IMG/VR virus record: IMGVR_UViG_3300045988_162176
Coordinates: 64,001-128,000 of that record
Length of the DNA stretch: 64,000 nucleotides
Reading direction: 5' to 3' (one strand)
Source of the DNA: a virus
The first letter of the stretch is position 1, and every line of letters starts with the position of its first letter. Both the position numbers and the translations under genes were made by a program. The notes beneath the pieces were generated by a model. That model was not told the origin of the DNA and made no database searches. It saw only the letters and a list, made by a program, of their open reading frames with translations. Below, one piece after another: positions 1-64,000 of this stretch.

Positions 1-30
1 TCCAAAGATTTTCCATATTACACCTCTATT

Positions 31-76
31 ATAAAAATAAAAGTCTCATAATCAATATTAAATTAATTATGAGACC
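31..76 (-). terminator. Rho-independent terminator
   Basis: 10-bp stem gtctcataat/attatgagac (43-52 / 66-75) followed on the minus strand by a T-run. Confidence 0.6.
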
Positions 77-99
77 TTTTATTAAATTAGCTAATTCAA

Positions 100-890
100 T
101 AAATTGTGAAGACTTGGAAGTTATTCCCCGTTACATTACTTCCTACACTCATTGAAACTTTCCCGTTTGCGGCTATCCATTTCGACGGACAAGTGATTAC
201 AAATCTACAAGTCTTCTGTAAAACTGTGAACAACCTACCCGTAGGTTATTCAAATACGATAATAAGCGCTCCGACCCCCATCGGATTCTTATTAAAGGTG
301 AGGAATAGACGACGTTCACCTCACTATGAGCCTCTGGTCCTAGCATCTGGACTCACCACGAGCCTTTGGTCCTATACTATAGTACTCTGGACAATGCGAC
401 GCTCTTTGGCTGATACTCTTTGCCAGCAAGTCATTTGTAGGGAATAGGTGTATTCACCCTACTATAAGCCTCTAACCATTACTTAAAAAATATCTCGCTC
501 TTTGTCCAACATCTTTAGTTGGCAATCAACCTACACCATCGAGCAAGAATTCGATAGGTAGGATTTAATAATTCTTGCAAGAATTTCCCTCGTTAGCTTT
601 CAGAGGGAGAGCTTGTCGCTCTAGCATCTTTATAGTTCCTATTCCTATAAAGGGTGCTTCCGACAGTATAAACTTTATACATGTCTAAGAAGTCATTGCA
701 TCTCAGCTATTATTGAATATTCAATTATGTGTCTTACAGTCAAGAACGTGATTTGTCTATCAGGCCCGAGTAGTGCAAACCAAGAAGATTTTTTCTGCGC
801 TCTATCGGGAAGAGTTTTTTCTCTTTCGGATAGCGGATAGAATCTTTTCTCCTTTTTTTCATCCTTTCCCTTGGGACAATCTTAATATAC
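100..890 (-). ncRNA. Candidate large structured ncRNA (~0.8 kb, class unknown)
   Basis: No minus-strand ORF between the CDS ending at 898 and the terminator at 31-76. Visibly more GC-rich than flanks, with many local helices. The only ORF (106-447, +) opposes all other genes. Confidence 0.3.
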
Positions 891-897
891 CATAAGA

Positions 898-1170
898 TTA
901 GTTTCCTGTCAAGGGTTTATTATTTTTTTCTTGAAGAGTTTTTACCAACTCTTCATAAGATTCAATAAGCTCTTTTTGTGCTTCTGCTTTTCCTTCTAAA
1001 GATTTAATAAGTCCCTCTTTAGCTTCATCTAAGTTTTTATAGGTTTCTTCTGCTTCTGCAAAAGCTTTAGCATAAGCATGAATTCCTCCAATAATAGTTC
1101 CAGCTAAAAAGAAAATCGCTAAAACACCTATGGCAAGAATAATACATAAAGCAACTTGAGTAGTGTTCAT
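898..1170 (-). CDS. Hypothetical protein (N-terminal TM helix + coiled coil)
   Basis: ORF track; hydrophobic N-terminus then K/E-rich helix; TAA stop. Confidence 0.6.
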   Translation of the reverse strand: MNTTQVALCIILAIGVLAIFFLAGTIIGGIHAYAKAFAEAEETYKNLDEAKEGLIKSLEGKAEAQKELIESYEELVKTLQEKNNKPLTGN

Positions 1171-1394
1171 TTTCTTTTACTAACCTCCATTAATTTATTT
1201 TCAGGTTCAATTCTAAATTGTCCCATTTCCCAATCAAAACCAAGACCAACAGATTGAACTTTTTCATAGGGTCTGCCACCCCAATTAGCTTCAAAATTTT
1301 CAATTGTAATTACTACTTGAGATTCTTTGTATTGCTTCCAGTATGGACTTTCAGCTATCTCATTAAGAATTTCTCTTAATCTTTCAACTGTCAT
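1167..1394 (-). CDS. Hypothetical protein
   Basis: ORF track; ATGA overlap coupling with neighbours. Confidence 0.6.
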   Translation of the reverse strand: MTVERLREILNEIAESPYWKQYKESQVVITIENFEANWGGRPYEKVQSVGLGFDWEMGQFRIEPENKLMEVSKRK

Positions 1395-1600
1395 TTTTCT
1401 ATGTCCTTTAAATAAAGTTTAAAAAAATGGATAGCGGTCATAAATAGACAACCACTTATAAATAAACAAAAAGATGTTAATATTTCTCCTGTCGAGCTAT
1501 CTAATCCTGTTATCCCAATGGCAATAAGAAAATACAAACAGAATAACGCATCAGCCAAATTTGGATTTACTAAATGTCGATTTGATTTCATACAATCCAA
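1391..1600 (-). CDS. Hypothetical membrane protein
   Basis: ORF track; two hydrophobic segments. Confidence 0.55.
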   Translation of the reverse strand: MDCMKSNRHLVNPNLADALFCLYFLIAIGITGLDSSTGEILTSFCLFISGCLFMTAIHFFKLYLKDIEK

Positions 1601-1953
1601 AAATGAACAATGTCTTTATAAGGAGAAGTCCAACTATCTTCTGTAAAATTAGTCCAATCTAAAATACATCGAGTAAAGAAATTTTTACAACCGCTAATTG
1701 TACCCCAACCGTTAGGAGATTCATACTGTTTATATTTATCTGGAAATCTTTCAAGCTCTTCTAAGCCATGAATGATAAATGGAATAACATCTTTTACAAG
1801 ACCATTATCTTCTTCATTCTTCCACTCTAAGTCTGTAGATTTCTGAATCATTTCCCTTAAATTATAGGTAATGTTTGCTTCACAATTTCCAACGTCAGCC
1901 CAAAGTTTAGGGTCATCTTTACATTGAACTCGATAGCTAATATCATAACTCAT
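1588..1953 (-). CDS. Hypothetical protein
   Basis: ORF track. Confidence 0.6.
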   Translation of the reverse strand: MSYDISYRVQCKDDPKLWADVGNCEANITYNLREMIQKSTDLEWKNEEDNGLVKDVIPFIIHGLEELERFPDKYKQYESPNGWGTISGCKNFFTRCILDWTNFTEDSWTSPYKDIVHFWIV

Positions 1954-2139
1954 TTAATTAACCTCTAAATCAATGTGACCTACATACACAAAGCCAACAA
2001 CATCGTTAACACCAGTAGTATATGTGTCATTGATTTTGCGTATCTCGGTGTTATTTTGAATTATCCACAAATCCCCAAAGAAAGGATTGTAATAGATATC
2101 TCCATTTTCATATAATAATTTGATTTTATTGTTTTCCAT
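1954..2139 (-). CDS. Hypothetical protein
   Basis: ORF track. Confidence 0.55.
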   Translation of the reverse strand: MENNKIKLLYENGDIYYNPFFGDLWIIQNNTEIRKINDTYTTGVNDVVGFVYVGHIDLEVN

Positions 2140-2305
2140 GATTCACCTCAGATAAATAATTGTTAATAGTCATAAGATAAGGACAGTCTTCTAATCTTGA
2201 TAATGGGCAATCCCTTTTACTAATGTTACACACATCATAATAAAAATCAGAACAAAAAACGCAATCTCCGCAATAAGCGGGTAATTCAGTTACAATAAAT
2301 TTCAT
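2126..2305 (-). CDS. Small Cys-rich protein (59 aa, below ORF-track cutoff)
   Basis: Hand translation MKFIVTELPAYCGDCVFCSD...; ATG overlaps the methyltransferase stop (ATGA). Confidence 0.4.
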   Translation of the reverse strand: MKFIVTELPAYCGDCVFCSDFYYDVCNISKRDCPLSRLEDCPYLMTINNYLSEVNHGKQ

Positions 2306-3243
2306 GTGTCTACCTCTGGAATCTTATATTCATCTGGAAGAAAACTAAAGATATGAGCAATTACGTCTACTGTCCATCCATTACCTAATGCCTTTCTTGC
2401 TGCACTATCTGGAATCATATTAAGAAAATCATCAGGAACAGTCTGTAAACGACACATTTCTTTAGTAGTATAATATCTAAAAGGTAAATTATTTTTAAAA
2501 GCATCTGGATGTCTACCAATAGAAAGTGGCGTAAGGACATTATCTTTGTCTACAGTAGTGAGACAATTTGATTTGTCTGTATTTGTAGCGCGGACTTCAA
2601 GACATTGTGTAATAGGAATCGTTTTATCAGTATCTTTTCTATGCCCATTTTTATCTAATCTGCGACCAACAATAGTGGCTTTATTTAATCTTCTTCCCCT
2701 AATTGCCGCAGGATTAGGAAATTCAACATCTTCAAGAATATCTTCTAATGTAATATTTTTATTTTCTGGAAGTGTTACATTAGGAATATTAGTCCAATAA
2801 AGTCTACGTCTGTTCTGTGCTGAAACAAGAGAAGAGTTAATTTCAATGGGTTCTACTCCAAGAATATTTGTAATAATATCTTCCCATTCTTTTTTCATAA
2901 TTACATTTTCAAGTAAAAAATATTTTGGTTGGGCTTCTTTTATTGCACGAGCATATTCATAAAACAATTTACTTTGAGAACCTTTTAATCCTTGACCATT
3001 ACCAGCCATACTCAAATTTGTACAAGGAGAACCCCCAATAAGTAAATCAATTTTACCTTTGTATTTGGTAAAATCTTCTATGGTCACATCTCCATGTTCA
3101 ACTACATCAGGAAAATTTGTTTCTGTGGCTTTAATTGCGTTCTTCTCAATCTCGTAAGCATCATAAGAATCAATTTTAATTCCTGCTCTTTCAAGTGCAA
3201 GATGACCGCAACAAATACCATCAAACAAAGATAAAACTCTCAT
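2302..3243 (-). CDS. DNA (cytosine-5)-methyltransferase
   Basis: Motif I FDGICCG, motif IV GGSPCTNLS, motif VI LLENV, motif VIII QNRRR, motif X GNGW. Confidence 0.9.
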   Translation of the reverse strand: MRVLSLFDGICCGHLALERAGIKIDSYDAYEIEKNAIKATETNFPDVVEHGDVTIEDFTKYKGKIDLLIGGSPCTNLSMAGNGQGLKGSQSKLFYEYARAIKEAQPKYFLLENVIMKKEWEDIITNILGVEPIEINSSLVSAQNRRRLYWTNIPNVTLPENKNITLEDILEDVEFPNPAAIRGRRLNKATIVGRRLDKNGHRKDTDKTIPITQCLEVRATNTDKSNCLTTVDKDNVLTPLSIGRHPDAFKNNLPFRYYTTKEMCRLQTVPDDFLNMIPDSAARKALGNGWTVDVIAHIFSFLPDEYKIPEVDT

Positions 3244-3680
3244 TATCCGTAAAAACCTCCATCGGGCGGGTCTCTTCTATAATTAGGACAAGGTATATCA
3301 TTTACATGGTCTCTAAAACAATCTACACCCCAAGTATGAATACAGTTACCACATAAATAAAAAGGTTGTGTCTAAAAATTATAATATGATGGCTTCTTAG
3401 GTGGCTTTTCTGGTGCAATGGGAATTTTCTTAGGAACTGGAATAGTATCAGGGTCAGGTTGAACATTCATATCTTTCATAAGTTCTTCCTTTTCAACTTT
3501 CTCCCAAATATCCATAGCTGAATTAAGAAAGTCAAGAGTATGTTCATCATACCCCAAAATCTTAAGCTCTTTGATTAAATCTTCATTGCCAATTTTCTTT
3601 AAAACATTTGGAAAAGCATAAAGTAAAACTTGAACATGACCAAATTCTTTACGCCATTCATTATACTCTTTTACAGTCAT
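3243..3680 (-). CDS. Hypothetical protein with Cys-rich C-terminal tail reached by reading TAG 3372-3374 as sense
   Basis: The ORF-track 3372-3719 ORF continues in frame past TAG for 42 codons (..CGNCIHTWGVDC..) and ends in a TAATG overlap with the next start. Start taken at ATG 3680. Confidence 0.5.
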
Positions 3681-3903
3681 TAATAATACCTCGTCTTTCG
3701 ACCTCAAATTTAAGTTCACTTACTGCTACGGTAACTGGCATAGATACAAAATGGTCATAATAATCTACAGCCTTAGAAAAATAACTACCGTGCTTAATAG
3801 GCCAATTCTCTTTGTTTTTTGGAGGATTCTTTTTTTCGATTTCCTTAAGCTCTGAACAAGCTGACCAAAGTTCTGCATTAGTTAAATTACGGAAATAGCC
3901 CAT
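3661..3903 (-). CDS. Hypothetical protein
   Basis: ORF track. Confidence 0.55.
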   Translation of the reverse strand: MGYFRNLTNAELWSACSELKEIEKKNPPKNKENWPIKHGSYFSKAVDYYDHFVSMPVTVAVSELKFEVERRGIINDCKRV

Positions 3904-3983
3904 AATAATACACCTTTCACTTAATATAATTGTGATTGTATATAAAGAATAACATAGTTTTTCTTATTTGTCAATAGGAAACA

Positions 3984-4013
3984 ATAAAAAAAGAGAGGGA
4001 ATTACCCCTCTCT
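3984..4013 (-). terminator. Rho-independent terminator
   Basis: Stem agagaggg/ccctctct (3992-3999 / 4006-4013) then a T-run on the minus strand, just downstream of the vWA gene stop. Confidence 0.65.
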
Positions 4014-4029
4014 TAATTTATTTTTTAAC

Positions 4030-5748
4030 TTAGGCAAAAGCCTTAGTCTCAACAGCGTCATAACGCTTAGTCAGAAGAACATCCATAAGTGCATCCCAAG
4101 GATTAGTCTTGCCCGAGAGAACCATTTTCAAAGTTTGGACACTAAACCCGCTGACCATGATACCATAGTCATTCTTAGTCATGGGAAGACCATTTCCGGT
4201 ATTACCCGCTCCTGCGACATTCCAGAAAATGATTTTGCTCATTTCATACCCAGCGTTCTTGTACTTCTGCTCAATAGACTTAAGGAAAGCAGGAGCTTCC
4301 TGAGCAGTAGCACGAGTGCTGTTATAACCCCAATAACCATAACCACTGCCAGTGCTAACATTACGGATATTTACCATAGAATCCCAACCACCATCACTGA
4401 TAATCAGAATATTCTTAGGCAAATCACTCTGAGGAGAATGATTCTTAATTGCAGTATCAAGAATCAGGTCAAATACTGCTTCAAGGTTGGTATTAGCAAC
4501 CTCACTATGACGAGCAGCTTCCCTAAGATTTGCACGCAAAGAGTCATGATTAACATTAACCATCTGAGGACGTGCAGAGAAAGTAATGTAACGACCCTTA
4601 TATGCACCCTTAGCACGCTCTGCAAAGTAAATTGCAAGGGAGTTAGCAACCTCAAGAGCAGTCATACGAGTACGACCCACAGTAGCACACATAGAACCAG
4701 AGCCATCGGCAACAACAATAGTGGAACTATCATCGGTTACAAGATTGGGAAGAGCCTTCCACATGCCTTCAAGGGCGGCATCATAAGAACGAGGAGAAGT
4801 ACCCCAATCATTCTCACAATACTTGTGAACAATGTCACAAGGATTAGAGACAGAAGAATTAATCTTCGCCTCACCCTTAGTAAGAGCGTTCAGATATGCA
4901 CGGCGGCGCTCTTCATCATTACGAAGGAAAGCCTTATTGTAATTAAGGTTTGCCTTAGAAGGAACAGTCTCGTAATCAATGCTCTGCCAGTTCTGAGAAG
5001 ACATCTTACGCTCAACAACGTCAAGATACTTACGGAGAGCAGACAGACCCTTACGATACTCACGCTCAGTCAGACCGAGCATATCCATAGTCTTAAGACC
5101 ACGCTTACGAGTATCATGGCTGTGAGAAGAAGCACTATCAAGCCACTTCGCCATAAGGCTAATGGACTTACCCTTCTTCATGTTAGCCATATCTTCCTTC
5201 CACTGCTTGCGAATCAGTTCACGAACAACAGGCTTAGTGGTAGGATTATCCATGACAGTATAGATATAATCCCAACGAGAATACTCAGGAATCATAGGAA
5301 TCAGGTTCGCCACAATCTGAGCACCACCATTGTTCATCATATCCTTAAGACAAATCTGGAAGAGACGGCGCTCACCCTGACCCTCACGGATATCGCCAGC
5401 ATAGAACAGCCAACGAATAGCGAGACGAGGATTCTCAGAATAAGCGGCACGGAACTTCTTCACAATATCGCCATCGGGAAGACTACGAAGAGCAGAGATG
5501 GAAGTGTTGATGTCAAGAAGAGCAGAACCAGAGGACTTATAGGCAATAGCACCATTAGAAGTGTACTGCTTATCAGCAGGAAGAGAAGGAACTGCAACCT
5601 TAGTGTAGTAGCCCTTGGCAGTATTCTCAACCTTGTCCATGAAAGAAGCCTTACGGCTAACTCGGTTGGACTTAGTAACAGGCTTTTCAGGCTTAGGAGC
5701 CCAAACCTTAGTGTTATTCTTCTTGTTAGGATTGTTGTAGTTATACAT
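4030..5748 (-). CDS. vWA-domain protein with large N-terminal DUF2828/TROVE-like region
   Basis: MIDAS motif VVADGSGSM and vWA-like C-terminal half. Start placed at ATG 5748 behind AAGGAGAA; the longer ORF-track N-terminus would overlap repeat E0. Confidence 0.7.
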   Translation of the reverse strand: MYNYNNPNKKNNTKVWAPKPEKPVTKSNRVSRKASFMDKVENTAKGYYTKVAVPSLPADKQYTSNGAIAYKSSGSALLDINTSISALRSLPDGDIVKKFRAAYSENPRLAIRWLFYAGDIREGQGERRLFQICLKDMMNNGGAQIVANLIPMIPEYSRWDYIYTVMDNPTTKPVVRELIRKQWKEDMANMKKGKSISLMAKWLDSASSHSHDTRKRGLKTMDMLGLTEREYRKGLSALRKYLDVVERKMSSQNWQSIDYETVPSKANLNYNKAFLRNDEERRRAYLNALTKGEAKINSSVSNPCDIVHKYCENDWGTSPRSYDAALEGMWKALPNLVTDDSSTIVVADGSGSMCATVGRTRMTALEVANSLAIYFAERAKGAYKGRYITFSARPQMVNVNHDSLRANLREAARHSEVANTNLEAVFDLILDTAIKNHSPQSDLPKNILIISDGGWDSMVNIRNVSTGSGYGYWGYNSTRATAQEAPAFLKSIEQKYKNAGYEMSKIIFWNVAGAGNTGNGLPMTKNDYGIMVSGFSVQTLKMVLSGKTNPWDALMDVLLTKRYDAVETKAFA

Positions 5749-5770
5749 AATTTTCTCCTTTTCTAAAGGA

Positions 5771-5836
5771 CTAGACTCTTTTTGTCCTTTTTTCAAAATA
5801 AAAGTTTTTTGTAGTTTGCTGTGAGAGTCTAACTAC
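5771..5836 (-). repeat. E-repeat copy E0 (in the 5' leader of the vWA gene)
   Basis: Arms ctagactct (5771-5779) / agagtctaa (5824-5832), the latter preceded by tttgctgtg. Confidence 0.7.
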
Positions 5837-5850
5837 TTATGACAATAGAT

Positions 5851-5879
5851 ACTATAACAGATGCGTCTTAATTTGTCAA
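5851..5879 (-). promoter_or_regulatory. Sigma70-type promoter
   Basis: Minus strand TTGACA (5874-5879) - 17 nt - TATAGT (5851-5856). Confidence 0.65.
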
Positions 5880-6338
5880 GAGGTTATTAGAATTATTTTC
5901 GTCTTTTCCTAAGTTTTTTTCAAAGTTGTTTATAAAAAGCTGTTTAGCATTTTGAGCTTTATAGCAAATATCATTAGTAATAGCATCTTCTATTCCCTAA
6001 AACAATGAAACAAGGGGACATAAAAGTTCTCTTTCATTTTCATTATCTGCTAAAGCATCTCTACTTTTTGCAATAGAAGTAAGTTCTCTTATAATGATAT
6101 CTTTTGTTTTAAATTCTAATTTGGTAGTAATTTCACCATCAGATTTATCTGCAAGTTTTTCAAATTGCTCTTTAGATAGATATTTTTTATTTATTGTTAC
6201 CCAAACCTAAATTTCACCGTTGGTGTCTACTAAAATAGGAATATCTGTTCTATCTTCTGCTCGATTTGCTAATTTTCTTATCCAAGTCTAATAGGCTTTC
6301 TATCCCTCTTGGGTCTAAAGCCAGTTAATATCAACCAT
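5868..6338 (-). CDS. Hypothetical protein (five in-frame TAG codons)
   Basis: Hand translation MVDINWL*TQEG*KAY*TWIRKLANRAED... is open from ATG 6338 to TAA 5868 only if TAG is sense. Absent from the ORF track. Confidence 0.55.
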
Positions 6339-6368
6339 AATTATACCCTCTTATACTCAATTATACCC

Positions 6369-6740
6369 CTATTCAGATTTCAAAACAGAAATTTTAATTC
6401 CACCTTCCTCGAATTCATACTTGGCACGAGGAATTTTTACTCTTAAAGTACCAGTTTCTTCATTAGAATCCTGATTTACAATAGGTAGAGTAAAATTTAA
6501 ATTAACTGTATCATCGAAATTTTTCTCCATGTTAAATTCTTTTGGTTCAAATTTAACAAACATCTTAGATTTTTCAGAGCGAGAAAAATTTAAACTAAAA
6601 TCAGATGTGTTATTCAATTGAACAGAATTGTGTTTCAAACATGCAGTTAAACCACAATATCCTCTAATATTGGCGTATTCACAAGAAATGCCCTTTGCGT
6701 TACAATACCCTTTAGTGGGATAATAATCTCCTGTATTCAT
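6369..6740 (-). CDS. Hypothetical protein
   Basis: ORF track. Ends at a TAG; read-through would add only 4 codons before TGA. Confidence 0.55.
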   Translation of the reverse strand: MNTGDYYPTKGYCNAKGISCEYANIRGYCGLTACLKHNSVQLNNTSDFSLNFSRSEKSKMFVKFEPKEFNMEKNFDDTVNLNFTLPIVNQDSNEETGTLRVKIPRAKYEFEEGGIKISVLKSE

Positions 6741-6742
6741 TG

Positions 6743-7342
6743 TTAATTCCCCTTAAAGTAATACTCATAATGTTCTCCATCCCAAAGAGGATGTTTAACC
6801 ATCTTGTCAGTATTCCAATCAGAATATTCACCATTTTCGTTCACATCAGCAACATAACAATTATCATCAGGGTCGCAACCATTATCATTGCCAGTGTAAA
6901 TACAACTTTTTGGGTCAAAAAGAAAACGTTTTAACTTGTCATCGTCTTCAAGAATTTCATTAATGAAGGGAACAAGTTCTCCTGCATGGTCTACAGAACC
7001 GCCATTATCCCAAAATTCCCAACCACCATATTTGCTTGTTTCTCTTTTATAGGTTGGAACGAAAATTTTAATCTTAAAATCTTCTTCAAGTTTACGCTTA
7101 AAATCTTTCGCTTGAGCAAACATATCACAGTTAAGCATGGCAGTGTAAAGATAAGAAGCCTTATCTTCTGTGGAAGAGTAGCAACGTGTGTCCCAACCAT
7201 AATCTTCATCTGCATTAAAATTTAGATAAGCTGGAATATGTTTTGGACCATAATTGTCCTTTGAAATAACAAGAGAATGACAAGAACTTGAATTTGTCTC
7301 AAATACGTTCTTACGAATCTGTTTCATTATTTGTCTCCTCAT
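6743..7342 (-). CDS. Paralog family 'MKQIRKNVFETNSSS' member 1
   Basis: N-terminus MKQIRKNVFETNSSSCHSL shared with the ORFs at 10046, 10897 and 12778. Confidence 0.65.
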   Translation of the reverse strand: MRRQIMKQIRKNVFETNSSSCHSLVISKDNYGPKHIPAYLNFNADEDYGWDTRCYSSTEDKASYLYTAMLNCDMFAQAKDFKRKLEEDFKIKIFVPTYKRETSKYGGWEFWDNGGSVDHAGELVPFINEILEDDDKLKRFLFDPKSCIYTGNDNGCDPDDNCYVADVNENGEYSDWNTDKMVKHPLWDGEHYEYYFKGN

Positions 7343-8276
7343 TCAAATCTCTCAAGAACTGATACATTTCAGTAACAGTCTTATCGCCAACATCATAACG
7401 ATTATTTACATCACAAGAATTTCTTGCAAACTGCATTTCTACTGCGTCAATGTACATAGAAGCACTGGTCTGTTCACCGTCTTGGCCATCATCGCCCATG
7501 TACATAGTATTCCAGTCTTCCTCAGACATAAGACGCTGAGGTTCGAGCTGTTTAATAGCAAGGTTGTCAAAACTAATAACAGAGAACCACTTCTCGTCAA
7601 TCATATGACCAAGATTGTCATAGATTGCTTTCTGTTTATTCGCTACAAGCTTCTTAGCCCAATCTTCCTTAACATATTCCTCACCACGACGAACAGTCTT
7701 ATAACCAAGAATGAGAATCTTAAGGTTACGATTCTTAAGAGCACGAAGAGTATCCATTGTTACAATACCATTAATGACATGGAGAACAAGATTAGGATAC
7801 TTAGAAATAGTCTTAAGGAACTGTGGCTGAAGAGGGTCAACAAGAGAGACCCCAATGCCATAGATGAACTTCTCATTAACAAGCTGTTCAATAAGCTCTT
7901 GATTCTTCATGAATTCAAACTGATGAACAGTAATATTGGGAATGAGTTTGAGTTCCTTGCACTTGCGGAGAAATGGAATCAAATCAGGGTGAGAAGTTAC
8001 TGCGCCACCGCCAACTGCAATTTCAGTGTATTCGTGAAAACTTTTAAGGAGATTTTGGAACTTTTCTCCCATAATATCGCCGCTTTTACCCTCTAAAGTG
8101 GCATTTTCATGACAAAATTTACAACCAATAGGGCAAAATCTGGTAATGCAAATGTCGGCGCTTTCTGGAAAATCAGCCTTGAAAAAGCTCAAATCATTTT
8201 CACGAGTTTTGGTTCCGTTGTCCAGATTCAGCTCCACTGTATAATTTCCGTTCTGATAGGTAACAATATTATCCAT
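7311..8276 (-). CDS. Radical SAM enzyme
   Basis: CxxxCxxC cluster motif FCPIGCKFCHEN near the N-terminus. Confidence 0.75.
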   Translation of the reverse strand: MDNIVTYQNGNYTVELNLDNGTKTRENDLSFFKADFPESADICITRFCPIGCKFCHENATLEGKSGDIMGEKFQNLLKSFHEYTEIAVGGGAVTSHPDLIPFLRKCKELKLIPNITVHQFEFMKNQELIEQLVNEKFIYGIGVSLVDPLQPQFLKTISKYPNLVLHVINGIVTMDTLRALKNRNLKILILGYKTVRRGEEYVKEDWAKKLVANKQKAIYDNLGHMIDEKWFSVISFDNLAIKQLEPQRLMSEEDWNTMYMGDDGQDGEQTSASMYIDAVEMQFARNSCDVNNRYDVGDKTVTEMYQFLRDLNEETNNETDS

Positions 8277-8292
8277 TTTATTTTCCCTTTCT

Positions 8293-8466
8293 TTAATGTT
8301 CGATGCGAGGATTATCCTCCATATACTTCTTTACTTTGTCACCATCATAGCGAGAGGGACAAGCATTACAAAGGTAAGAACCATAATATTCACAAGCATG
8401 AACCTCTTCCTGAGACTTGGGAGCAGACTCACAATTCAGGTGGTCATATGCGCAATAAATCTTCAT
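8293..8466 (-). CDS. Small Cys-rich protein (57 aa)
   Basis: Hand translation MKIYCAYDHLNCESAPKSQEEVHACEYYGSYLCNACPSRYDG...; sits directly upstream of the radical SAM gene. Confidence 0.4.
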   Translation of the reverse strand: MKIYCAYDHLNCESAPKSQEEVHACEYYGSYLCNACPSRYDGDKVKKYMEDNPRIEH

Positions 8467-8468
8467 TT

Positions 8469-8831
8469 TTATTCGTCTCCTTTTTCTCGAACAATGTAAA
8501 TATTATTTCCTTTATCTTCAAGAATTTCATAATTCTTTATAAAATCTAAGGAAACATTTTCTTTTAACTGTACTATATATCTCTCTTCATAAATTGGATG
8601 AAGAGCACTTTGAAACAGTTTGCCAGCAACAAAACCAAGCCCAATAGCACTTAAAGCACAGATAAGAGTTAGTATCCAACCTAGTTTTTGTTTTAAGCAT
8701 TCTCCAAATGTCCAAAGCAGCATTAAAGTAAAAGCTAAAAAAATGAATCCTACAAAAATTAAAGCATCAGAATCAGCAGATACTCTAACCATTTCAGAAG
8801 TTAAAACTTCAACACCATCAATCATCGGCAT
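8469..8831 (-). CDS. Small membrane protein, tandem paralog 4
   Basis: ORF track; TM helices then conserved tail ..Y.V.L......F...Y.I.E..GN.Y.V.E. Confidence 0.6.
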   Translation of the reverse strand: MPMIDGVEVLTSEMVRVSADSDALIFVGFIFLAFTLMLLWTFGECLKQKLGWILTLICALSAIGLGFVAGKLFQSALHPIYEERYIVQLKENVSLDFIKNYEILEDKGNNIYIVREKGDE

Positions 8832-9174
8832 CCCTCTCTTTAATTACATAGACATTATTGCCTTTTCGTTCAACAATATCATATTTATCAATAAAGTCAG
8901 AAGAAATTTTATCATCTAATTGAACAAGATATCTGTCTTCATATTTTGGATTAAAAACGCCATCGAAACCAATATAGGAAATAACACCTAAAAGTATTAT
9001 CAGTCCAAGACCACATACAAATGTTGGTATTTCTCCATCTTTAACACAAGAGACAAGCATAACAATTAAAACAATACAACCTATTACTCCAACAATAGCA
9101 AGAATTAAACTACTTAAAAAACCACAAGAGATACAAATAGTTTCAGTAGTAATTAGATTAACACCATCAATCAT
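8818..9174 (-). CDS. Small membrane protein, tandem paralog 3
   Basis: Same architecture as 8469-8831. Confidence 0.6.
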   Translation of the reverse strand: MIDGVNLITTETICISCGFLSSLILAIVGVIGCIVLIVMLVSCVKDGEIPTFVCGLGLIILLGVISYIGFDGVFNPKYEDRYLVQLDDKISSDFIDKYDIVERKGNNVYVIKERDADD

Positions 9175-9553
9175 CTTTGTCAGCCCTTTCTTTTAATGTG
9201 TAGATTTTTCCTTCTCTGGAAATAATATAGTCTTCTTCAAGTTTTTCATAATCAGTTAAAGAAAAATGGTCGGGGTCAGTAAATCTAACTTCATAAGAAA
9301 TAATTTCAACTGGATGTTTCATTGCATACAAATTAAATCCTGTAACCACACAGAAAAGAATTGTTGCTGCAACAATAAAACAAAATCCATCCATTGACCC
9401 ACATCCTTTAAACCAATCTACAATATATGCGCATATGCAAATAATTCCAATAAGCACAATAGCAATAGAAATAGCAAGAACAAACGGGTCTCCGTCTTTC
9501 GTAGTTACAACTGTATTAAGAATTTCAATAGCAGGGTTATTTTCAATCGACAT
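9167..9553 (-). CDS. Small membrane protein, tandem paralog 2
   Basis: Same architecture. Confidence 0.6.
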   Translation of the reverse strand: MSIENNPAIEILNTVVTTKDGDPFVLAISIAIVLIGIICICAYIVDWFKGCGSMDGFCFIVAATILFCVVTGFNLYAMKHPVEIISYEVRFTDPDHFSLTDYEKLEEDYIISREGKIYTLKERADKDD

Positions 9554-9947
9554 TTTCTTTCTCCCTAATTACATAAGTGTTATCTTTTTCATTGTGTCCA
9601 AGAATTTCATATTTCTTAGTAAACTCATTGTAACTAACTTCATCAGAAATCGTTACAGTATATTTTGTGGTATAAACTGGATTGAAAAAACAATCGTTAA
9701 TACCTTTGCTTACAAGAACAGAAGAAAAGAAAAGACAAAGTCCTAAAATAATAATACTTAAGCTGTTAAAAACAATTTTAAAGAGCTTGTGCGGAACAAG
9801 TTTCGTCATGTTAAAACCAGCTTTTAGAATTTGGATTGATAAAAACATCAAAACACAAGCAATCGCACAAATAAAAATAAAAAGAGGAACATCTACATTT
9901 TTAATTACTTCTGTACTAATAATATTAATTCCTTCGAGCATAATCAC
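9543..9947 (-). CDS. Small membrane protein, tandem paralog 1
   Basis: Same architecture. Confidence 0.6.
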   Translation of the reverse strand: MIMLEGINIISTEVIKNVDVPLFIFICAIACVLMFLSIQILKAGFNMTKLVPHKLFKIVFNSLSIIILGLCLFFSSVLVSKGINDCFFNPVYTTKYTVTISDEVSYNEFTKKYEILGHNEKDNTYVIREKENVD

Positions 9948-9977
9948 TTCTCCTTTCGAGTAATTAAATTATACCCT

Positions 9978-10026
9978 ATAAAAACAAATAAGTCAAGGAG
10001 TTAATAAAAATTATTCTCCTTGACTT
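9978..10026 (-). terminator. Rho-independent terminator
   Basis: 11-bp stem aagtcaaggag/ctccttgactt (9990-10000 / 10016-10026) plus a T-rich tail on the minus strand. Confidence 0.6.
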
Positions 10027-10045
10027 ATTAAAATATTTTTAATTA

Positions 10046-10489
10046 TTAGTTATAACCATAAGCACAAGTAATAACAAGCTTGTCACCACTTGGAGATGTA
10101 TAATGAGAAATTTCTGTATGAAGTCCATCACTACTACAATCCTGCATAAACTCTTGATAAGTTAAACCAGACCCTTCATAGTCGAAAAGAGAATTCTTTT
10201 CTTGTCTGCGTTGCTGTGCAATATGATTGTAAGTGTATTCTTCTCTTTCTGCGTCTGTAAGTTCAGACCAGTCTTTGTAATATTTGCCTTTACCGATGTT
10301 ATAAGCTTCTTCTGCTTCTTTTCTATCTTGCTTGGTAATTTTAATGGTATTCTTAACAAAAGTTTCATGCCATTTATTAAAAAGCAATTTACCATCTTTC
10401 CAGTCTTTGTACTCATCTTCAGTACAAATGGCAAGTGTATGAGTAGAAGAAGAATTTGTTTCAAATACATTTTTACGAATTTGCTTCAT
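10046..10489 (-). CDS. Paralog family 'MKQIRKNVFETNSSS' member 2
   Basis: N-terminus MKQIRKNVFETNSSSTHTL. Confidence 0.65.
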   Translation of the reverse strand: MKQIRKNVFETNSSSTHTLAICTEDEYKDWKDGKLLFNKWHETFVKNTIKITKQDRKEAEEAYNIGKGKYYKDWSELTDAEREEYTYNHIAQQRRQEKNSLFDYEGSGLTYQEFMQDCSSDGLHTEISHYTSPSGDKLVITCAYGYN

Positions 10490-10922
10490 TTAATTTTACC
10501 TCTTCTAAAATTTTAGATTCTACCAGTTTGTTCATTTTATTTTCATATTTCTTAATAATCATATCAAGAAAAGAAAAACTGTGTCCACTATCTTGAGCTC
10601 TGAAAAAAGCATTATATGGCTGACCAAAATCATCATCAATAACTTCAAGATTATCAAAATCATTCCAAGATTTAAGGTCATCAAGGTCAATTGCTACATC
10701 AAAGCTAAATTCATACGAAATTCTTTCTATTTTGGAGTTGAAAAGACAAAAATGATAAGTCATCCAATAATGGTCAGACTTTTTAGATTCTCTCCAAAAC
10801 CCCTCTTTAAACCCTGCATCAGTAAGAAGAATAATTTGTTCTGCTGTAGTTAAAGAAAGAAAATAGTCAGATAATTCATAACGCTTCATTTTGCGTTTAG
10901 TCTTCATGTTTGGAGTCTGCAT
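10473..10922 (-). CDS. Hypothetical protein
   Basis: ORF track. Confidence 0.55.
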   Translation of the reverse strand: MQTPNMKTKRKMKRYELSDYFLSLTTAEQIILLTDAGFKEGFWRESKKSDHYWMTYHFCLFNSKIERISYEFSFDVAIDLDDLKSWNDFDNLEVIDDDFGQPYNAFFRAQDSGHSFSFLDMIIKKYENKMNKLVESKILEEVKLNEANS

Positions 10923-11529
10923 CTTCTTTCTCCTTTTCCAATTGAGCTAAATATTGCTTGTGCCATTCTTCTTCCTCTTCAGCATAACTATCATGGATGA
11001 TTTTGGAAGTGTCTACCAAACCAGAATCCTTAATATGAGGCCAGCAATTGTACTCATCGCCATCCACAACTACAATATATCTCTTATTAGTTAAAAATTC
11101 CTCAAGAGATACATTATACTTCTTAAGCCACCCCTCAATCTGATAATCGTCAGTGCCGCCATAGGTTGGAACAGGCACATTTGCTACTACATAATCTTTA
11201 ACTTCTGAATCCCAAACATAATCTTTGGTATCGAATTCAAAATCTGTAAATCCATCAATATACTTTTTACAAATTTCTCTGCATTCATCTACAAGATTAC
11301 CATTAGACGATGCAATAGCATATCTCAGCTTATCCTTAAAAGTTACAAGCATATCAAAAGGAGAACGATAAAATTCAAGAGAAGATTCCCACAATCTTAC
11401 GATACCATCAGTCATATAAAAATTTTTATTAATTTCTTCTCTAGTATAATGCTCATTATCAGTAGTAATTACCAAAGAATGACTTGAGCTACTATTAGTT
11501 TCAAAAACATTACATCTAATCTGTTTCAT
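10897..11529 (-). CDS. Paralog family 'MKQIRKNVFETNSSS' member 3
   Basis: N-terminus MKQIRCNVFETNSSSSHSL. Confidence 0.65.
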   Translation of the reverse strand: MKQIRCNVFETNSSSSHSLVITTDNEHYTREEINKNFYMTDGIVRLWESSLEFYRSPFDMLVTFKDKLRYAIASSNGNLVDECREICKKYIDGFTDFEFDTKDYVWDSEVKDYVVANVPVPTYGGTDDYQIEGWLKKYNVSLEEFLTNKRYIVVVDGDEYNCWPHIKDSGLVDTSKIIHDSYAEEEEEWHKQYLAQLEKEKEDADSKHED

Positions 11530-11538
11530 ATTATCTCC

Positions 11539-12393
11539 TTAAAATCCAGTCTGAGCACTCTTGAAATTCAAAGTCTTGCTAACCCCCTCAACTTCTGCAA
11601 CAATATCATCATATTCTTTGCCATCATAGGTGTATTTACCATTATTCTTTTTATTGACACGAACATGTCCATCAAAGTTTTTAATAATAGTAGCACAATG
11701 CTTGGGAAGGTTAAGATTGGGGTTATATTCCAAAACTTCATCCATAAGGAAGACACCAACCTGACCAGAATCAGCACAGAACTCTCCCATCTTTTCCTTG
11801 GTCAAGCTGTTGCGGACAGTGCATGACCAATCACCGTAAATAGTGTCGCAGACGATAAAAGTATTAAGACCAAGCTTTTCCATGGCTTCTCCACAGCAGC
11901 ACTTTCCCCAATCATCTTCCTGCTCAGTTTCCCACTTTGTTACAGCTTTGTTGTAAGCTTCATTTTCAGTTTCGTAAGTGGGAGAAAGAGGAATCACGCG
12001 AATATTAGGGTCTTTTGTTCTTGTCCCTCTAATCCACGTTTCATAAGCATCAACAAGTTTCGCTTCTCTCTCAGGAGTACGATGGCTTTCAGGAAGGTCG
12101 TAGATACGAAGAGGTTTCTTCATTTCAATATAAATAACATCTTCGTACATATCAGGAGTAGGATAACCTTTATGTCCATCCCCAATAATCTTATGTTTGG
12201 AATAATAATCTTCCATCTTAGGATAAGTATTGTAATTCATCTTACGGTCTTCGCGGATAATATAACAAGGGTCAGTAATGAGAATATCACCAACAAAACG
12301 AACAAAACGATTATACTGATTGCAAAAGTTCATAAAAACACCTCTCCTTATTTTTTCTACTAAAAGAATATCATAAGGAGAGGTAAATGTCAA
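11539..12393 (-). CDS. Hypothetical protein
   Basis: ORF track; the true start may be the internal Met (MNFCNQYN). Confidence 0.55.
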   Translation of the reverse strand: MTFTSPYDILLVEKIRRGVFMNFCNQYNRFVRFVGDILITDPCYIIREDRKMNYNTYPKMEDYYSKHKIIGDGHKGYPTPDMYEDVIYIEMKKPLRIYDLPESHRTPEREAKLVDAYETWIRGTRTKDPNIRVIPLSPTYETENEAYNKAVTKWETEQEDDWGKCCCGEAMEKLGLNTFIVCDTIYGDWSCTVRNSLTKEKMGEFCADSGQVGVFLMDEVLEYNPNLNLPKHCATIIKNFDGHVRVNKKNNGKYTYDGKEYDDIVAEVEGVSKTLNFKSAQTGF

Positions 12394-12429
12394 GTGCTTA
12401 TTAAATTATTTCTTGTCGATTTTATTGTC

Positions 12430-12636
12430 TTAAAGAAGAGGAGAAACCTCATCAATAATTTCAAACTGGCTCAAATCATTAGCGTCAAACTTCTTGTCCT
12501 GCTCACAATACATAATGCCCACAAGACCAAGAGCACCAAACTGATTAGGAAGAGGCATAATCTGATATACACGATAAATCTTTCCATCAATTGAGTTCTT
12601 CTTCTTGCACTTAAACATACAACTATTATTAGCCAT
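12430..12636 (-). CDS. Hypothetical protein
   Basis: ORF track. Confidence 0.5.
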   Translation of the reverse strand: MANNSCMFKCKKKNSIDGKIYRVYQIMPLPNQFGALGLVGIMYCEQDKKFDANDLSQFEIIDEVSPLL

Positions 12637-12777
12637 TTTAATTACTCCTTAATTGTTTTTTCACCCTGTTTTTGCAACTTTTTTATTAAAAAACAAGGGA
12701 AATTATTAATTTTTTAATAAAAATTGATACGATAAAATTTCACTTTTATTCTATCTTGTTTTATTTTGTTTTAATAA

Positions 12778-13326
12778 TTAGTGATTGTCATTGTCGATAA
12801 ACAAACTATAACACTTATTAAAAATATAATCTTCTAATGTAATTCCATCTCTTGCAAAAATATAATACATTCCATCAGAAACATAATAATCAAGACTTTG
12901 ATGGTCTACATAACCATCTTCATCAGGACTAATTTCAATTCCTATAATGTGAATATCATGCTTAGAAAGAGCGTGCTTTACATCATCTTCAAATTTTTGG
13001 AAATCATCAGATTCCATAACTTCTTTAATAGCTTCTTCTTTATCTTCTCTACTGCTCCAATTAATATTATAACCTTGGAAACAAGTTATAGCAGTTAAGA
13101 TATATTCAAGTTTAGCTATTGCGCTATTTTCATCTAAATCAGAGTCCCAACCCCATCCAAAGGTTTCAAAATTTAATTTTAAATATTTACCGTAACCATT
13201 GTGACCATAATCCTCTTCAATGTAATCATCTAACTGAGTATAATCATAATTATCTTTACTACTAATACTCAATGAATGAACACTTGAAGAATTAGTCTCA
13301 AAAACATTTTTTCTAATTTGTTTCAT
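12778..13326 (-). CDS. Paralog family 'MKQIRKNVFETNSSS' member 4
   Basis: N-terminus MKQIRKNVFETNSSSVHSL. Confidence 0.65.
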   Translation of the reverse strand: MKQIRKNVFETNSSSVHSLSISSKDNYDYTQLDDYIEEDYGHNGYGKYLKLNFETFGWGWDSDLDENSAIAKLEYILTAITCFQGYNINWSSREDKEEAIKEVMESDDFQKFEDDVKHALSKHDIHIIGIEISPDEDGYVDHQSLDYYVSDGMYYIFARDGITLEDYIFNKCYSLFIDNDNH

Positions 13327-13327
13327 A

Positions 13328-13543
13328 TTAATACCTTACCCGACGTAATTGGTCAAAAATTTCAATCCGCTTGTCAAAACCTAAAGACCATAACACATCT
13401 TCCATTAAACTATCCATTGCTCTATGTCCCCAGCCATTTAAAAGAGTCGCATCACCTTGACATAAATTTACAATCTCTTGCGCTCTTTCTGCAAATTCTT
13501 CTGGCGTAAAAGGAACAACAGTTTTACTTTCCAATACTTCCAA
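13328..13543 (-). CDS. Hypothetical protein
   Basis: ORF track (TTG start). Confidence 0.45.
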   Translation of the reverse strand: MEVLESKTVVPFTPEEFAERAQEIVNLCQGDATLLNGWGHRAMDSLMEDVLWSLGFDKRIEIFDQLRRVRY

Positions 13544-13572
13544 ACATCAAAGTCTCCAATCTTGGCTAACTT

Positions 13573-13818
13573 TTAGCCAGCATCATAAATCCTCGAAGGG
13601 ATTATGCCACTATCCTTCTCAGGAACATAGCCGTCATCTCTATTAAATTGTACATCAGGTTCAAATAGAGGTCTAAAATCTCCATCACCATCACTATAGA
13701 AACCAATTAAAGTAGAATGTCCAATCTTTCCACAGGCTTCCATATAACGTAACATAGAAAGAAAAGAATCAATCCATCTTTCTTCCATGGTACACTTAAT
13801 ATTAAAAGTTTTTTTCAT
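13573..13818 (-). CDS. Hypothetical protein
   Basis: ORF track frame; start moved to ATG 13818 (MKKTF) behind AAGGAG. Confidence 0.5.
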   Translation of the reverse strand: MKKTFNIKCTMEERWIDSFLSMLRYMEACGKIGHSTLIGFYSDGDGDFRPLFEPDVQFNRDDGYVPEKDSGIIPSRIYDAG

Positions 13819-13861
13819 TTTTAAAACTCCTTGAACATTTTTATAAATAAAGTATAGCATA

Positions 13862-13907
13862 AAGAAACAAAGTTGTCAAGAAGTTCTAAAAACTTTTTCT
13901 TGACAAC
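13862..13907 (-). terminator. Terminator hairpin overlapping a TTGACA -35 box
   Basis: 11-bp stem gttgtcaagaa/ttcttgacaac (13872-13882 / 13897-13907) plus a T-rich tail. The minus strand also reads TTGACA-N17-TATACT here. Confidence 0.5.
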
Positions 13908-13930
13908 TTTGCAGCAACTTGTTAATTTAA

Positions 13931-14335
13931 TTATAAATCATGCTTCTTATAATATTTTCTTGGAAGTCTATGCGTAGGTTCAGACCTTCCACCTTTTAAC
14001 AAAGAATGAAATTCTCTCTTCTTGTATTCAGGTGTAAGATACTGGTCAATCCAAGAAAATTCAGGATGGTCTTTTTTATATTTAAGTCTATCATTCCAAA
14101 TCCTCTGAAATCTCTTTTGACAAAAAGCATACCATTCAGAATGACTAAGACCGCTGTAATCAACCACAGTAACAGAAAGTCGAGGAGCTTTATCTAAATA
14201 CTGCATAAGTTCTGTTACAGTATTAAAAGTTTTCTTGAAAGAATACTCTTGAGAAACATTGCTATTGTGTTTTTCTTTGTTATGACGAAGAAACTTAACT
14301 TCAAACATTTTCTTTCTCCCTAAACATATTCTCAA
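13931..14335 (-). CDS. Hypothetical protein
   Basis: ORF track. Confidence 0.55.
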   Translation of the reverse strand: MRICLGRKKMFEVKFLRHNKEKHNSNVSQEYSFKKTFNTVTELMQYLDKAPRLSVTVVDYSGLSHSEWYAFCQKRFQRIWNDRLKYKKDHPEFSWIDQYLTPEYKKREFHSLLKGGRSEPTHRLPRKYYKKHDL

Positions 14336-14663
14336 AATTGAACCCGTGTTTTGTATAAATTAAACCATCTTTTCCAATTACAAAATAATCTCCAAGCTCA
14401 ACAAATTCGCTATATTCATCATGAGAATTATCTTCTGGTCTATAAGCAACAAAAGCCTGTCTACCTTCATTGTCAATGTTCTTTTCAAACCAAGTCTTAT
14501 TAAGTTTCTTGAAACTTTCAAGTGCTTTTTCAGAATATTTAACGATATTCTTAATTTCAGTATTATGAGCTTCAAAGAATTCCACAACTTCTTCCCAATT
14601 GTCTTTTTCCCACTTCAAAGCTTCTACTTCATAAGGAATAATTTCGTAAATTTTAGTAGACAT
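14301..14663 (-). CDS. Hypothetical protein
   Basis: ORF track. Confidence 0.55.
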   Translation of the reverse strand: MSTKIYEIIPYEVEALKWEKDNWEEVVEFFEAHNTEIKNIVKYSEKALESFKKLNKTWFEKNIDNEGRQAFVAYRPEDNSHDEYSEFVELGDYFVIGKDGLIYTKHGFNFENMFREKENV

Positions 14664-14689
14664 TGTACTCCCCTTTCTTTTATCTGCTC

Positions 14690-14945
14690 TAAAATTTCCT
14701 ACACAATAAACGCTAACACGAATGTTGCCTTATCCATTTACCTTCTTACATAAGATATAGAAGTTCCATACACCACCATCGGAAATCTTTTAGAGGATTG
14801 CTCCCGCTACCTTTAAGCAAGTTTAGTTCGTCGTAGCAATCTGCGTTGGTGAAACGCCTTACAACCAAATCAATTATTGAATGCTTGCTACATCTTGTCT
14901 CAAGCCTTTTCTAGTTCGCTAAAGTGTTACCTTTAGCTTGATTAT
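14690..14945 (-). ncRNA. Long structured 5' leader or ncRNA candidate
   Basis: ~260 nt ORF-free, GC-enriched stretch between the promoter at 14946-14974 and the start at 14663; contains AAAGGTAGCGGGAG. Confidence 0.25.
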
Positions 14946-14974
14946 ATAATAGCACTTAACTTTCATTTTGTCAA
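14946..14974 (-). promoter_or_regulatory. Sigma70-type promoter
   Basis: TTGACA (14969-14974) - 17 nt - TATTAT (14946-14951) on the minus strand. Confidence 0.6.
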
Positions 14975-15003
14975 GTACTTATTACATACTTTTCAAAAAT
15001 TTT

Positions 15004-15366
15004 TTAAAGTCGTTGATGCGTAATTGGGTCAAACCCTTCTTGTTCAGAAATATTTAAATATTTATCATATTTTTCTGCATCTAAAGGAGTGCATTGCATA
15101 AGATAATTAATACTTTTCTCCATGCTTTCAATCTTCTTTTCCATACTTTCAATCTTTTCTTTATTGAATTGAATATGTTTAATCTCCCATTTAACACCCA
15201 AAGTATAACAATATCCAATATAAACAGAAAAGGCTATTATTAAAACAATATACCATAATATACTTGTCGTATGACAAGTAGTTAAATAATGTGCTCCAAT
15301 AAAAAAGTAAAAAGCATTAAGAATTAATCCTAAAATACCATGTAACTTTTTATTATTATTTTCCAT
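15004..15366 (-). CDS. Hypothetical membrane protein
   Basis: ORF track; hydrophobic N-terminal half and a KIESMEK tandem repeat. Confidence 0.55.
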   Translation of the reverse strand: MENNNKKLHGILGLILNAFYFFIGAHYLTTCHTTSILWYIVLIIAFSVYIGYCYTLGVKWEIKHIQFNKEKIESMEKKIESMEKSINYLMQCTPLDAEKYDKYLNISEQEGFDPITHQRL

Positions 15367-15374
15367 CTCTCGTA

Positions 15375-15656
15375 TTACAACACCCCTCTAATCTTTAGCC
15401 AATTATTAATAAACACCATCAAATTGTTTTTTGCAGATGCTAAAGAATCATTCCAATTCCACCTTGGGGGCGAAATAGAATTGTAATATTTTTTATAAAC
15501 CATTGCTTTAATTGATAGATGTAATTCTTTTTCTTCTTGGGCTATAGAAATTTCTTCATTTGGAATTAAAGTAAACACAAGTCCTAAATGACTGTATGTT
15601 GTAATGTCTTGGAGACTGCAAAGCAATTCTTTTTGCCATTTCTCCCATGAATTCAT
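15375..15656 (-). CDS. Hypothetical protein
   Basis: ORF track. Confidence 0.55.
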   Translation of the reverse strand: MNSWEKWQKELLCSLQDITTYSHLGLVFTLIPNEEISIAQEEKELHLSIKAMVYKKYYNSISPPRWNWNDSLASAKNNLMVFINNWLKIRGVL

Positions 15657-15697
15657 TTAATGTAGTCTCCTTTTTATTTATTTTAAAATATTTTAAA

Positions 15698-16153
15698 TTA
15701 ACTCATTGGAGGAAACCAATAATAACCTAAAATATCTTCTGCTTCTTCTCTATCTTGCTTATTATACTCTAAGAGAGTATTCAAGTCAATAATTTTCCCG
15801 TCACTTTTAATTTTGTTTTTAGTGTCTTTATTAGCAATTCGCTTTTGTGAAATCGCAATTACCTTTTTATAATAATCAGATTCCTCAACAAGCTTTTGAC
15901 CAATCTTTTGATAAGCCAACATGTTTTGTTCATAAGACTTTTTCAATTTTTCAATGTTTTCTAAAAGTCCCATGTAAGCATTAAATGCCTGACAAGTACA
16001 ATAATAATTGCCTGTACCAGTTGGCTTCATTTCTTGAGAGCAAAACTTACATTTAGGTGGAGTTGTATAAACTATATCTTGAGGATTTTTAGGTGTGGGG
16101 GAAGAATTTTCATCCTTTCCCCCATTAATCACTGTAAAATTAATCTTAGCCAT
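15698..16153 (-). CDS. Hypothetical protein (CxxC...CxC zinc-ribbon-like)
   Basis: ORF track; PKCKFCSQ...YYCTC. Confidence 0.55.
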   Translation of the reverse strand: MAKINFTVINGGKDENSSPTPKNPQDIVYTTPPKCKFCSQEMKPTGTGNYYCTCQAFNAYMGLLENIEKLKKSYEQNMLAYQKIGQKLVEESDYYKKVIAISQKRIANKDTKNKIKSDGKIIDLNTLLEYNKQDREEAEDILGYYWFPPMS

Positions 16154-16158
16154 ATTAA

Positions 16159-16524
16159 TTACTTGTTAGAAGTACCAAGTACTCCACGTTCTGCACGATT
16201 CTCAACACGAAGATTCATCCACAATAAGCATTCTTCCAAATGAGTAAGTGCTAGTGCATTTTCACGACAAGCAAATTCACCAGACTGAAAACCCTGAAGA
16301 CGGTCGCGAACAATCTCAAGAAGGTCTGTATCAAGAAGACCATGAATAGAATCAGTTTCCTTACGCGGACCGTTCTGGAAAGCAATCGAATAAGGAGTCT
16401 CATTGCCCTGACCATCAGTTACAATAACATTGTAAACATGGTTGGCATTACCCACACCCTTTTCATCAACTGCATAAACAGTGTTGAGATTATTGTTCTT
16501 CTGAATAGTATTAAGCTTACGCAT
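16159..16524 (-). CDS. Hypothetical protein
   Basis: ORF track. Confidence 0.6.
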   Translation of the reverse strand: MRKLNTIQKNNNLNTVYAVDEKGVGNANHVYNVIVTDGQGNETPYSIAFQNGPRKETDSIHGLLDTDLLEIVRDRLQGFQSGEFACRENALALTHLEECLLWMNLRVENRAERGVLGTSNK

Positions 16525-16538
16525 TTAATTTACCTCTT

Positions 16539-16943
16539 TTAATTATTAATTAATTTACAAACCCATTGTACAGACTCAACAGAATCGGTTTTCTTATAAA
16601 TCACACAAGCAAGAACTGCTTCATCAAAATCTACAAAATAAGTATTACAAACATGAATCTTATTTTCTTTGTCTTTATAAGTGGGAATGTAATAAATTTC
16701 CTCTTTACGATTGATTCCTGTGACAATGCACATATCTTCACCAATCATCGAGCCAAAAAATCGCCAACCCTCGGAATTCTTAGTTACTGCGTTTTCAAAC
16801 TCGGCAACTTTCTTTTCATTTTCTTGTTCACGCTGATACATTCCGTAAACATGATACTTACGAATCTTAGGAGTCTCAGGAGATAAAAGAGTAGAAAAGA
16901 ATTCTTCAACTTCTCCATATGTAACTGCATTGTTAATTGCCAT
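16539..16943 (-). CDS. Hypothetical protein
   Basis: ORF track. Confidence 0.6.
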   Translation of the reverse strand: MAINNAVTYGEVEEFFSTLLSPETPKIRKYHVYGMYQREQENEKKVAEFENAVTKNSEGWRFFGSMIGEDMCIVTGINRKEEIYYIPTYKDKENKIHVCNTYFVDFDEAVLACVIYKKTDSVESVQWVCKLINN

Positions 16944-16969
16944 ATCAACTCTCCTTTCTATTTATTTAG

Positions 16970-16998
16970 ATATTACCATATATCTTTTTTCTTGTCAA
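16970..16998 (-). promoter_or_regulatory. Sigma70-type promoter
   Basis: TTGACA (16993-16998) - 17 nt - TAATAT (16970-16975). Confidence 0.6.
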
Positions 16999-17115
16999 GT
17001 ATTTATTAAAAGTTTCTCTCAAGAACGTGTAAAAAAAGGAAGAAGCCATTCGACCTCTTCCTCTTTTTTGGAGTGAATTTATAAAAATTTTAAACGGACT
17101 ACTTTTTATTTTTAA

Positions 17116-17571
17116 TTACTTACAACCAAAGCGCTTCTTAGAAATCGCTTCAATCGAAGGAATCTTTTCAGTGTTGATGCTCTTCTTAGCACAATAATGT
17201 TCAATGGTTGCAACCAGAACTCGTGCATCAAGAAGCATTGCAAGAATCTTACGGTCAAATGCTCGATGATACTTTTCAAGAGCCTTGCCACGAGCAAACT
17301 CCTTGCCAATGTCCTCAACGAACTTATCACCGTCAGCATGGTTTACCTTAGCCTTACCACGATAGCTGTTTTCAAGAAGAGTGTTCTCCCAAATACCTTC
17401 AAGAGAAATAGTCTTCATATCAGCCTTTTCACAAAGACGAGTAATAACATGCATTGCATCAAATGCAGTATCAGTTACCTCAGCCTTGACTACGCCACCA
17501 CTCTCATAAACACCATAAGCAATGGAAGAGTTAGACGGTCGGGAAATGTCATTCTTGCAGTTGTCACACAT
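17116..17571 (-). CDS. Hypothetical protein
   Basis: ORF track. Confidence 0.6.
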   Translation of the reverse strand: MCDNCKNDISRPSNSSIAYGVYESGGVVKAEVTDTAFDAMHVITRLCEKADMKTISLEGIWENTLLENSYRGKAKVNHADGDKFVEDIGKEFARGKALEKYHRAFDRKILAMLLDARVLVATIEHYCAKKSINTEKIPSIEAISKKRFGCK

Positions 17572-17679
17572 AATTTTTTGTCTCCTTTAATTTCTTTGTT
17601 TTACTTTAGTTATTATTTTAGTTTTTTGTTTCTTCTGCTTATATGTCAAAAGGAAAAATACTTTTCCTTAGATATTTCA

Positions 17680-17749
17680 GCGGCGACTTCGAATCGAACG
17701 AGCATTTCACGGGTTAGAGCCGTGCGCATTGACCATTATACTACGCCGC
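17680..17749 (-). tRNA. Suppressor tRNA, anticodon CUA (reads UAG)
   Basis: Acceptor GCGGCG/CGCCGC, D arm GTAT-AATGGTCA-ATGC, perfect anticodon stem CACGG/CCGTG, loop CTCTAAC. T loop is TTCGATT but the T stem is weak (3 bp). No encoded CCA. Confidence 0.65.
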
Positions 17750-17778
17750 AATGTTAAATAAAGTCAAATGACCTTAAG

Positions 17779-17855
17779 TGGCACGCCTGACGAGATTCGA
17801 ACTCATAAGATACACTTTAGAAGAGTGCGGTTTTATCCAATTAGACTACAGGCGC
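17779..17855 (-). tRNA. tRNA-Arg (anticodon TCT)
   Basis: Cloverleaf by eye; loop CTTCTAA; T arm ATGAG-TTCGAAT-CTCGT; CCA encoded. Confidence 0.85.
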
Positions 17856-17857
17856 TT

Positions 17858-17940
17858 AATAAAGCTAGACTCATTTTTCAAAACATTTGTAATCCCAAAT
17901 CACAAGTCTCTAAATAATTGCTGTAAGAGTCTACTTTATT
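17858..17940 (-). repeat. E-repeat copy E1
   Basis: Arms ctagactc (17865-17872) / gagtctac (17927-17934) plus attgctgtaa. Interior hairpin TTGTGA-TTTGGGA-TTACAA has the same loop as the tRNA-Pro anticodon loop. Confidence 0.75.
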
Positions 17941-17954
17941 TTTTTATTTATAAA

Positions 17955-18090
17955 TGGTGGGAATGGAGTGACTCGAACACTCAATTTCCCGATTTGGTGT
18001 TTTAGACAAGTCTTGCACTTGCATTTGAAGTTTTACTTTTAAACTACTAAAACATAAGTCGGGCCCTCTGACCAATTGAGATACATCCCC
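17955..18090 (-). tRNA. tRNA-Ile-like (anticodon TAT) interrupted by a 59-nt insert between positions 36 and 37
   Basis: Acceptor GGGGATG/CATTCCC+ACCA, D arm TCTC/GAGG, anticodon stem CCCGA/TCGGG, T arm GAGTG-TTCGAGT-CACTC. Loop CTTAT[59 nt]AA becomes CTTATAA after excision. Confidence 0.7.
17995..18053 (-). ncRNA. tRNA-like insert lacking an anticodon arm (intron candidate)
   Basis: GTTTTAG-TA-GTTT-AAAAGTA-AAAC-TTCAAAT-GCAAG-TGCAAGA-CTTGT-CTAAAAC-A-CCA: 7-bp acceptor, D-like arm, T arm, discriminator and CCA. Confidence 0.65.
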
Positions 18091-18100
18091 ATATAAAATC

Positions 18101-18192
18101 CTAGACACCATATAAAAATCTAAAAAAGTATTTATTCCAATTAAATATATTTCCCAGTATTTTTATTTTAATTGCTGTAAGTGTCTACTTTT
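18101..18192 (-). repeat. E-repeat copy E2
   Basis: Arms ctagacac (18101-18108) / gtgtctac (18181-18188) plus attgctgtaa. Interior hairpin TATTTA-ATTGGAA-TAAATA. Confidence 0.75.
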
Positions 18193-18204
18193 AACATTAC
18201 TAAT

Positions 18205-18274
18205 CTAAACCCTATCCATAATCTTTTTTTCAAGCAAAAATTAAGTAGTTAAATTGCTGTAAGGGTTTACTTTT
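18205..18274 (-). repeat. E-repeat copy E3
   Basis: Arms ctaaaccc (18205-18212) / gggtttac (18263-18270) plus attgctgtaa. Confidence 0.7.
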
Positions 18275-18326
18275 AAATCATCAATAACTTACCATCTTGT
18301 TTGTAGTACTCCAAACAATTCAATCT

Positions 18327-18392
18327 TGCACCGTGGGGGATTCGAACCCCTCTTAAGCCCTCCGTCGAGCGACCCCAACCTTGGTACGGCAC
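18327..18392 (-). tRNA. tRNA-like gene with truncated body (isotype undetermined)
   Basis: Acceptor GTGCCGT/ACGGTGC and T arm GGGGG-TTCGAAT-CCCCC are clear, but only 35 nt lie between them (41 expected) and no anticodon arm could be folded. Confidence 0.35.
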
Positions 18393-18399
18393 TTATAAA

Positions 18400-18545
18400 C
18401 TAGACGCATAATACTAACAAAGGAGAATCATGAAAGCATCATAAACTAATTAGCAAGGAACAATACCCAAAATCTTTTTTTAAATATTAGAATTTTTTTA
18501 TAGAATTTGATTTTTATTATTGTTTGCTGTAAGCGTCTACGTTAG
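18400..18545 (-). repeat. E-repeat copy E4 (longest interior)
   Basis: Arms ctagacgc (18400-18407) / gcgtctac (18533-18540) plus tttgctgtaa. Confidence 0.7.
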
Positions 18546-18565
18546 ATAATTTGAATTGTTGCTTA

Positions 18566-18646
18566 TGGCAGGGATGGAAGGATTCGAACCTTCGAAAAAA
18601 ACTCATAGAGTCAAAGTCTACTGCCTTACCGCTTGGCTACACCCCT
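18566..18646 (-). tRNA. tRNA-Gln (anticodon TTG), unusually long variable region
   Basis: D arm GCCAAGCGGTAAGGC as in bacterial tRNA-Gln, stem GTAGA/TCTAT, loop CTTTGAC, 11-nt variable GAGTTTTTTTC, CCA encoded. Confidence 0.7.
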
Positions 18647-18781
18647 ATATATTTTCCTTAGCTGGTGGTTCCGATTCGCCCATCCAGAACTCCCTACTTG
18701 AGTGCCATTCTATACTCATTAGAGGCTTTCCGACTGAAGGGTATTTTAATTTATTTATCGTCTTTTAAACTACTAAGGAAT

Positions 18782-18856
18782 TGGAGCAGAAGACGGGAAT
18801 CGAACCCGCACCTACGACCTCGGAAGCCGTTATTCTCACCATTAAACCACTTCTGC
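18782..18856 (-). tRNA. tRNA-Arg (anticodon CCG)
   Basis: Acceptor GCAGAAG/CTTCTGC, loop TTCCGAG, T arm GCGGG-TTCGATT-CCCGT, CCA encoded. Confidence 0.85.
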
Positions 18857-18886
18857 AAGGTTGGTTTATCTCTCAACCACATCTTA

Positions 18887-18915
18887 AGTATAACATATAC
18901 TTTTCATCTTGTCAA
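18887..18915 (-). promoter_or_regulatory. Sigma70-type promoter
   Basis: TTGACA (18910-18915) - 17 nt - TATACT (18887-18892), upstream of the tRNA run. Confidence 0.55.
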
Positions 18916-19143
18916 GTACTTTTTAAAATTTCTTTTTGGAAGATTTTTTCGTTCAAATTAAGGAGGACAAAAACTTTTTGATACCAAAACAACTCAAGAC
19001 CAAGAAGTTCACAAAGAGCATCAACATCTTTCATTGTATACTTGTCTTTCTTTAAAGCTTTAATTTTTTCAACAATTTCCTCTTCTAAGAATAAAAATTC
19101 GTCCATAATAAAAATCCTCTTTTATTTGGGGAAAAATTCTAAA

Positions 19144-19216
19144 ATGAAGTGGTTGGAATCGAACCAACGACCAGCGAAGATACCCCAACGCCGCTCTACC
19201 CCTGAGCTACACTTCA
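19144..19216 (-). tRNA. tRNA, isotype undetermined (atypical anticodon arm)
   Basis: Good acceptor TGAAGTG/CACTTCA, D arm GCTC/GAGC and T arm GTTGG-TTCGATT-CCAAC. The anticodon arm is GCG-TT-GGGGTATC-TT-CGC (3 bp plus U.U pairs, 8-nt loop). Confidence 0.5.
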
Positions 19217-19217
19217 A

Positions 19218-19292
19218 TGGAGCTGGATGAGAATTTTGAAATCTCGACTTCCACTTTACAAGAGTGGCGCTCTGCCTCTGAGCTAATCCAGC
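19218..19292 (-). tRNA. tRNA-Thr (anticodon TGT)
   Basis: Acceptor GCTGGAT/ATCCAGC, stem CCACT/AGTGG, loop CTTGTAA, CCA encoded. Confidence 0.8.
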
Positions 19293-19317
19293 AAATAAAG
19301 GACTAAACAAATAGTCC

Positions 19318-19833
19318 TTATCCACGAGTACGTTTCCAATAATTTGCCATTTTATATTCAGGCTTATTAGTAACTTCCTCGATAAACACTTCAGGAAAAG
19401 GCCAAACATAACTATTAGCTTCTTCCTCAGAATCAAATTCAACTTCGGCATAATAGAAGGCATTATCAGTTCCGCCATCTACAAGATTGAATTCAATTAA
19501 ATAACCATTATTGTAAAGACCTCTATAATCTTTTACAATAGGATTATAACCAAGTTCATTAAAACAGTCAAACAAAGAATTATCTGTAAGATTTGTTTCA
19601 ATTTCAGTACGAGTTAAAGTACCACCAGACTTGAAAGTAAGAGCATCTGGACGATAACCTTTGCCACTTTCAAACCAACGTCTTATACGAATTTCCTGTG
19701 AAATTTTTCCATCAGAATTATATTTGATATTAATATAAATAGTTTTAACAATTCCGACTTCATCAAAATCGACTTTAGGAAAACCAGAGATTAAAAACTT
19801 ACGTTCGATTTCGATTGAATTATTATTACTCAT
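19318..19833 (-). CDS. CYTH-domain (triphosphate tunnel metalloenzyme) protein
   Basis: N-terminal ExExK signature IEIERKFLI; size typical of CYTH proteins. Confidence 0.6.
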   Translation of the reverse strand: MSNNNSIEIERKFLISGFPKVDFDEVGIVKTIYINIKYNSDGKISQEIRIRRWFESGKGYRPDALTFKSGGTLTRTEIETNLTDNSLFDCFNELGYNPIVKDYRGLYNNGYLIEFNLVDGGTDNAFYYAEVEFDSEEEANSYVWPFPEVFIEEVTNKPEYKMANYWKRTRG

Positions 19834-19852
19834 TTTTAATCTCCTTTTTCCA

Positions 19853-19947
19853 TGGCACTAGCGGTAAGATTCGAACTCACGAGACGGATACAAGCCGTCA
19901 CACATCATTTCAAGTGATGGCAGTTATGACCACTTCTGTACGCTAGC
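19853..19947 (-). tRNA. tRNA-Ser (anticodon TGA)
   Basis: Type II: stem CATCA/TGATG, loop CTTGAAA, long variable arm, CCA encoded. Confidence 0.85.
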
Positions 19948-19954
19948 ATTTATT

Positions 19955-20260
19955 TTATGTTTCAGAGAACAGATAGATACCTTTTTCTCCTACATCCTTT
20001 TTAATATCAGTAAATTCTTTATCACTAATTTGAGTCATTGGAGGGAATACACTTTTGAAAGAAGAACAACCATCTTTTTCAATAGTAACCATTTGTTTCT
20101 TACAAACTGGGCAAGTATAATTCCAAGATAAAAAATTAGTTTCATCCTTAGCAATTTTCATCTCTACTACTTGCATTATTCCCTTATTACAATGAGGACA
20201 TCTATAAACAAACTTTTTATTACTTGCTGTCTAATAAATGTAAGTCTTAAAATTAGTCAT
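19955..20260 (-). CDS. Zinc-ribbon protein (one in-frame TAG at 20231-20233)
   Basis: The ORF-track 19955-20176 ORF extends upstream through TAG to ATG 20260 (..YRCPHCNKG...CPVCKK..). Confidence 0.5.
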
Positions 20261-20284
20261 TAGAATTTACTTCCTTTTATTTTT

Positions 20285-20372
20285 TGGTTGCTGAAGCATG
20301 GGAGTCGAACCCACTATCGTACAGGGTATGAACCTGACATGATTTATAATTATCCGTTTCACTCGCCAGCAA
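20285..20372 (-). tRNA. tRNA-Met/Ile2-type (anticodon CAT) with enlarged D region
   Basis: Loop TTCATAC, T arm GTGGG-TTCGACT-CCCAT, ~9 extra nt between acceptor and anticodon stem, CCA encoded. The acceptor register is ambiguous. Confidence 0.55.
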
Positions 20373-20448
20373 TGGTGGACCTGACAAGACTTGAACTTGC
20401 GACTTCCTGCGTGCAAAGCAGACACTCTCCCAACTGAGTTACAGGCCC
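20373..20448 (-). tRNA. tRNA-Ala (anticodon TGC)
   Basis: G3:U70 pair present, loop TTTGCAC, T arm GCAAG-TTCAAGT-CTTGT, CCA encoded. Confidence 0.9.
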
Positions 20449-20449
20449 A

Positions 20450-20989
20450 TAATTAAACTATACTCCCAAATAGCAACAGAGTTTTTTACAAGAACTCTAT
20501 AACTTGGCTTTTGTTGTTCATCCTCAGCACCACCTGTTAGGAGCAATAAGCAGTATGCTCGGCTTATTGTGTTTTAAGGTTACATGACCCATAACCTCAA
20601 TACCTACCCCGATTTAGTTGCAGTAATCAGAGTTTTTGTTTGAACAAGTACGCAACCACTTGTCCCCGTAAACACGGCACAGACTTCTCCGTATAGCTTT
20701 TCGCTGTAGGTTTTTGATGTTACATTCGCACCCTAACATCTCTCGCCATATATCTGTGTTCTGCCCATGTGCGGCTCATAGCCTTTTTCAGCTTGTGACA
20801 GCTTACTTTGCGTTCGAGAACCATTCACTTGTTCTCTACTCCAAGACTTCGGACGGGCGTTGGGGCTTTAGCTTAACGGACTAAAGGTGAGTTCAAATAT
20901 ATGAAACACCGACGAGGCTTTAGCCATCCTTGCTGAATCGGGCAGTTTAATATAAGTTATATTCTCTGTCTGCCAATTGATATATAACT
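20450..20989 (-). ncRNA. Candidate large structured ncRNA (~540 nt) between tRNA-Leu and tRNA-Ala
   Basis: No credible ORF on the coding strand, clearly more GC-rich than flanks, embedded in the tRNA run. Confidence 0.35.
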
Positions 20990-21074
20990 TGGTGGCTAAG
21001 GTGGGACTTGAACCCACATCTCTTTCGAGGGTTGTACTTGAAGCAACTGCGTATGCCAATTTCGCCACTCAGCC
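20990..21074 (-). tRNA. tRNA-Leu (anticodon CAA)
   Basis: Type II: D arm GCG-AAATTGGCATA-CGC, loop TTCAAGT, variable arm CCTCGAAAGAGAT, T arm GTGGG-TTCAAGT-CCCAC, CCA encoded. Confidence 0.8.
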
Positions 21075-21087
21075 ATAATAATTAATA

Positions 21088-21210
21088 CTAGACACGTTTT
21101 TTTTGATATCGGTCATCCAGACATCCCCCGAAGGAGACGGAAGAATCGAACTTCCCCGTTTAATTTTCCATATTAAAGAATCAAGTAATTTTGCTGTGCG
21201 TGTCTACTTG
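21088..21210 (-). repeat. E-repeat copy E5 enclosing a permuted tRNA-like module
   Basis: Arms ctagacacg (21088-21096) / cgtgtctac (21199-21207). Interior runs hairpin TTAAT-ATGGAAA-ATTAA, T arm GGAAG-TTCGATT-CTTCC, GTCTCCT, TC, GGGGGAT (3' acceptor strand before 5'). Confidence 0.6.
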
Positions 21211-21260
21211 AAAGGAATTTATATTTGCCTATTAGAAAAATAGGAGCGTCAATCTATTAA

Positions 21261-21394
21261 CTAGACTCATTTTACAAAATCTGTTGCTCTACCAGTTGAG
21301 CTAACTCCCGATGGTCGGGAGCAGAGGATTCGAACCTCCAACACACAGGCCCATAGCATTTGTGATTGTAAAGTTGCTGTTAGAGTCTACTTGA
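21261..21394 (-). repeat. E-repeat copy E6 enclosing a circularly permuted tRNA gene
   Basis: Arms ctagactc (21261-21268) / gagtctac (21383-21390) plus gttgctgtta. A second helix pairs TTTACAA with TTGTAAA. Confidence 0.75.
21275..21349 (-). tRNA. Circularly permuted tRNA (Gln-like, UUG): 3' half precedes 5' half
   Basis: Minus strand reads CCTGT-GTGTT-GGAGG-TTCGAAT-CCTCT-GCTCCCG-A-CCA-T-CGGGAGT-TA-GCTC-AACTGGTA-GAGC-A-ACAGA-TTTTG. The acceptor strands pair 7/7 only in this permuted order. Confidence 0.65.
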
Positions 21395-21466
21395 AAGGAA
21401 TGCTTTTATGAACAATAAAAAATGAACATTAGCTTACAAATAAATTTGTATCTTTACCATGTTTTT

Positions 21467-21495
21467 ACTATAACATAAAATTTTCATTTTGTCAA
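21467..21495 (-). promoter_or_regulatory. Sigma70-type promoter
   Basis: TTGACA (21490-21495) - 17 nt - TATAGT (21467-21472), ~85 nt upstream of E6. Confidence 0.65.
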
Positions 21496-21518
21496 GAATT
21501 TTAAAACAAAAATTTTAC

Positions 21519-21602
21519 TGGTGGGTGAGGAAGGTGCCGACCCTTCTACTCCGTTAGGAAAGAGTTTTACAGACTCCCGTGTTTGCCGATTCACTACTCA
21601 CC
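21519..21602 (-). tRNA. tRNA-Tyr (anticodon GTA)
   Basis: Type II: stem GGAGT/ACTCT, loop CTGTAAA, long variable arm. T loop is non-canonical (GTCGGCA) and the acceptor register is uncertain. Confidence 0.65.
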
Positions 21603-21633
21603 TATTTAATTATTTTCCTTTTTTAGAAAGGGG

Positions 21634-21700
21634 CTAGACGCTTTTTGTGTATTCTTATTTAACAGATAAGTACATTTAAATTGCTGTAAGCGTCTACTAT
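21634..21700 (-). repeat. E-repeat copy E7
   Basis: Arms ctagacgc (21634-21641) / gcgtctac (21690-21697). Interior hairpin CTTAT-CTGTTAA-ATAAG has an Asn-type GUU loop. Confidence 0.75.
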
Positions 21701-21732
21701 TGAAGTCATTACAAAATTAGCATTTCTGCTAT

Positions 21733-21808
21733 TGGTGCTCATGGAGGGACTCGAACCCTCGACAGACGGCTTAAAAGGCCGCTACTCTACCAACTGAGTT
21801 ACATGGGC
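21733..21808 (-). tRNA. tRNA-Lys (anticodon TTT)
   Basis: Stem GCGGC/GCCGT, loop CTTTTAA, T arm GAGGG-TTCGAGT-CCCTC, CCA encoded. Confidence 0.85.
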
Positions 21809-21815
21809 ATAAATA

Positions 21816-21952
21816 CTAGAGACATTGTTGTTATGGACTCCTGCCTTAAACCACTTGGCTACATACTTCAACTGAAGACGTTCGGATTCGAACCGAAGAA
21901 TGGGAGTTTGGCTTCTAACATACTTTCAGAATTGCTGTTAGTCTCTACTTTA
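21816..21952 (-). repeat. E-repeat copy E8 enclosing tRNA-like parts (order and anticodon unresolved)
   Basis: Arms ctagagac (21816-21823) / gtctctac (21941-21948). The interior has T arm TTCGG-TTCGAAT-CCGAA, then a Gln-like D arm GCC-AAGTGGTTTAA-GGC, with split stem GGAGT/ACTCC. Confidence 0.55.
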
Positions 21953-22119
21953 TAAATATCTTATTGAAAGGAAATTATTCATATCAGATAGAGAGAAAGG
22001 AGAAATAATATCTCGTCAAATAATTAATTCTTAACCCTTCGATAGATTTAAGTTCCCCTCATTTAAATCCGATAAAACTTACTCACACTATCATAAGAAC
22101 GGATTTCTGATTTGAATAA

Positions 22120-22195
22120 TGGTACTCGGTACGGGGTTCGAACCCGTGCTACTGACGTGAAAGGCCAGTGTCTTAGCCCACTTGACTAACCGAGC
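22120..22195 (-). tRNA. tRNA-Glu (anticodon TTC)
   Basis: Stem CTGGC/GTCAG, loop CTTTCAC, T arm ACGGG-TTCGAAC-CCCGT, CCA encoded. Confidence 0.85.
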
Positions 22196-22203
22196 ATATT
22201 AAC

Positions 22204-22330
22204 CTAGACTCTTTTGCGTATTATTCACCACAGAGCGCCCTCTGACGAGAATCGAACTCGCTAATGATTGTTTTGCAGACAATTGTGTTAACCTTTTTAA
22301 GAATTTGCTGTAAGAGTCTACTTTATTATT
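22204..22330 (-). repeat. E-repeat copy E9 enclosing a permuted tRNA-Cys-like module
   Basis: Arms ctagactct (22204-22212) / agagtctac (22313-22321). Interior runs ATTGT-CTGCAAA-ACAAT (GCA), CATTA, GCGAG-TTCGATT-CTCGT, CAGAGGG, CGCTCTG. Confidence 0.6.
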
Positions 22331-22458
22331 CAGGAGGTTTTACCTATGCACTTATTATAACATATCATCTTTAAGATGTCAACCACTTATTAAAATTTTC
22401 TTTTTGCTTTTTATCTTTTTGAGAAGTTTTTATTTTGCTCTTTTCTTAAGATGTATTT

Positions 22459-22487
22459 ATCTTACCACACTTTTAGATTTCTGTCAA
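22459..22487 (-). promoter_or_regulatory. Sigma70-type promoter
   Basis: TTGACA (22482-22487) - 17 nt - TAAGAT (22459-22464). Confidence 0.55.
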
Positions 22488-22494
22488 GACTTTA

Positions 22495-22887
22495 TTAGAA
22501 ATTTTCTTTTTCGAAATGATTAGCAAAAGCTATATAATTTTGACTTTTAATAAGCTCCTCAAAAACCTCTACAGGAGGCTCAACAAAGTTTCTAATAAGG
22601 TCTACTAATTCTATCATAGAATTAGCTTCGAGGGTAAAGATTAAACCATCATATGGAATACATCTATAAACCCATTTGCCTGACGTACTTTGATAACAAT
22701 CGGCATTAGTCCAAACTTGAGTAGCATCTAAAATACGAGATTCCCAAGGATATTTAATAATTTCAGAACCTCTTTTATACCAATAATTAAATTCTTTATC
22801 TTTTAAAATATCATTGGTTTCAAGCTCGCACTCGTCGCCATTACAAATAGAATAATGACCGACAATTTTAAATGAAGAAGTATCCAT
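22495..22887 (-). CDS. Hypothetical protein
   Basis: ORF track. Confidence 0.6.
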   Translation of the reverse strand: MDTSSFKIVGHYSICNGDECELETNDILKDKEFNYWYKRGSEIIKYPWESRILDATQVWTNADCYQSTSGKWVYRCIPYDGLIFTLEANSMIELVDLIRNFVEPPVEVFEELIKSQNYIAFANHFEKENF

Positions 22888-23159
22888 TACTCAGTAACCT
22901 CAGCGTAAGTTAATTCCATAATATCAGGCTTAACGGGATAAAATTCACCCTTAATTCCCTTAACAATGTAATCTCCTACAGAAGCACAGTGATAACCTTC
23001 AAGAGTATAAATAATAAGATTCTTTTTAATTCCCTTCATTGTATGTTCAGTAGTAACACAACAATGAGCGCCAACGAAACTTGTAATTTCTTCTTCGTTA
23101 TCGCCAGTCCAGATAATTGCTTGAATAGCAATAGGTTTCTTAATATATGTCTTAATCAT
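22887..23159 (-). CDS. Hypothetical protein
   Basis: ORF track. Confidence 0.6.
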   Translation of the reverse strand: MIKTYIKKPIAIQAIIWTGDNEEEITSFVGAHCCVTTEHTMKGIKKNLIIYTLEGYHCASVGDYIVKGIKGEFYPVKPDIMELTYAEVTE

Positions 23160-23175
23160 ATCTCTTCACCTTGAC

Positions 23176-23472
23176 TCATCTATATTTATACTTAAGTTGA
23201 CAAGACTTCAACCAAATCCAAAACAAAAGAGAAGCGTCAATTCCATCTACTTCATTCATAATGCGATAATTATCAGAATCTTTTTCAGGATAGCCATAAA
23301 CTACTTGTGCATCATAGCACTAAACAAGATACTTACAATTTGTCTTAGATATAATAGCAAGCTCACTTATATAATTAAATTTATCAACTTTCTTTTCGTA
23401 ATAAGTCCCGAATTTATCTGAAGAGATAAGTTTATATCCATGTTTAGCAAACTGTTTGTCAATATAATCCAT
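23176..23472 (-). CDS. Hypothetical protein (one in-frame TAG at 23330-23332)
   Basis: Hand translation MDYIDKQFAKHGYKLISSDKF...KYLV*CYDAQVVYGYPEK... is open to TGA 23176 if TAG is sense. Confidence 0.45.
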
Positions 23473-23479
23473 AAAAATA

Positions 23480-24505
23480 CCCTTTTATTTTATTAAATAT
23501 ATAAGGAACAAAAACTGATAACTACTGACAGACCAGCTTTTCACTTATCTGTCCTCGGTTTGGCTGAGGAGGGGCTATTCCTTATAAGGGGCTTACACTC
23601 AACTATCTTGGTCATTTTCATTATCAGTTTTGCTCATTGCATAAGGGTTTAACGTACCCAGTTAAGCAAAGCAACGGTCTTTCTATTGTTACCAGTCCAT
23701 CAGACTTGGAGGGCGGTTCAGTGTCGAATACATTGTAACCAGCTAAACTGTATTCCAAGATAAGTTTCGTACTATATCTTACGGATTTCTTGTTTTTTTA
23801 AAAAGACATCAAGAAATATCTAACCATTCTGTCTTTTGGAGCGGCATCGAAGAATCGAACTCCAAACATAATAAAAGTATTGTCCATGGCTACTTTTATT
23901 ATTACACCAGTTGCCGCATATTTGCTGTCTCTCCAAGCTGTCACCGCTAATATGGTTGTAGGTTCTGGACGGTCTGAACTTAGGTGCGCCATACACACAT
24001 CCTAACATTAAGCGATACTCCATCTGTTAGGCGAACTTCCATCTTTATAAGACGGTATCGTAGTTACTGGACCTCATAATTGGATTCGAACCAACTTCCT
24101 CTCCCGATGTGGCTGTTATCGCTAAGGAGCTACCTTAGTGTTTATTCAACATCAGTTATCGAGAATGCACCATTACACTAATGGGGATATAAATGTTATA
24201 GACCTTTTAACTATAACTCACAGGCTTTCCCTTATTCAAACAAGGTGGCGGGACGTGTGCTGTGTTTTTAAAAGAAAGTCCTTGTTATACTTTTTCTTTC
24301 AAGGATTTAGTGGTAAGAACTTTTCTTGACCATAGGCGTTCTCAAACCTACTCCTTTACCTATATGCTCAACATAAATTAGGTTAAGCATCTCAACCTTG
24401 AGGTCAACTGGGGTATCTTACAGCCGTTCGGTTTATTTTTAGTTTGAGTAAACCTTCCTCAAACACTCCTTCATCCACTTTTTTACAAGGATACGGAATC
24501 CACGA
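23480..24505 (-). ncRNA. ~1 kb ORF-free structured region with embedded tRNA-like modules
   Basis: GC-enriched. Two T-arm plus 3'-acceptor-CCA ends (CCA at 23837-23839 and 24068-70). ACAGCAA/ACAGCCA motifs as in the E repeats. ORF-track ORFs here are short and overlapping. Confidence 0.35.
23837..23917 (-). ncRNA. tRNA-like RNA: acceptor + T arm + 12-bp hairpin replacing the D and anticodon arms
   Basis: GCGGCAA...ATGCCGC-T-CCA, T arm TGGAG-TTCGATT-CTTCG, hairpin ATAATAAAAGTA/TACTTTTATTAT. The 5' leader GGAGAGACAGCAAATAT pairs TTGGAG with CTCCAA at the 3' end. Confidence 0.45.
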
Positions 24506-24509
24506 GTTT

Positions 24510-24597
24510 TGGCGCAGATAACAGGATTCGAACCTGTATTACCTTACGGTAAGCGGCTGTAGCAGAGCCGTGAGATAGCCAATTACTCCATATCTGC
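24510..24597 (-). tRNA. tRNA-Ser (anticodon GCT)
   Basis: Type II: acceptor GCAGATA/TATCTGC, stem CGGCT/AGCCG, loop CTGCTAC, long variable arm, CCA encoded. Confidence 0.85.
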
Positions 24598-24609
24598 ATA
24601 ATGAGCAAT

Positions 24610-24740
24610 CTTGACACTTTTTTCTAGCCAACCACGGTTAACCATTCCTTGCTCAAGGGATACGTTAATAAGGAGTCGAACCTTACACGACGTTATTCCA
24701 AAAACATAAAATAAATTTGCTGTGAGTGTCAACTTTTGTT
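24610..24740 (-). repeat. E-repeat copy E10 (variant arms) enclosing tRNA-like parts
   Basis: Arms cttgacac (24610-24617) / gtgtcaac (24726-24733) plus tttgctgtga. Interior T arm TAAGG-TTCGACT-CCTTA then TTAACGT. The fold is not resolved. Confidence 0.55.
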
Positions 24741-24755
24741 TAAATTTAAGTCTGA

Positions 24756-24833
24756 TGGTGGGAATAACAGGACTCGAACCTGTAAGCCTCCGCCGTGTAA
24801 AGGCGGCATTCTAACCAGTTGAACTATACTCCC
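24756..24833 (-). tRNA. tRNA-Val (anticodon TAC)
   Basis: Acceptor GGGAGTA/TATTCCC, stem CCGCC/GGCGG, loop TTTACAC, CCA encoded. Confidence 0.85.
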
Positions 24834-24972
24834 ATATAATATTGGTTTTTACGTTAAATACCAGAGGACTTTCGTATTTTACCAACAAACCTCACGTTAC
24901 TTGACTTATTTATAGACGTTGAGTAATTACGTCTCAACAATACATTTATTAAGATAAGAAAGGAAAATTATC

Positions 24973-25419
24973 TTAGCCTACTGCTTCTTCAGTTACAGTA
25001 TCTTCATCAGGGATAACATTACCAGTGTTATCAATCTTGTCATTCGAAGGAACAGGATTGGTGTTTTGAAGCTGGCTCTCCTTCAATTTTTCATCATGAA
25101 GTTCACGATTCACCTCATAAACAGCGGCTTCAATAGCCTTACGAACTTCATCTGCATCAAGAGTGATACCAAGAGCTTCCATCTGCTGATTAAAATACTT
25201 TGTTGCTTCCTGCAAGCGCTTTTCAATTTCCCGTGGGAACATCTGCTCAACAGCCTTAACTGCAATCAAAGCATACTTATGAATAAGTTCTGCTTGAGTA
25301 AGAGCATGATTAACATCGTCCAACTTACCCTTCTTCTTAAGATAAGGAATAAGGACAACTGTAAAAATCAAAGAGCACAAACCAATTACAGCAACTACGA
25401 TAGGGGTAATATCAGTCAT
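24973..25419 (-). CDS. Putative holin-like membrane protein
   Basis: Single N-terminal TM helix then a charged helical tail; resembles LL-H-type holins by recollection only. Confidence 0.4.
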   Translation of the reverse strand: MTDITPIVVAVIGLCSLIFTVVLIPYLKKKGKLDDVNHALTQAELIHKYALIAVKAVEQMFPREIEKRLQEATKYFNQQMEALGITLDADEVRKAIEAAVYEVNRELHDEKLKESQLQNTNPVPSNDKIDNTGNVIPDEDTVTEEAVG

Positions 25420-25446
25420 TTTTCGTACTTCCTTTTTACATTTTGA

Positions 25447-25475
25447 ATTATAGCATCTAACAAACGCTTTGTCAA
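25447..25475 (-). promoter_or_regulatory. Sigma70-type promoter
   Basis: TTGACA (25470-25475) - 17 nt - TATAAT (25447-25452). Confidence 0.7.
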
Positions 25476-25497
25476 GTGTTTATTAAATAAAATTTGA

Positions 25498-25631
25498 TGG
25501 AGCAAGATACGAGATTCGAACTCGCCCTTACGGTTTTGGTCCTTTAAGTAAGACTTGAACTTACATCAATGGTTTTTCATTAAACTATTAAAGGGGAAGA
25601 CCGTCGTGCTAACCACTAACACTAATCCTGC
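25498..25631 (-). tRNA. tRNA-Gly-like (anticodon TCC) interrupted by a 58-nt insert between positions 36 and 37
   Basis: Acceptor GCAGGAT/ATCTTGC+T+CCA, D arm GTGT/GCAC, perfect stem ACGGT/ACCGT, T arm GCGAG-TTCGAAT-CTCGT. Loop CTTCC[58 nt]AA becomes CTTCCAA after excision. Confidence 0.7.
25537..25594 (-). ncRNA. tRNA-like insert lacking an anticodon arm (homolog of 17995-18053)
   Basis: CCTTTAA-TA-GTTT-AATGAA-AAAC-CATTGAT-GTAAG-TTCAAGT-CTTAC-TTAAAGG-A-CCA. Confidence 0.65.
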
Positions 25632-25781
25632 ATATATGATGCCACTCACGCATGAATGGCATCAAACCCCACGCTCCGTAGAGACCTCATGCTAGCCTGA
25701 TAGGTTTCCTACTAAGATACCAGTAAAGTAATGAGCTTAACCAGACAAACGTAGACTTAACCAGTGGAGTATCTAGCTTAA

Positions 25782-26252
25782 TTAATATTCAAGAACATCC
25801 CATTCACAATAATAAATATTATGACTCATAAGATAAGAATTAAGAATGTCTTCTTCAGATTGATTTCTAAGTTTCTCAATTTTTTGTTCTAAGTCCTTGA
25901 TATAAAAACTTTTTCTTTCAATCTCTTTTGTATATTTGCGCAACTTTGCCTTTACATCTTTAAGTAAAACATAAAGACGCTTTTGCTGGTCATCAGAAAG
26001 AGTTGCTAACGAATCCAAAGATTCCATTAAATCATTCTTTCTCTGACAATATTCTTTATGCTGTTCAATATAAGGTTGTCGTTCTTTTTTAGCAATTTCT
26101 ACCTTGTCTGTAAGATATTTAATATCTTCACAAAGTTTAACACTTGCTTCAAGAAAATAACTCTGCTTATCTTTAAGCATAGCTTCTTCAGTCATCACTG
26201 CATCGACAGAAGATTCTTCATACCAACCTGTATACTTAAGCCAAACTTTCAT
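25782..26252 (-). CDS. Hypothetical coiled-coil protein
   Basis: ORF track. Confidence 0.6.
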   Translation of the reverse strand: MKVWLKYTGWYEESSVDAVMTEEAMLKDKQSYFLEASVKLCEDIKYLTDKVEIAKKERQPYIEQHKEYCQRKNDLMESLDSLATLSDDQQKRLYVLLKDVKAKLRKYTKEIERKSFYIKDLEQKIEKLRNQSEEDILNSYLMSHNIYYCEWDVLEY

Positions 26253-26254
26253 AA

Positions 26255-26728
26255 TTACTTTTTCACCGAAGTCACGCCATTAAAATCATACAAACGTACA
26301 ATATGGCTTAGTCCTAAAGTGTCAGAAATATCAGCACTAATGATAGACCAATCTCCACCAGCAAGACCACACCCAATCATATAAGGCATAGCAATCTCTT
26401 CTCCAATAGGAATCATTTCACGAATCTTAAGAAGACATTCATGAAAATATTCATAGTTGGTGTTTACATTTGGTCCACCAATGCCAATCTGAGAAAACAT
26501 ATTAAGAAAAACTTTATCTTTGTTTTCCTCAATTCGAAGAACTTTACCATAAAGCTCTTCAGGAGTATGATAACTACAAAACTTATTATACTCCAAATAA
26601 ACATGAGGATAATTCTTCTTAATTTGAAGAGCAACACCAGCGCCCATTACACCAAAGGTATTAGCCTGATGACAAATATACTTTGCCGAAGTCTTAAGGA
26701 CATCGCCTTGAATAATAGACACTGACAT
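26255..26728 (-). CDS. Macro-domain protein (ADP-ribose binding/hydrolase)
   Basis: IIQGDVL...ICHQANTFGVMGAGVALQI...GCGLAGG, the typical macro-domain pattern. Confidence 0.75.
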   Translation of the reverse strand: MSVSIIQGDVLKTSAKYICHQANTFGVMGAGVALQIKKNYPHVYLEYNKFCSYHTPEELYGKVLRIEENKDKVFLNMFSQIGIGGPNVNTNYEYFHECLLKIREMIPIGEEIAMPYMIGCGLAGGDWSIISADISDTLGLSHIVRLYDFNGVTSVKK

Positions 26729-26739
26729 AACCTTCTCCT

Positions 26740-27060
26740 TTATTCTTTATCTGTTTCTTGCAAATTTTCTTGCAACTTCTTATAATACATATGATAAGAA
26801 TCAAAGTATTTAAGAAGAAATTCTTTATAAACTTTAGCGACATAATTAGCAGAACCCACAGGAAAATCAAGACCCAAATCTTCTGCAATAATATCTACAG
26901 CTTTTCTCAAAGGCTCAGGAGGGATATTATTCAGTTTAAACTTTTTAGTTTCTGAATCATTATCACACCAAGCTTTGCCATTTACAACCGTTAAAAACCT
27001 AATTGAAGGATTCTTAGAGAGTTCCAACTTGTGTTCCTCACTTCTCTTATAGGGTAACAC
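26740..27060 (-). CDS. Hypothetical protein
   Basis: ORF track (non-ATG start). Confidence 0.45.
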   Translation of the reverse strand: MLPYKRSEEHKLELSKNPSIRFLTVVNGKAWCDNDSETKKFKLNNIPPEPLRKAVDIIAEDLGLDFPVGSANYVAKVYKEFLLKYFDSYHMYYKKLQENLQETDKE

Positions 27061-27109
27061 AGATGTTTAAATCTGTCAAGTATTTAATAAAAGAAATTTT
27101 TTATTTCTC

Positions 27110-27346
27110 CTACTTTTTATTATCATCAAATTTGCCAGAATGGATAGCTTTTCTACTGACAAACTTTGCCGCAGAAAATATAAATACAAACAAGGGAAAG
27201 AAAAATACACCTAAAGATTCAAATGACTCAGAAAAATCCCAATAGTCTTCATCTTCTTCTGCAATGCACTTCATTACACGAGCAAAGAAAATCCACAGAA
27301 TATGATTAAGAATTATAAGAATTGTAATAATCAACCACTTAGGCAT
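27110..27346 (-). CDS. Hypothetical membrane protein
   Basis: ORF track. Ends at a TAG; read-through adds 3 codons before TAA. Confidence 0.5.
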   Translation of the reverse strand: MPKWLIITILIILNHILWIFFARVMKCIAEEDEDYWDFSESFESLGVFFFPLFVFIFSAAKFVSRKAIHSGKFDDNKK

Positions 27347-27359
27347 ATTAATTCCTTTC

Positions 27360-27435
27360 TGGCACGCCTACCGAGACTCGAACTCAGAACTAATCTTTAG
27401 GAGAGATTTGTTTTATCCAGTTAGACTATAGACGT
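27360..27435 (-). tRNA. tRNA-Arg (anticodon CCT)
   Basis: Stem AATCT/AGATT, loop CTCCTAA, T arm CTGAG-TTCGAGT-CTCGG, CCA encoded. Confidence 0.85.
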
Positions 27436-27440
27436 ATACC

Positions 27441-27875
27441 TTATTTTTTCTTTTTGGGTACAGCTTCAGCTACAAAAAGAACAGGATTCTCATTTTCATC
27501 ATATGTAACTATGGCTTCCATTTCAGCCTTTACATTAAAAGAAGCTGTTTTTAAATATCTACCACAAAAACTTCCATGAAGATTAGAAAGATTCTCATAG
27601 TTATAATCCAAATTGTTTTGAACACTAATCCCCATTGTTGCTAATGTGATAAATACATCATATTTTTCTTTAGGTTTTTCTATAAAACCAGTATACCCAT
27701 CACATTTATACCTAACATAAATAGGCAAATTATCTTTCATATTTAAGTCAACAAAACTTAAATCATAAAATTTTGTGTGGCAATATGGACATTCATAATT
27801 AGAATTAGCTGAATACTTTTGATGACAACAAGGACAAGTAACCTAATTACGATATCTAAAACTCTTCTTAGACAT
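27441..27875 (-). CDS. Hypothetical protein with N-terminal zinc ribbon (TAG at 27843-27845)
   Basis: The ORF-track 27441-27740 ORF extends through TAG to ATG 27875 (..TCPCCHQ...CPYCHT..). Confidence 0.5.
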
Positions 27876-27883
27876 AATTTACC

Positions 27884-28246
27884 TCATACTGTAAAACAAG
27901 ACACGGGAATTTTTGTAGAATTCTTTTCTTCCATAACATAAAAAGAAACATTTGAAAGCTTAATATTATTCCACTCTTCTTTAGTTTTAGAAGAATACTT
28001 GGGCCAAAAAAGCCCTTCAAATGTTACAAAATTGTTTTCAGGGTCAACATAAAGAGTCCTTACAAACCCAACAACCCTATCTGCAACAGTTTTCTCTTCA
28101 TAAACTACTTCTTCACAAATAGGAGTCCTAAAGCAATCTTTAAGACCTTCCCACATTGCATCTGTAAGCCAATCCCCCAACTCATCTCTCTTTAGAGTAA
28201 ACTCTTGAGTTAGAAACTTTTCATCAGGAGAGTAATTTTCAGCCAT
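27884..28246 (-). CDS. Hypothetical protein
   Basis: ORF track. Confidence 0.6.
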   Translation of the reverse strand: MAENYSPDEKFLTQEFTLKRDELGDWLTDAMWEGLKDCFRTPICEEVVYEEKTVADRVVGFVRTLYVDPENNFVTFEGLFWPKYSSKTKEEWNNIKLSNVSFYVMEEKNSTKIPVSCFTV

Positions 28247-28550
28247 TGTTCATTTCCTCAAAAGGAGTAGTATCCTTAGTGGGAGTACCAATAACACTGA
28301 GAACAGGAGTAAGATTGCCTTCAACATCAGAACAATAATAAAGCCAACCATTCATATCAGAAACGATATGATAAACACGATTCTGCTCATTCTTCACCAT
28401 GTAGCCAGTATCAGTAAAACCAACAGGAACACTATCCACATCAGCCCCGATACTATTCTTGCTATTGTTACAACCAGACAGTGCCAAAATTGCAACAAAA
28501 GCCACAATAACAAGAAGACCAGCAACAAACTTATTCCAACTCTTCTGCAT
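28239..28550 (-). CDS. Putative lipoprotein
   Basis: Signal peptide ending in the lipobox-like ALSGC. Confidence 0.6.
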   Translation of the reverse strand: MQKSWNKFVAGLLVIVAFVAILALSGCNNSKNSIGADVDSVPVGFTDTGYMVKNEQNRVYHIVSDMNGWLYYCSDVEGNLTPVLSVIGTPTKDTTPFEEMNNG

Positions 28551-28586
28551 AATTAATTCCTCACTTTTAAATAGATTTTTATTCTT

Positions 28587-28662
28587 TGGTCTGAGTGGCG
28601 AGGCTCAAACTCACGACCTCATGGTCCCAAACCACGCGCTCTATCAACTGAGCTACACCCAG
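28587..28662 (-). tRNA. tRNA-Pro (anticodon TGG)
   Basis: Acceptor CTGGGTG/CACTCAG, stem CGTGG/CCATG, loop TTTGGGA, CCA encoded. Confidence 0.8.
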
Positions 28663-28796
28663 AAATGTGTGGGCGAGTTATAAATCAATTCATAGTACAG
28701 GTACTACTATTTTCTAACTTCCCTCGCCTCAAGTTTGTTCAAACAATCTATTTTCTAAAAAATTAAAAAATTTTTTGTTTGCTAATAATATAAAAA

Positions 28797-29561
28797 TTAT
28801 CTTTTGATTTTGTTTACAATTTCATTTAGGAATTTTGCTGGGGAAGAATTTTCTTCAAGATAATTGCTTCCATTAATAAAACTATCAAAAGACTCGTCAA
28901 AAGCTACTTCTATCGACTTTTTTTTATTGTCAATTAAATCATCAAATTTTTGATATGCCAAACCAAAATTATATCCCCAATTATAAGACCTTATGCGATT
29001 ATTGTTTAAACTCGTTGATGCTAAAGCTCCAAATTCACAAGCTAATCCAAAAAGCACGGCAGTTTTCCTACTATTTACTTCTGCTATATCAAAAGTCTTA
29101 AAAGTTTCTAGATACTGACCAGAAGCCATTAATTGAATAGTATTAGAAAGTGTTTGTACAGCCTCAATTTTATTGCCTAAAGGAAGATAACATTCAGTTA
29201 AATTTTTAAAAGCGGCAGCAATTAAACCCCCTCCAGCCAAAATTGCCGCAGCCTCACCAAATTTTTTGTGAGTTGTTTCTCTATCACGACGATAATTATC
29301 ATTATCCATACAAGGTAAATCATCATAAATCAAGCTCATATTGTGAATATATTCTATAGCCATTGCATAAGAAATTGCATCCTGTGCATTTCCTCCATAA
29401 AATTCACACCATGCAAGCGTCATATATGGTCTAAGACGTTTACCTTCTTGTAACGCATAATTCTCTACAGGCCCAAGATAATCTTCAAATTTATTTTCTT
29501 GTAAATAGTCTTCAATTATTTTCTCGTATTTTTTTTGCAAATCCATGTTATTTTCTCTCAA
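28797..29561 (-). CDS. Polyprenyl (isoprenyl) diphosphate synthase-like protein
   Basis: First Asp-rich motif LIYDDLPCMDNDNYRR and second KFDDLID. Confidence 0.7.
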   Translation of the reverse strand: MRENNMDLQKKYEKIIEDYLQENKFEDYLGPVENYALQEGKRLRPYMTLAWCEFYGGNAQDAISYAMAIEYIHNMSLIYDDLPCMDNDNYRRDRETTHKKFGEAAAILAGGGLIAAAFKNLTECYLPLGNKIEAVQTLSNTIQLMASGQYLETFKTFDIAEVNSRKTAVLFGLACEFGALASTSLNNNRIRSYNWGYNFGLAYQKFDDLIDNKKKSIEVAFDESFDSFINGSNYLEENSSPAKFLNEIVNKIKR

Positions 29562-29601
29562 TTCAATTTGTTTAATTCAAAGTCTATTTTGTAAAAATGA
29601 A

Positions 29602-29688
29602 TGGTACTGGTGAAGGGAATCGAACCCTCACGATATAAATATCAACAGATTTTAAGTCTGCACTGTCTACCAGTTCCAGCACACCAGC
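29602..29688 (-). tRNA. tRNA-Leu (anticodon TAA)
   Basis: Type II: stem GCAGA/TCTGT, loop CTTAAAA, variable arm TGATATTTATATCG, CCA encoded. Confidence 0.85.
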
Positions 29689-29716
29689 ATATTTTCTTTT
29701 CCCTTTCGATATGATA

Positions 29717-29745
29717 ATCATAACATACAATCATCAAATTGTCAA
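29717..29745 (-). promoter_or_regulatory. Sigma70-type promoter
   Basis: TTGACA (29740-29745) - 17 nt - TATGAT (29717-29722), ~30 nt upstream of tRNA-Leu. Confidence 0.65.
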
Positions 29746-29965
29746 GGCTTTAATAAAACTTTCTTTTTATTTTCTTTAGAGTGTTTATCTTAGATGTGTA
29801 CCCAAAACCGTTAAAATGGTACACTCGCTACCTTTTAATTTTATAGTTGGGAAGGTGTCTTTTGGCAACATATTACGCACCCTGAGTAAGCAAGGCCGTT
29901 GAACCACATTTCTCTATGAGTTATCTTACTTTTCTCACAGCTACCGATTAACCAACTGTATATTT

Positions 29966-29994
29966 ATATTACCACACAAACACTATTTTGTCAA
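29966..29994 (-). promoter_or_regulatory. Sigma70-type promoter
   Basis: TTGACA (29989-29994) - 17 nt - TAATAT (29966-29971); would drive a ~200-nt ORF-free transcript at 29750-29960. Confidence 0.6.
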
Positions 29995-30004
29995 TAGTTT
30001 AATA

Positions 30005-30304
30005 CTAAAATTCTGACTTTTTCAATGTAGGAGTAATATCTAAATTAGAATTTGCACTTGTACGAGTATAAGTAGAACCAGCCCAATCTGACCCCCAGAT
30101 GTCAGCCTTGGTAGTAACATACTTCTTATATTTGCAAGAAAGTTTTACAGAAAGACACTCAGGATAATCTTTAATACTTTTTTTGAGCTCATTAAAAGAT
30201 TCTTCTGCTTTGACCACATCCTCTGTGTATTTACAAATTGCTTCGTTTTCACATCCTGAACAAACACTTGGAATATATTCTCGACCTGTATTAAGTACCA
30301 TCAT
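30005..30304 (-). CDS. Hypothetical Cys-rich protein
   Basis: ORF track. Ends at a TAG; read-through adds 2 codons. Confidence 0.55.
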   Translation of the reverse strand: MMVLNTGREYIPSVCSGCENEAICKYTEDVVKAEESFNELKKSIKDYPECLSVKLSCKYKKYVTTKADIWGSDWAGSTYTRTSANSNLDITPTLKKSEF

Positions 30305-30818
30305 TGTTTTCTTCTCCTTCCTTATAATATTCTTGTAAAATCAAATTATAACATAGCGTATTAGGATGATAATATGGATTATCATAAATCTGACTATCAT
30401 CCCCAGTAAAACATTTCATAATACCAGCACAAACACCAGAAGAACGACTAATGCCAGCATTACAATGAACAATAATTACATCAACCTTATCCCACCACTT
30501 ATTGACAAAATCAATAACTTTTTTAGCATCTTCTTTTGTCATCAGTTGATAAATACGAGACTCATAAACAAAACCATCTGAATTAGTATAGTTTTCTACA
30601 ATTAGACCTTCATCCTTCTTCCAGTACTGCATACCCTTATAGGGCTGAATATCATCAAAGAAAAGAGATAATTGAGCCTTAATATTATTAAATTTATTAG
30701 GAAGTTGACGCACGCCAATCTCGATAGAATCATTAATGCTAATTACAACAGAATTCTCTTCATGAGAACCATAGCTATATTTAACACAATCTCTACGACT
30801 CATAACCTTAAACTGCAT
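30291..30818 (-). CDS. Cys-based (dual-specificity/tyrosine) phosphatase
   Basis: Active-site signature VHCNAGISRSSG (HCx5R[S/T]). Confidence 0.75.
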   Translation of the reverse strand: MQFKVMSRRDCVKYSYGSHEENSVVISINDSIEIGVRQLPNKFNNIKAQLSLFFDDIQPYKGMQYWKKDEGLIVENYTNSDGFVYESRIYQLMTKEDAKKVIDFVNKWWDKVDVIIVHCNAGISRSSGVCAGIMKCFTGDDSQIYDNPYYHPNTLCYNLILQEYYKEGEENNDGT

Positions 30819-30848
30819 CGGAAAAATCTCCTTTCTTATTTATATAAT

Positions 30849-31289
30849 TTAATCTAAACTTATTTTACGTCTATATCTACATTCTCTGACAAACCAATCT
30901 TGCAATTCTTTTACAGTCATTGGTTTTGGGGGTGGTTCTAATTTATATTCTCCATTTTCATCCAAAGGTTGACCAGTATAACAATAAGCTCTAACATAAC
31001 ATTCTGCCGCAGGAACCATATCTTCTGGATTTTTTACATAATGGTCAGCTATAAATCCAACCGCAAATTTTCCAGCAGTAGTATAAGTTTTTACGTGCCT
31101 TGACAGGCAAAGATATTGTCCTCTATCAACTGGCTTATTATTATATTTGTATTCTCCTAAAGCACAACCAACATCCCACAGTTCCATATAATAATCTGTA
31201 TCTGTAGGATAAATCTTTGTGCCTTTTACATTTAGATTGCTAAAATCAATTAACTACTTTGCTCTTGCAATATTTTTAAACAGACTCAT
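30849..31289 (-). CDS. Hypothetical protein (TAG at 31254-31256)
   Basis: The ORF-track 30849-31187 ORF extends through TAG to ATG 31289, which overlaps the end of the Thg1-like gene. Confidence 0.5.
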
Positions 31290-32100
31290 TGGTAAATACC
31301 TTCTGACTAATAAAGTCTTTACCTTCTTCACTTGTTAAAATTGGCATTTCATAATCAAGAATCCACTTATAACGAATAGCCTCCTGACCATCTTTGCCAA
31401 TAACAGTAGTAGGAACACGATATGCACAAGTACCACGTTTCTCTACTGTTGTATAATCGTTCCAGTTTACACCCTTTTCAGTAAACATCTTATCCTGTAA
31501 TTTGGTAGTATTAATACCATGAAGTTCTTTTTGAGAATACAAAGATTGAGCAACTGCCTGAATAGAATTTCGAGTACAATCCTGCTGTCTCCAAACAAAA
31601 TAATTATGCACTTCAAAGGCAGGGACAACAAATACTCTACTATCAAAGGTGGGCATTTCTTTTCCCTTACGAACCATTTTCCAATCGTAAGAATCTTGAT
31701 TCATATTAAAGATATCTAAGGTTGTATCAATAATAGTATTCTCGGCAAAATAATTATTAAACCAAAGAGTACAAAGAGCCGCAGATGTACTAACAATTTT
31801 TTGAATATTATTGTCAAACCATGGCTGAGAATTTCTTTCGCTCTGAATCATGACAAGAGAAATTTCATCTGACTCAACATAACCAAACTTAACATTTGGA
31901 ATAATTTCACAGAGCTTAAGCATAGTCTGTTGCATGGTTTTAACAAAAATAGGGTCAAAAGGTTTCTTCATACCACGGCAGAATGAATGAAAATGAGCTC
32001 CATCCAAACGGATAATTACAGGAAAATTCTCAGGAAGATAATTACGATATCTATTCTCGTAAGCACCCTTCATTCTATCGCTTAAAGTTTTATACTCCAT
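31276..32100 (-). CDS. Thg1-like protein (tRNA-His guanylyltransferase / 3'-5' polymerase family)
   Basis: RLDGAHFHSF, YVESDEISLV, FDSRVFVVP, YFVWRQQDCTRN match the Thg1 family signatures. Confidence 0.8.
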   Translation of the reverse strand: MEYKTLSDRMKGAYENRYRNYLPENFPVIIRLDGAHFHSFCRGMKKPFDPIFVKTMQQTMLKLCEIIPNVKFGYVESDEISLVMIQSERNSQPWFDNNIQKIVSTSAALCTLWFNNYFAENTIIDTTLDIFNMNQDSYDWKMVRKGKEMPTFDSRVFVVPAFEVHNYFVWRQQDCTRNSIQAVAQSLYSQKELHGINTTKLQDKMFTEKGVNWNDYTTVEKRGTCAYRVPTTVIGKDGQEAIRYKWILDYEMPILTSEEGKDFISQKVFTNESV

Positions 32101-32578
32101 TTTCTTTTTCCTTCCTCATTCTAGTAAGGTCTTCAATATATACTGGATAACCATCCTCATCAAAATATGCAAGCTTCTTATAACTCTTTACCCTTTTTTC
32201 ATTCTTTTCTTGATAATCAGCATCAATTGTAATATCGGTCTTGTTATTTTTAGGGCAAAAAATTAATGCTACAGGAAGATTTTCCATTTCTACCTGAATA
32301 TTTTCTACCTTATTCTCATCGACTGTTTCTGCAAAATAAAAAGTACAAGGAATAAGTTCAATATATTCAATCTTGTAGTCTTCATCTAACTGTTTACGAT
32401 AAGCAAAACTTACATTTGCTTCATGGCATTTCTCAATAATTTCTTTTAATTGCTTGTTTGTAAAACAATAATCTCTATATCCCTTTTTAAGAGAACCCAC
32501 AACAGAGTCTACAAGAGAAGGAAAATCAGAAGGAATACCAAAAGTTACACTAGAAACAGTCTGCATTTCACCAATCAT
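32090..32578 (-). CDS. Hypothetical protein
   Basis: ORF track. Confidence 0.6.
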   Translation of the reverse strand: MIGEMQTVSSVTFGIPSDFPSLVDSVVGSLKKGYRDYCFTNKQLKEIIEKCHEANVSFAYRKQLDEDYKIEYIELIPCTFYFAETVDENKVENIQVEMENLPVALIFCPKNNKTDITIDADYQEKNEKRVKSYKKLAYFDEDGYPVYIEDLTRMRKEKENGV

Positions 32579-32583
32579 TTTAC

Positions 32584-33336
32584 TTATCCTCTATTATACA
32601 AATCTTCATCAGGATTGTATCTAAATCCTTGTTGATATTTTTCTTCTGCGTCTTGACGTGCTTTTACAGCTTCTTCAAAAGTATCAAAACGTTTGCTTAA
32701 TTTAGTTTCTTTATTTACAACTAAAGAAGCTTTCCATTTATTTCGCACTTTATCATAACTTACGCCTTTAACACCAGAAGTATTATTGGTATAAATTTTA
32801 CAATGACCAATATTTTGGTAATGTTCTAAAGGTCTTAGGTTTTCTTTTCTGCAATCATAAGGAACGTGGTTTTTATGGTCTACATCTATTTTAGAGTCAG
32901 TAATATCTAAAACAAATCTTTTTAAATGTAAACAATGAGGTTGATTATTTTTATAAACAGTTGCAATAGGATATTTTTCTTTATTATACACCCAAACATA
33001 TTCTTTTATTTTATCATAATCTTCTAAATCAAAATAAAAAGGTTCATTTTTAGAAGTATATCCTATCCCATATTCTCCACTTAAATCATATTTGTTTAAT
33101 TTTCTTCTTTTCTTTCCACTTTCAATAGCAGCTTCTTTTTGTAAACAACCACAAGACCTTGTATTACCAGAAGTTAAACTATGTGTTAAAACATCAAATT
33201 CTGTTTTATTTTCACATTGGCATTGTACATGCCATAAATTAGCACGTTTCCGATTTGGACCATGATACTAATAATCACATTTATACAAAACCTTTAAACG
33301 GCCAAAAACATCTCCAACTTTTACTGGCTCTTTCAT
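32584..33336 (-). CDS. HNH homing endonuclease with AP2 DNA-binding domain (TAG at 33268-33270)
   Basis: VDHKNHVPYDCRKENLR (HNH) and GVKGVSYDKVRNKWKASL (AP2). The N-terminal GRLKVL...WHVQCQCEN part is joined only if TAG is sense. Confidence 0.75.
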
Positions 33337-34584
33337 TCATCTAATCTCCACTAAATATCGAATAGTTACTTGGTCAGGACGATAGAAAATAATTTCTGGA
33401 TTGCGAAGCATTCCCTTTTCAGGAGAAGCGTAAACACAATGGCAAGGAGGATTCTTTTTCTGAAGCACATCAAAATTAAAATGATAACACTCGGAAGTAT
33501 GTTCATAAACAGTATAAGGATTTCCATAAGCCACTTCAAAAATAGCCATGAATCCAGTATTATTACTTCCTCTTGCCCAGTAAGAACCACTTACACTTGT
33601 ATAACCAATACTCTTTCGAGCTAAAGTGCTAAAATACAATCCATCGCTAAACATCGAACCTGTATAGATAGCATTTGCGGGACGAATCTTCAAACCCATT
33701 TTAAGGATATTAAAGAAATTTTGAGACCTGCTACCATGCCACATAAGTTTAGTGTTTGTAATATTATAATCTTTAATAAAAGAATTAAATGCTTTATTAG
33801 TCTCTAAATTATTAACACTCCATGCTTTTACGAATCTATCAGAATCTCGCCCAAGCATATTTTTAATTCTGGCAACTTCATCCTGAGTGACATCTTCCAT
33901 GGTAATACCCATCTTCTGCAAAATGCTTTCAGAAGCTTTAATTTCAGAATCGGTGTCGGCAATTTTTACCTTGGGCTTATAAACTTGACCAGCCATAGTA
34001 TCAAGCAAGCTTTGTTCCTCAGAAAGCTTTTTGTCGTATTCGGAAGAATCAGAAACAAGACAGTCAGAAACGCGCTTCATCTTACGAGGAACAATAATAA
34101 ACAATTCATTCAAATTCTTGTTAAATTCCTCAACAGACCAGTTTTTGTAGTTCGCTGCAATATAGTCAATCTTTTCCTGAGCAGCATCAATCATAGCCTG
34201 AGTAACAGCTTCAGCACGAACTGAATAAGCAGATTGAATAGTCTTATTAGCATAATCCCAAAGACGTTTAACAATCTCTCTAACAGATAAATTTTGAACC
34301 AAACCAAATTCATCTACCCCGTTAGACTTGTCTTCAACTTTAGAATCAGCAATAACTTCCTGCATCAAATCAGAACGGTCAACATACCCCTTCTTCAATT
34401 TAGAAGAAAGAGTAGAATTCCATTTGGACATAGGATAAGTTTTAGTCTGAGGAGCAGCACCAACACGACCATATTCAGCCGTAAAAGTATCATCTCCATT
34501 TGGACTAATTTTGTAATATTTATTATGTCCAAGGTCTCCAAAATTAGGGTCTACAAAGATTAAATATTTGGGAGTATAATCCAT
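33337..34584 (-). CDS. WGR-domain poly(ADP-ribose) polymerase-like ADP-ribosyltransferase
   Basis: N-terminal WGR-like NKYYKI...AEYGRVGA. C-terminal H-Y-E pattern LMWHGSR ... GLYFS ... NPEIIFY. Confidence 0.75.
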   Translation of the reverse strand: MDYTPKYLIFVDPNFGDLGHNKYYKISPNGDDTFTAEYGRVGAAPQTKTYPMSKWNSTLSSKLKKGYVDRSDLMQEVIADSKVEDKSNGVDEFGLVQNLSVREIVKRLWDYANKTIQSAYSVRAEAVTQAMIDAAQEKIDYIAANYKNWSVEEFNKNLNELFIIVPRKMKRVSDCLVSDSSEYDKKLSEEQSLLDTMAGQVYKPKVKIADTDSEIKASESILQKMGITMEDVTQDEVARIKNMLGRDSDRFVKAWSVNNLETNKAFNSFIKDYNITNTKLMWHGSRSQNFFNILKMGLKIRPANAIYTGSMFSDGLYFSTLARKSIGYTSVSGSYWARGSNNTGFMAIFEVAYGNPYTVYEHTSECYHFNFDVLQKKNPPCHCVYASPEKGMLRNPEIIFYRPDQVTIRYLVEIR

Positions 34585-34617
34585 AATTCCATCTCCTATA
34601 AGTAAATCTCTATGATT

Positions 34618-34646
34618 AGATTACCATAGAGATTTACTTTTGTCAA
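34618..34646 (-). promoter_or_regulatory. Sigma70-type promoter
   Basis: TTGACA (34641-34646) - 17 nt - TAATCT (34618-34623). Confidence 0.5.
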
Positions 34647-34686
34647 GGGTTTATTCAGTTATTTTTTACTAATCCAATCAGTTAAA

Positions 34687-35406
34687 TTACTGGTAGCAGA
34701 AAGTAAGATGAATCTTATAATTCTTGCTTACCTCGTCAAACTTTTTAGCATCTTCAATCGTTTCAGTAAAAACACGAAGAATCATTTCACGAACATCTTC
34801 CCAATCAAGATTACCCTTGCCACACCCAATAAAAGGCATAGCAAGATAAGAAATCTCTTCATTAATACAATACTGAGCAAGGTCTTCAATACAATGTTCA
34901 AGATTAGTCATAGTAATTGGTTCATACTTTTTATTAGCAATCATAAGTAAAAATAAATTCCGAATCCAAATAGCTTCACCAGCACAACGCTCATCAAACT
35001 TATCAGGAATCTTATCAACAATATGATAATAATTGTCAAGTCTACGAGCAGTATCACTACCCAAAGAGAGGTCAGCGGGGATACCATAACAGATATTGTA
35101 ATAAGGAGGAAGGTCGAACATATCCTTATTTACTTCTTCATACTCAACAGGATTTTCATAACTGGTATCATCGACTTCATCATCTTCATCTGCAAATTCA
35201 AGCTCACCATCATGCACCACAAGAGGACAACCACAGTTAGGACAATGCATTACCTTGGGCTTCAAAACAGAAACATAACCAGAAGTAGAAACAATCTTAC
35301 CATCTTCATCAGTAGAAGCAACTGCGGTAGTAAAATAATCCTTATCCTGAGTAGAAGTTACCTTTGGCTCATCGAACTTGTAATTGCGACTAAAAATATT
35401 AGCCAT
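34687..35406 (-). CDS. Zinc-ribbon + macro-like domain protein
   Basis: CPNCGC in the N-terminal half. The C-terminal YLAMPFIGCGKGNLDWEDV resembles a macro-domain C-terminus. Confidence 0.5.
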   Translation of the reverse strand: MANIFSRNYKFDEPKVTSTQDKDYFTTAVASTDEDGKIVSTSGYVSVLKPKVMHCPNCGCPLVVHDGELEFADEDDEVDDTSYENPVEYEEVNKDMFDLPPYYNICYGIPADLSLGSDTARRLDNYYHIVDKIPDKFDERCAGEAIWIRNLFLLMIANKKYEPITMTNLEHCIEDLAQYCINEEISYLAMPFIGCGKGNLDWEDVREMILRVFTETIEDAKKFDEVSKNYKIHLTFCYQ

Positions 35407-35426
35407 TTTAAATACTCCTTTTATAA

Positions 35427-35663
35427 TTAATTAATTTTTTCACTAAGTATTCTATCTAATTCTTTTGGACACGCATCAGTCCAATTTGTAATTTGATGAC
35501 CGTCATAAGAACAAACAAAAATCTTTTTCTTCTTTCTGACTTTCAATCCTTCCTCATTATATTCCCAATCAACTGTTCCATCCATATATGGAAAATAAGG
35601 ACAATTAGGAGTACAACCTTTACATTCAATCTTAGCCATCAAATTATCCTTTCTTAAAAACAA
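35427..35663 (-). CDS. Small Cys-rich protein
   Basis: ORF track. Confidence 0.55.
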   Translation of the reverse strand: MFLRKDNLMAKIECKGCTPNCPYFPYMDGTVDWEYNEEGLKVRKKKKIFVCSYDGHQITNWTDACPKELDRILSEKIN

Positions 35664-37426
35664 CCCATAGTTTCTCGTACAATAGCTTTCTTAAAATCCT
35701 GTTCCCTTTTCTTTAAGACATCGTTATCTGGAAGAAGATAACAATCCGTATTTCTGGTAGTTACTGTCTTAGAAGGTTCCTTAACAAGATAGAGACCTTC
35801 TTTTGCACGAGTAGTTGCAATATAACTTAAATTCTTTTCCTGAATATTTTGTTCTTTACTGTTCCTAAAATCGTAATTAATTTTAGCTTCATTTAAAACA
35901 AAAACATTCGTAGCTTCAAGACCTTTAGCTTTATGGATGCTACAAAGTCTAACACAATTAGGAGAAGGAGTAGTATTTAACAGTTTATCAATAAAATTAG
36001 AGAATTTAGAAACACTATCAGAAGAGGCATGATTTTCAAGATATCCTTCCAAAATCTCCAACAAAAAGCTCGTATTATCTATCTTAGAATTTGTCTCCGC
36101 TACGGCTTCCAAACGCTCCTCCTCGTGTCCCCCCTCACGGACATTTTTTGAAACGATTTCAAAGAGTTTTTTATTATAATTACTTATTACTTTCTGGAGG
36201 AATTTTTCGAGTGTGCCAACCGAGGTGCATTTGGATGATAAAATCTGTCTTTTAATTGCTCCTACCATATCTTTATCTTCAATAAAAATAGGAGTTCCAT
36301 TTCGAGCTAAATCAAGCACTACCTCGGCAATCCATTTATTCTTTCTTGAAATTACCATGTCTCCTGCTTTAGCATACTCTGAAATTTTATTTTTGTCAAT
36401 AGTTTTAACAAATCCCATTGGAGCATCATCACGAGGAAGAATGGGAATCCCATATTCTCTATTTACTCTACTAAGATGAGATTTAGCACAACGATAACAA
36501 ACAGGTAAATCAAAAGTTTCTACAGGAGCAAACATTTTAGGAATTTGATTAAAAGCTTGAGCATTAGCCCCAGCAAAATTATAGATGGCCTGATGAAAAT
36601 CTCCAATAAAAACATATCTACCTTTGGCTCTTTTAATAAACTTTAAAAAATTTAATTGAATATTAGAAAAATCTTGAACTTCATCACAATAAATATTAGT
36701 ATACAAAGCCCAATAAGGAACTTCCCAATTATCATATTTCAGTTTATTAAAAGTAATCCAAAGCATATCAGTAAAATCAATTATACCTTGAGTTTCAAAC
36801 TGCTGTCTACTTTTAGTATCAAGAATTTTCAAAGTAGAAGTAATTTCACTGATATCAGGTGCAGAATAACCTTCATCCCCATAATATAAAAATAATACAT
36901 GGTCATCAATTAAACGAGACACATCCTTGTTTGAAGACATATCTGTAAGAGTTAATCTACACAAATTATAAAGATTTACATAATTATCTTTTAAGAAAAC
37001 TCGTTTGGCAAATTCAATATATCTACCATAACGCTTTGTAATTTCCTCATCAAGAATCTTATGTGGTTTAAAATTATCCAAATTTACAGTTCTCTTAGAA
37101 CGCTGAGAACCAAAACCTTTTGGTTTTTCTCCTGAATCCTTAGATTCTTGTTCTACATTATAAAGCATAATAGAATATGCTAAAGAATGCATCGTCATAA
37201 CCTTAGTTTTGGGATTCTTAATCTTCTTCTTAAACTCTTCAACTACACTTGCATTAAATGCAATATATAAATCAGAAGTCTTTGAATGCTCAGAAAGCAT
37301 ACAGGCAGTTGTTGACTTACCACTTCCAGCCAAAGCATTTACAAGCATATTACTTTGAGGATTATTAAGAAAAAAATCTAAAATATCTTGCTGATATGTG
37401 CTTGGCTTAAAGCCCATTATAATCAA
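35654..37426 (-). CDS. UvrD/Rep/PcrA-family SF1 DNA helicase
   Basis: Walker A ALAGSGKSTT, motif II YCDEVQDF, C-terminal IHKAKGLE and ATTRAKEGLYLV. Confidence 0.8.
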   Translation of the reverse strand: MIIMGFKPSTYQQDILDFFLNNPQSNMLVNALAGSGKSTTACMLSEHSKTSDLYIAFNASVVEEFKKKIKNPKTKVMTMHSLAYSIMLYNVEQESKDSGEKPKGFGSQRSKRTVNLDNFKPHKILDEEITKRYGRYIEFAKRVFLKDNYVNLYNLCRLTLTDMSSNKDVSRLIDDHVLFLYYGDEGYSAPDISEITSTLKILDTKSRQQFETQGIIDFTDMLWITFNKLKYDNWEVPYWALYTNIYCDEVQDFSNIQLNFLKFIKRAKGRYVFIGDFHQAIYNFAGANAQAFNQIPKMFAPVETFDLPVCYRCAKSHLSRVNREYGIPILPRDDAPMGFVKTIDKNKISEYAKAGDMVISRKNKWIAEVVLDLARNGTPIFIEDKDMVGAIKRQILSSKCTSVGTLEKFLQKVISNYNKKLFEIVSKNVREGGHEEERLEAVAETNSKIDNTSFLLEILEGYLENHASSDSVSKFSNFIDKLLNTTPSPNCVRLCSIHKAKGLEATNVFVLNEAKINYDFRNSKEQNIQEKNLSYIATTRAKEGLYLVKEPSKTVTTRNTDCYLLPDNDVLKKREQDFKKAIVRETMGCF

Positions 37427-38541
37427 CTCCTAACCATTTCATAACATTCATGTAATACTCTTGCAGTCTCAATTACATCTTCAACTGTATTCTGAGTTTC
37501 ATTCATAGAAATTCTAATTTCTCCACGAATATAATCTTCTGGAATCTTCATAGCTTCTAACACAGCAGATGCTTTCATATCTCCTGTATTACACGCACTT
37601 CCTGTCCCTACATAAATTTCCTTTTCATCTAACATAGATTGAAGAATTTCTCCCTCTACATTGTGGAAGCAAACACACACTGTAGAATTAATACTATTTG
37701 CAGGAGAAACAATCATATAATCATTTGGTTCAAATAATTTACCAAGCTCTTCAAGGAAAGCTCTCTTCATTTTCTTACAAGCTAAATCTTTTTCCTTTTG
37801 ATGTGCAACAGCTTTATCAACAGTTAAAGCTAAAGCATGAATATAAGGAATATTTTCAGTACCAGCTCTACGATTACTTTCTTGGTCTCCACCATAAATT
37901 AAAGGCTTAATCTTCTCAACAGGAAAAGTGTCTTTTGAAAAATAAATAAAGCCAACACCTTTAGGAGAATGCACCTTATGTCCACTAAAAGTAGCAATGT
38001 CAGCCATGGGTCTAATATCAATAGGAACATTACCTAAAGCCTGTGTCATATCACAATGATAATACATATTAAGTCTATGAGCTAAATCCATATGTTCACG
38101 AGGATTAAAAATTTCTCCTGTCTCATTATTTACATACATCCAAGACAAAAGAAATCCACTATAATCTCCCCACAGAAAACCCAACTCTTCACTTTTCTCT
38201 GTAACTTTAACAGCATCAATAAGATAATTCTTATCAATAATTATTGACTTGGGATTTTCTGTGATATTATGATGCTCATAAGGACTACATAAACATTTGC
38301 TTTTTTGAGCTAAAGCCCACGCATTACCTTCGCTACTACCAGAAGTAAAATAAATTTCTTCTGGAAAAGCACCTATAACATGTGCAATTTTTGCACGACT
38401 TTCCTCAATTAAATTTTTACTCTTGCGCCCTAAACCATAGGTCGTGCTTGCATTACCCCAATATTCAGCTAAATCATCTTTAATAATATCAATGATTTCA
38501 GGCGATACAAAAGTTGTAGCCGCATGGTCTAAATAAATCAT
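37423..38541 (-). CDS. Class V aminotransferase / cysteine desulfurase (NifS/IscS-like)
   Basis: PLP-lysine motif FSGHKVHSPKGVG and active-site region GTGSACNTG. Confidence 0.75.
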   Translation of the reverse strand: MIYLDHAATTFVSPEIIDIIKDDLAEYWGNASTTYGLGRKSKNLIEESRAKIAHVIGAFPEEIYFTSGSSEGNAWALAQKSKCLCSPYEHHNITENPKSIIIDKNYLIDAVKVTEKSEELGFLWGDYSGFLLSWMYVNNETGEIFNPREHMDLAHRLNMYYHCDMTQALGNVPIDIRPMADIATFSGHKVHSPKGVGFIYFSKDTFPVEKIKPLIYGGDQESNRRAGTENIPYIHALALTVDKAVAHQKEKDLACKKMKRAFLEELGKLFEPNDYMIVSPANSINSTVCVCFHNVEGEILQSMLDEKEIYVGTGSACNTGDMKASAVLEAMKIPEDYIRGEIRISMNETQNTVEDVIETARVLHECYEMVRS

Positions 38542-38735
38542 TTATCTACCTCATATTTAATAAAAGCTGTATATCTTTCCCTGCCCAACACTTCATCATA
38601 TCTTGTAGTAAATTGAATATCTATAATATTCTTTTTAGAACTACTAAGCCACATATTTAAACGAGATTCAAAAATTAATGAATCATATGTTAAAATTTTA
38701 ACTCTTTTTTTACTCATATTAATCCCACAAATCAA
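38538..38735 (-). CDS. Hypothetical protein
   Basis: ORF track. Confidence 0.5.
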   Translation of the reverse strand: MICGINMSKKRVKILTYDSLIFESRLNMWLSSSKKNIIDIQFTTRYDEVLGRERYTAFIKYEVDK

Positions 38736-39315
38736 AGAAAATTGGCTTCATCATATCTAAAGCTTTTTCAATTTCAGATTGCCTATACTTGTCAATTTCA
38801 GCATCTTCTTGATAGTACTGTTCTTTTTCTTCTTCGGGAATCTTATTTGCCCATCCATCATACTTTTCAAGGACGGAGTTTTTCTTAGGACAAGTCTCTT
38901 CAGTAGAATTACGAATATGAGTTGCAATTTCTTTCAAGTAATCTTCCCATGCCTTACATTGAGCCTCTTCTGCGATTTTATATTCTTCGTCAGAATTAAA
39001 CTTTTCTCTTGTAAGCTCTCTCCAATCACGATATTCTCGTTTACCCGTTTGACGAGTTTTATCAAAATCAATCATTGGGTAGCCAACGTGAGTCTTAGCT
39101 AATTCTTCTAACATTTCAGGAATTACCTGTTGAAACCAACCATCAAAATTCCAAATATCCCTATTACACCAACTCTTAAAAGCTCTATCTTTTCTCTGCT
39201 TGTGTACAGGATAAAGGTCTTTTAAATTTTTTGGATGCAAAAAAGGTAATCCTTTATAAGATTTATTTAAATAACTTAAATTAAGCCAACTATAATTCTT
39301 TTTACTCATCATCAT
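38719..39315 (-). CDS. Hypothetical protein
   Basis: ORF track. Confidence 0.6.
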   Translation of the reverse strand: MMMSKKNYSWLNLSYLNKSYKGLPFLHPKNLKDLYPVHKQRKDRAFKSWCNRDIWNFDGWFQQVIPEMLEELAKTHVGYPMIDFDKTRQTGKREYRDWRELTREKFNSDEEYKIAEEAQCKAWEDYLKEIATHIRNSTEETCPKKNSVLEKYDGWANKIPEEEKEQYYQEDAEIDKYRQSEIEKALDMMKPIFFDLWD

Positions 39316-39565
39316 TCACCTTATAGAATTCACAAAAATCCGAGTAACTACCATAATCTACATTATAAACTCCTTCTGGAGTAACATGACAATTATAATA
39401 ATAACTCTTAAACCCTTTGTTGTCAATATATTTTTTAATAAGCTTAAAACATTCTGGATATTGAGCATTAAGAATAATATCAGTTCCCTTTTCTTCTACA
39501 CGACCAAGAGGAATAACAACCTTATTACCCTTTTCATAATGGTAAGCATTAACTTGACAAATCAT
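39302..39565 (-). CDS. Hypothetical protein
   Basis: ORF track. Confidence 0.55.
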   Translation of the reverse strand: MICQVNAYHYEKGNKVVIPLGRVEEKGTDIILNAQYPECFKLIKKYIDNKGFKSYYYNCHVTPEGVYNVDYGSYSDFCEFYKVNDDE

Positions 39566-39834
39566 TTTACATACACCTCAAATTCTCCATCTAAACATTT
39601 TCCGTTTAACCCATACACGAATCTAAACTCTTCATTGGTTAATTCAATAGATTCTACAAATTCAACAATTTTCTTTTTTTGATTCTTAAAAGGATTAATA
39701 GTCCTAACAACATTAACTTTCACAAGACATTCTTGGTCATAACAATCATTTGCTAAATCATGAACCCATACTGTATGACCATCCATGTTTTGTAAAGCAA
39801 TGAAACTTAATTTTCTCTTCATAATATGCTCCAT
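39562..39834 (-). CDS. Hypothetical protein
   Basis: ORF track. Confidence 0.55.
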   Translation of the reverse strand: MEHIMKRKLSFIALQNMDGHTVWVHDLANDCYDQECLVKVNVVRTINPFKNQKKKIVEFVESIELTNEEFRFVYGLNGKCLDGEFEVYVK

Positions 39835-39899
39835 ATTAAAAATATGATTCTACCTATGAATAAGTATATCATAAGTAGAACCATATTGTCAATACTTTT

Positions 39900-40451
39900 T
39901 TAAATTATTTTTTGAACAAATTCAAGGTAATCATGCGCCCATTGCTTAAGATTATCTAAATCAGAACTGTTGCTTATAACAGTGTCATAATGAAATTGTC
40001 CAACATCTCTATCAGCAGGATTGGAAATAATTGGTCTTACATTTGCATTAACTACAAGTATTGTAGCACAAGGTAATCCAGTAGCTTTTTTATTTTGCTC
40101 AATAAAAGTTTTAATATTTTCAGGTTCACGAATGTTTACAAAAAATAACCAATTTTTTTTATCCAACATCTTATTATCAATAACAGTATTAATTTGGTCA
40201 AATACTTTTTGATTAGGAGAATTGTTCCATTTTTGCAAAGCCATTTTTAAATCGTAAAGAAATTCTCTGTCCTTTTCTTCTTTACGACCATTCCATCCCG
40301 CAAATTGAGCTACAGCTTTTACCCAATCAACCGTAGATAATTCTAAAACATCCCAATCAGGGACATCTTCTAAAATTTCTTGACAAAGTTTTACAAAAGT
40401 AGACTTTCCACTTCCACCAGAACCATTAATTATAATTATTCTTGAGTCCAT
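39900..40451 (-). CDS. P-loop nucleoside/nucleotide kinase-like protein
   Basis: Walker A IINGSGGSGKST at the N-terminus; size fits (d)NMP/dN kinases. Confidence 0.55.
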   Translation of the reverse strand: MDSRIIIINGSGGSGKSTFVKLCQEILEDVPDWDVLELSTVDWVKAVAQFAGWNGRKEEKDREFLYDLKMALQKWNNSPNQKVFDQINTVIDNKMLDKKNWLFFVNIREPENIKTFIEQNKKATGLPCATILVVNANVRPIISNPADRDVGQFHYDTVISNSSDLDNLKQWAHDYLEFVQKII

Positions 40452-41212
40452 AATTTATCCCTTAATTCTTCACGAGTAGGATATCTACCACAACACTTGT
40501 CACCCTCTGGACACCAAAGAAGATACTGACAATGAGGAACAAGTTCTTTAGCAAATACAGGATTAATCCCTGCAATTTGTCTCTTCATTTCAACAGCAAT
40601 CTTGCGGATGGGCTCTTGAGCGCGAGAGCATAAACGCTTGTGCATAAATGTAATCAAAGCTTCGGGAGTAAAGCCAATCGCTAAAGTAGTATTAGTAGCT
40701 CTGGGCAAAACAAAGTTTGCATCTTCTACTGCGGAATGAACATCAATGCCATTTTCAGTAAGAATATCACGAATAAGTCTACGAGTAGTATCAATATTAC
40801 TCATAAGATTTTGATACAAAGCCTTTGCCTTTTCATTATTCTCAATATTCTTAGGAATAATATAAGTAAAATTATTCTTATCAATATATCTGAATGAAGC
40901 AAGATTCTTAACAATCTCATCAGGACTTACACGAGGAATTGCTTCAATCAAATCCATATAAGCATACTTATCCTGATTGTCATAACGCACTCCAATTTCA
41001 GAACGCATCATTTGTTCCAAAGTACCTCTATCAGCTTCAATTTCAAACTTAATATATTCACAACGAGAACCGCTCATGTGACCTGAATTTTCACAATTTT
41101 TACCTACTCGTTCAGCATACTTCTTATCTGTGCCATAACATTCACAAGCAAATTCGCCATGGTTTTTGTATAAATCCTCTAATACAGTAGGATTCAAAAG
41201 GGTTACTTTCAT
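40436..41212 (-). CDS. thyX: FAD-dependent thymidylate synthase ThyX-like (divergent)
   Basis: GHMSGSRCEYIKFEIE...RGTLEQMMR and FMHKRLCSRAQEPIRKIA resemble ThyX blocks; sits among nucleotide-metabolism genes. Confidence 0.5.
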   Translation of the reverse strand: MKVTLLNPTVLEDLYKNHGEFACECYGTDKKYAERVGKNCENSGHMSGSRCEYIKFEIEADRGTLEQMMRSEIGVRYDNQDKYAYMDLIEAIPRVSPDEIVKNLASFRYIDKNNFTYIIPKNIENNEKAKALYQNLMSNIDTTRRLIRDILTENGIDVHSAVEDANFVLPRATNTTLAIGFTPEALITFMHKRLCSRAQEPIRKIAVEMKRQIAGINPVFAKELVPHCQYLLWCPEGDKCCGRYPTREELRDKLWTQE

Positions 41213-41831
41213 TACGCCTTTATTTCTCCCTTCTTATATTTCATCAAAAGATATTCAAAAGTTTGTGGAGTATAATTCATATAAGGCATCATACATCCAA
41301 CATTAATCATCTGTGCTCTATTTAAATATTCATTCCCATTGGAATTTTCTAATTTTTCTTTTGCCATTTTAGCAAAATCTTCTACTAAATCTTGTTCTTT
41401 GGTTATATGAGTATGCCCATGTAAATGGAAACAATTATCATAGCAAGACCCATAATAAGAAAGAATTGCAAAATGAGAAAGAATTACCCTATAAGGTTTA
41501 CCATCAACCGTCTCAGTTACTTCTTTGTAATGACAAATTTCAGCTAATTTTTTCTTGACTCCTGTAGAATATTGTTTACAGTCATGATTGCCTTGAATTA
41601 AATGAATATTGCCATGTAATTTATTTAAAATACGAATCCACTCATCTGACCCTGCTTTCCACAGAAAATCTCCAAGTACATATACATGGTCTGCATTTGA
41701 AACTTGTTTATTCCAACGGGAGATTAAATCAAGCTCCATTTCTTCTGTCGTATCATATGGGCGGTGGTCAAAATTAATGATGTTCGTTAAGTATGTCCAA
41801 AGTGTAAATCACTTATATAAAAATTGGACAT
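41212..41831 (-). pseudogene. Calcineurin-like metallophosphoesterase with interrupted frame
   Basis: MSNFYISDLHFGH (DxH motif) ends at TAA 41787-41789. The rest (LTNIINFDHRPY...GDF...GNHD...GHTH) continues in the -1 frame. Confidence 0.55.
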
Positions 41832-42119
41832 TTAAACATCACTCTCCCTTCCGTTTAAACACTCCAAACTATGACCAATAGAAGATTCTTGAAACCATCT
41901 TGTATCAACAACAGAAGGGTCTCCCAAAAACTCTACATAATTTTCTGTGACTTTAGTAATTACGCCAGCTAAAACATAGTCTTTATGAACAGGATTATAA
42001 CTAAGAATTGTCCAGTTTAACAAATTAGTCTGAGCATCTTCAATATTATCTTCTTTTCTATTAAATTTATATTTTAACCATTTAGTAGATTCTAAAGGTT
42101 GCCTCTTTGGAAGATTCAT
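41832..42119 (-). CDS. Hypothetical protein
   Basis: ORF track. Confidence 0.55.
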   Translation of the reverse strand: MNLPKRQPLESTKWLKYKFNRKEDNIEDAQTNLLNWTILSYNPVHKDYVLAGVITKVTENYVEFLGDPSVVDTRWFQESSIGHSLECLNGRESDV

Positions 42120-42385
42120 TTCTTTTCCTCTTCTTTCCAGAAAGGATAATTGTCTCTCTTATTACAAGACTTTTCATACTTGCAAGAAAGTTCACATCCA
42201 TAAACCATATAATGATTATTACAATGTTTACAAACAACTTGCCCATAAGGGTTGCTTAATTCTTCAAGCATTAATACAGCTTTCTTGCCATCTATCCCAT
42301 CAACACATTTTCTTTCATGTAAATAGCATTCATCTAAAGACTAAAATTCTTTGCCACACTTTTCACAACAATATTTAATTGTCAT
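42116..42385 (-). CDS. Cys-rich zinc-finger protein (TAG at 42341-42343)
   Basis: Hand translation MTIKYCCEKCGKEF*SLDECYLHERKC...; ATGA overlaps at both ends. Confidence 0.5.
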
Positions 42386-42819
42386 TTTCCATAAACCTCT
42401 TTCTTTTTATTTTCATAAAATTTATTCAATCCTACGAGGTCAGGAGCATTTGGACAAGTCTTTTCTCCCATAAATGTAGTAATCATATTAATAATTCTCT
42501 TATTTCTATGATTAAGAGGAGGAATAGAAGTGTCCTTAAAAGCAGAACAAATAAAACGAGAACAAATTTCAGGTCGTACTTCATAAATTTGGCACTTATT
42601 TTCCTTGTTCAAAAAAGGACAAATATCTTTAAAATCTTTATCTAAAGCAGTATTACGATTAATCATTTTTACTTCTGGATGCTGACCAAGATACTTTTTA
42701 ATCTTCTTTACTTCTGCATCACTTACACAAAGAATTGCAGAACAACAAGCTCCACATCCAGAACATTTACCATCAATAGTATGGTCTACTTTGTTAGCCA
42801 TCTGACTATTCATTCCCAA
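42382..42819 (-). CDS. YkgJ/UPF0153-type CxxCxxCC metal-cluster protein
   Basis: DGKCSGCGACCSA motif. Confidence 0.6.
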   Translation of the reverse strand: MGMNSQMANKVDHTIDGKCSGCGACCSAILCVSDAEVKKIKKYLGQHPEVKMINRNTALDKDFKDICPFLNKENKCQIYEVRPEICSRFICSAFKDTSIPPLNHRNKRIINMITTFMGEKTCPNAPDLVGLNKFYENKKKEVYGK

Positions 42820-43256
42820 ATTCCTCCATCAAGTTCTTCTCTTACGCGCATAAGAATCTTTCCCAACTTATTTTCTCCAACACCATTACAAACTCCCCAT
42901 GTAGTATCATGCCACCAATTTCCCTCTTCAAGATAAGCGTCACCAGTATCAAGAAGAAGTTTGGCGAGATTTTTGTTCTGAGTAAACTTTGCACTAACAA
43001 TTTCATACATTGTTTGCTCTTTAATATCTTCCCAATCTTTACGCAACTTACAATTCCTACCAGCAAGTTTTGCTTGAGCTGGATTCATGGAAATATATTT
43101 TTTACGGTCTTCATCTCTAATTTCTTTTTGTGCTTGAAACGCTGCTTCTGAATTTTGATAGGTTAAACCATTATAACTTACAGGTGCATTATAAAAATTA
43201 GAGAGAAAAGCATAAGCATCAAAAAAATCTTTAATTGCTTCCATATTATTTTCCAA
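42810..43256 (-). CDS. NADAR (DUF1768) domain protein
   Basis: FLSNFYNAPVSYNGLTYQNSEAAFQAQK and the C-terminal WGVCNGVGENKLGKILM are typical of the NADAR family. Confidence 0.75.
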   Translation of the reverse strand: MENNMEAIKDFFDAYAFLSNFYNAPVSYNGLTYQNSEAAFQAQKEIRDEDRKKYISMNPAQAKLAGRNCKLRKDWEDIKEQTMYEIVSAKFTQNKNLAKLLLDTGDAYLEEGNWWHDTTWGVCNGVGENKLGKILMRVREELDGGIWE

Positions 43257-45234
43257 TCCTTTTCAAAAATTCTTCTTCGTTCATAATAGGAGTCCCTAAT
43301 TCAGCAGCTTTCTTAGCTTTAGATGAACCACTATTAGCTTCATTAGTCAAAAGATAATCAGTCTTTTTAGAAACAGAACCAGTTAACTTTCCACAATTAT
43401 CGGTAATAATCTTTTCAATCTCAGAACGTTTCATAGTATTAAAAGCACCTGTAACACAGAAAGTCTTACCATTGATAAACTCATTTGTTGCAATCTGTGC
43501 TGGCTTATCCCAAACCAAATTTAATTCAAAAATAAGATTTGCAAATAAAGCATCTTCACTATTCCACCAATTATGCAAAGCCTGAGACATTGTTTCACCA
43601 AAACCATCTAAAGTGGAGAAATCGAAATTGTCAAAATCAAGAGCTTCCTCAAAAGCCATCCAATCTCCGCTAAAATGCTTGCTGATTTCTTTTGCTGCTG
43701 TCTTTCCAATATTAGGGATACTTAAAGAAACAAGAAGATTCTCCAACTTAACATGGCGAGATTTCTCAATAGATTCAATCAGCTTATTATAAGATTTTTC
43801 GCCAAAACCATCCATCTCAACAATTTCGTCTTTATGTTTATCAAGATGATAAAGGTCCGCATACTTCTTAACATACCCAGCATCAATAAATCTCTTAAGA
43901 GTAGCTTCACTTAATCCATCAATATTCATAGCGGGTTTAGATACAAACTGGACAAACTTAGCCAAATTCTTCTCAGGACAATCAGGATTTTCACACCAAA
44001 GAGTCTCTGCACCAGATTCAGAAATTTTAGTTGTAGTAGGCTTTCCACAGCACGGACAAGTCTTTGGAATTTCAAAATCTGCATCCCCATCTTTGTTACA
44101 AAAAACAATCTGTGGAATAATCATGTTCATTTTTGCAACTTTGACAGTGCAATTCTTTCTTAAGCCAAGAGATTTAATAATACTAATATTATGAACAGAT
44201 GCACGGCTTACTTCTGTATTATCAAGAATAACAGATTCAAACACAGCCGTAGGAGTAATTACACCAGTCTTACCAACTGCCCATTCGATATCTCTAAGAA
44301 TAGTTCCAGCAGTTTCATCTTCATACTTAAAAGCCAAGCTCTTACGAAAGTGATGACCTGTATTACCAAGGCTTAAACCATAAGCAATATCATCATAAGT
44401 AATAACACAGCCATCAACAGGAATACCCTTTTTATCGGCGACTTGCTTTAACTTAACAGTTAAGTCTTCAATTCCATAAAGGTCAACATTATCGCCATTG
44501 AAGTAATCACAAGGGACAATAGTAAAACCCAAAGACTGAAGCTTATTCATATCTTTTCTAAAACTACCCGTAGTTCCCTCAATCAAACTCCAAACCCAAA
44601 ATTGAAGACCTCTTTGAGACGTAATTTTATTGTCCAAAAGAGAAAGACTACCACTTGCAAGGTTGCGCTGAGTAGCATATTGCTCTCCATCAGGAAGTTC
44701 TGCATTAATTCGTTCAAAATCGTCTCTAAGAATAATACATTCACCATCAATAACAAGGGTTTCTTTGCTATCAATAGTTAAAGGAAGATTCTTCATAACC
44801 TTGGCATTATTAAGAACATCTGTTCCTTCAACACCATTACCACGAGTCTCAGCAGAAACCAACTTACCATTTTCATATCTGACAGACATAGTAAGGCCAT
44901 CTAACTTCATAGATAAAGCTACTTCTTTATTTTCTGCAAAATTAAGCAAATCTTGACAACTTTTTGTTTTGTCAAGCGAAAGCATTAAATGGTCATGTTT
45001 AACTTTCTTAAGTGAATCAACAGTTTCATAACCAACTGTCTGAGTAGGAGAGTTTGAAAGAACAAAATTTTCTTCTGTCTCTAACTCTCGCAATTCATCA
45101 AATAGCTTATCATATTCTGCATCAGAAACAAGAGATTCACTATAATTATAATACTTGTCTCGATACTTATTTAACAGACTTGTTAATTCTTTGATACGTG
45201 CAATATTTTCGTAATTATTCATATTAATCTCCAT
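43246..45234 (-). CDS. ligA: NAD-dependent DNA ligase
   Basis: N-terminal SDAEYDKLFDEL, adenylation site MKLDGL, Zn finger CPCCG...CENPDCP, C-terminal BRCT-like GKTFCVTG. Confidence 0.9.
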   Translation of the reverse strand: MEINMNNYENIARIKELTSLLNKYRDKYYNYSESLVSDAEYDKLFDELRELETEENFVLSNSPTQTVGYETVDSLKKVKHDHLMLSLDKTKSCQDLLNFAENKEVALSMKLDGLTMSVRYENGKLVSAETRGNGVEGTDVLNNAKVMKNLPLTIDSKETLVIDGECIILRDDFERINAELPDGEQYATQRNLASGSLSLLDNKITSQRGLQFWVWSLIEGTTGSFRKDMNKLQSLGFTIVPCDYFNGDNVDLYGIEDLTVKLKQVADKKGIPVDGCVITYDDIAYGLSLGNTGHHFRKSLAFKYEDETAGTILRDIEWAVGKTGVITPTAVFESVILDNTEVSRASVHNISIIKSLGLRKNCTVKVAKMNMIIPQIVFCNKDGDADFEIPKTCPCCGKPTTTKISESGAETLWCENPDCPEKNLAKFVQFVSKPAMNIDGLSEATLKRFIDAGYVKKYADLYHLDKHKDEIVEMDGFGEKSYNKLIESIEKSRHVKLENLLVSLSIPNIGKTAAKEISKHFSGDWMAFEEALDFDNFDFSTLDGFGETMSQALHNWWNSEDALFANLIFELNLVWDKPAQIATNEFINGKTFCVTGAFNTMKRSEIEKIITDNCGKLTGSVSKKTDYLLTNEANSGSSKAKKAAELGTPIMNEEEFLKRIGK

Positions 45235-45307
45235 TACTTATCAATTGTGCTCATAATAAGCAAAGACAAAACAACCCAAACAACTAAAATACCAATTACT
45301 GCATAAC

Positions 45308-46126
45308 TCATAATTTAGTCTCACTTTCTAAAAGTTCTTTCTTTAAAGAATGTGCAATCATTGTTCTTTGTACGTTTCTTAAAACTTCTGCAACAGTTTC
45401 ATCTGTTTCAAAGTGCTTATCCATTACATATTCATCTACCAAAACTTCTGCTTCTGTAATTAAAGATTCAGCCACCCTTTTAGCATCTTCAATAGGAAGT
45501 GGAGTAGTTTTGTAGCTAATTAACAACTCAGGGTCTTTAGGAATTAAAATCTTTTCATAAGGTTCGTCTTCTGCTACATATCTTTTGATAAAATCTGATA
45601 GCCTTGCAATATGATGGAAATCTTTCAATCCATATCCATAATTGTCAATGTCAAACTCATTATGAGGGGCTCTATGAAACATCTGTTTATACTTAGTCTT
45701 CATATTACCATACATTGTCAGCACAGCTTTGTGAGGACAATAATGGGCAATAGCCTCTCTGTTTTTAATAATAGCTCCAAGCCACATGCCAGCGTATTCT
45801 GGATTTAGCTCAAAATATTTAGTAAACAATGTTTCTGTGAAATTAATATTTTGTTTTAAATAACTGTTGAACATTAAACGAATATCTTTGACTTCAAGCT
45901 TTCCTCCATCTTCATCTCGATGATATTCTTTACTAACCCAATCTTTAGAATCAACGATGTCATCAAAATGAGGAAGTACAATTGCTTTTGTATCAACGTC
46001 AGAATGTTCGGTAGCCATACCATAATTATTACTACCGTAAACAAACACTCCAACAATATTATATCCAAGTTCTTTCAAAAATTCATAATCAGAATGAACT
46101 CTATTATTAACCTTTTCCAAATTCAT
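45308..46126 (-). CDS. Pol-beta superfamily nucleotidyltransferase (possibly RlaP-like)
   Basis: VFVYGSNNYGMATEHSDVDTKAIV (GS...D.D pattern). Confidence 0.5.
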   Translation of the reverse strand: MNLEKVNNRVHSDYEFLKELGYNIVGVFVYGSNNYGMATEHSDVDTKAIVLPHFDDIVDSKDWVSKEYHRDEDGGKLEVKDIRLMFNSYLKQNINFTETLFTKYFELNPEYAGMWLGAIIKNREAIAHYCPHKAVLTMYGNMKTKYKQMFHRAPHNEFDIDNYGYGLKDFHHIARLSDFIKRYVAEDEPYEKILIPKDPELLISYKTTPLPIEDAKRVAESLITEAEVLVDEYVMDKHFETDETVAEVLRNVQRTMIAHSLKKELLESETKL

Positions 46127-46193
46127 AGTTTACCTTTCTTAATGTAAATAAGTAACAATATACAAATATATTTATCTATTCTTACTTAATGAC

Positions 46194-46222
46194 ATTATAA
46201 CAGACTGATTCTATCTTGTCAA
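46194..46222 (-). promoter_or_regulatory. Sigma70-type promoter
   Basis: TTGACA (46217-46222) - 17 nt - TATAAT (46194-46199). Confidence 0.7.
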
Positions 46223-46261
46223 GAAGTTATAATGAAAAAGTTGAAAGGGGTATAATACCCC

Positions 46262-46471
46262 TTAATCAACTTCTATCTTTTTGTACTTCCCACAATTACA
46301 TTCCCCAGCATAATTTTGCTCTCTAAAAGATTTACAAATACAAACCATATCGTCAGTTTGAGTCAGCCCACATGGACAATATTGTTTTCCATATTTCTCT
46401 TTCATTTCTGCAAGTTGGCGATTTGTTTCATCTACTAAGTCTTTATCATCGTTTAATACAATTTTTAACAT
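46262..46471 (-). CDS. Small Cys-rich redox-like protein
   Basis: CPCG...CICKSF...CNCG pattern next to the nrd genes; function not assigned. Confidence 0.45.
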   Translation of the reverse strand: MLKIVLNDDKDLVDETNRQLAEMKEKYGKQYCPCGLTQTDDMVCICKSFREQNYAGECNCGKYKKIEVD

Positions 46472-46965
46472 TAAGATATCCTCTCTGCATATTGATTATC
46501 AGAAGCCAAAATAATTTTAAGAGTTTCATCAAAATGACTGATAGAATTTGGTTTATATCTACCATATTTTAAAATTACATTGGGATACTTTTTTAATTTC
46601 TTAATTTCTTTTTCTATTTCTTCTTTATAATACCCCGTATAAATTATAAAGTCATCATTACAATTTTGTTTTCTAAAATAATCCAGCAAAGACAAAACTT
46701 CTTCAAATTGCAACATAGGTTCTAAGCCTCCTATTACAACTGCCTTTGTAATTTCATTATCTATATAAGCTTTGTAAATAGAAGAAATTAAAAATTCTTT
46801 CGTTGCTTGTCTTACCACAGGTTCATTTTGGCATACTGTAATTGGAATATTAGCTTCATGACAACATTTCCAATCACATTTACAAGTGATAAGGAAGAGA
46901 GAGGGCTTTGCATAATTAACAAAGTCCTCCATGACAACACCTTTGAGATGAATCTTCTCTTCCAT
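46471..46965 (-). CDS. nrdG: Anaerobic ribonucleotide reductase activating protein-like
   Basis: Size, Cys cluster CKCDWKCCHE and position immediately downstream of nrdD. Confidence 0.55.
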   Translation of the reverse strand: MEEKIHLKGVVMEDFVNYAKPSLFLITCKCDWKCCHEANIPITVCQNEPVVRQATKEFLISSIYKAYIDNEITKAVVIGGLEPMLQFEEVLSLLDYFRKQNCNDDFIIYTGYYKEEIEKEIKKLKKYPNVILKYGRYKPNSISHFDETLKIILASDNQYAERIS

Positions 46966-46969
46966 AAAT

Positions 46970-48898
46970 TTATCCTTTCATAATAGAATCTGCATCTAAA
47001 ACATTATACCAACGTCTTAAATTAAATTCCTTTTTCCTAATTTTTTGATAACTACTTACAGGAGTATAAAAACCTACTACTCTTGCATATTGGTCAGCCA
47101 CAGGTTTTCCACAAATAGGACAGGTTTGAGTTCCAATAAAAGAATGTTTATCTTCACAAACATTAATCTTAGTCGTAAAAGCGAAATAAATTACACCTTT
47201 AGAAGCAACATAATTAAGCATGTCCCATGCACTTTCTTTGGTAGCAAAACGATTTTCAATGTCAATATGAGCAATACATCCGCCGCCGCATTTTTCATCA
47301 AGTACACTACCTAAACGACACTTCTCTTTAATAGTGCATTGTTCAGTTAATGGAATCCATTGATTTGAGTAAATAAAATATTTATCTTGCTCAAACAAAA
47401 GATTATCTGCGGTACAAATTACACCAGCGCAATTTTCCCGTGGAATAGATTCAACATTAAAAGAAAAATCACATTCAAAACTATCTTTTACCTCATTGAT
47501 AGTATCAAGAATCTGGCAAGCAAATTCTAATCCTTCTTCTGTATAATATTTATTACCAAACTCATCAGTATTAATTAAACCAAAAGAATCAATAACCTCA
47601 TACATTCCAAGAATACCAATAGTACAATATTGCTTGTCAAGTTCAACCGCCCCTTCTTGATAATTAGGAAGCAGACCTTTTTCTATATTGCGCTCTAAAA
47701 TATGACGCATACTAGTTAATGCCTTGCAATCCAAAAGAACACGGTCTTTAAGAAGTTCAATATATTTCTTTTTATTAAATTTGGTCTCATATGCAATACG
47801 CATAAGATTAATTGTACTTACACGACAAGAACCAACAGACAATGCTGTACCACCAATAGAATTAACAAAAGCATCAAGCTTTTGAGTATCTGAAAGCAAA
47901 CGACAGCAGTTTGAAAGAACCCCAACATTATCAGACACGAAAAAATTAGAATCAGACCATTTAATATTATGATAACAAGCCCATCGAGCAGTTTCTTCAT
48001 CTTCAAATTTACCATCTTTATAGAGAAGAGAATAAGTTAAAACGGGGAAAGTAAACATATTTTCACTGCGAATATCACTTACCACATCCATAAACAAACG
48101 CTGGCACTTCATAATTTCTTCAATTTGGTCGATAGCGAAAGACCCGTCTGGAAATTCCAATCCACCAAACAAAGATTCAAGATAAGGACGGTCAAAAATA
48201 CTTACATTTGTAAAAGCACACTGGTCAATTCTAAGGAATGGCTGATTTAATCTGTAAACGAATTTCTGAAAATATTGTCTTAAATAAGTCTCTGGGTCTT
48301 TAAAGTAATGCCCATTCTTTATATCCATTTTCCAGAAATAATAAGCCCAAATAATTACATTTGGGAGGCCAACGGCCCGAGACTAACGGTTACTGAGGAA
48401 TGAAACAAACTCAATAACATCATCAAAATATGTATCCAAGTGCTTAGGAGGCTGGTTGTTATACCCTCCAAGGAAAAACAATCCTTCTCTTGCCAAACGA
48501 GTTAAATCATTCGCCCAGCAATAAGGAAAATAACTTGCAGTGGCAGAATCGTTAAGATAAAATCCTTTGCTAAACTCCTATTCTAACCAAGCCTTAGCGG
48601 TACGAAGCCCCCATTTTTTCTTAATTTCAAGGAAAATTTTATTTAAACCAAAAAGCTTATCTTCGCTTTTCCCTTTTTCAGTCATAAAAGAACGAATATC
48701 TCTATGACTAGCATTTGCATTAGGGTCGATGGTAGCATCTGCCATTGTGCTTTGATTTACGAATTTATCTAAGAATTCTGAAAAATCTAACTAGCTAGAA
48801 TGAACCCCATTAATATATTCAAAATCTTCACCATATTTCTTTTTTAAGTCTTCAAGACATCTTTCAAAATCTTTTGTTAAACGAAGTGAAATGTCCAT
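46970..48898 (-). CDS. nrdD: Anaerobic ribonucleoside-triphosphate reductase (three in-frame TAGs)
   Basis: C-terminal Zn ribbon CEDKH...CPICG and glycyl-radical motif ARVVGFYTPV. The N-terminal 190 codons join via TAGs at 48383, 48578 and 48791. RBS GGGAGG lies before ATG 48898. Confidence 0.85.
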
Positions 48899-48916
48899 AT
48901 AAAATTTTCCTCCCTT

Positions 48917-49120
48917 TTAATTATTATTAATCCATTGATTTGCTTCATTGAAAGCCATAATTTCTCCATCAACTTCAAGTAATGGAGCAGAAGCAAAACC
49001 CTTTTTAATCATTTCCTTTACATCGAAATCAGTTCTGGCTTCAAATTCAATTCCCTTTTGCTTAAGTTTCTTTTCCAAAACAATACAGCGAGGGCAATTA
49101 GTGGTATACAAAACAACCAT
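48917..49120 (-). CDS. nrdH: Glutaredoxin-like protein NrdH
   Basis: CPRC redox motif in a 67-aa thioredoxin-fold protein adjacent to nrdD. Confidence 0.65.
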   Translation of the reverse strand: MVVLYTTNCPRCIVLEKKLKQKGIEFEARTDFDVKEMIKKGFASAPLLEVDGEIMAFNEANQWINNN

Positions 49121-49143
49121 AACATCAATCTCCTTTTGTCCTT

Positions 49144-49686
49144 TTATGTAACATCTAAATTACCATCAGATAATTTAACTAACTAATTATATAATTTCAT
49201 ACATCCCCAAGTATCTGCATCTGCACTATGAGCATTTTCTAAAGTATAACCAAAATGTTCAAGCAAAGTTCCTAATTTATAATTAGCTACTTCTGTTTTT
49301 GGAATTAAACGTTTTGCATTTTCCAAAGTGCAACAAACAGCATGATTTGGAATTGGAATGTGATATCTTTTTAGTTCTGGATAGATTACTTTATTAGCAT
49401 CATATTTGGCATTATGAAAAATCCAAACACTGTCTGTCATATAATCTTTTATTTCTTCCCATACTTCATCAAAGGTGGGGCAATTTTTTATAGTATCATA
49501 GGTAATACCATTGACTTTAGATGCTCCACTTTCAATCTATGCCTATGGATTTACTAATATATATTTATCAGCAATTTTCTTGCCATTTTCATATACTAAA
49601 ATTGCAATACTAACAATTCTATTCTCTTTAAATCCAGTTGTTTCAGTATCACCTATAACGAGCTTATTATAATTAGGGAGAGCCAT
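49144..49686 (-). CDS. DnaQ-like 3'-5' exonuclease (three in-frame TAGs)
   Basis: ExoI GDTETTG, ExoII FHNAKYD, ExoIII HSADADT. TAGs at 49537, 49543 and 49183. Ends at TAA 49144. Confidence 0.75.
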
Positions 49687-49688
49687 AA

Positions 49689-50108
49689 TTACTCTCCCTC
49701 TACAGCTTTATCAGATTTCAGAGCATTTGCTCTCGCTGCTTCAATAGTGTTATTTTCATCCTTAATAGACAAAATTTTCTTCATCTTATTAAAAGCTTCT
49801 AAAATATATTTCAAAGAACCAGATAAACATACTCCCAAAGTTGCCACTGTTGAAATAACAGTGCTATATTCAGCAGGAATAGGAAGATTGTTTTTATTTG
49901 CCCAAGGAATAATTAAAGAGGTAGAAAGTACAAGTAGCATTGTACCACCAGCAAAAGCTAAAATTTTATAAAGGCTATTTATTAATCTTTGTTTTTCAAA
50001 AGTTTCTCCTGCGATTTTAATATTATAATATAAAGAGAAACTAACATTAGAAAGATATGCCATGCCAAAAATAGAAAATCCCACTAAAGCCGCTAAAAGA
50101 TTTTCCAA
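49689..50108 (-). CDS. Hypothetical multi-pass membrane protein
   Basis: ORF track; 3-4 hydrophobic helices. Confidence 0.55.
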   Translation of the reverse strand: MENLLAALVGFSIFGMAYLSNVSFSLYYNIKIAGETFEKQRLINSLYKILAFAGGTMLLVLSTSLIIPWANKNNLPIPAEYSTVISTVATLGVCLSGSLKYILEAFNKMKKILSIKDENNTIEAARANALKSDKAVEGE

Positions 50109-50150
50109 GGCTAATTTCCAAAAATCCTACATAACTTTCTCCTTTAAGTT

Positions 50151-50633
50151 TTAATTACCAGAACTTCCAAATCCACCAGCACCACGCTCAGTATCAGGAA
50201 GTTCTTCTACTTGTTCAAAAGTAGTGGGAAGCACAGGAAGAATCATAGCTTGAGCAATCCTATCCCCGTGTCTAATAATTTGTGTTTCAGTGCTATCATT
50301 ATGCAAAGCAACAATCCATTCACCACGATAGTCTGCATCAATCACGCCTACGCAATTTGCAGGACGAAGCCCCTGTTTAGTAGCCAAACCACTACGAGCA
50401 AAAACTGCACCCCAATATCCGACAGGAATTGCAGTTGCGATACCAGTCTTTACCTTTACAGTCTCATGAGGACGAATCTTGATTCCTGCAACATCTTTCT
50501 GAACATCCCAGCTATAATAAGTGTCATCTGGACAATCCGCATAAAGGTCAAAACAAGCATCAGTTTCATGCGCTTTAACAGGCATCTTAGCTGTCTTAGA
50601 CAGCAACTTAATCTTTACATCCATATTTGTCAA
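50151..50633 (-). CDS. dut: dUTP diphosphatase
   Basis: Motifs DACFDLYA, ARSGLA, GVIDADYRGE, RIAQ, ERGAGGFGSSG. Confidence 0.9.
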   Translation of the reverse strand: MTNMDVKIKLLSKTAKMPVKAHETDACFDLYADCPDDTYYSWDVQKDVAGIKIRPHETVKVKTGIATAIPVGYWGAVFARSGLATKQGLRPANCVGVIDADYRGEWIVALHNDSTETQIIRHGDRIAQAMILPVLPTTFEQVEELPDTERGAGGFGSSGN

Positions 50634-50650
50634 TCCTTTTTTGTCTAATT

Positions 50651-50914
50651 TTAATTTGTTTCTGTTTCGTCTTCTACTTCTTCTACTAATTTATCAATGT
50701 TTTCTTTGAGATATTTAGTTACATTTGCATAGCCTTTGTCATTACAATCTTCACTAAAGCCTCTAAACTTTGTTCTTGCTGGAAATGCTTCTTTTACATT
50801 GCCTTCATTATCAAAATCAACACAAATACACCAACCAAATAAATGAAGAATACTATTAATAAACCAGAGTAAACCAGATTCACGAAACTCTTTCCATGTT
50901 TTTCTTTCAATCAT
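50651..50914 (-). CDS. Hypothetical protein
   Basis: ORF track. Confidence 0.55.
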   Translation of the reverse strand: MIERKTWKEFRESGLLWFINSILHLFGWCICVDFDNEGNVKEAFPARTKFRGFSEDCNDKGYANVTKYLKENIDKLVEEVEDETETN

Positions 50915-50949
50915 ATTCTTATTTCCTTGTATATAAAAATGGTGGAAAG

Positions 50950-52308
50950 TTACCCTTCCACCATAGAGTTTTTAAAACGCTTTAAATTGTGTAGGGCTTT
51001 TGTAATTTCAGAATATTTGTAGCAAAACTGTTTCTTCAGCAAGAAATCGTTTTCTTGCCCAAGATATTTGGTCTTTGTTCTGCCCTTTAATACTTTAGGA
51101 AGTTTATCCATCCAAAGCATTGCTTCTTTTTTATCATTCCAAAAGTCTACACATTCCGCATTTCCTTTAACTAAAATTTTATCAATAAGCTCTTTATAGA
51201 GATTAAGATATTCATGAACAGTATTATAATATTCCATAATTAAATCTCTATATGCTTCAGGACATTTTGCCAAAAAGTCATCAAATCTATCTTCGTGAAT
51301 AGCATTAATAACAGCGTTAGGAGAAATATTTTTAGATAATGCTTTATGCATTAAAACATAATCCGATGTTTTGACTTTGCATCTAAAATGATTTTTATGT
51401 CTATCAACCATATCAACTACCCAACCTTCTTTTTCAGAAGAAAGATAATTATCAGTATCAGCTAAAATGCTAAATAAAGTAGCATTATAATACCATTGAG
51501 TCATTTTAGAATCATATTCCTCAGCCATATCACTAAGGATATCAAAAGAAACTTCCTTACCATCCTTAACATCTCTTGCCGCAAGTAAATATAATCCTTC
51601 TTGAGATTCATTATATTTAACAACAATAGGATTTTTTGGAGAAATATATTCAAAAATAAAAGTATAATCAGGATAATCCTTAATTAATTCTTTCTGCCCA
51701 TCAGATAAGAGCTTATAACCCTCAGCAAGTCTCCAAGATTCAACAGGGTCTAATGCCTGAGAACCAGAACCTAAAATTCTGTCTTCCTCTGCAATATATC
51801 TGTATTGCTGATAAGAACCATCAAGCTTATTAGTAATAAAAACTGAATGAGCAAAATTATATTTAGACCTAATATTTTTAGGAGACCAATCACCATCATC
51901 CTCACCATAGTTCTTAAACTTTGCCAAAGATGCAAGAGCAATTTCATCGTTCTTTAAATCAAAGACACAAGAACGACATTCTCTATAAAGACCATCATAT
52001 AATTCAAAGAAAGAGCCTAAATCATAATCATCAGATAATTCAATAAAACCCTTGTACTTAAAAAGCACATAATGGTCATAACAAGTAATCTGAAGAGGGT
52101 CAAAAATCTTATTTAACTTTTCATTAAGTTTAGGAGTAATATTCCCCCATACTTCAAGAACTCTGTCAAGCCAATCATTAAAATTATAATTCTCAGGACA
52201 AGGTTCATTGTTAAGGAGAGTATAAGACTGGATATACTTTCTTTTAACAGTCATAACATATTCATAAAGAGGATGCCAAAGAAACTCTTTTTGAAAACGA
52301 AAATTCAT
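50950..52308 (-). CDS. RNA ligase (T4 Rnl1-like)
   Basis: Nucleotidyltransferase motif I TNKLDGS; length and adjacency to a polynucleotide-kinase-like gene. Confidence 0.6.
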   Translation of the reverse strand: MNFRFQKEFLWHPLYEYVMTVKRKYIQSYTLLNNEPCPENYNFNDWLDRVLEVWGNITPKLNEKLNKIFDPLQITCYDHYVLFKYKGFIELSDDYDLGSFFELYDGLYRECRSCVFDLKNDEIALASLAKFKNYGEDDGDWSPKNIRSKYNFAHSVFITNKLDGSYQQYRYIAEEDRILGSGSQALDPVESWRLAEGYKLLSDGQKELIKDYPDYTFIFEYISPKNPIVVKYNESQEGLYLLAARDVKDGKEVSFDILSDMAEEYDSKMTQWYYNATLFSILADTDNYLSSEKEGWVVDMVDRHKNHFRCKVKTSDYVLMHKALSKNISPNAVINAIHEDRFDDFLAKCPEAYRDLIMEYYNTVHEYLNLYKELIDKILVKGNAECVDFWNDKKEAMLWMDKLPKVLKGRTKTKYLGQENDFLLKKQFCYKYSEITKALHNLKRFKNSMVEG

Positions 52309-52344
52309 CTTAAACTCTCCTTTACTAATTATTTATCTTCTAAA

Positions 52345-53325
52345 TTATTCTTCAGAAATTCCACTTGCAATTTTATCACATTCATTAAACAAGAAAAGCT
52401 TATCAAGATTTTCTTTTCCCATAACCTTTTCCCATTTAGCTTTAGACTTTTCAGTTTCAAGAAAGAATGGGAGCATATGGAAATTAACATAAAACAGACA
52501 TTTTAAAATATCATTCATATTAGTAAATCCAATGCAATCCAGATTCGCTAAGAGGTCATATGTCCCTACATTATGATGACTATAATATCTATAATCACCA
52601 GAACCATCTTCTTTGGGCTGTCCAGTAGTTAACTTGCCTAAATCATGAATCTGTGCGGCTCTATAAAGAACCTTATCGTCAGTTCTCTTAGCAACTTCCT
52701 CAGCACAAATCCTGCAATGCTCATCTAAAGTATACTTATGATGATGAGTCTTTTGGTCAAAACCTTTCATCAAGCTCATAATATAGTCATCATCAGTAGT
52801 CCAATTAGACTGAGGCACAATTACTTCAAACTGATTAAAATTCCAACCAATTAAATTAATTGTATCAAAACCTTCCTCATAAAAAGGAATTTCAAACTTA
52901 CCAATCTGTCTATCAATAACTTCTTCGGGAACTGTACGAGCCCTTGCTCTATTCTGTCTTTTGCAAACAGCAATAGGAGTAGTCATAACATAAGCAACTT
53001 TAGTGACATTTTCCTTATTGCGAACAATATCCAACAAGCTCTTACGAGATTTAACATTAATATTAGTTGCATCGACAATGATATTCATTTTATCAACGCA
53101 ATTATTAATACGGCGACGAACTTCTTTAAAGACCTCATCATTATGAGTTTGGTCATTTACATCTCCAAAAACAGTTTCACGAATTTCATCCGACGAAACA
53201 ATCATTGTGGGCTGACCCATTTTAGTCAACATATCTTTAAGATTCTGAGCAAGAGTAGATTTGCCACTTGCAACAACTCCAATCATCATCATAAAATTCG
53301 TATGTTCCATTTTTGTTCTCCTCAC
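52345..53325 (-). CDS. P-loop polynucleotide kinase-like domain fused to an HD phosphohydrolase domain
   Basis: Walker A GVVASGKST in the N-terminal half and HD signature AAQIHDLGK in the C-terminal half. Confidence 0.6.
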   Translation of the reverse strand: MRRTKMEHTNFMMMIGVVASGKSTLAQNLKDMLTKMGQPTMIVSSDEIRETVFGDVNDQTHNDEVFKEVRRRINNCVDKMNIIVDATNINVKSRKSLLDIVRNKENVTKVAYVMTTPIAVCKRQNRARARTVPEEVIDRQIGKFEIPFYEEGFDTINLIGWNFNQFEVIVPQSNWTTDDDYIMSLMKGFDQKTHHHKYTLDEHCRICAEEVAKRTDDKVLYRAAQIHDLGKLTTGQPKEDGSGDYRYYSHHNVGTYDLLANLDCIGFTNMNDILKCLFYVNFHMLPFFLETEKSKAKWEKVMGKENLDKLFLFNECDKIASGISEE

Positions 53326-53768
53326 TTCATTTTAGCAAGAATATTATCAACTTTTTCGTTGAATTCTTTTACCAGCTTTTCTTTATCAGTATCAGGTCTT
53401 GTTTGTCCCTCAACAGGAATTAAATCTCCTGCCCAGAACAGCCACTTAGGATTAGTTTCATCTTCTGCAAATTGAACAAGACTATTATAATCAGCAGTCT
53501 GTCTTTCCTTCTTCAAAGGGTCAAACTCAACTGTAAAAATATCATTTTTGTGTTCAGTAACCCAATTCCTATAATCTTCTCTCATTTGTTTCCAATCTGG
53601 ATACGAAATAATTCGATTGTAATCTAAAGTTACTTTTTCACCCTCCCATGAAGTAATGGGATTAGTAGTGATAGCATTCATTCTTTTAACAAAAGTAATA
53701 GCACTTTCTTTTGTTAAACCTTTTTTAGTGAGCTTCTTTACAGCCGCTCTACGTTCTTCTCGATTCAT
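53322..53768 (-). CDS. Hypothetical protein
   Basis: ORF track. Confidence 0.6.
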   Translation of the reverse strand: MNREERRAAVKKLTKKGLTKESAITFVKRMNAITTNPITSWEGEKVTLDYNRIISYPDWKQMREDYRNWVTEHKNDIFTVEFDPLKKERQTADYNSLVQFAEDETNPKWLFWAGDLIPVEGQTRPDTDKEKLVKEFNEKVDNILAKMK

Positions 53769-53791
53769 AGTTACTCCTTTGAATCATCTAT

Positions 53792-53820
53792 ATAATAACA
53801 GAAATAAACGAAGTTGTCAA
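53792..53820 (-). promoter_or_regulatory. Sigma70-type promoter
   Basis: TTGACA (53815-53820) - 17 nt - TATTAT (53792-53797). Confidence 0.6.
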
Positions 53821-53834
53821 GAGGATAATAAAAA

Positions 53835-56303
53835 TTATTCCTCTTGCACTTCATCTTTTTCTTTCCAATCTTTTAGTTGCCTAATTAAAGCTCTACGCTC
53901 TTCGTCTTCTTTCCTATGAAGAATATTATACTATTCTCTAAGCTACCTATATTCCTATTTCAAGAATTCAGGTAAAAATGTTCTTTTAGTTGAAACGAAA
54001 TTTGTATCAATAGAACGTCTTAAAGCCTTAGTTTGAGCTACAAGTACACACAGCTTTTTAGCTCTGGTTAACAAAGTATAAATCTGTTGCTGACAAAGCA
54101 TCATTGGAGGAGTGCTATAATCTATTACCCCAATAATTACAGGACAACCAGAACCTTGATATTTATGCGTGGTACAAGCGTATCCTAAAATCAAATGCTC
54201 TTTAACTTCTTTGTGCTTTAAAATAATTGGAGCATCGCCCAAATCAAAATCAACAATTGCATTTTCATAATCAATACTTGTAACTACGCCAGTCCATCCA
54301 TTATACATAGCTGTTTGTGCTCCACTTGTATCAAAAACTTTATAATTGTTTTTAATACACATTACTTTATCGCCTTCTTGAATCCAAAAAGACCTGTCAT
54401 TTCCAGAAGCATCTTTCATCTTTTGGACATAAATTCTTGGACGAGATTCATTTAAATCAACAGGGTTAATTAATTTCTGAATGTCAAGATTTAAATTGTG
54501 AACACAAGCATCTCCACGTTCTTTGACAGGAGAAATAATTTGAATCTTTTCAATATCTCCGTTTACAAGAGGACTATTAAAATATTTCTCAAAGTAAGCA
54601 ATGGTATCTTTTCTATCATCATCTTTTTCATTTCGAATATCAAGTACCATATCTTGAAGGTCTCCACGAGTTTCAATGCCCTCATAATCAGTGTCTTGAT
54701 ATAATTGAATACCATTTCTTACATTGTAAGCTGTAGTTAAAATACCTGAAGCCTTTGCTTGTCTATGAACTTCTTTTAATTCAACAGTAGGAATCTCCTT
54801 GCTGTTAATCATATCCGCTGCTAAATTGAGGGAACCAATAGATTCAAGCTGTCCCATATCGCCAAGCATTAAAAGCTTACTACCTGTAGGAATTGCTCTA
54901 ATTAAGTCAAGAAAAATCTCTCCCCCCACCATACTAACTTCATCTAAAATAATGATATCGTAAGGTAATGGATTATCTTCTCCATAAGAAAAACCACAAC
55001 CACCAGTATATCCAAGAAGCCTGTGAATGGTAAATCCCTCTTTACCAGTAACCTCTTGTAATCTTGCCGCCGCTTTACCACTTAAAGCACATTGAGCAAA
55101 AGTATATTCATCAAGGACAGACAAAATACCTGTAACTAACGAACTTTTACCAGAACCCGCTAAACCAGAAATTACGCAAACTTGTTTTTCAATTCCCAAT
55201 TTAATACCATCAATCTGCTCTTGAGTGAATTGAAAGCCTTGTTTTGTTTCAGCCTTTTTAATCTTTTCTTCAAAATCATTAGCAACAAAATAATTGTTGC
55301 CTTGAAGCAATCTTTTAAGATGATAAGCAATATCTTTTTCAAGATTCCAAAAGCTCATTAAATAAACTCTTCGACCTGATTTGGTATCACCTTCTTCAAC
55401 ACGAATTAATTCTTCATCTTGAAGCTCTTTTATAGCTTTACCAACATTATTTACAAGATTGCCATCTTCATCTTCTACTGTTAAACTTTGTTTTCCACCA
55501 AGGTCTTCATACAAAGAGCCCATAAGTTCACCAGCAGACACCCAAGAATGACCTTCTTCACCCTGAGCATCAAGATACCATAAAATATAAGATTTAATTC
55601 TTTTCGTATCATAAGTCTTATATCCACTTCTCAAGGCTACTTTATCAGCGGTAAAAAATCCTACTCCCTTAATATCTTTTACTAACTGATAAGGATTGTT
55701 TTTTACGACATCAATTACTTTTTGTGGAGCTTTATATTTTTCAATTAGTTTAGAAATAAAGTTCGGGGAAAAACCAACCTTATCAAGCTCTAAATATACA
55801 GTAGACATATCTTTACTGGCTTCAAAACGCTCAATAATACAGTTGGAAATATAATCTCCAATACCTTTTGCTTTCTTCAAAGTTTCTATATCATGGTCAG
55901 CAATAGCTTGTAATGGGTCCTCACACACAGCAAATAATTCATCCATCTGACCTTCTGACAAAAAGGTTCTTAAGAAAGCCCTTTGATTCTTCTGATTAGA
56001 AAAATCAATATCTTTATTATAATAAACCAATTGATACTGAACACCGTATTTAGGATGCTCAACTTCTTTGCCTAATAATACATAGGCGGAATTGGGGTCA
56101 ATTCCATCGGTATACTCTCCTGTAAAAGTAACCTCACCATAAACACTCATAGTAGGTGAACCTTGTTCTACCTCAAGAATATTCCAAGAAACTATTCCCC
56201 AATTTTTGCCATCTGACCCAATTCCAGTACTCGGATAGAGGGTCTTAGAATGAGACGCTTTTATCTTTATAAATTTTTCTTCGGTATCAACATTCATCGT
56301 CAA
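53835..56303 (-). CDS. RecD-like SF1B helicase (C-terminal extension through three TAGs)
   Basis: Walker A GLAGSGKSS, Walker B IIILDEVSM, TTHKYQGSG, YTLLTRAKK. After TAG 53955 the frame stays open for 40 more codons (TAGs 53943 and 53931) to TAA 53835. Confidence 0.75.
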
Positions 56304-57711
56304 CCCTCTCTACATCTATTCTGTCAGAAATCATTTCAAGGTCTCCATTATCATCAATACCTTTAATCAACTGAACAGAATGTTTATACAAACTATCTTT
56401 ATACTGTCTTGGGACGAAGTTTTCTCCTCTCCTAAAACCAGTAACAAGAAGTTTAGTTCCACGCTGGAACCAAGATTTCTCAAGTACAGTTTTTGTTCCA
56501 TCATCATTCATTTGAGAAATCTGTCTATTATAAAAGTTAAATTGACCTTTATAAAACTTTATATCACAAACTCCATCAGGAGTCAATAGTGTAACTGTAT
56601 TTCTATTAGTGTCTTTATCAAGAACCGTACCACAAATTCTTTTAAGAACAAAACGAGCCTTCTCTTGGTCATGCCAATAATATTTGTAGGCCACTTCTGG
56701 CTCTTCTGGTAAATTCTCAAAAGGTACTATATTGTATTTCTCCTTGTTTACATGAGCAAGTTCATGTTCATGATAATACATACAAAGAGAATCCATTTCC
56801 CACTTAGAAAGACTTCCAGATGCTTTTTCATCCCACACAGCTTTAAACTTTCCTTCATTCACAGCTTCAAGCATCTTAGGGTCACTTAAGACATTATCTT
56901 TAAAATCTACCATAAGTTTATTAAAAACTCGGTCTAAGCTACCTCTTTTAACAACTCTTTGACCATCATCTCCCCAATCATAATCTTTTTTATCAACCAT
57001 ATCGTTGAGGAAATATTTTTCAAAATAAGGCCATGCAAATTTGTTTTCAAGTACATAATAAGCAGTACTTGCACTTTTACCTATTTGTTTATAAAAGAAT
57101 TTCTTCTGGAAAACGTAATTTCTAAATCTATATAATCTTAATTCGAACTTCTTTTGATTTTCAGTTAACAAATCAAGATTGACTAAATCTTCGATATTAG
57201 AGATGTTAAGAGACTTAACAGGACTTGAGATAAATCTAATAAAGTCTTCCATAATAGCTCTTCTATCTTTTTTCTCAAGATTATCAAAACACCGCGCCTT
57301 GATAAGAGAAATCATAGCCGTATCACCAAACTTATTTTCTTTAGATTCAGATTTGTATTTCTGCATCTTCTCGTAAAAATCCCACATCGAAGAATAAGTT
57401 TGATTATCAATAATAGCTTTTGCAATAGAAGTTCCAATACCTTGAATTGGTTTTAAACCATAAACAATTTCATTTTTCTCAACGTCAGGGTGGAAACCAA
57501 ATCTAACACGGTTTACGTCAGGTAATGCTACTGTAACACCTTCTTTTTTGATATTACCAATAGCTTTACTAATTTTACCATAGTTGGTATTTCCATCTTC
57601 ACCGCCAGAATCAGAAATCAAATTAGCAGTATTCCAATAAATAACAGGATAATGATAAGCAAGATTGGCTTCTTGCAAACCAACGATTGAATAGGCTAAT
57701 GTATGTGCTTT
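56287..57711 (-). CDS. dnaE: DNA polymerase III alpha (DnaE-type), exon 3
   Basis: Begins ..KAHTLAYSIVGLQEANLAYHYP (the DnaE ..NKSHAAAY..AY.KAHYP block). The 5' boundary is approximate. Confidence 0.7.
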   Translation of the reverse strand, partial: KAHTLAYSIVGLQEANLAYHYPVIYWNTANLISDSGGEDGNTNYGKISKAIGNIKKEGVTVALPDVNRVRFGFHPDVEKNEIVYGLKPIQGIGTSIAKAIIDNQTYSSMWDFYEKMQKYKSESKENKFGDTAMISLIKARCFDNLEKKDRRAIMEDFIRFISSPVKSLNISNIEDLVNLDLLTENQKKFELRLYRFRNYVFQKKFFYKQIGKSASTAYYVLENKFAWPYFEKYFLNDMVDKKDYDWGDDGQRVVKRGSLDRVFNKLMVDFKDNVLSDPKMLEAVNEGKFKAVWDEKASGSLSKWEMDSLCMYYHEHELAHVNKEKYNIVPFENLPEEPEVAYKYYWHDQEKARFVLKRICGTVLDKDTNRNTVTLLTPDGVCDIKFYKGQFNFYNRQISQMNDDGTKTVLEKSWFQRGTKLLVTGFRRGENFVPRQYKDSLYKHSVQLIKGIDDNGDLEMISDRIDVERVDDEC

Positions 57712-58920
57712 TATTAAAATTAAAACTGACTATTTTTTACGGATTTTCTGTGTCTAAGTTTTGGCCTACTTAGCATCCGCAAGCTGTTTCCAAGAGCGTA
57801 TCAATAGCTCCCGTACTCTTGGTCTAACCCAAGATAGTCGATACATCATTTTCAAAACAAATTAAAACTTTTTTCTATTAGTTGTTAAAGGATATTTATA
57901 ATCCTTATTATAATAAGATGCTCCGCTATTAATTTTTTTAATGGTACTATAACTTTTTTGATATTTTTCGGCAATCTCGGTAGTCTTCAAATTGCTATTC
58001 ATTAAATCTTCTTGAACAGGTTTTACCCATGAGTTGAAATTATGCAATCTTGAATTTCCTCTAATAGACAAAGGATATTGTAACTCATCATTCTTCCAAA
58101 TTTTACCATTATTAATCATTGAAAGCATCCGAACAGATTTAATATTCCATTTCTTTGCTAATTCTGTATATGTTAATTTCCCTTCTTGTAATTCTCTTTG
58201 AATTTCTTTTTGCTCTTGACGAGTGAACATATCAGAATGCCCATCATGTATATAATCATGTAATGGATAAGTTAAATCTCCTCTCTTAAAATTTAATCCC
58301 ACGTTAATATTAGTAAGAAGACTATCAGATAATTTAGGAGAATATTTTTCTCTTATTTCTTTCATTGGAATAGCTTCAATTAACATTTGCTGAATATCTT
58401 TAATTTCTTCCATCGTGAAAATTTTACTTAAAGCTACTTTTTGCTCAAATGTTAACTTTTCTTTTTTTGCTCCATTTTGCCGACCAAAATCGGTATTGTA
58501 GCCTTTGCTCCTATTAGTAGAATCATAGAAAGAAATATAAAATCGCTCTCTTTCGTCTACATATTCTTGACTTTCTTCTTCTGGAATTTCTTCTATAATT
58601 TCTTTTGAGAAATTATCCCAACCATATTTTCGAATGGCGTAATACAAATGTAAAATATATTCATGAGCTTTGGGATTAAAAGCACAAGATTTATGATTTC
58701 TCATACGAGCTTCAAAATTATTTGTTTGCCCAATATAAACTTTTTGATTCTTTAAATTAGTAATTTTATATATAACCATGGATTCCTCCTTTCGGTAGTA
58801 ATTTGTTTTGATTTGACACGAGATTTTACCCTCGTTAGCTAATTTCTAAGATTGCCAATCCTTAAAAGAAATTAACCCCGTTGATGAAACGGTTAAGCTT
58901 GTGAGCGCCACAACAACGCA
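57712..58920 (-). mobile_element. Intron 2 of dnaE (self-splicing, group I suspected) carrying a GIY-YIG gene
   Basis: Separates ..NRGYGFN from KAHTLAY... GC-richer structured flanks at 57712-57861 and 58780-58920. Boundaries are approximate. Confidence 0.6.
57862..58779 (-). CDS. GIY-YIG homing endonuclease
   Basis: VIYKITNLKNQKVYIGQTNNFEARMRNH; own RBS GAAAGGAGGAATCC before the ATG. Confidence 0.85.
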   Translation of the reverse strand: MVIYKITNLKNQKVYIGQTNNFEARMRNHKSCAFNPKAHEYILHLYYAIRKYGWDNFSKEIIEEIPEEESQEYVDERERFYISFYDSTNRSKGYNTDFGRQNGAKKEKLTFEQKVALSKIFTMEEIKDIQQMLIEAIPMKEIREKYSPKLSDSLLTNINVGLNFKRGDLTYPLHDYIHDGHSDMFTRQEQKEIQRELQEGKLTYTELAKKWNIKSVRMLSMINNGKIWKNDELQYPLSIRGNSRLHNFNSWVKPVQEDLMNSNLKTTEIAEKYQKSYSTIKKINSGASYYNKDYKYPLTTNRKKF

Positions 58921-59090
58921 TTAAAACCATAGCCTCTATTCATCGAAATTAATATATCCCATACATAATGGCACAATTTAGAAGAAAGATGTTTTTCTTC
59001 TATATTTTTGTAAAATTCTTGTTGCAGTTCAACATAAGCTTTAGGATTCTTTTTCAGTTTTGTTATCACAGAGCTTTTTATCTCTGCTTC
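58921..59090 (-). CDS. dnaE: DNA polymerase III alpha (DnaE-type), exon 2
   Basis: Hand translation ..KLKKNPKAYVELQQEFYKNIEEKHLSSKLCHYVWDILISMNRGYGFN. An in-frame TAA at 59091-59093 limits the 5' end. Confidence 0.6.
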
Positions 59091-59296
59091 TTACAATTTC
59101 TTGTAAGCTCGGCGTACATTATTAACTCTAATGAGTTAAAGGACACTCTTGGATGGATTATATTTATTCACCATCTACGCTCTACGATACTTAACAACCT
59201 TTCGCAATTTGTTAAGTTATCTCGGTATTTCCATTTTAAAGGGTCCACCGATTTTGCCCTTTTCATTTTACTTGTCACCAAGTAAACGGCCCAAAA
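59091..59296 (-). mobile_element. Intron 1 of dnaE (ORF-less, ~200 nt)
   Basis: Lies between ..WADKLRKSIA(TAA) and exon 2. The DnaE block ADxLRRAMGKKK..GYGFNKSH is only restored by removing it. Boundaries are approximate. Confidence 0.5.
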
Positions 59297-61711
59297 TTAA
59301 GCGATACTTTTCCTAAGCTTATCAGCCCACAGCAAATCAAAACCACCAATTTCAGGGTCTTGAACTGCCATCATAAAGTCTTCTTGGTTAGGTAACAAAC
59401 CATAACTCTTCTTAGCATATTTACAAACGACTTCTTGTTCATGTTTAGTCAAACCATAATCATCCATCTCTTTATACCAAAGAGTAATATCTTTCTTATA
59501 ACGGCCAAAACGTTCAAGAGGTGTTTCTGCCCGTGGAGAAGGAGCCATAAGTCTCATTACTGAGTTCAAAGCAGATAAATCCACTAAACTTTCAGGTTTA
59601 CCTATTGCAACAGCTTGATATCCTGTTTGTTTTTCCATTTGGAAGAATGACATAACTTTATGTTCATTTAGCATTTTCCAAATTTCGGGATTATTTCTTT
59701 CTATTTTATAAACACCCAAATATTTTTCATAAGTAGACTTTAAATCACCTTGCCATTCAAGCCTACCATCTTCCATAAGAAGATTCATACAAACGTGTTC
59801 TTTTTGAAGAGCGTCAATAGAAAGCAAATCCCATTTAATAAGAGATACTTTTTCGTCAGCGTGTAAGTCAAATTGAGTAATAATATCTCCACTTGTTGTC
59901 TTCATTAAAGCAGCATGGTCTACAACATCTGTCGCTGAAAGAACTACACCACCAGCATGAGAACCGACACCACTTACTAACCCTTCAATATTTTGAGCAA
60001 CTTCCCAAACATCAGGATACTCATTAGTCATTAAGTTAACAAACTCTTTATCAGGACGTAGGTTGTTTTCTTCATCACCATAAAAGCATTGCTTTAAAGT
60101 AAATTGAATACCACGCTCCTGACCAATATGCGAACTTAACATCTGTCCAATTTCAGGTGGATAGCTTAAGCCACGACAAGCAGTTTGAATTGCAACTTTG
60201 GCTTTCATCGTAGAAAGGGTTTGAACTTTCATAACACGACGATTTCCTGCTCTCTGGTCATCTCCACAATACTTGCGTTGCAAATAATGAATAACATCAT
60301 CACGGTAAGCATTCTCGAAATCTACGTCGATATCTAACGGGCTAACACGTTGAGGATTAAGAAAGCGCCAATGTTTCGTTGGGACTTCTTCTCTTAAAGG
60401 ATTAACCTGAGTAATACCCAAAATATACAGAAGAATAAATCCCAAACCAGAACCACGAGAAGGACCAACTAAAGAACCACAAGCCCAACACGCATTTACT
60501 AAGTCACGAGTCTGTAGCAAATAAGCAGACCAATGAGCATGGTTAGCTTCTGAACTTGCTTTAATGGATTCAAGGCAAGTTTGAATTGCATCATAAGTTT
60601 CTTTATTTGCTAATTCATCAGAATCTTTTTCAAGACGCTTTACAATCTCTCTAACAAGATGTCTATCAGCGTTGTAGTCTGAATTAAAGAACCATTCCAA
60701 CATAGGAATATCTTTGAAGTATTTTTTAGACAATTCCGAATCAGGCTCAGTCAAATCGTCTGGCTCATAAGGAATTTCCAAATTAGCAAACAAAGTATAT
60801 TCTTGAACCATGTCATAAATTAACATGGTATTATCTAAACCTTTTTGCACGACTTCTGGCGTCAAAAATTCATCCATATAAGAATGAATTTCTTCTTCTG
60901 ACATCATATAAGTTGTGGCATAAAATTCTCCAACCTCACGTTCTTTACCACTATCTTCATTAGATTTAAGAAAAGCTTCATGTACTTTTCTATCTTCTCT
61001 TTTGGGATAGTGACTGTCAGTGGTAATAATATATGGAATATCAAGTTCAGAAGACAATTCTACTAAAGCTTGATTTACAATAATTTGTTCTTCGCTCTTT
61101 GATGGTTGTAATTCCAAAAAGAAATTACCATGTCCAAAACATTTATCAAGTCTTTTTAACCACTTTTTAACACCCGTGTAATCAGGCTGTAAAGGATTTT
61201 GTCTATAAGAATCCAAAATTAATTTTGGACAACGACCACCAAGACAAGCAGTTGAACCAATAATATGACCTCTATCAGATTCAACAACTTCAAACAAATC
61301 TTCATAATAAGTTGGAGTACGAATATTAACATAAGTAAAGGAATTATCAATCCATGCTCTTGTACTTAATTCTCTTATTTGCTTATGTCCAATAGCATCT
61401 TTAGCCAACAAAATGAAGTGATAAAAAATATATTCTTTATCTTCTTCAATGCTTTTTCGATTGCAAAGATAAATTTCATTACCTAAAATAAGTTTATAAT
61501 CTTTCCACTTATCAGGATTTTTCTTTCGCAAATCGTCTATTTGAGTTAATGCTTCAACGTGTGCGGCAATACAGTCATGGTCTGTAATAGCAACACCTTT
61601 ATGACCAAGCTCCTAAGTATATGTGAGAAGACCCTTGACAGTGTTAGTGCTGTCAAGGAAACCTCTCGTATTGGAGCCTATGTCTGTGTGATTATGTACA
61701 CCTACAAACAC
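59297..61711 (-). CDS. dnaE: DNA polymerase III alpha (DnaE-type), exon 1 (PHP + polymerase core)
   Basis: GTG 61711 behind AAGGAGAG. PHP motif VFVGVHNHTD...AITDHD joined through TAG 61613-61615 to the ORF-track ORF. Confidence 0.8.
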
Positions 61712-61740
61712 GGCATTACTCTCCTTTATATTTTTGTCTT

Positions 61741-61769
61741 ATTATATCATGTTACTTTTAATTTGTCAA
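61741..61769 (-). promoter_or_regulatory. Sigma70-type promoter
   Basis: TTGACA (61764-61769) - 17 nt - TATAAT (61741-61746). Confidence 0.7.
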
Positions 61770-61771
61770 CC

Positions 61772-63811
61772 TTAAAAATCCAAATCTTCTAAATCCTTAT
61801 CTAACATTACTCTTTTCTTCTTAGGCTTTTCAATTTCACCCCAATCAAAATCTGTAGTAGATTTTGCATTTAAGGATGTCGTTTTGGAATTAAGAATAGC
61901 GTCAGATTTGGTCTTACTTTTTAAATCAGGAGTCTCATTTGTTTTATCCTCCATAACATCATAATATAGAATTTTAACTTCTGGATAAATCTTATCTTCC
62001 CAAGACTCTAACTAGAACTGGCAAATTAAATTCATTACCAAATTCTTTTTGTTAGCGCCAAAGGTATGTCTATCCTTAAGAGTCATCATATCAAATTCTG
62101 TAGCAGGACAATACTTTTTAATATAAGTAATACCGTTATGCTGGAATCTAATAAAACTCTTAGTTTCGCCATAGCCATTAATTTGACTAGCATTTATATG
62201 AAGATTTGTAATTGCAAAAGTAGGAGTAGGAACAGTATTACCCCACACTTCATAATTTTCAGCCACTTCTTTTACAAATCTTACTTGCATTTCATTAGCA
62301 GGAATTTCCCAATCAACTGGATAAATAGTTTTAAGTTGGTCAAGAGGAAGCATTTCATTACACTTTTCAATTACCTCATCAACATTTTTCTTTTTAAGAA
62401 ATACACCAGCAGCATTTTCATGTCCAGCACAACTTATAAGTCCAGTTTGCTCTAAAAACTCCTTCAAGTTTTTAATATTTCCTTTATCATATCCGCGACA
62501 GGAGCCACCGAATTCTGAGGTACTCCTTTCCTTAAGAAGCACCACTGGGCGCAAATATTTCGAAGCAATCTTATTAGCTACTAATCCTGTAACAGATTTT
62601 TTATCAACTATGTCAGTACAATCGACAAATAAAATAGTATTTTTATCTAGCCCTTGTTTGTCAATTTTGTCAATAATTTGCTCCATAAATTTACGAACTG
62701 CTGTATCTTGACGAGCCTTTACATTATTAGCTACTCTCGCCATCTCCCACTGAAGAGTATGTTCCTCTGGAAGAGGTTTAGGGTCAGTAGCTCTTTTTCG
62801 TCTCGGCTGATAAATAACAGTTTCTTGTTCTCCAACCATAGCTCGGAATAAATCTCTTTGCTCTTTCTCAGTACCATAACGTACTACACCATTAATTCTT
62901 GGAGCAAGTACCCAACCAACATTTGTAATAGTTCTACCGAAGTGAATTTCATCAGCCATTCTTTCTTGAAGCTCATTGAGAAAATCATTCTTTTGATTTT
63001 CAATCTTTAAGCCCTCAAGTACATACCATCTTGTTTCTAAATCTCTTAAATCCATACTATCTGCAATAATACCAAGAGAAACCAAATCAAGATAATCATC
63101 AAGCCAACTATCACTACAGTGATACTTTTCACAACAAGCTTCACCAAATTTACGAACTACACCAACCCCAGATAAAGTAAAATTAGGATACTGACCATCA
63201 GTATCATTTACAGCTATACAATAATTAACATAACTGTCTTCTTTAATTCTATCTGGTTCTTTTTCTTTAATTTCATCAGCTTCGTTCTTAGGAATCCATT
63301 TGCCAGTGTTAGTATCTAAATACTCGATTTCAACTAAGTGATGGTCTAACACAAGAATAGGACAATCGTAATTTTTAATAATTTGAATTGCATCTTTACA
63401 AAGCATTGAAGCATCAGGAATAATAATTAAACCAACATCATCTTTGGAATAATCACTTAAATCTTTATAAGTTAATCCATGCTCTTTGTTAAAACTGAAA
63501 ATATACTCAATTTTTGCTTCTGGATTAAAATGACTAATAATTTTACTTATTAAAACAGCGCTTGTCGCGCCATCGGCATCTGGGTCCACCTTAATTATAA
63601 TTTTCTTGTCTGTACCAATATTGTCATGAAAAACCTAAACAGCCTTATCCATATTCTTCATCTGAAATGGGTCATTAACAACCTTATTTTTTACAGGATG
63701 AAGAAAACTTTTTACATCCTAAATATCATAGCTTCTTAAAATAGTTTCAAGAAAATCATATTCATCATCAAAGTTATTCTAAAACTTTGTCTCCCATAGT
63801 AATTTTTCCAT
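61772..63811 (-). CDS. RecJ-like DHH-family phosphoesterase/exonuclease (four in-frame TAGs)
   Basis: DHH motif VDPDADGATSA. N-terminus MEKLLWETKF*NNF... uses TAGs 63779, 63719 and 63635. TAG 62012 fuses the 60-aa ORF 61772-61954 in frame. Total 680 codons. Confidence 0.7.
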
Positions 63812-64000
63812 TAATTGCCTCTTAAAAATATACTCGTAGAACTTTGCCTTTCCCCGTAAGAATAAACAGGTTTTGCCATTTTTATTAATTGATTGTAAAC
63901 ATCTTTACCTTTATCAAGAGGAGAATCTTTGATATCTAACAATCCTTTTGTGTCCTTAATAAGAAAGACATTAAAGCTTAAAGCAAGTCTCTGAGCTAAA
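63811..64000 (-). CDS. Hypothetical protein (3' end only, truncated by the window edge)
   Basis: Open minus-strand frame ..KDSPLDKGKDVYNQLIKMAKPVYSYGERQ.. ending in a TAATG overlap with the RecJ-like start. Confidence 0.45.
   Translation of the reverse strand, partial: LAQRLALSFNVFLIKDTKGLLDIKDSPLDKGKDVYNQLIKMAKPVYSYGERQSSTSIFLRGN

What the first reader, a model, noticed from the sequence alone, without database searches (positions are those of the whole stretch)
21261..21394. Circularly permuted tRNA gene inside repeat E6
Reading the minus strand, the order is: E6 5' arm, anticodon-stem 3' strand CCTGT, variable loop, T arm GGAGG-TTCGAAT-CCTCT, acceptor 3' strand GCTCCCG, A-CCA, one T, acceptor 5' strand CGGGAGT, D arm GCTC-AACTGGTA-GAGC, anticodon-stem 5' strand ACAGA, TTTTG, E6 3' arm.

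The two acceptor strands pair 7/7 only in this 3'-half-before-5'-half order. TTTTG matches positions 32-36 of bacterial tRNA-Gln.

The layout resembles the permuted tRNA genes known from the red alga Cyanidioschyzon merolae, where leader and trailer pair and the RNA matures via a circular intermediate. That has not, to my knowledge, been described in a phage.
Basis: partly seen in the sequence, partly recalled or inferred. Interest (0 to 1): 0.88.

Follow-up and report, generated by a model that had tools for sequence, protein, structure and literature searches.

The report
Permuted tRNA-like phage Y RNA
The sequence is a real tRNA look-alike written in "3' half before 5' half" order, but it is most likely a non-coding RNA resembling bacterial Y RNAs, one of a widespread and apparently undescribed phage RNA family encoded beside a Ro60-like protein gene, and not a tRNA gene that matures through an RNA circle.

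Summary
Observation confirmed.

Interpretation only partly supported.
- The element matches Rfam YrlA (Y RNA-like) below that family's threshold.
- It is one of 11 'E' scaffolds in the window: a 7-bp closing stem, then NN-ACAGCAA, a variable payload and an A-rich joiner.
- Stem-closed ACAGCAA modules cluster on the gene strand next to a DUF2828-vWA 'Ro-like' gene. This holds in 65 divergent viral loci and in 9 of 10 cultured phage genera sampled.
- Other phages encode the same RNA in normal tRNA order, with the E hairpin replacing the anticodon loop. E6 rearranged into that order aligns with them end to end.
- The supposed UUUUG anticodon is two linker bases plus three bases of a co-varying helix, and homologs lack it.
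- The closing loop N-CCA-N(1-5) recurs in another lineage with different acceptor sequences. This suggests RNase P cleavage giving a two-piece RNA with a CCA end, as shown for M. smegmatis YrlA.

No evidence supports a mature tRNA-Gln or a circular intermediate.

Verdict: a new variant of a known kind (a tRNA-mimicking Y RNA), sitting in a broader RNA/protein association that deserves experiments.

The parts
21261..21390 (-). E6: the complete element, an E scaffold enclosing a permuted tRNA-like module (YrlA topology)
   Evidence: R1 model 92.7 bits
21383..21390 (-). E closing stem P1, 5' arm GUAGACUC; pairs with 21261-21268
   Evidence: the N/N' position co-varies among 11 window copies; stem present in the MFE fold
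21374..21380 (-). conserved single-stranded core ACAGCAA, preceded by a 2-nt spacer
   Evidence: invariant across phage families
21366..21373 (-). helix P2, 5' strand CUUUACAA; pairs with 21270-21277
   Evidence: co-varies with L066 UUUUCAA/UUGAAAA
21280..21349 (-). tRNA-like core: AC-stem 3' strand, V loop, T arm, acceptor 3' strand, ACCA-U loop, acceptor 5' strand, D arm, AC-stem 5' strand
   Evidence: Rfam YrlA 39.8 bits; covariation; ARAGORN calls the rearranged halves a tRNA
21311..21315 (-). acceptor closing loop A-CCA-U; predicted RNase P cut between U21311 and C21310
   Evidence: N-CCA-N(1-5) recurs in L066 with different acceptor sequences; M. smegmatis YrlA precedent; the cleavage itself is inferred
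21261..21279 (-).
21467..21495 (-). sigma-70-type promoter TTGACA-17-TG-TATAGT, about 70 nt upstream of E6
   Evidence: 11 of 12 matches; belongs to repeat family D2
21088..21207 (-). next E element, with a T arm plus a UUCG-closed acceptor-like hairpin; lies 13 nt upstream of tRNA-Leu
21816..21948 (-). E element with a full permuted tRNA-like module (AC stem ACUCC/GGAGU, T arm, tetraloop-closed acceptor, D arm; no CCA)
22204..22321 (-). E element with a T arm plus a closed hairpin
24610..24733 (-). E element with a T arm (variant arms GUUGACAC/GUGUCAAG)
21634..21697 (-). minimal E element (64 nt); inner hairpin loop CUGUUAA
17865..18540 (-). four further E elements without T arms: 18540-18400, 18270-18205, 18188-18101, 17934-17865
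5771..5832 (-). E element in the 5' leader of the Ro-like gene; its 3' arm ends 22 nt before the ATG
4030..5796 (-). DUF2828 + DUF7788/vWA protein, the Ro60-like candidate partner
   Evidence: Pfam; Foldseek top hit is human Ro60; homologs annotated 'Ro-like RNA binding protein'

Best explanation
E6 is a gene for a tRNA-mimicking non-coding RNA with the topology of bacterial YrlA Y RNAs.

Structure: the RNA's 5' and 3' ends pair in a conserved scaffold, the 'E module'. This is a 7-bp stem flanked by the single strands NN-ACAGCAA and an A-rich joiner. The body folds into a T arm, a 7-bp acceptor stem closed by the loop A-CCA-U, a D arm and a short anticodon-like stem.

Origin: it is the circular permutation of tRNA-like RNAs that other phages encode in normal order, with the E hairpin in place of the anticodon loop. 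It most simply arose from a tandem pair of such units.

Inferred steps:
- It is transcribed from its own promoter together with the next E element and tRNA-Leu.
- The E module is the binding site of the phage's Ro60-like DUF2828-vWA protein.
- Host RNase P cuts between U and C+1 in the closing loop. One-nucleotide trimming then leaves a two-piece, base-paired tRNA-like RNA with a CCA 3' end.
- The resulting ribonucleoprotein uses the tRNA-like handle to engage tRNA-recognising or RNA-repair/decay enzymes during infection.

It does not decode.
For: Shown:
- Rfam YrlA match over the full model at 21268-21366(-), 39.8 bits, E = 6e-6.
- The fold has the closing stem and three tRNA-like arms.
- There are 11 E copies in the window with a co-varying stem. 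Several carry partial tRNA-like modules that cannot be tRNAs.
- An E copy abuts the Ro-like gene.
- In 65 divergent loci, ACAGCAA occurs 349 times on the gene strand and 34 times opposite. Stem-closed copies number 144 versus 5. Of the 144, 80 lie within 700 nt upstream, with 44 distinct stem sequences.
- 9 of 10 cultured phage genera have 2-6 such modules beside the gene.
- Density is 173-383 per Mb, against 25 per Mb in unrelated viral DNA and 5.5 per Mb on the opposite strand.
- The protein model's only significant fold match is Ro60. 8 of 23 homologs hit Pfam vWA_Ro60. Homologs are annotated 'Ro-like RNA binding protein'.
- Normal-order units pair 7/7 across a 61-80-nt gap that holds the E hairpin.
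- Rearranged E6 aligns colinearly with those units, 59-67% identity over about 119 columns.
- 10 of 21 core pairs are compensatory, including 5 of 7 in the acceptor.
- The N-CCA loop recurs in L066 with different stems.
- EFDG1 has equivalent permuted modules next to its Ro-like gene.

Precedent: M. smegmatis YrlA has a 7-bp acceptor, is cut by RNase P and carries CCA (PMC4201824).
Against: - The YrlA score is below Rfam's gathering threshold (39.8 versus 69).
- The canonical Ro-binding motif GNCGAAN0-1G is absent.
- In this window the Ro-like gene lies 15.5 kb from E6.
- Sequence-level homology of DUF2828 to Ro60 is limited to the vWA start (hhalign E = 0.002, probability 13%). There were no PDB sequence hits, and the fold match has a low TM-score of 0.34-0.37 on a model with pLDDT 66.
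- No binding, expression or cleavage data exist.
- Some normal-order relatives retain a full anticodon hairpin, and removing their E insert would give a perfect tRNA. An intron-like role for the E module is therefore not excluded.
- The EFDG1 permuted modules lack CCA, so the CCA in E6 could be a relic.
Confidence: 0.7

Rival explanations
1. True permuted tRNA gene. Leader and trailer pair, an endonuclease cuts both, a ligase circularises the RNA, and RNase P plus 3' trimming open it at the acceptor to give a decoding tRNA-Gln(UUG).
For: - The halves are in permuted order with 7/7 acceptor pairing and an encoded ACCA.
- ARAGORN calls the joined halves tRNA-Gln(ttg).
- The phage encodes an Rnl1-type RNA ligase and a kinase.
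Against: - There is no bulge-helix-bulge. Both large loops are on the 5' strand.
- UUUUG is absent from homologs and is half inside co-varying helix P2.
- Pair 31-39 is mismatched in 6 of 8 sequences, and positions 37-38 would be GG.
- No splicing endonuclease was found among the 30 ORFs scanned.
- Sibling elements cannot be tRNAs.
- A normal tRNA-Gln(UUG) is present.
- E6's body is no closer to that tRNA than to other tRNAs.
Confidence: 0.04
2. The E module is a protein-dependent intron or processing cassette. In normal-order relatives it is excised from the anticodon stem or loop and the exons are religated, perhaps by phage Rnl1/PNK with the Ro-like protein as a platform. E6 would then be a natural permuted intron-exon arrangement yielding a circular or rejoined tRNA-like RNA.
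For: - In several normal-order units, removing the roughly 43-nt E insert at position 28/29 leaves a perfect 5-bp anticodon stem with a CUGUUAA-type loop.
- A ligase, a kinase and a Thg1-like enzyme are encoded.
- Many E elements lie immediately 5' of tRNAs.
Against: - Most E elements are free-standing 50-75-nt hairpin cassettes with no exons. One lies in an mRNA leader.
- Orthologous units with the same acceptor have drifting anticodons and an 8-nt loop.
- Many units, including E6 and the closest normal-order units in the alignment (L088_5409, L085_5380), have no anticodon hairpin at all.
- No endonuclease was identified.
- No ribozyme family matched.
Confidence: 0.12
3. Non-functional relic: the middle of a tandem duplication of tRNA-like genes, transcribed or not, with no role of its own.
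For: Tandem arrays with 3-13-nt spacers after NCCA exist in relatives. Such arrays would generate exactly this arrangement.
Against: - The element is nearly invariant across at least 15 contigs whose flanks vary.
- Compensatory changes maintain all four helices in a lineage whose protein is 48% identical.
- It has its own near-consensus promoter.
- The same topology is kept in EFDG1.
Confidence: 0.05
4. Artefact: the junction of two adjacent tRNA genes (T arm of one, D arm of the next). This is the known false-positive class for YrlA models.
For: Many hits of my own model R1 were such junctions. Chen et al. warn of this.
Against: - The two acceptor strands pair with each other 7/7.
- There is no 5' half upstream, only a promoter and an AT-rich leader.
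- The next downstream acceptor 3' strand pairs only 5/7.
Confidence: 0.01

Closest known systems
YrlA, bacterial and mycobacteriophage Y RNA-like tRNA mimics (Rfam RF02553; Chen et al. 2014, PMC4201824)
   Same: - Same order: end-pairing stem, anticodon-like stem, V loop, T arm, hairpin-closed acceptor, D arm.
- The tRNA tertiary nucleotides are kept.
- A 7-bp acceptor, as in M. smegmatis YrlA, which RNase P cleaves and which carries CCA.
- Multiple paralogous RNAs per locus, some with only a T arm (like YrlB).
- Encoded on the same strand as a Ro-type gene.
   Different: - Below the Rfam threshold.
- No GNCGAAN0-1G/CGAA motif; instead a 7-bp stem plus NN-ACAGCAA plus an A-rich joiner.
- The partner gene is DUF2828-vWA, not a TROVE-domain Ro60.
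- CCA is genomically encoded in the closing loop.
- The family also exists in normal tRNA order.
- Copies are interspersed in a tRNA array.
Permuted tRNA genes of Cyanidioschyzon merolae, prasinophytes and Thermofilum (own knowledge)
   Same: The 3' half precedes the 5' half; the acceptor strands are joined by a short linker after CCA; leader and trailer pair.
   Different: - No BHB motif and no splicing endonuclease.
- No reconstitutable conserved anticodon loop.
- Homologs show the 'leader/trailer' is a conserved functional module, not a discarded one.
Two-piece tmRNA from circularly permuted ssrA genes (alpha-proteobacteria, cyanobacteria; own knowledge)
   Same: A tRNA-like RNA family found in both standard and permuted gene order. 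The permuted form is expected to function as two base-paired pieces with a CCA end exposed by processing.
   Different: No mRNA-like tag reading frame and no pseudoknots. ARAGORN finds no tmRNA. A D arm is present.
Thermus phage phiLo Ro60 with Yrl1/Yrl2 (PMC12135203)
   Same: A phage-encoded Ro-type protein with tandem small RNAs encoded just upstream. It forms complexes with host PNPase, which offers a model for function.
   Different: That protein is a canonical Ro60 and its RNAs carry the CGAA motif. No tRNA-like module is reported in the passages read.

Membership tests
Permuted tRNA gene (C. merolae type) | 3' half upstream of 5' half, with the two acceptor strands complementary | tested here: met
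   GCTCCCG/CGGGAGT pair 7/7, separated by ACCA-T
Permuted tRNA gene (C. merolae type) | Leader and trailer form a bulge-helix-bulge at the anticodon-loop junction | tested here: not met
   The junction is AC stem, then 16-nt/2-nt loop, then 8-bp P2, then 9-nt/1-nt loop, then P1. Both large loops are on the same strand.
Permuted tRNA gene (C. merolae type) | Joining restores a canonical 7-nt anticodon loop that is conserved in homologs | tested here: not met
   UUUUG is absent in L066 and in the normal-order units. Pair 31-39 is unpaired in 6 of 8. Positions 37-38 would be GG.
Permuted tRNA gene (C. merolae type) | Splicing endonuclease available | tested here: inconclusive
   None among the 30 ORFs scanned with Pfam. 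Not all ORFs, nor the host, were examined.
Permuted tRNA gene (C. merolae type) | Circular RNA intermediate and a mature joined tRNA | not testable with these tools
   Needs RNA data.
YrlA / bacterial Y RNA (RF02553) | Score at or above the Rfam gathering threshold | tested here: not met
   39.8 bits versus 69, although E = 6e-6 and the full model length is matched
YrlA / bacterial Y RNA (RF02553) | tRNA-like domain in the order T arm, closed acceptor, D arm, with the RNA ends in a terminal stem | tested here: met
YrlA / bacterial Y RNA (RF02553) | GNCGAAN0-1G Ro60-binding motif near the 5' end | tested here: not met
   The aligned segment is UCACAAAUG. The conserved motif here is ACAGCAA.
YrlA / bacterial Y RNA (RF02553) | Encoded within about 4 kb of a Ro60 (TROVE) ortholog, on the same strand | tested here: inconclusive
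   - Same strand, but 15.5 kb from the gene in this window.
- The gene is DUF2828-vWA, not TROVE.
- Another E copy abuts the gene.
- In relatives the modules lie within 700 nt of it.
YrlA / bacterial Y RNA (RF02553) | Bound by the Ro-type protein | not testable with these tools
   Needs immunoprecipitation or EMSA.
E-module RNAs (defined here) | 7-bp closing (or hairpin) stem, 2-nt spacer, ACAGCAA, payload, A-rich joiner | tested here: met
Two-piece (permuted) tmRNA | Tag-peptide reading frame and tmRNA pseudoknots; detected by ARAGORN or Rfam | tested here: not met
   ARAGORN reports no tmRNA. Rfam tmRNA gives only 11-17-nt T-loop matches at E > 2.
Ro60 / TROVE proteins (for ORF 4030-5796) | Helical-repeat ring plus a C-terminal vWA/MIDAS domain, and a match to the TROVE family | tested here: inconclusive
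   - No TROVE Pfam hit.
- DUF2828 + DUF7788/vWA.
- vWA_Ro60 hit in 8 of 23 homologs.
- Foldseek top and only significant hit is Ro60: E = 8e-5, TM 0.34-0.37.
- hhalign matches only the vWA start, E = 0.002.

The most novel reading that the evidence does not exclude
E6 may be the permuted member of an undescribed, pan-phage ribonucleoprotein system. Its parts would be DUF2828-vWA 'Ro-like' proteins, present in 695 of 50,697 GenBank phage records (among them FelixO1-like, P100-like, Campylobacter, Vibrio, Mycobacterium and Bacillus phages), and a dedicated RNA module (stem + ACAGCAA).

This module is grafted onto tRNA bodies in either gene order. After RNase P cleavage E6 would be a two-piece tRNA-like RNA with a genuine CCA end. 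That RNA could be aminoacylated, or could act as a handle or decoy for tRNA-directed host defences or for the phage's own tRNA-repair enzymes.
Probability: 0.4. Interest if true: 0.8.

Novelty: new variant of a known kind. Interest (0 to 1): 0.62.

Why it matters
- If the E module is the ligand of the DUF2828-vWA protein, a large uncharacterised phage protein family gains a testable RNA partner. The family has 695 of 50,697 GenBank phage records and more than 4,800 metagenomic homologs.
- Y-RNA biology would then extend well beyond canonical Ro60, into genetically tractable phages.
- The family is also a natural example of one structured RNA encoded in two circularly permuted gene orders. This makes a clean system for asking how RNase P, CCA ends and tRNA mimicry serve a phage ribonucleoprotein.
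- For annotation, it explains 'orphan' T arms and gaps in phage tRNA arrays. It also warns that permuted tRNA-shaped sequences in phages need not be tRNA genes.

Tried and rejected
- Megablast of 17-25 kb against GenBank phages found no match.
- The pattern ACAGCAANNTTACAAT scanned in viral contigs gave 120+ hits, essentially all chance. Only 1 of 117 had a closing stem plus a T loop.
- phmmer and hmmsearch of the DUF2828 protein or its profile against PDB found no Ro60 hit.
- hhalign against verified human Ro60 was weak and covered only the vWA domain.
- Self-cleaving ribozyme families (hammerhead, twister, pistol, hatchet, HDV-like): no Rfam match at E <= 5-10 anywhere in 16-31 kb.
- tmRNA: not found.
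- tRNA-dimer junction: rejected for E6, but it explains many R1 hits.
- The idea that the E6 body derives from the window's tRNA-Gln: no special similarity, 52/69, like other tRNAs.
- The idea that E payloads generally mimic the tRNA-Asn anticodon loop CUGUUAA: true of only 11 of 229 elements.
- Literature searches for DUF2828, Ro-like phage ncRNA and permuted tRNA in phage found no description of this RNA.

Full report
**1. The observation**

The window carries a phage-type tRNA array on the minus strand, with 17 ARAGORN tRNAs between 17.6 and 29.7 kb. These are the E 5' arm, CCTGT, GTGTT, GGAGG-TTCGAAT-CCTCT, GCTCCCG, ACCA, T, CGGGAGT, TA, GCTC-AACTGGTA-GAGC, A, ACAGA, TTTTG... and the E 3' arm.

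The acceptor strands pair 7/7. The nucleotides that make the tRNA L-shape are all present: U8, A14, G18G19, A15:U48, G53:C61 and the T-loop UUCGAAU. When the halves are joined in tRNA order, ARAGORN calls a tRNA.

It is not a junction of two tRNA genes. Upstream lies only a near-consensus promoter (TTGACA-17-TG-TATAGT, 21495-21467) and an AT-rich leader. The next downstream acceptor 3' strand pairs only 5/7 with the E6 5' strand.

Two details need correcting:
- The 31-39 pair is an A.C mismatch.
- The last three bases of 'TTTTG' pair with CTTTACAA.

**2. What the sequence matches**

A permissive Rfam scan gives a single non-tRNA hit in 15 kb. It is YrlA (Y RNA-like, RF02553) at 21268-21366(-), covering the full model, at 39.8 bits and E = 6e-6, below the gathering score of 69.

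According to Chen et al. 2014 (PMC4201824), YrlA RNAs are bacterial and mycobacteriophage partners of Ro60. Their ends pair in a stem, and their body mimics a tRNA in the order T arm, hairpin-closed acceptor, D arm. That is the 'permuted' order seen here.

The same paper shows that M. smegmatis YrlA has a 7-bp acceptor. It is cut by RNase P in vivo and in vitro and then carries CCA.

**3. The 'E repeat'**

The window has 11 copies of one architecture: GUAGAC-N-C, a 2-nt spacer, ACAGCAA, a variable payload of 40-120 nt, an A-rich joiner, then G-N'-GUCUAG.
- N and N' co-vary (U/A, A/U, G/C, C/G), and whole-arm variants also pair (GUAAACCC/GGGUUUAG, GUUGACAC/GUGUCAAG).
- All seven copies folded show this closing stem in the minimum-energy structure.
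- Five payloads contain T arms.
- The element at 21948-21816 has a full permuted module whose acceptor is closed by a tetraloop without CCA.
- The elements at 22321 and 21207 have only a T arm plus a closed hairpin.

These siblings cannot be tRNAs. E6 is the most tRNA-like of a series.

**4. The protein partner**

One E copy (5832-5771) lies in the leader of ORF 4030-5796(-). That ORF encodes a 588-aa protein with DUF2828 + DUF7788 and a weak vWA hit.

Evidence that the protein is Ro60-like:
- An AlphaFold model (pLDDT 66) has exactly one significant PDB fold match. It is human Ro60 over the full length, with E = 8e-5 but TM only 0.34-0.37.
- 8 of 23 homologs hit Pfam 'vWA_Ro60'.
- Homologs occur in 695 GenBank phage records and are annotated 'Ro-like RNA binding protein' in mycobacteriophages.

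Sequence-level support is thin. There are no PDB sequence hits. hhalign against a verified human Ro60 sequence aligns only the start of the vWA domain (E = 0.002).

I therefore call the protein Ro60-like, not a Ro60 ortholog.

The window also encodes an Rnl1-type RNA ligase, a kinase, a Thg1-like enzyme, a PARP and a nucleotidyltransferase. This is the kind of RNA-repair gene set in which Ro/TROVE proteins and tRNA-like partners have been noted in jumbo phages (PMC7824862).

**5. RNA-gene linkage across phages**

I examined 65 viral loci whose protein is only 44-56% identical to the query.
- ACAGCAA occurs 349 times on the gene strand and 34 times on the other strand.
- Copies with a perfect 7-bp closing stem number 144 versus 5.
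- 80 of the 144 lie within 700 nt upstream of the gene.
- 44 different stem sequences are used.
- Chance closure is about 11% (shifted-arm control and unrelated viral loci). Observed closure is 41%, and 82% in the ten cultured-phage loci sampled.

Ten cultured genera were sampled. Nine have 2-6 tandem modules on the gene strand beside the gene, each with its own stem:
- Felixounavirus
- mycobacteriophage Gardann
- Enterococcus EFDG1
- Bacillus PK-3
- Listeria P100
- Staphylococcus S-CoN_Ph5
- Campylobacter F372
- Aeromonas LAh_6
- Vibrio BUCT194

Serratia BF has none within 3 kb.

This is the genomic logic of rsr/Y RNA loci. The conserved RNA motif, however, differs from the GNCGAAN0-1G/CGAA motif of canonical Y RNAs. 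Nothing in Rfam 15 matches it, and I found no paper describing it.

**6. E6 is one of two gene orders of the same RNA**

A covariance model of the permuted core found further permuted modules:
- Two in L066 (48% protein identity; there the gene sits inside the tRNA array).
- Two in EFDG1, immediately upstream of its Ro-like gene.

Most other strong hits turned out to be junctions inside tandem arrays of normal-order units. In these, an acceptor 5' strand and D arm are followed by an A-rich joiner and a hairpin-closed E stem. Then come NN-ACAGCAA and 13-24 nt that often end in GGG(A). The anticodon-stem 3' strand, V loop, T arm and acceptor 3' strand follow.
- The acceptor 3' strand pairs 7/7 with the upstream 5' strand.
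- The D-arm-to-T-arm distance is 61-80 nt, against 22-25 nt in ordinary tRNAs.

E6 rearranged into tRNA order aligns colinearly with such units, at 59-67% identity over about 119 columns. In its native order only 78 columns align.

Cutting the middle out of two tandem normal-order units yields exactly E6: E 5' arm ... 3' half-NCCA-short spacer-5' half ... E 3' arm. This explains the encoded ACCA-U.

**7. Against a decoding tRNA-Gln**

- Against L066, 10 of 21 core pairs show compensatory changes, including 5 of 7 in the acceptor. Overall 95.8% of cells are paired, and 0 of 500 shuffles reach these values. The tRNA-like fold is therefore under selection.
- The '31-39' pair is unpaired in 6 of 8 sequences.
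L066 has ACGG-UAAAAAUUGAAAAU and ACG-UAAAAAU, and the normal-order units have A-rich joiners of 3-10 nt.
- In E6, UUG of UUUUG pairs in helix P2 (UUUACAA/UUGUAAA). That helix co-varies with UUUUCAA/UUGAAAA in L066.
- Leader and trailer do not make a bulge-helix-bulge.
- A canonical tRNA-Gln(UUG) exists at 18566-18646. The E6 body is no more similar to it than to other tRNAs.

**8. The CCA loop**

Three permuted modules have 7-bp acceptors of unrelated sequence closed by N-CCA-N(1-5):
- E6: A-CCA-U
- L066: C-CCA-UAAUG
- L066: G-CCA-UUGU

The determinants for bacterial RNase P are present: the stacked acceptor and T helices, NCCA, and U at -1 in two of the three. M. smegmatis YrlA gives the precedent.

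I therefore infer cleavage 5' of C21310 and trimming to CCA. This would give a two-piece RNA equivalent to the normal-order relatives with the E hairpin opened.

This step is inference. EFDG1's permuted modules lack CCA, so the CCA might be a recent relic.

**9. Residual alternative**

In some normal-order units the E insert sits at position 28/29, and its removal would leave a perfect anticodon arm with loop CUGUUAA. An intron-like reading is therefore not excluded.

Several points argue for a module and not an intron:
- Orthologous units with the same acceptor (GCCAGGG) have drifting anticodons and even an 8-nt loop.
- Many units lack any anticodon hairpin.
- Most E elements are free-standing.

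**10. Verdict**

The C. merolae-type interpretation is not supported.

The best reading is a YrlA-topology tRNA-mimic RNA built on a newly recognised phage RNA module that is genomically coupled to a Ro60-like protein. That makes it a new variant of a known kind.

The wider RNA/protein association and the natural pair of permuted gene orders are what give it interest.

Noticed in passing
window 17679-17749 (-): A tRNA with anticodon CTA, which ARAGORN labels 'Pyl' (Rfam tRNA 36.8 bits). It is an amber-suppressor type, hinting that the phage may reassign TAG in some genes.
   Followed up: no
window 17958-18090 (-); L068 8160, L069 8773, L079 104 and others: A 133-nt Rfam tRNA hit that ARAGORN does not call, apparently a tRNA with an insert of about 60 nt in the anticodon loop. 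Related phages have tRNAs with 96-100-nt D-to-T gaps that lack ACAGCAA and whose inserts contain T-arm-like hairpins. This is a second, different insert class.
   Followed up: partly
window 25540-25594 (-): A Rfam tRNA hit of only 55 nt (41.6 bits) that ARAGORN does not call. It may be a truncated or armless tRNA-like element.
   Followed up: no
window 26255-53325 (-): A dense set of RNA-repair and ADP-ribose genes:
- Rnl1-type RNA ligase (50950-52308)
- AAA_33 kinase (52345-53325)
- Thg1-like 3'-5' polymerase (31276-32100)
- WGR-PARP (33337-34584)
- weak Macro domain (26255-26728)
- DSP-type phosphatase (30291-30818)
- NTP_transf_2 (45308-46126)
   Followed up: partly
window 16972-17020, 18889-18937, 21469-21517, 22356-22404, 27053-27101, 29719-29767: A repeat family that, read on the minus strand, consists of near-consensus sigma-70 promoters (TTGACA-17-TATAAT-like). 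They divide the tRNA/E array into short transcription units.
   Followed up: partly
window 21634-21697 (-); several normal-order units (e.g. L096 4837, L076 5599): The inner hairpin of the minimal E element has the loop CUGUUAA, identical to a tRNA-Asn(GUU) anticodon loop. The same loop recurs in normal-order units, but in only 11 of 229 E elements overall.
   Followed up: yes
L242 (Mycobacterium phage Gardann) 3933-4180: The single annotated 'tRNA-Asn' just downstream of the Ro-like gene is flanked by two E modules. It may belong to this RNA system and not be a decoding tRNA.
   Followed up: no
L248 (Serratia phage BF) 1271-4479: Here the Ro-like gene lies next to an RNA ligase gene, but no stem-closed ACAGCAA module occurs within 3 kb. 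It is the one exception among the ten genera sampled.
   Followed up: partly
window 18566-18646 (-): The canonical tRNA-Gln(UUG) is 81 nt long, with an unusually long, U-rich variable region (GAGUUUUUUUCGA).
   Followed up: no

What the first reader, a model, noticed from the sequence alone, without database searches (positions are those of the whole stretch)
25498..25631. Second, homologous tRNA-like insert at the same 36/37 position in a different tRNA (Gly, UCC)
This independent tRNA body has acceptor GCAGGAT/ATCTTGC and anticodon stem ACGGT/ACCGT. It carries a 58-nt insert (25537-25594) with the same architecture as 17995-18053: CCTTTAA-TA-GTTT-..-AAAC-7 nt-GTAAG-TTCAAGT-CTTAC-TTAAAGG-A-CCA.

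The acceptor sequences of the two inserts differ, yet both pair 7/7. The TAGTTTAA..AAAC core is conserved.

Excision of +1..CCA again yields a perfect loop, CTTCCAA. Two cases with the same insertion point and compensatory acceptor stems argue for a functional class rather than a chance insertion.
Basis: partly seen in the sequence, partly recalled or inferred. Interest (0 to 1): 0.9.

Follow-up and report, generated by a model that had tools for sequence, protein, structure and literature searches.

The report
tRNA-shaped intron inside phage tRNA-Gly
A phage tRNA-Gly gene is interrupted in its anticodon loop by a 58-base miniature tRNA whose own ends are exactly the intron boundaries, which suggests that the cell's ordinary tRNA-trimming enzymes cut it out and the phage's RNA ligase reseals the tRNA.

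Summary
Positions 25631..25498 hold a tRNA-Gly(UCC) gene. It is split between anticodon positions 36 and 37 by a 58-nt anticodon-arm-less mini-tRNA (25594..25537) that ends in ACCA. A sister element lies in tRNA-Ile(UAU) at 18053..17995.

It is not an artefact. The same interrupted genes occur in more than 60 gut and rumen phage contigs. Three relatives carry the uninterrupted Gly gene, identical to the predicted spliced product, so the boundaries are fixed without ambiguity.

Similar elements of 49-88 nt, one of them a full tRNA-Arg, sit in about ten other tRNA species at 34/35, 35/36 or 36/37. The intron almost always runs from the nested acceptor stem's nucleotide +1 through N73-CCA. Covariation supports both the intron helices and the interrupted exons.

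My best explanation is inferred, not shown. RNase P cuts at +1, a 3'-end endonuclease cuts after CCA, and the phage's Rnl1-type ligase, encoded next to a polynucleotide kinase, seals the anticodon loop.

The only precedent I found is the "enigmatic" tRNA introns of Lak megaphages (2019), which have a different architecture and no proposed mechanism. I call this a new variant of a known kind and rate its interest as high.

The parts
25498..25631 (-). Interrupted tRNA-Gly(UCC) gene, 134 nt, with encoded CCA
   Evidence: Sequence. ARAGORN calls Gly(tcc) after excision of the insert. The MFE fold is the host cloverleaf with a nested mini-tRNA. Relatives carry the same gene with a 58-nt insert, a 69-nt insert or none.
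25595..25631 (-). 5' exon, 37 nt, tRNA positions 1-36, ending in anticodon UCC
   Evidence: Boundary fixed by the empty-site alleles L010, L018 and L021.
25537..25594 (-). Intron, a 58-nt mini-tRNA without an anticodon arm. It has an acceptor stem, D arm, 7-nt linker, T arm, discriminator A and CCA.
   Evidence: Rfam tRNA hit of 41.6 bits on 25540..25594. Descriptor hit. Covariation. It equals the 69-nt allele of relatives minus 11 nt.
25588..25594 (-). Intron acceptor stem, 5' strand CCTTTAA. Its first base is the 5' splice site and the expected RNase P site.
   Evidence: Pairs 7/7 with 25541..25547. All 7 pairs covary across homologues.
25572..25585 (-). Intron D-arm-like hairpin GTTT-AATGAA-AAAC. 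TAGTTTAA..AAAC is the most conserved sequence of the family.
   Evidence: Alignment A1. Pair counts. In this 58-nt variant ViennaRNA prefers an alternative hairpin, UUAAUG/CAUUGA.
25548..25564 (-). Intron T arm GTAAG-TTCAAGT-CTTAC
   Evidence: Aligned to the T arm of RF00005. 4 of its 5 pairs covary.
25537..25547 (-). Intron acceptor 3' strand TTAAAGG, discriminator A and CCA. The last A is the 3' splice site.
   Evidence: Empty-site alleles. The tail is NCCA in 34 of 39 distinct introns.
25498..25536 (-). 3' exon, 39 nt, tRNA positions 37-76
17955..18090 (-). Sister case: a tRNA-Ile(UAU) gene interrupted at 36/37 by a homologous 59-nt mini-tRNA (17995..18053)
   Evidence: Rfam tRNA hit of 51.8 bits with a 62-nt insertion. 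ARAGORN calls Ile(tat) after excision. The intron is present in all 8 relatives found through the 5' exon alone. Exons of six intron-bearing alleles keep the cloverleaf, with 13 of 21 pairs changed on both sides.
50950..52308 (-). Rnl1-family (T4 gp63-type) ATP-dependent RNA ligase, the candidate enzyme for sealing the exons
   Evidence: Pfam RNA_lig_T4_1, E 7e-13. PHROG 562, E 5e-33. KLDG nucleotidyl-transfer motif. 94-96% identical copies occur in 15 related contigs.
52345..53325 (-). Polynucleotide 5'-kinase, an RNA end-healing enzyme, immediately upstream of the ligase
   Evidence: Pfam AAA_33, E 1e-20. PDB hits to the C. thermocellum Pnkp kinase domain (4gp6) and to Pnkp1 (4xrp). PHROG 505 polynucleotide kinase. 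The homologue L087:1351-2325 has kinase plus HD phosphohydrolase domains.
18566..18646 (-). Uninterrupted tRNA-Gln(UUG). It is the intron-less counterpart of a gene that carries a 64- or 85-nt mini-tRNA intron at 35/36 in relatives.

Best explanation
The 58 nt are a protein-processed intron, removed after transcription, that is itself a miniature tRNA.

Shown: the intervening sequence begins exactly at nucleotide +1 of a 7-bp acceptor stem stacked on a 5-bp T stem. It ends exactly after the discriminator plus CCA. It lies in the anticodon loop of an otherwise intact tRNA-Gly(UCC) gene that is under selection. Intron-less alleles of the same gene exist.

Inferred pathway:
(1) The precursor folds as the host cloverleaf with the mini-tRNA protruding from the anticodon loop.
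(2) Host RNase P recognises the acceptor/T-arm helix, the elbow and the 3' RCCA of the mini-tRNA. It cuts at its +1. The 5' exon is left ending in C36-3'OH.
(3) A tRNA 3'-end endonuclease cuts directly after CCA. This could be an RNase Z/BN that cleaves after CCA, as in Thermotoga maritima, or another enzyme. The 3' exon is left beginning with 5'-P-A37.
(4) The two halves stay held together by the host tRNA's own helices. The nick in the anticodon loop is sealed by the phage's Rnl1-type ligase, which needs exactly 3'-OH and 5'-P ends. The adjacent polynucleotide kinase would heal the ends if the cuts leave cyclic phosphate and 5'-OH instead.
(5) The products are a normal 76-nt tRNA-Gly(UCC) and a free 58-nt mini-tRNA.

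The anticodon arm of the nested tRNA has decayed because excision does not need it. The parts that RNase P and 3'-end enzymes read have been kept.
For: Boundaries: the empty-site alleles of Gly (L010, L018, L021), Gln (L007, L009) and Glu (L010) are 97-100% identical to the products predicted by the rule 'remove +1 through N73-CCA'. No sliding of the boundaries is possible.

The rule holds wherever the element sits: 34/35 in Thr, Lys and Pro; 35/36 in Gln, Asn, Tyr and Lys; 36/37 in Gly, Ile and Glu. So the ends are set by the nested tRNA, not by the host position. I required a 5-bp anticodon stem, a 7-nt loop, T33 and a purine at 37. Under that filter, 77 of 80 solutions need a 4-nt tail.

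What is conserved is the RNase P and 3'-end substrate: a 12-bp acceptor plus T helix, the T loop, a D arm and NCCA (34 of 39 distinct introns). The CCA is kept even where the host tRNA gene does not encode one. The anticodon arm is absent, or reduced to tetraloop hairpins.

The sizes run from a complete tRNA-Arg(ACG) nested in tRNA-Tyr (L104) down to 49-nt minihelices.

The base at -1 is U in 20 and C in 4 of 24 host/intron groups, and never a purine. From my own knowledge, bacterial RNase P prefers a pyrimidine there, U above all.

The interrupted genes are functional. Gly(UCC) and Ile(UAU) are the only Gly and Ile tRNAs in the array. The Ile exons keep the cloverleaf through 13 pairs changed on both sides, with no broken pair, in six intron-bearing alleles.

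The enzymes: the Rnl1 ligase and the kinase are adjacent in the window and conserved in the clade. T4 Pnkp and Rnl1 are known to repair anticodon-loop breaks (PMC3400036). RNase Z cleavage directly after an encoded CCA is documented for T. maritima (PMC7479834).
Against: No RNA data: neither cleavage nor ligation has been observed.

The 3' cut is the weak step. The host is probably a member of the Bacillota. From my own knowledge, Bacillus subtilis RNase Z is inhibited by CCA. No RNase Z, RNase P or other candidate nuclease was found among 61 window ORFs scanned with Pfam.

A few introns have imperfect tails (ACAA, ACCG, TTCA). Two distant ones end 1-2 nt after the acceptor stem.

Rnl1 and Pnkp are common in large phages that have no such introns, for example T4. 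Their presence is therefore permissive, not diagnostic.

Lak-phage introns have a 26-30-nt leader before the tRNA-like part. RNase P alone cannot define their 5' splice site.
Confidence: 0.5

Rival explanations
1. It is a true intron, but it is removed by other machinery. A dedicated endonuclease, not yet identified and encoded by the phage or the host, recognises the junction of the two helices or the mini-tRNA shape. The cuts leave 2',3'-cyclic phosphate and 5'-OH. The ends are healed by the phage kinase/phosphatase and sealed by Rnl1 or by host RtcB. RNase P and RNase Z are not involved.
For: The phage encodes an end-healing kinase next to the ligase. That enzyme is needed only for cyclic-phosphate and 5'-OH ends. 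Many ORFs in and around the tRNA array have no recognisable family. CCA is expected to block RNase Z in Bacillota (own knowledge). Lak introns carry a 5' leader that RNase P cannot account for.
Against: It does not explain why exactly the RNase P and 3'-end determinants are conserved (the 12-bp helix, T loop, NCCA and a pyrimidine at -1). It does not explain why both splice sites coincide with mature tRNA ends at three different loop positions. There is no bulge-helix-bulge motif. No EndA-like protein was found.
Confidence: 0.2
2. The excised mini-tRNA is the point of the arrangement. It would be a small tRNA mimic, for example a decoy for host tRNA-targeting defence nucleases or acceptor-end-modifying toxins, or a ligand for the phage's Ro-like protein. 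It is produced in fixed proportion with a phage tRNA, and splicing of the carrier is secondary.
For: The intron sequence is kept more tightly than the exons. Ile introns differ by 3-5 nt while their exons differ in most stems. The CCA end is conserved. The phage invests in tRNA-like RNAs and RNA-repair or anti-defence genes: a YrlA-like RNA, a Ro-like protein, a Thg1-like protein and PARP/Macro/NADAR genes.
Against: Acceptor stems vary freely between hosts (19 versions), and so do size and the middle part (49-88 nt). That is not what a specific ligand would show. The Gly intron is dispensable in three close relatives. No free-standing copies exist in the window. This reading does not exclude the best explanation.
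Confidence: 0.15
3. It is a selfish insertion that is never spliced. A mobile element derived from a tRNA has landed in the anticodon loops and inactivated these tRNA genes, which are now pseudogenes or sources of tRNA halves.
For: Presence/absence polymorphism of the Gly intron among close relatives, uncoupled from the flanking haplotypes. Near-identical Ile introns sit in diverged host genes.
Against: The exons of interrupted genes stay perfect cloverleaves. Across six alleles, 13 of 21 pairs changed on both sides and none is broken. The Ile intron is present in every Ile allele found through the exon sequence alone. These are the only Gly and Ile tRNAs of the array. The intron's own helices are also under selection.
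Confidence: 0.07
4. It is an assembly or chimera artefact, or a self-splicing ribozyme intron.
For: None beyond the unusual appearance.
Against: The same interrupted genes occur in more than 60 contigs from many independent assemblies: IMG/VR, ENA human gut, yak and rabbit. No Rfam ribozyme or group I/II intron hit was found in the window. 58 nt is far below the size of group I introns.
Confidence: 0.01

Closest known systems
'Enigmatic' tRNA introns of Lak megaphages (Devoto et al. 2019, Nat Microbiol, PMC6784885)
   Same: They are introns in the anticodon loops of phage tRNAs, including Gly(UCC). They contain a tRNA-like acceptor/T-arm module that abuts the 3' splice site. They sit one base 5' of the canonical 37/38 site. 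They are present or absent among related phages, and they are conserved where present. By my reading of their Table S6, the 3' splice site falls right after the discriminator of the nested tRNA. That fits Lak tRNA genes, which do not encode CCA.
   Different: Lak introns are 79-114 nt. They start with a 26-30-nt leader (a hairpin plus AAATTAAA) before the tRNA-like part, so the 5' splice site is not the nested tRNA's +1. They have no CCA. Their hosts are Prevotella phages of about 26% GC. No mechanism was proposed. Here the intron is the mini-tRNA and nothing else, it ends in NCCA, and it occupies three different loop positions.
tRNA-like processing signals ('tRNA punctuation'): MALAT1 mascRNA, mitochondrial polycistrons, bacterial YrlA Y RNA
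   Same: A tRNA-shaped module without a decoding anticodon arm is used, or mimics tRNA, as a substrate for RNase P and 3'-end enzymes. These enzymes define RNA ends precisely. This is established knowledge, and PMC8457004 appeared. The window itself has a YrlA-like hit.
   Different: Those modules separate neighbouring RNAs. Here the module lies inside another tRNA, so its release breaks the carrier, which must then be religated. That makes it an intron.
T4 Pnkp + Rnl1 tRNA repair pathway
   Same: A phage-encoded polynucleotide kinase and an Rnl1-family ligase that join tRNA halves broken in the anticodon loop (PMC3400036). Homologues are adjacent in the window.
   Different: In T4 the break is damage inflicted by the host nuclease PrrC. 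Here the break would be a programmed step in tRNA maturation. The ligase is 452 aa and only distantly related to T4 Rnl1: it has a Pfam hit of 49 bits and no PDB hit by sequence.
Archaeal and eukaryal protein-spliced tRNA introns (bulge-helix-bulge motif, EndA/Sen endonuclease, RtcB or Trl1 ligase)
   Same: Short non-ribozyme introns in or near the anticodon loop, removed by an endonuclease and a ligase. In archaea they can sit at non-canonical positions.
   Different: There is no bulge-helix-bulge motif. Both junctions lie in a single internal loop at the foot of the intron helix. No EndA homologue was found. The context is a bacterial phage.
Group I self-splicing introns in bacterial and phage tRNA anticodon loops
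   Same: The location is the same: the anticodon loop of bacterial-type tRNA genes.
   Different: Group I introns are at least about 200 nt long with a conserved catalytic core. Here there are 58 nt and no Rfam intron or ribozyme match.

Membership tests
Decoding tRNA (Rfam RF00005) | 7-bp acceptor stem, D arm, T arm with a T-loop consensus, discriminator | tested here: met
   The insert scores 41.6 bits (gathering 29) with these parts aligned. The helices covary.
Decoding tRNA (Rfam RF00005) | Anticodon arm with a 7-nt loop that presents an anticodon | tested here: not met
   18 model positions are replaced by 3 nt. A 7-nt linker CATTGAT takes the arm's place. Longer alleles have a 6-bp hairpin with a GAAA tetraloop instead. 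So the insert is tRNA-like but not a tRNA.
Lak-megaphage-type tRNA intron | Intervening sequence in the anticodon loop of a phage tRNA, with a tRNA-like module that ends at the 3' splice site | tested here: met
   compared with Table S6 of PMC6784885.
Lak-megaphage-type tRNA intron | 5' leader (hairpin plus A-rich linker, 26-30 nt) between the 5' splice site and the tRNA-like module | tested here: not met
   The intron starts at the first base of the nested acceptor stem.
Lak-megaphage-type tRNA intron | Presence/absence polymorphism among related phages, with the intron sequence conserved where present | tested here: met
   Gly has three alleles: empty, 58 nt and 69 nt. The Ile intron is nearly invariant.
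Bulge-helix-bulge (archaeal/eukaryal) tRNA intron | Two 3-nt bulges separated by a 4-bp helix, carrying the two splice sites | tested here: not met
   In the predicted precursor fold both junctions lie in one asymmetric internal loop (CUUCC / ACCAAA) between the anticodon stem and the intron acceptor stem.
Bulge-helix-bulge (archaeal/eukaryal) tRNA intron | EndA/Sen-type splicing endonuclease available | tested here: inconclusive
   No such domain was found in 61 window ORFs. The rest of the phage genome and the host genome were not available.
Group I self-splicing intron | Catalytic core P3-P9 detectable by covariance model, size of about 200 nt or more | tested here: not met
   No Rfam intron or ribozyme hit even at E<=1. 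The length is 58 nt.
tRNA-like processing signal cut by RNase P and RNase Z | Coaxial 12-bp acceptor/T helix, T loop, single-stranded 5' leader and 3' NCCA at the cleavage sites | tested here: met
tRNA-like processing signal cut by RNase P and RNase Z | Demonstrated cleavage by these enzymes at the predicted phosphodiesters | not testable with these tools
   This needs enzymology or RNA end-mapping.
T4-type tRNA repair/sealing system (Pnkp + Rnl1) | Rnl1-family ligase with the lysine nucleotidyl-transfer motif KxDG | tested here: met
   Pfam PF09511 at 49.3 bits (cut-off 28.3). PHROG 562, E 5e-33. KLDG is in the translation.
T4-type tRNA repair/sealing system (Pnkp + Rnl1) | Bifunctional end-healing enzyme: 5' kinase plus 2',3' phosphoesterase | tested here: inconclusive
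   The kinase domain is clear. An HD phosphohydrolase domain is seen only in the 37%-identical homologue from L087. It is not significant in the window protein itself.
T4-type tRNA repair/sealing system (Pnkp + Rnl1) | Joins tRNA halves nicked in the anticodon loop | not testable with these tools
   This needs biochemistry.

The most novel reading that the evidence does not exclude
This would be a third way of splicing tRNA, and the first protein-dependent one in the bacterial and phage world. I would call these 'tRNA-punctuated' introns. A nested tRNA or tRNA minihelix is released by the universal tRNA end-processing enzymes, RNase P at +1 and a 3' endonuclease after N73-CCA. The broken carrier tRNA is then sealed by a phage Rnl1-type ligase. 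That would give Rnl1 and Pnkp a routine maturation role in addition to damage repair.

A corollary: the inserted DNA equals a mature tRNA end to end, including CCA, and it sits at variable anticodon-loop positions. Such introns may therefore arise when the repair ligase joins a free small tRNA into an anticodon loop that has been cut, and the product is copied back into DNA.
Probability: 0.4. Interest if true: 0.9.

Novelty: new variant of a known kind. Interest (0 to 1): 0.8.

Why it matters
Bacteria and their phages were thought to have only self-splicing tRNA introns. The one report of short phage tRNA introns, in Lak megaphages in 2019, left them "enigmatic".

This window and its relatives supply a simple structural rule: the intron equals the nested tRNA from +1 through CCA, at any of three anticodon-loop positions. 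That rule points to a concrete mechanism that can be tested directly, using enzymes already available in purified form.

If it is right, four things follow. It adds a new splicing pathway. It gives phage RNA ligase and kinase systems a physiological substrate. It explains why the nested tRNAs lose only their anticodon arm. It offers a natural "tRNA-in-tRNA" design for synthetic biology.

In practice, standard tRNA finders miss these genes. Here the phage's only Gly and Ile tRNAs were missed, so phage tRNA repertoires and codon-usage inferences are incomplete for this group of phages.

Tried and rejected
- GenBank phages (INPHARED): blastn and megablast of the locus and of 13 kb around it gave no match. 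Only protein-level relatives at about 37% identity were found, in Enterocloster and Bacillus SPbeta phages.
- ARAGORN's intron mode proposes a different register, with anticodon UCA built from the CA of the intron's CCA. I rejected it because the empty-site alleles read CTTCC|AAACC. ARAGORN also tolerates loops that are not 7 nt long, so its alternative solutions with tail lengths 0-2 were filtered out.
- Ribozyme or self-splicing intron: no Rfam hit.
- Bulge-helix-bulge intron: the motif is absent.
- A phage-encoded RNase P, RNase Z, HARP or EndA: none was recognisable among 61 ORFs of the window.
- Correlating the intron's CCA with CCA encoding in the host tRNA gene: the correlation is not clean. 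Some hosts without encoded CCA still carry introns that end in CCA.
- Co-occurrence of the ligase with the introns: only close relatives were retrieved, and all of them have both, so the test does not discriminate.
- Literature: nine full-text searches found no paper that proposes a mechanism for such introns. The theta-ribozyme preprint on phage tRNA 3' ends does not mention introns.
- PDB sequence search with the ligase: no hit.
Full report
**Setting.** The window is AT-rich (about 33% GC). All its genes and an array of 17 ARAGORN-called tRNAs lie on the minus strand. It has no nucleotide match among GenBank phages. Its DNA polymerase III alpha is about 37% identical to those of Enterocloster and Bacillus SPbeta phages. 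It encodes an LL-H-type holin. One related contig was binned with a yak-rumen Eubacterium MAG. The window is therefore part of a large phage from the gut or rumen, probably infecting Bacillota; related contigs are 52-220 kb long.

**The observation.** Read on the minus strand, 25631..25498 is a tRNA-Gly(UCC) gene.
- Its parts are GCAGGAT-TA-GTGT-TAGTGGTTA-GCAC-G-ACGGT-CTTCC [58 nt] AA-ACCGT-AAGG-GCGAG-TTCGAAT-CTCGT-ATCTTGC-T-CCA.
- The 58 nt (25594..25537) read CCTTTAA-TA-GTTT-AATGAA-AAAC-CATTGAT-GTAAG-TTCAAGT-CTTAC-TTAAAGG-A-CCA.
- ARAGORN does not call the interrupted gene. After removal of the 58 nt it calls a 76-nt tRNA-Gly(tcc). The sister locus becomes a 77-nt tRNA-Ile(tat).
- Rfam's tRNA model hits the insert itself at 41.6 bits, with the anticodon arm deleted. 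It hits the Ile host across a 62-nt insertion at 51.8 bits.
- A structural descriptor finds only these two elements in 64 kb and none in 30 shuffles.
- The minimum-free-energy fold of the precursor is the host cloverleaf with the mini-tRNA's acceptor and T arms nested in the anticodon loop.
- No other Gly or Ile tRNA is present in the array.

**Not an artefact, and the boundaries are exact.**
- Pattern scans of IMG/VR, ENA/JGI metagenomes and GTDB genomes recovered the same interrupted genes in more than 60 contigs from independent assemblies. These include human-gut contigs of 140-213 kb.
- The Gly locus has three alleles with conserved flanks. One is the 58-nt intron. One is a 69-nt intron in which the linker is a 6-bp hairpin with a GAAA tetraloop (CAATAT-GAAA-ATATTG). 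The window's form is that allele minus 11 nt. The third, in L010, L018 and L021, is an empty site.
- The empty alleles read ...GGTCTTCC|AAACCGT... and are 99-100% identical to the predicted spliced product.
- The bases on either side of each junction differ. The insert can therefore only be CCTTTAA...GGACCA, between positions 36 and 37.
- ARAGORN's alternative register, which would give anticodon UCA, is thereby excluded.
- Presence or absence of the intron does not follow the upstream flank haplotypes. That points to recombination or repeated gain and loss within the population.
- The Ile intron was present in all 8 relatives found through the 5' exon alone.

**A general rule.** I searched all fetched loci for acceptor/T-arm modules. 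I excised each from its nucleotide +1 through the discriminator plus three bases. I then asked ARAGORN whether a tRNA results.
- This uncovered nested elements of 49-88 nt in Ile, Gly (two unrelated host genes), Gln, Glu, Lys, Thr, Pro, Asn, Asp and Tyr tRNAs.
- With a strict filter (5-bp anticodon stem, 7-nt loop, T33, purine 37), 77 of 80 solutions need the 4-nt tail, across 24 host/intron groups.
- The insertion point is 34/35, 35/36 or 36/37, depending on the host.
- For Gln (intron in L003-L006, empty in L007 and L009, and an intron-less homologue at 18646..18566 in the window) and for Glu (L008 versus L010), empty-site alleles again match the prediction at 97-100% with no ambiguity.
- The splice sites are therefore defined by the ends of the nested tRNA, not by a fixed position in the host.
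- The tail is NCCA in 34 of 39 distinct introns. The exceptions are ACAA, ACCG and TTCA. The CCA is present even where the host tRNA gene lacks an encoded CCA.
- The base before the intron is U in 20 groups and C in 4, and never a purine.
- One element (L104) is a complete 77-nt tRNA-Arg(ACG), called as such by ARAGORN, nested at 35/36 of tRNA-Tyr(GUA). The family therefore runs from full tRNAs to bare minihelices.

**Selection on both partners.**
- Among 31 distinct sequences retrieved by a pattern that leaves the acceptor stem free, 28 pair 7/7. They use 19 different stems. Mismatched partners give 3.4/7 on average.
- On a 30-sequence alignment, 99.4% of cells pair and 14 of 16 pairs show changes on both sides. 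The covariation score is 0.70, against 0.18 for shuffles (0 of 500 reach it) and 0.10-0.15 for slid controls. Part of that alignment was selected for pairing, so one search is the independent test.
- Close pairs show clean compensations. The Glu intron has GAAAGGA/TCTTTTC in one contig and GTAAGGA/TCTTTAC in another. The Asp intron hairpin has GAGTTC/GAATTC in one and TAGTTC/GAACTA in another.
- The exons of six intron-bearing Ile alleles fold into a cloverleaf with 13 of 21 pairs changed on both sides and none broken. The interrupted genes are thus maintained as tRNA genes, which requires removal of the intron from the RNA.
- All short copies lie inside anticodon loops. The only free-standing pattern matches are ordinary full-length tRNAs.

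**How it probably works.**
- What is conserved in the intron is what bacterial RNase P and tRNA 3'-end enzymes read (established knowledge): the 12-bp acceptor/T helix, the T loop and elbow, the 3' RCCA, and a pyrimidine at -1. What is lost is the anticodon arm, which these enzymes do not need.
- I therefore infer that RNase P cuts at +1 and a 3' endonuclease cuts after CCA.
- Cleavage directly after an encoded CCA is documented for T. maritima RNase Z. The same source notes that RNase E can generate the mature CCA end in E. coli (PMC7479834).
- Such cuts leave 3'-OH on the 5' exon and 5'-P on the 3' exon. These are the substrates of an ATP-dependent RNA ligase.
- The window encodes one. It belongs to the Rnl1/T4 gp63 family, has a KLDG motif, and sits directly downstream of a polynucleotide kinase of the Pnkp type. 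The pair is conserved at 94-96% identity in the clade.
- A homologous kinase-HD protein lies beside the tRNA array of a distant intron-bearing contig.
- T4 Pnkp and Rnl1 are the classic system for resealing anticodon-loop breaks (PMC3400036).
- No step of this pathway has been observed. The 3' cut is the weakest link, because CCA is an anti-determinant for B. subtilis RNase Z (own knowledge) and no nuclease candidate was recognised in the window.

**Alternatives.** These are set out under rival explanations: a dedicated unknown endonuclease with healing and sealing; a function for the released mini-tRNA; an unspliced selfish insertion; and an artefact or ribozyme. The last two are contradicted by the data.

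**What is known.**
- Devoto et al. 2019 reported "enigmatic" introns in Lak megaphage tRNAs (Tyr, Phe, Thr, Gly-UCC), one of which "may encode a tRNA". They noted an offset of one base from the canonical site and identical sequences across cohorts, and offered no mechanism.
- By inspecting their Table S6, I find that the Lak introns carry the tRNA-like module at the 3' end. The 3' splice site falls just after its discriminator, and Lak tRNA genes lack an encoded CCA. A 26-30-nt hairpin leader precedes the module.
- The elements here have no leader and end in CCA.
- Nine full-text searches found no later work on the subject.
- I therefore class this as a new variant of a known kind. Its added value is the boundary rule and the mechanism it implies.

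**Origin (speculative).** The inserted DNA equals a mature tRNA from its RNase P end to its CCA end, and it sits at variable anticodon-loop positions. This would fit ligation of a free small tRNA into a cut anticodon loop by the repair ligase, followed by copying into DNA. No reverse transcriptase was seen in the window, so this remains a conjecture.

Noticed in passing
window 21268..21366 (-) and 4030..5796 (-): A YrlA-like Y RNA hit (39.8 bits, below the gathering score of 69, local E 1.4e-7) with a tRNA-like module. The same window encodes a Ro/TROVE-like vWA protein (DUF2828/DUF7788/VWA; PHROG 850 'RNA-binding protein', E 1e-117). Together they suggest a phage-encoded Ro/Y-RNA pair.
   Followed up: partly
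window 24068..24186 (-): A 119-nt tRNA-like RNA that ends in TCCA. It has a T arm AGTTGG-TTCGAAT-CCAATT, an acceptor-like stem and a central arm of about 60 nt. It is conserved in relatives (L010-L020) and matches no Rfam family. ARAGORN's intron mode gives it inconsistent identities.
   Followed up: partly
L104:7684-7760 (-) and flanks: A complete 77-nt tRNA-Arg(ACG) nested between positions 35 and 36 of a type II tRNA-Tyr(GUA). It is the full-size end of the same intron family.
   Followed up: partly
window 17679..17749 (-): A tRNA with anticodon CUA, an amber-suppressor type that ARAGORN labels Pyl. This hints at stop-codon recoding in part of the phage genome.
   Followed up: no
window 56287..61531 (-): DNA polymerase III alpha is split into two ORFs (59297..61531 and 56287..57678), with a GIY-YIG endonuclease ORF (57862..58779) between them. 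This looks like an intron or a homing-endonuclease insertion.
   Followed up: no
window 46970..48328 (-): The anaerobic ribonucleotide reductase NrdD ORF begins at Pfam profile position 129. Its N-terminal part may be separated from it by an intervening sequence upstream.
   Followed up: no
window 31276..32100 (-): A Thg1-like tRNA-His guanylyltransferase / 3'-5' polymerase (Pfam E 9e-28, PHROG 4717 E 3e-75). It is another tRNA-repair-type enzyme next to the tRNA array, and it is conserved in relatives.
   Followed up: partly
window 25475..25447 (-): A perfect 12/12 sigma-70 consensus promoter (TTGACA-17-TATAAT with an upstream TG). It lies 22 nt downstream of the tRNA-Gly gene and ahead of the holin ORF 25419..24973.
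   Followed up: yes
window 33337..35406, 26255..26728, 42810..43256, 16159..16524 (-): A set of ADP-ribose and anti-defence genes: PARP/WGR, two Macro-domain proteins, NADAR, and a protein with an Acb2/Tad1 hairpin domain.
   Followed up: no
L008/L018/L039 and L095 (intron of 49-50 nt): A host tRNA with a Gln-type D arm (GCCAAGTGGTAAGGC). Under the +1..CCA rule it would have anticodon UUU (Lys). If the intron were shifted by one base it would read UUG (Gln). No empty-site allele was found to decide between the two.
   Followed up: partly
L054, L086, L108, L125 (70-nt intron): The host tRNA-Asp(GUC) predicted by the rule has T at position 37, which is unusual. An alternative 9-bp intron stem would give anticodon CAC, also with T37. 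This case is unresolved.
   Followed up: partly

Follow-up and report, generated by a model that had tools for sequence, protein, structure and literature searches.

An Rnl1-type RNA ligase, a kinase-HD end-healing enzyme and tRNA genes with tRNA-like introns in a phage genome

The ligase and kinase-HD genes

The DNA analysed here (the window) is a stretch of 64,000 nucleotides from a jumbo phage genome of ~215 kb. All open reading frames that an earlier sequence-only reading had named in it were found where it had placed them, on the minus strand. Two adjoining genes are central to what follows. The first (50950-52308, minus strand) encodes a 452-aa putative Rnl1/Trl1-type ATP-dependent RNA (tRNA) ligase, which matches PF09511 (RNA_lig_T4_1; E 7e-13, 49.3 bits against a cutoff of 28.3) and phrog_562 (E 5e-33). 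Motif I reads K161-L-D-G-S (KLDGS, 51814-51828) and motif V reads KVK (51370-51378). Across 22 homologues, K161, D163 and G164 of motif I (KxDG) are invariant, as are E294, G295, W296, V297, K311 and K313 of motifs IV (EGxV) and V (KxK). A PDB search with the single ligase sequence returned no match, the structural matches coming instead from a structure-based search. The AlphaFold model (pLDDT 91) has an extra helical region of ~70 aa at the N-terminus and an all-helical C-terminal domain. In Foldseek comparisons T4 Rnl1 was the best match (E 1e-15, 400 aligned columns), followed by the ligase domain of fungal Trl1; the T4 Rnl1 entries matched were 2c5u, 5tt6 and 9do4 (E 1e-15 to 7e-14, ~400 aligned columns out of 375 residues). 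The predicted structure thus contains an Rnl1-type fold, including the all-helical C-terminal domain of tRNA specificity. The protein differs from T4 Rnl1, to which it is ~21% identical, in its added N-terminal region and in scoring 57.5 bits on the NCBIfam equivalog TIGR02308, below the cutoff of 242. Judged by its sequence, the ligase is a member of the Rnl1 family and not an orthologue of T4 RnlA. A search of GenBank phages for DNA nearly identical to 50000-54000 found no match.

The neighbouring gene (52345-53310, minus strand) encodes a predicted bifunctional end-healing enzyme, a polynucleotide 5'-kinase with a C-terminal HD phosphoesterase. The kinase occupies residues 1-160 (~52846-53310) and the HD domain residues 185-326 (~52345-52773). 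The protein matches AAA_33 (E 1e-20) and, in part, TIGR04075 bacter_Pnkp (E 1e-18); phrog_6931 covers the kinase part only, through the C-terminal end of the profile. In the P-loop GVVASGKST (GxxxxGK[ST], 53254-53280), residues G16, S20, G21, K22, S23 and T24 are invariant or near-invariant (S23 and T24 in at least 90%), and in the SSDxxR motif (SSDEIR, 53179-53196) S44, S45, D46 and R49 are invariant or nearly so. Profile comparison with the PDB related the kinase part to the Pnkp kinase domain of C. thermocellum (E 1.4e-25) and the HD part to the HD domain of the class II tRNA nucleotidyltransferase of A. aeolicus (E 2e-8), while Foldseek returned 4gp6 (TMt 0.73, rmsd 2.0-2.6 Å, 28-29% identity). 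The Pfam HD match is weak for the window protein alone (17.3 bits against a cutoff of 22). Many homologues carry PF01966, with 26.9 bits for the HD domain at locus L017, and the H..HD..H..H..D metal-binding set (H196, H203, H227, D228, H250, H283 and D317; HDLGK at 52633-52647) is invariant in 22 homologues. No HAD (DxDxT) 3'-phosphatase domain was found in this protein, whose C-terminal domain is HD.

The sequence-only reading had proposed an Rnl1-like ligase with a KLDGS motif beside a P-loop kinase fused to an HD domain. The ligase is borne out by its Pfam and PHROG matches, its catalytic residues and its T4 Rnl1-like fold, and for both proteins the family assignments hold under profile and structure-prediction classification. 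The fusion likewise stands in its domains and its adjacency to the ligase. Its start has been moved: translation probably begins at the ATG at 53310, rather than at the GTG at 53325 first chosen, as the ATG has a GGAG ribosome-binding site upstream and yields a product of 321 aa, the length of homologue P0001. The surrounding genes are those of nucleotide and DNA metabolism (dUTPase, NrdD, ThyX and a RecD2-like helicase).

Other RNA-repair-type genes of the window

Several further genes had been put forward as parts of an RNA repair toolkit. A Pol-beta-fold nucleotidyltransferase of a kind that associates with RNA ligases (45308-46126, minus strand) falls just short of the Pfam cutoff (20.9 bits against 21) but is upheld by phrog_388 (E 2e-13) and by homologues that adjoin ligases; its gene context suggests that it is RlaP-like. 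The assignment of a Thg1-like 3'-5' nucleotidyltransferase (TLP; 31276-32100, minus strand) was confirmed by PF04446 (E 9e-28) and phrog_4717 (E 3e-75). The open reading frame at 19318-19833 (minus strand), inside the tRNA island, gave no direct HMM match, and its placement in the CYTH family comes through homologues (36-45% identity) that carry PF01928 or bear the name CYTH in their source; its membership of the toolkit did not hold up, as nothing connects the CYTH protein to the system. A further, probable member of the RNA repair set is a Ro/TROVE-like RNA-binding protein with a vWA domain (4030-5796, minus strand), which matches PF11443 (DUF2828; E 7e-32), PF25043 (DUF7788; E 3e-33), VWA_2 and phrog_850 'RNA-binding protein' (E 1e-117) and which is a presumed TROVE relative. 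Macro, NADAR and PARP genes are also present in the window.

A Pfam scan of ~70 of the 90-odd minus-strand open reading frames of at least 80 aa, within these 64 kb of the ~215-kb genome, found no RtcB or Rnl2 ligase, and among the same scanned frames of the window there was no match to a 2H cyclic phosphodiesterase or to Tpt1. A further ligase may lie elsewhere in the genome. No convincing signal of TAG or TGA recoding was seen in the window.

Conservation of the gene pair

The kinase-HD gene lies no more than ~1 kb from the ligase gene in 64 of 66 distant phage loci, whose ligases are 31-55% identical to that of the window. The order ligase, nucleotidyltransferase, kinase-HD recurs in ~20 loci, and more than 30 loci have a homologue of the Pol-beta nucleotidyltransferase (38-64% identity) at a distance of 0.25-5 kb from the ligase. 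Thg1 is found 1.5-3.3 kb from the cassette in loci L017, L113 and L138, the gene order in L017 being Thg1, an unknown open reading frame, Rnl2, Rnl1 and Pnk-HD. The pair also occurs in cultured Bacillus phages. The arrangement of kinase followed by HD is little studied, yet it is widespread and tightly linked to Rnl1.

The conserved synteny across distant phages indicates that the pair is a heal-and-seal RNA repair cassette of a known kind, an assignment that we make with high confidence. The clustering of ligase, kinase-HD, Pol-beta nucleotidyltransferase and Thg1 in distant phages likewise backs the view of these genes as a repair toolkit. The cassette adjoins tRNA arrays free of tRNA-like introns at loci L129, L143 and L161; in Bacillus phage KLEB27-3 it is present and no tRNA was found in 122 kb, nor was any found in a 41-kb Sophrita region. 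Its occurrence in phages lacking interrupted tRNAs means that the cassette is not specific to splicing, and that splicing is not its general function.

Interrupted tRNA genes with tRNA-like introns

The window contains two interrupted tRNA genes, as had been claimed. The tRNA-Ile(UAU) gene (17955-18090, minus strand; 51.8 bits on the Rfam tRNA model, with a 62-nt insertion) consists of exons at 18054-18090 and 17955-17994, separated by a 59-nt intron (17995-18053) that interrupts the anticodon loop at nucleotides 36/37. The tRNA-Gly(UCC) gene (25498-25631, minus strand) consists of exons at 25595-25631 and 25498-25536 and a 58-nt intron (25537-25594), also at 36/37, which by itself scores 41.6 bits on the Rfam tRNA model. 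Both tRNAs need exon ligation, and both are candidate substrates of the ligase.

The borders of such introns could be fixed exactly by comparing alleles with and without them. Sister genomes carry one to four tRNA-like introns each, about a dozen families overall, and each intron is a tRNA-like minihelix, beginning at the +1 position of that helix and finishing at its N-CCA end. When the intron was removed in silico, the remainder agreed with the intronless allele of a sister genome at 75/75 positions for Gln, 76/76 for Gly, 74/74 for Thr and 73/75 for Glu; for Gly(UCC), the comparison with the intronless L024 allele gave 76/76 for the sister allele and 75/76 for the window allele. In a register test, every real intron paired fully in the acceptor (7/7) and the T stem (5/5), had a tail of the N-CCA type and, once removed, left a canonical 7-nt anticodon loop, the exceptions to the NCCA end being a few introns with ACAA or ACCG. 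The Ile(UAU) intron follows this border rule (7/7 acceptor and 5/5 T-stem pairs, ACCA tail), and its removal leaves the mature loop CUUAUAA. The intron stems covary, with substitutions on both sides in 10 of the 12 pairs; every cell (100%) is paired, and sliding the partners lowers this to 37-51%.

Intron sites range from 32/33 to 36/37, and presence or absence is polymorphic among genomes that are ~95% identical. An intron-bearing Ile(UAU) gene was found in all 16 genomes; this tRNA occurs in the interrupted form only, in three different tRNA bodies. A homologous intron resides in the tRNA-Gly of a distant phage whose ligase is 46% identical. Distant tRNA islands sought through the PARP gene yielded two loci, one of them with an intron, and a search for the tRNA islands of distant relatives through the polyprenyl synthetase gene gave nothing useful. 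One distant intron may end at C75, and relatives have a suppressor tRNA with insertions of ~200-220 nt, possibly group I introns.

Other descriptions of these loci were set aside. ARAGORN calls both interrupted tRNAs UCA ('SeC'/opal suppressor) or Trp(CCA); these calls were rejected because intronless alleles identify one as Gly(UCC), and applying the same border rule to the other makes it Ile(UAU). A group I intron was rejected for the 58-59-nt insertions on account of their size and the absence of an Rfam match to them, and a bulge-helix-bulge is absent from the minimum free energy fold, in which a 7-bp stem of the intron itself closes it. Three other ARAGORN 'introns' (21130-21309, 24068-24186 and 19144-19216) fail the border rule, with 3-6 of 7 acceptor pairs; that at 21130-21309 is the YrlA-like RNA. 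The sequence-only reading had also counted a permuted tRNA gene among the possible substrates. This element (21268-21366, minus strand) is instead a YrlA-like (Y-RNA-like) RNA and not a ligation substrate. Its tRNA-like module is permuted, with the T arm first, then the acceptor and the D arm, and the RNA scores 39.8 bits on Rfam RF02553 (local E 2e-7), below the gathering score of 69.

A model for intron removal and tRNA repair

Cleavage by RNase P or RNase Z yields 3'-OH and 5'-phosphate ends, and a nick in the anticodon loop of a tRNA is the break that T4 Rnl1 is specialised to seal. Since each intron extends from a +1 position to a discriminator-CCA, the simplest route for its excision is cleavage by the nucleases that process tRNA ends. 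In the model that we propose, host RNase P would cut the 5' splice site and leave a 3'-OH on the 5' exon, an endonuclease of the RNase Z/BN type would cut after the CCA at the 3' splice site and leave a 5'-phosphate on the 3' exon, and the phage ligase would then close the nick in the anticodon loop, using ATP and Lys161 to seal the 3'-OH/5'-phosphate ends. RNase Z of Firmicutes is reportedly inhibited by CCA, which counts against RNase Z as the nuclease of the 3' splice site.

The remaining domains would act on other ends: the kinase would place a 5'-phosphate on 5'-OH RNA ends and the HD domain would convert 2',3'-cyclic or 3'-phosphate ends to 3'-OH. After cuts of the RNase P and RNase Z kind the ligase alone would suffice, and kinase-HD would be required only where a cut leaves a 5'-OH or a cyclic phosphate. 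The earlier suggestion that the chemistry of T4 could also complete the maturation of these tRNAs thus stays plausible for sealing, while end healing would become superfluous if tRNA end-processing enzymes excise the introns.

The explanation that we prefer, by a modest degree, is a heal-and-seal cassette with two kinds of substrate: tRNAs broken by the anticodon nucleases of the host, the situation known from T4, and the phage's own tRNA-Ile(UAU), tRNA-Gly(UCC) and other tRNAs after removal of a tRNA-like intron. For its component claims, we put even chances on the ligase joining the exons of tRNA-like introns; the full scheme, in which tRNA-mimic mobile introns are cut by RNase P and an after-CCA endonuclease and the exons are rejoined by the Rnl1-type ligase with or without Pnk-HD, is offered tentatively, as somewhat less probable than that.

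The strongest competing account, which we consider a real but lesser possibility, is that the cassette serves counter-defence only, resealing host or phage tRNAs cut by PrrC, RloC or colicin-type anticodon nucleases, with the introns left to host RtcB or an unseen phage enzyme. T4 Pnkp and Rnl1 are an established precedent, and the healing domains suit what anticodon nucleases leave, 2',3'-cyclic-phosphate and 5'-OH ends, rather than the products of RNase P and RNase Z. RtcB, however, is unable to join the 3'-OH/5'-phosphate ends of the RNase P/Z type, no other ligase appeared among the scanned frames of the window, and one is needed at least for tRNA-Ile(UAU), given its interruption in every genome. 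The intron site is moreover the anticodon loop, where Rnl1 acts. These points weigh against an account that does gain from the presence of the cassette in the cultured Bacillus phages and the many other phages with no tRNA-like introns nearby, and from the classing of such sets as RNA repair in comparative surveys (PMC7824862).

Two further readings are very improbable. The interrupted genes could be dead, each the site of insertion of a small tRNA-like mobile element, with no splicing and a meaningless co-occurrence of the ligase. Their polymorphism among closely related genomes does resemble mobile DNA, and a few introns have imperfect CCA tails, but the exons are intact with compensatory changes, the stems covary, and every insertion lies in the anticodon loop and restores its canonical 7 nt. 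Nor would dead genes account for a tRNA-Ile(UAU) that exists only interrupted, in three bodies, or for the retention of the Gly intron in a much more distant phage. Equally improbable is a role outside tRNA, in which kinase-HD would repair DNA ends or take part in nucleotide metabolism and the ligase would help to attach tail fibres. Tail-fibre attachment is a reported second activity of T4 Rnl1, the PHROG label of the ligase family is 'tail fiber protein attachment catalyst', and the Runella HD-Pnk is said to act on DNA ends too; the dUTPase, NrdD, ThyX and helicase neighbours would also suit such a role. Against it stand the SSDxxR polynucleotide-kinase signature, the RNA repair kinases that are its nearest structures, the conservation of all catalytic residues of the ligase, and consistent neighbours that are instead Thg1, Rnl2 and the ligase-associated nucleotidyltransferase.

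Comparison with known systems

The pair resembles T4 Pnkp and Rnl1 in the Rnl1 fold with its helical C-terminal domain, in the catalytic motifs, in a 5'-kinase of the same P-loop clade and in the logic of healing and then sealing breaks in the anticodon loop. It differs in that 3'-healing is assigned here to a metal-dependent HD phosphoesterase and in T4 to a DxDxT (HAD) phosphatase; interrupted tRNA genes, present in the window phage, are absent from T4.

The HD-Pnk of Runella slithyformis, the subject of work by Munir and Shuman, is reportedly a bacterial end-healing enzyme that is often encoded beside a ligase; it is mentioned in PMC6097658. Like the window protein, it joins an HD 2',3'-phosphoesterase and a polynucleotide 5'-kinase on one polypeptide, its gene linked to that of an ATP-dependent ligase. 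The HD domain is N-terminal in Runella, whereas here the kinase is N-terminal and the HD domain C-terminal, and the partner is an Rnl1-type RNA ligase.

Fungal and plant Trl1, which combines ligase, kinase and CPD, provides the second-best structural match to the ligase (9qw7, 6n67 and 8rbj), shares a kinase of the same clade, and has the job proposed here of joining tRNA exons in the anticodon loop. In contrast to Trl1, the domains lie on two polypeptides, with no 2H or Tpt1 among the scanned frames, and the introns are tRNA-like, lack a bulge-helix-bulge and are sited at 32/33 to 36/37 rather than 37/38.

The closest parallels to the introns are the 'enigmatic' tRNA introns of Lak megaphages (Devoto et al. 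2019, PMC6784885) and of alternatively coded jumbo phages (PMC13037316). These share the site in the anticodon loop, an internal tRNA-like element whose end coincides with the 3' splice site, a presence that varies among related genomes, and an RNA ligase encoded by the phage. In Lak, the tRNA-like part is preceded by a 5' hairpin and an A-rich leader of ~28 nt, while the introns described here consist of the tRNA-like element only, from +1 to CCA. With a leader of that length before the tRNA-like part, RNase P cannot define the Lak 5' splice site. The Lak ligase is annotated as Rnl2-type, unlike the Rnl1-type ligase of the window. Neither paper proposes a mechanism or a link to a ligase for these introns, and no described mechanism for tRNA-like introns was found in the literature searched.

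The gene content agrees with the phage RNA-repair sets catalogued by Iyer, Burroughs and Aravind (PMC7824862), which include an ATP-grasp RNA ligase, polynucleotide kinase, phosphoesterase, ligase-associated Pol-beta nucleotidyltransferase and Thg1-type enzyme, as well as a Ro/TROVE protein with a tRNA-like RNA partner and Macro, NADAR and PARP genes. That catalogue, unlike the present analysis, calls HD-type end-healing phosphatases rare in jumbo phages and interprets the set purely as protection from host RNases, with no role in the maturation of phage tRNA introns.

Implications

The cassette alone is another example of phage tRNA repair; its value is raised by the context of the introns. 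The new part is the tRNA island, with introns whose nucleotide-exact borders lie at the ends of an internal tRNA mimic. Two earlier reports had described tRNA-shaped introns in phage tRNAs and left them unexplained, and the exact borders now permit a concrete model, open to bench tests, that names the substrates (pre-tRNAs of 134-136 nt), the nucleases and the ligase.

If the model is true, these phages would possess a third, protein-dependent pathway of tRNA splicing besides group I self-splicing and the archaeal and eukaryal endonuclease route, and thus a new route of RNA splicing in bacteria and phages. Phage RNA ligases would gain a constitutive housekeeping role and a physiological substrate beyond the repair of damage, and the 'enigmatic' tRNA introns of Lak and other jumbo phages would be accounted for. 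Such introns could also let phages control when certain tRNAs become available, or whether they do; tRNA-Ile(UAU), which is always interrupted, would be one example.

A conserved heal-and-seal RNA repair cassette

The genes analyzed here belong to an uncultured jumbo phage with a genome of about 215 kb, which has some 15 relatives at ~95% identity within one IMG/VR sample; sequences of the polymerase and CYTH homologues point to a host among the Clostridia or Bacilli. The RNA ligase and kinase-HD genes are co-oriented on the minus strand, 36 nt apart. The downstream gene (50950–52308) encodes a 452-aa ligase that scores 49.3 bits with the Pfam model RNA_lig_T4_1, whose cutoff is 28.3 (E 7e-13), and that also matches phrog_562 (E 5e-33). 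Alignment of 22 homologues (38–86% identity) shows the nucleotidyltransferase motifs K161-x-D163-G164, E294-G295 and K311-x-K313 to be invariant, the first of these being the KLDGS motif encoded at 51814–51828. The best solved relative of its AlphaFold model (pLDDT 91) is T4 Rnl1 (Foldseek E 1e-15), with ~400 aligned columns, and therefore the helical C-terminal domain is covered; next in rank are fungal Trl1 tRNA ligases, matched in their ligase domains. The protein scores well under the NCBIfam equivalog cutoff for T4 RnlA; within the Rnl1/Trl1 clade it is divergent, and it is not a RnlA orthologue.

The upstream gene (minus strand) encodes a two-domain protein. Residues 1–160 form a P-loop kinase with the polynucleotide-kinase signature GxxxSGKST followed by SSDxxR; the family profile picks up Clostridium thermocellum Pnkp through its kinase domain (E 1.4e-25), on which the model (pLDDT 92) superposes with an rmsd of 2–2.6 Å. 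In the HD domain (residues 185–326), the metal-binding set H196, H203, H227-D228, H250, H283 and D317 is invariant. The Pfam HD match of this protein by itself is sub-threshold; its homologues pass the threshold, and the family profile finds a class II tRNA nucleotidyltransferase through its HD domain (E 2e-8). In the E. coli CCA-adding enzyme, the HD domain acts both as a 2',3'-cyclic phosphodiesterase and as a phosphatase, and the predicted role of the kinase-HD protein in 3'-end healing fits with this. Signatures, profiles and models thus bear out the sequence-only reading of an Rnl1-like ligase with a KLDGS motif next to a P-loop kinase fused to an HD domain. That reading placed the kinase-HD start at a GTG at 53325; the ATG at 53310, preceded by a GGAG motif, is probably the true start.

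Sixty-six more distant loci were gathered with the ligase alignment (ligase identity 27–55%), and in 64 of them the ligase has a kinase-HD homologue no more than ~1 kb away, on one side or the other. The Pol-beta nucleotidyltransferase sits exactly between the two genes in about 20 of the 66, while Thg1 lies 1.5–3.3 kb from the cassette in three. One distant locus (L017) has the order Thg1, small ORF, Rnl2-type ligase, Rnl1-type ligase, Pnk-HD. Ligase and kinase-HD homologues share contigs in the protein database, and the pair is annotated in ~40 cultured Bacillus phages. Given this synteny and recurrence, we are confident that the two genes form a conserved heal-and-seal RNA repair cassette. 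Its predicted way of working resembles that of T4 Pnkp and Rnl1 and that of Runella HD-Pnk and its ligase, but T4 Pnkp has a HAD phosphatase domain in place of HD, and the domain order of Runella HD-Pnk is reversed. Among known RNA repair systems, the pair thus counts as a new member or as a variant in architecture; cassettes of this type have been catalogued for jumbo phages, with HD-type phosphatases as a rare variant (PMC7824862).

The further proteins named in the sequence-only reading are likewise encoded on the minus strand. The Thg1-like protein (31276–32100) is supported by Pfam and PHROG matches; the Pol-beta nucleotidyltransferase (45308–46126) is weak in Pfam and clear in PHROGs. 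The CYTH protein (19318–19833) was assigned to its family via homologues alone, and the analysis turned up nothing that connects it to the toolkit. Directly downstream of Thg1 lies a cysteine (dual-specificity) phosphatase-like protein (30291–30818, minus strand; PF00782, E 5e-6, sub-threshold), which could be an RNA 5'-phosphatase partnering the 3'-5' polymerase.

Interrupted tRNA genes with tRNA-like introns

Rfam and ARAGORN, with introns allowed, identified two well-formed tRNAs with ~59-nt anticodon-loop insertions in the window, both in the tRNA island (17.6–29.7 kb, minus strand). Sister genomes contain more such introns with presence/absence polymorphism, which fixes the intron borders. 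The register given by intron-plus and intron-minus alleles places the introns at 17995–18053 in tRNA-Ile(UAU) and 25537–25594 in tRNA-Gly(UCC), both on the minus strand, and rules out ARAGORN's default reading of both as UGA suppressors. When the inferred intron is deleted, the remaining sequence agrees with the intronless allele of another genome at 75/75 positions for Gln(UUG), 76/76 for Gly(UCC), 74/74 for Thr(UGU) and 73/75 for Glu(UUC).

In every case the first base of the intron is also that of a 7-bp acceptor-like stem; the T arm stacked on this stem has a loop of the TTCAAGT or TTCGAAT type, and the intron ends with a discriminator base and CCA (CAA or CCG in a few). One register accounts for about a dozen intron families, with every stem position paired (7/7 and 5/5) and a canonical 7-nt loop in the mature tRNA; the interrupted tRNAs are those for Gln, Pro, Gly, Lys, Ile, Thr and Glu, and the sites run from 32/33 to 36/37. 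The stems covary: both partners change in ten of 12 pairs, and pairing holds in 100% of cells versus 37–51% in slid controls, the sequences having been preselected for full pairing by the register search. The possibility that these are dead genes is argued against by the interruption of tRNA-Ile(UAU) in 16/16 genomes examined and by a homologous intron kept at the same site in the tRNA-Gly of a phage with just 46% identity in the ligase.

The island is strongly mosaic among the ~95%-identical genomes (L019–L048 versus the window), with tRNA bodies, anticodon stems and introns swapped; one intron (GTTTTAG...CTAAAAC-ACCA) is present in two different tRNA-Ile bodies. Such a mosaic points to mobile introns or to tRNA genes recombining with one another.

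Other elements of the island and the window

A "permuted tRNA" had also been proposed; this is instead a YrlA-like (Y-RNA-like) RNA at 21268–21366 (minus strand; Rfam 39.8 bits, under the gathering score of 69), whose tRNA-like module is permuted (T arm, acceptor, D arm). An intron-bearing tRNA-Thr called by ARAGORN at 21130–21309 is a miscall of this RNA. It is paired with a 588-aa Ro/TROVE-like vWA protein (4030–5796, minus strand; DUF2828/DUF7788/vWA; phrog_850 "RNA-binding protein", E 1e-117), and together they suggest a phage-encoded Ro-Y RNA particle.

A 119-nt tRNA-like gene (24068–24186, minus strand) ends in CCA, and its acceptor and T arms are good; the ~53-nt region replacing its anticodon loop holds a hairpin missing from the 92-nt version in the sister genome L043, and with 3–4 of 7 pairs it does not follow the tRNA-like intron rule. 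A tRNA-like fragment at 18325–18393 (minus strand) combines an acceptor-like stem (GTGCCGT/ACGGTGC) with a GGGGTTCGAATCCCC T arm, lacks normal D and anticodon arms, and gives only a short tmRNA-end match in Rfam. The motif GTAGAC-N-CTTACAGCAA is repeated upstream of tRNA genes between 17918 and 22314 (minus strand; 14 matches with at most one mismatch versus 5.8 expected), for example at 17918–17927, 18172–18181, 18254–18263, 18524–18533, 21681–21690 and 22305–22314. Its inverted partner (TAGACNC...GNGTCTA) immediately precedes the tRNA 5' end, and the motif may be a promoter or processing element.

An amber-suppressor-type tRNA (anticodon CUA) lies at 17679–17749 (minus strand); in several sister genomes (L019, L024, L032, L033) its homologue carries a ~200–220-nt anticodon-loop insertion, possibly a group I intron. 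There was no clear sign of TAG recoding in the window, though TAG is the rarest stop (6/71 long frames). The NrdD ORF (46970–48328, minus strand) matches its Pfam model from position 129 onward only, and reading through three in-frame TAG codons would lengthen the frame (46970–48916) upstream by ~195 codons, which could reflect local TAG suppression, a split gene or an intron. DNA polymerase III alpha occupies two ORFs (59297–61531 and 56287–57678, minus strand) with a GIY-YIG endonuclease ORF (57862–58779) between them. It is split likewise in Bacillus phage KLEB27-3, with an HNH endonuclease in the gap, and an intron or homing-endonuclease insertion is likely. The window also encodes an NAD/ADP-ribose gene cluster (26255–26728, 33337–35406 and 42810–43256, minus strand) comprising a PARP-like protein with PARP catalytic and WGR domains, a NADAR protein and two proteins with Macro domains. 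These four, the Ro/TROVE-like protein and the YrlA-like RNA fall within the functional sphere of the repair cassette. Outside the cluster, the window encodes an NAD-dependent DNA ligase and gives a weak match to the Acb2/Tad1 hairpin at 16159–16524.

A model for intron removal

Since the two ends of the intron are the mature ends of a tRNA mimic, its removal is most simply ascribed to the enzymes of tRNA end maturation. Cleavage by RNase P on the 5' side of intron position +1 would give the 5' exon a 3'-OH. The 3' exon would receive its 5'-phosphate from an endonuclease that cuts after CCA, as T. maritima RNase Z and E. coli RNase BN reportedly do. That would leave a tRNA with a nick in the anticodon loop, and T4 Rnl1 is specialized for such substrates; to our knowledge, such 3'-OH/5'-phosphate ends cannot be joined by RtcB-type ligases. 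No RNA ligase other than the Rnl1-type enzyme was seen in the window among ~70 of the 90-odd minus-strand ORFs of at least 80 aa scanned against Pfam. The Rnl1-type ligase is the natural candidate for joining the exons. Pnk-HD would be required only where a cut leaves a 5'-OH or cyclic phosphate.

The splicing/repair toolkit proposed from sequence is thus supported in part; besides the corrections given above for the permuted tRNA and the CYTH protein, end healing may not be needed for splicing. The cassette is frequent both in phages whose tRNA arrays are free of introns and in Bacillus phages that have few tRNAs or none, and therefore its general role must be repair. This counts against a simple splicing picture, as do three further points: the 3' nuclease is postulated, some intron tails are not CCA, and in the introns of Lak megaphages the tRNA-like element ends at the 3' splice site but is preceded by a ~28-nt leader (PMC6784885). 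Lak phages also encode an RNA ligase, which the authors tied to repair only. That tRNA introns "could encode another tRNA" was noted in Lak phages (PMC6784885) and in a 2026 jumbo-phage survey (PMC13037316), neither of which gives a mechanism, and our literature search found no account that ascribes the excision of such introns to tRNA end-processing enzymes or ties them to phage ligases. We tentatively entertain, as a serious possibility, that the cassette takes part in splicing the tRNA-like introns by the steps outlined here, a model that is specific and easily testable.
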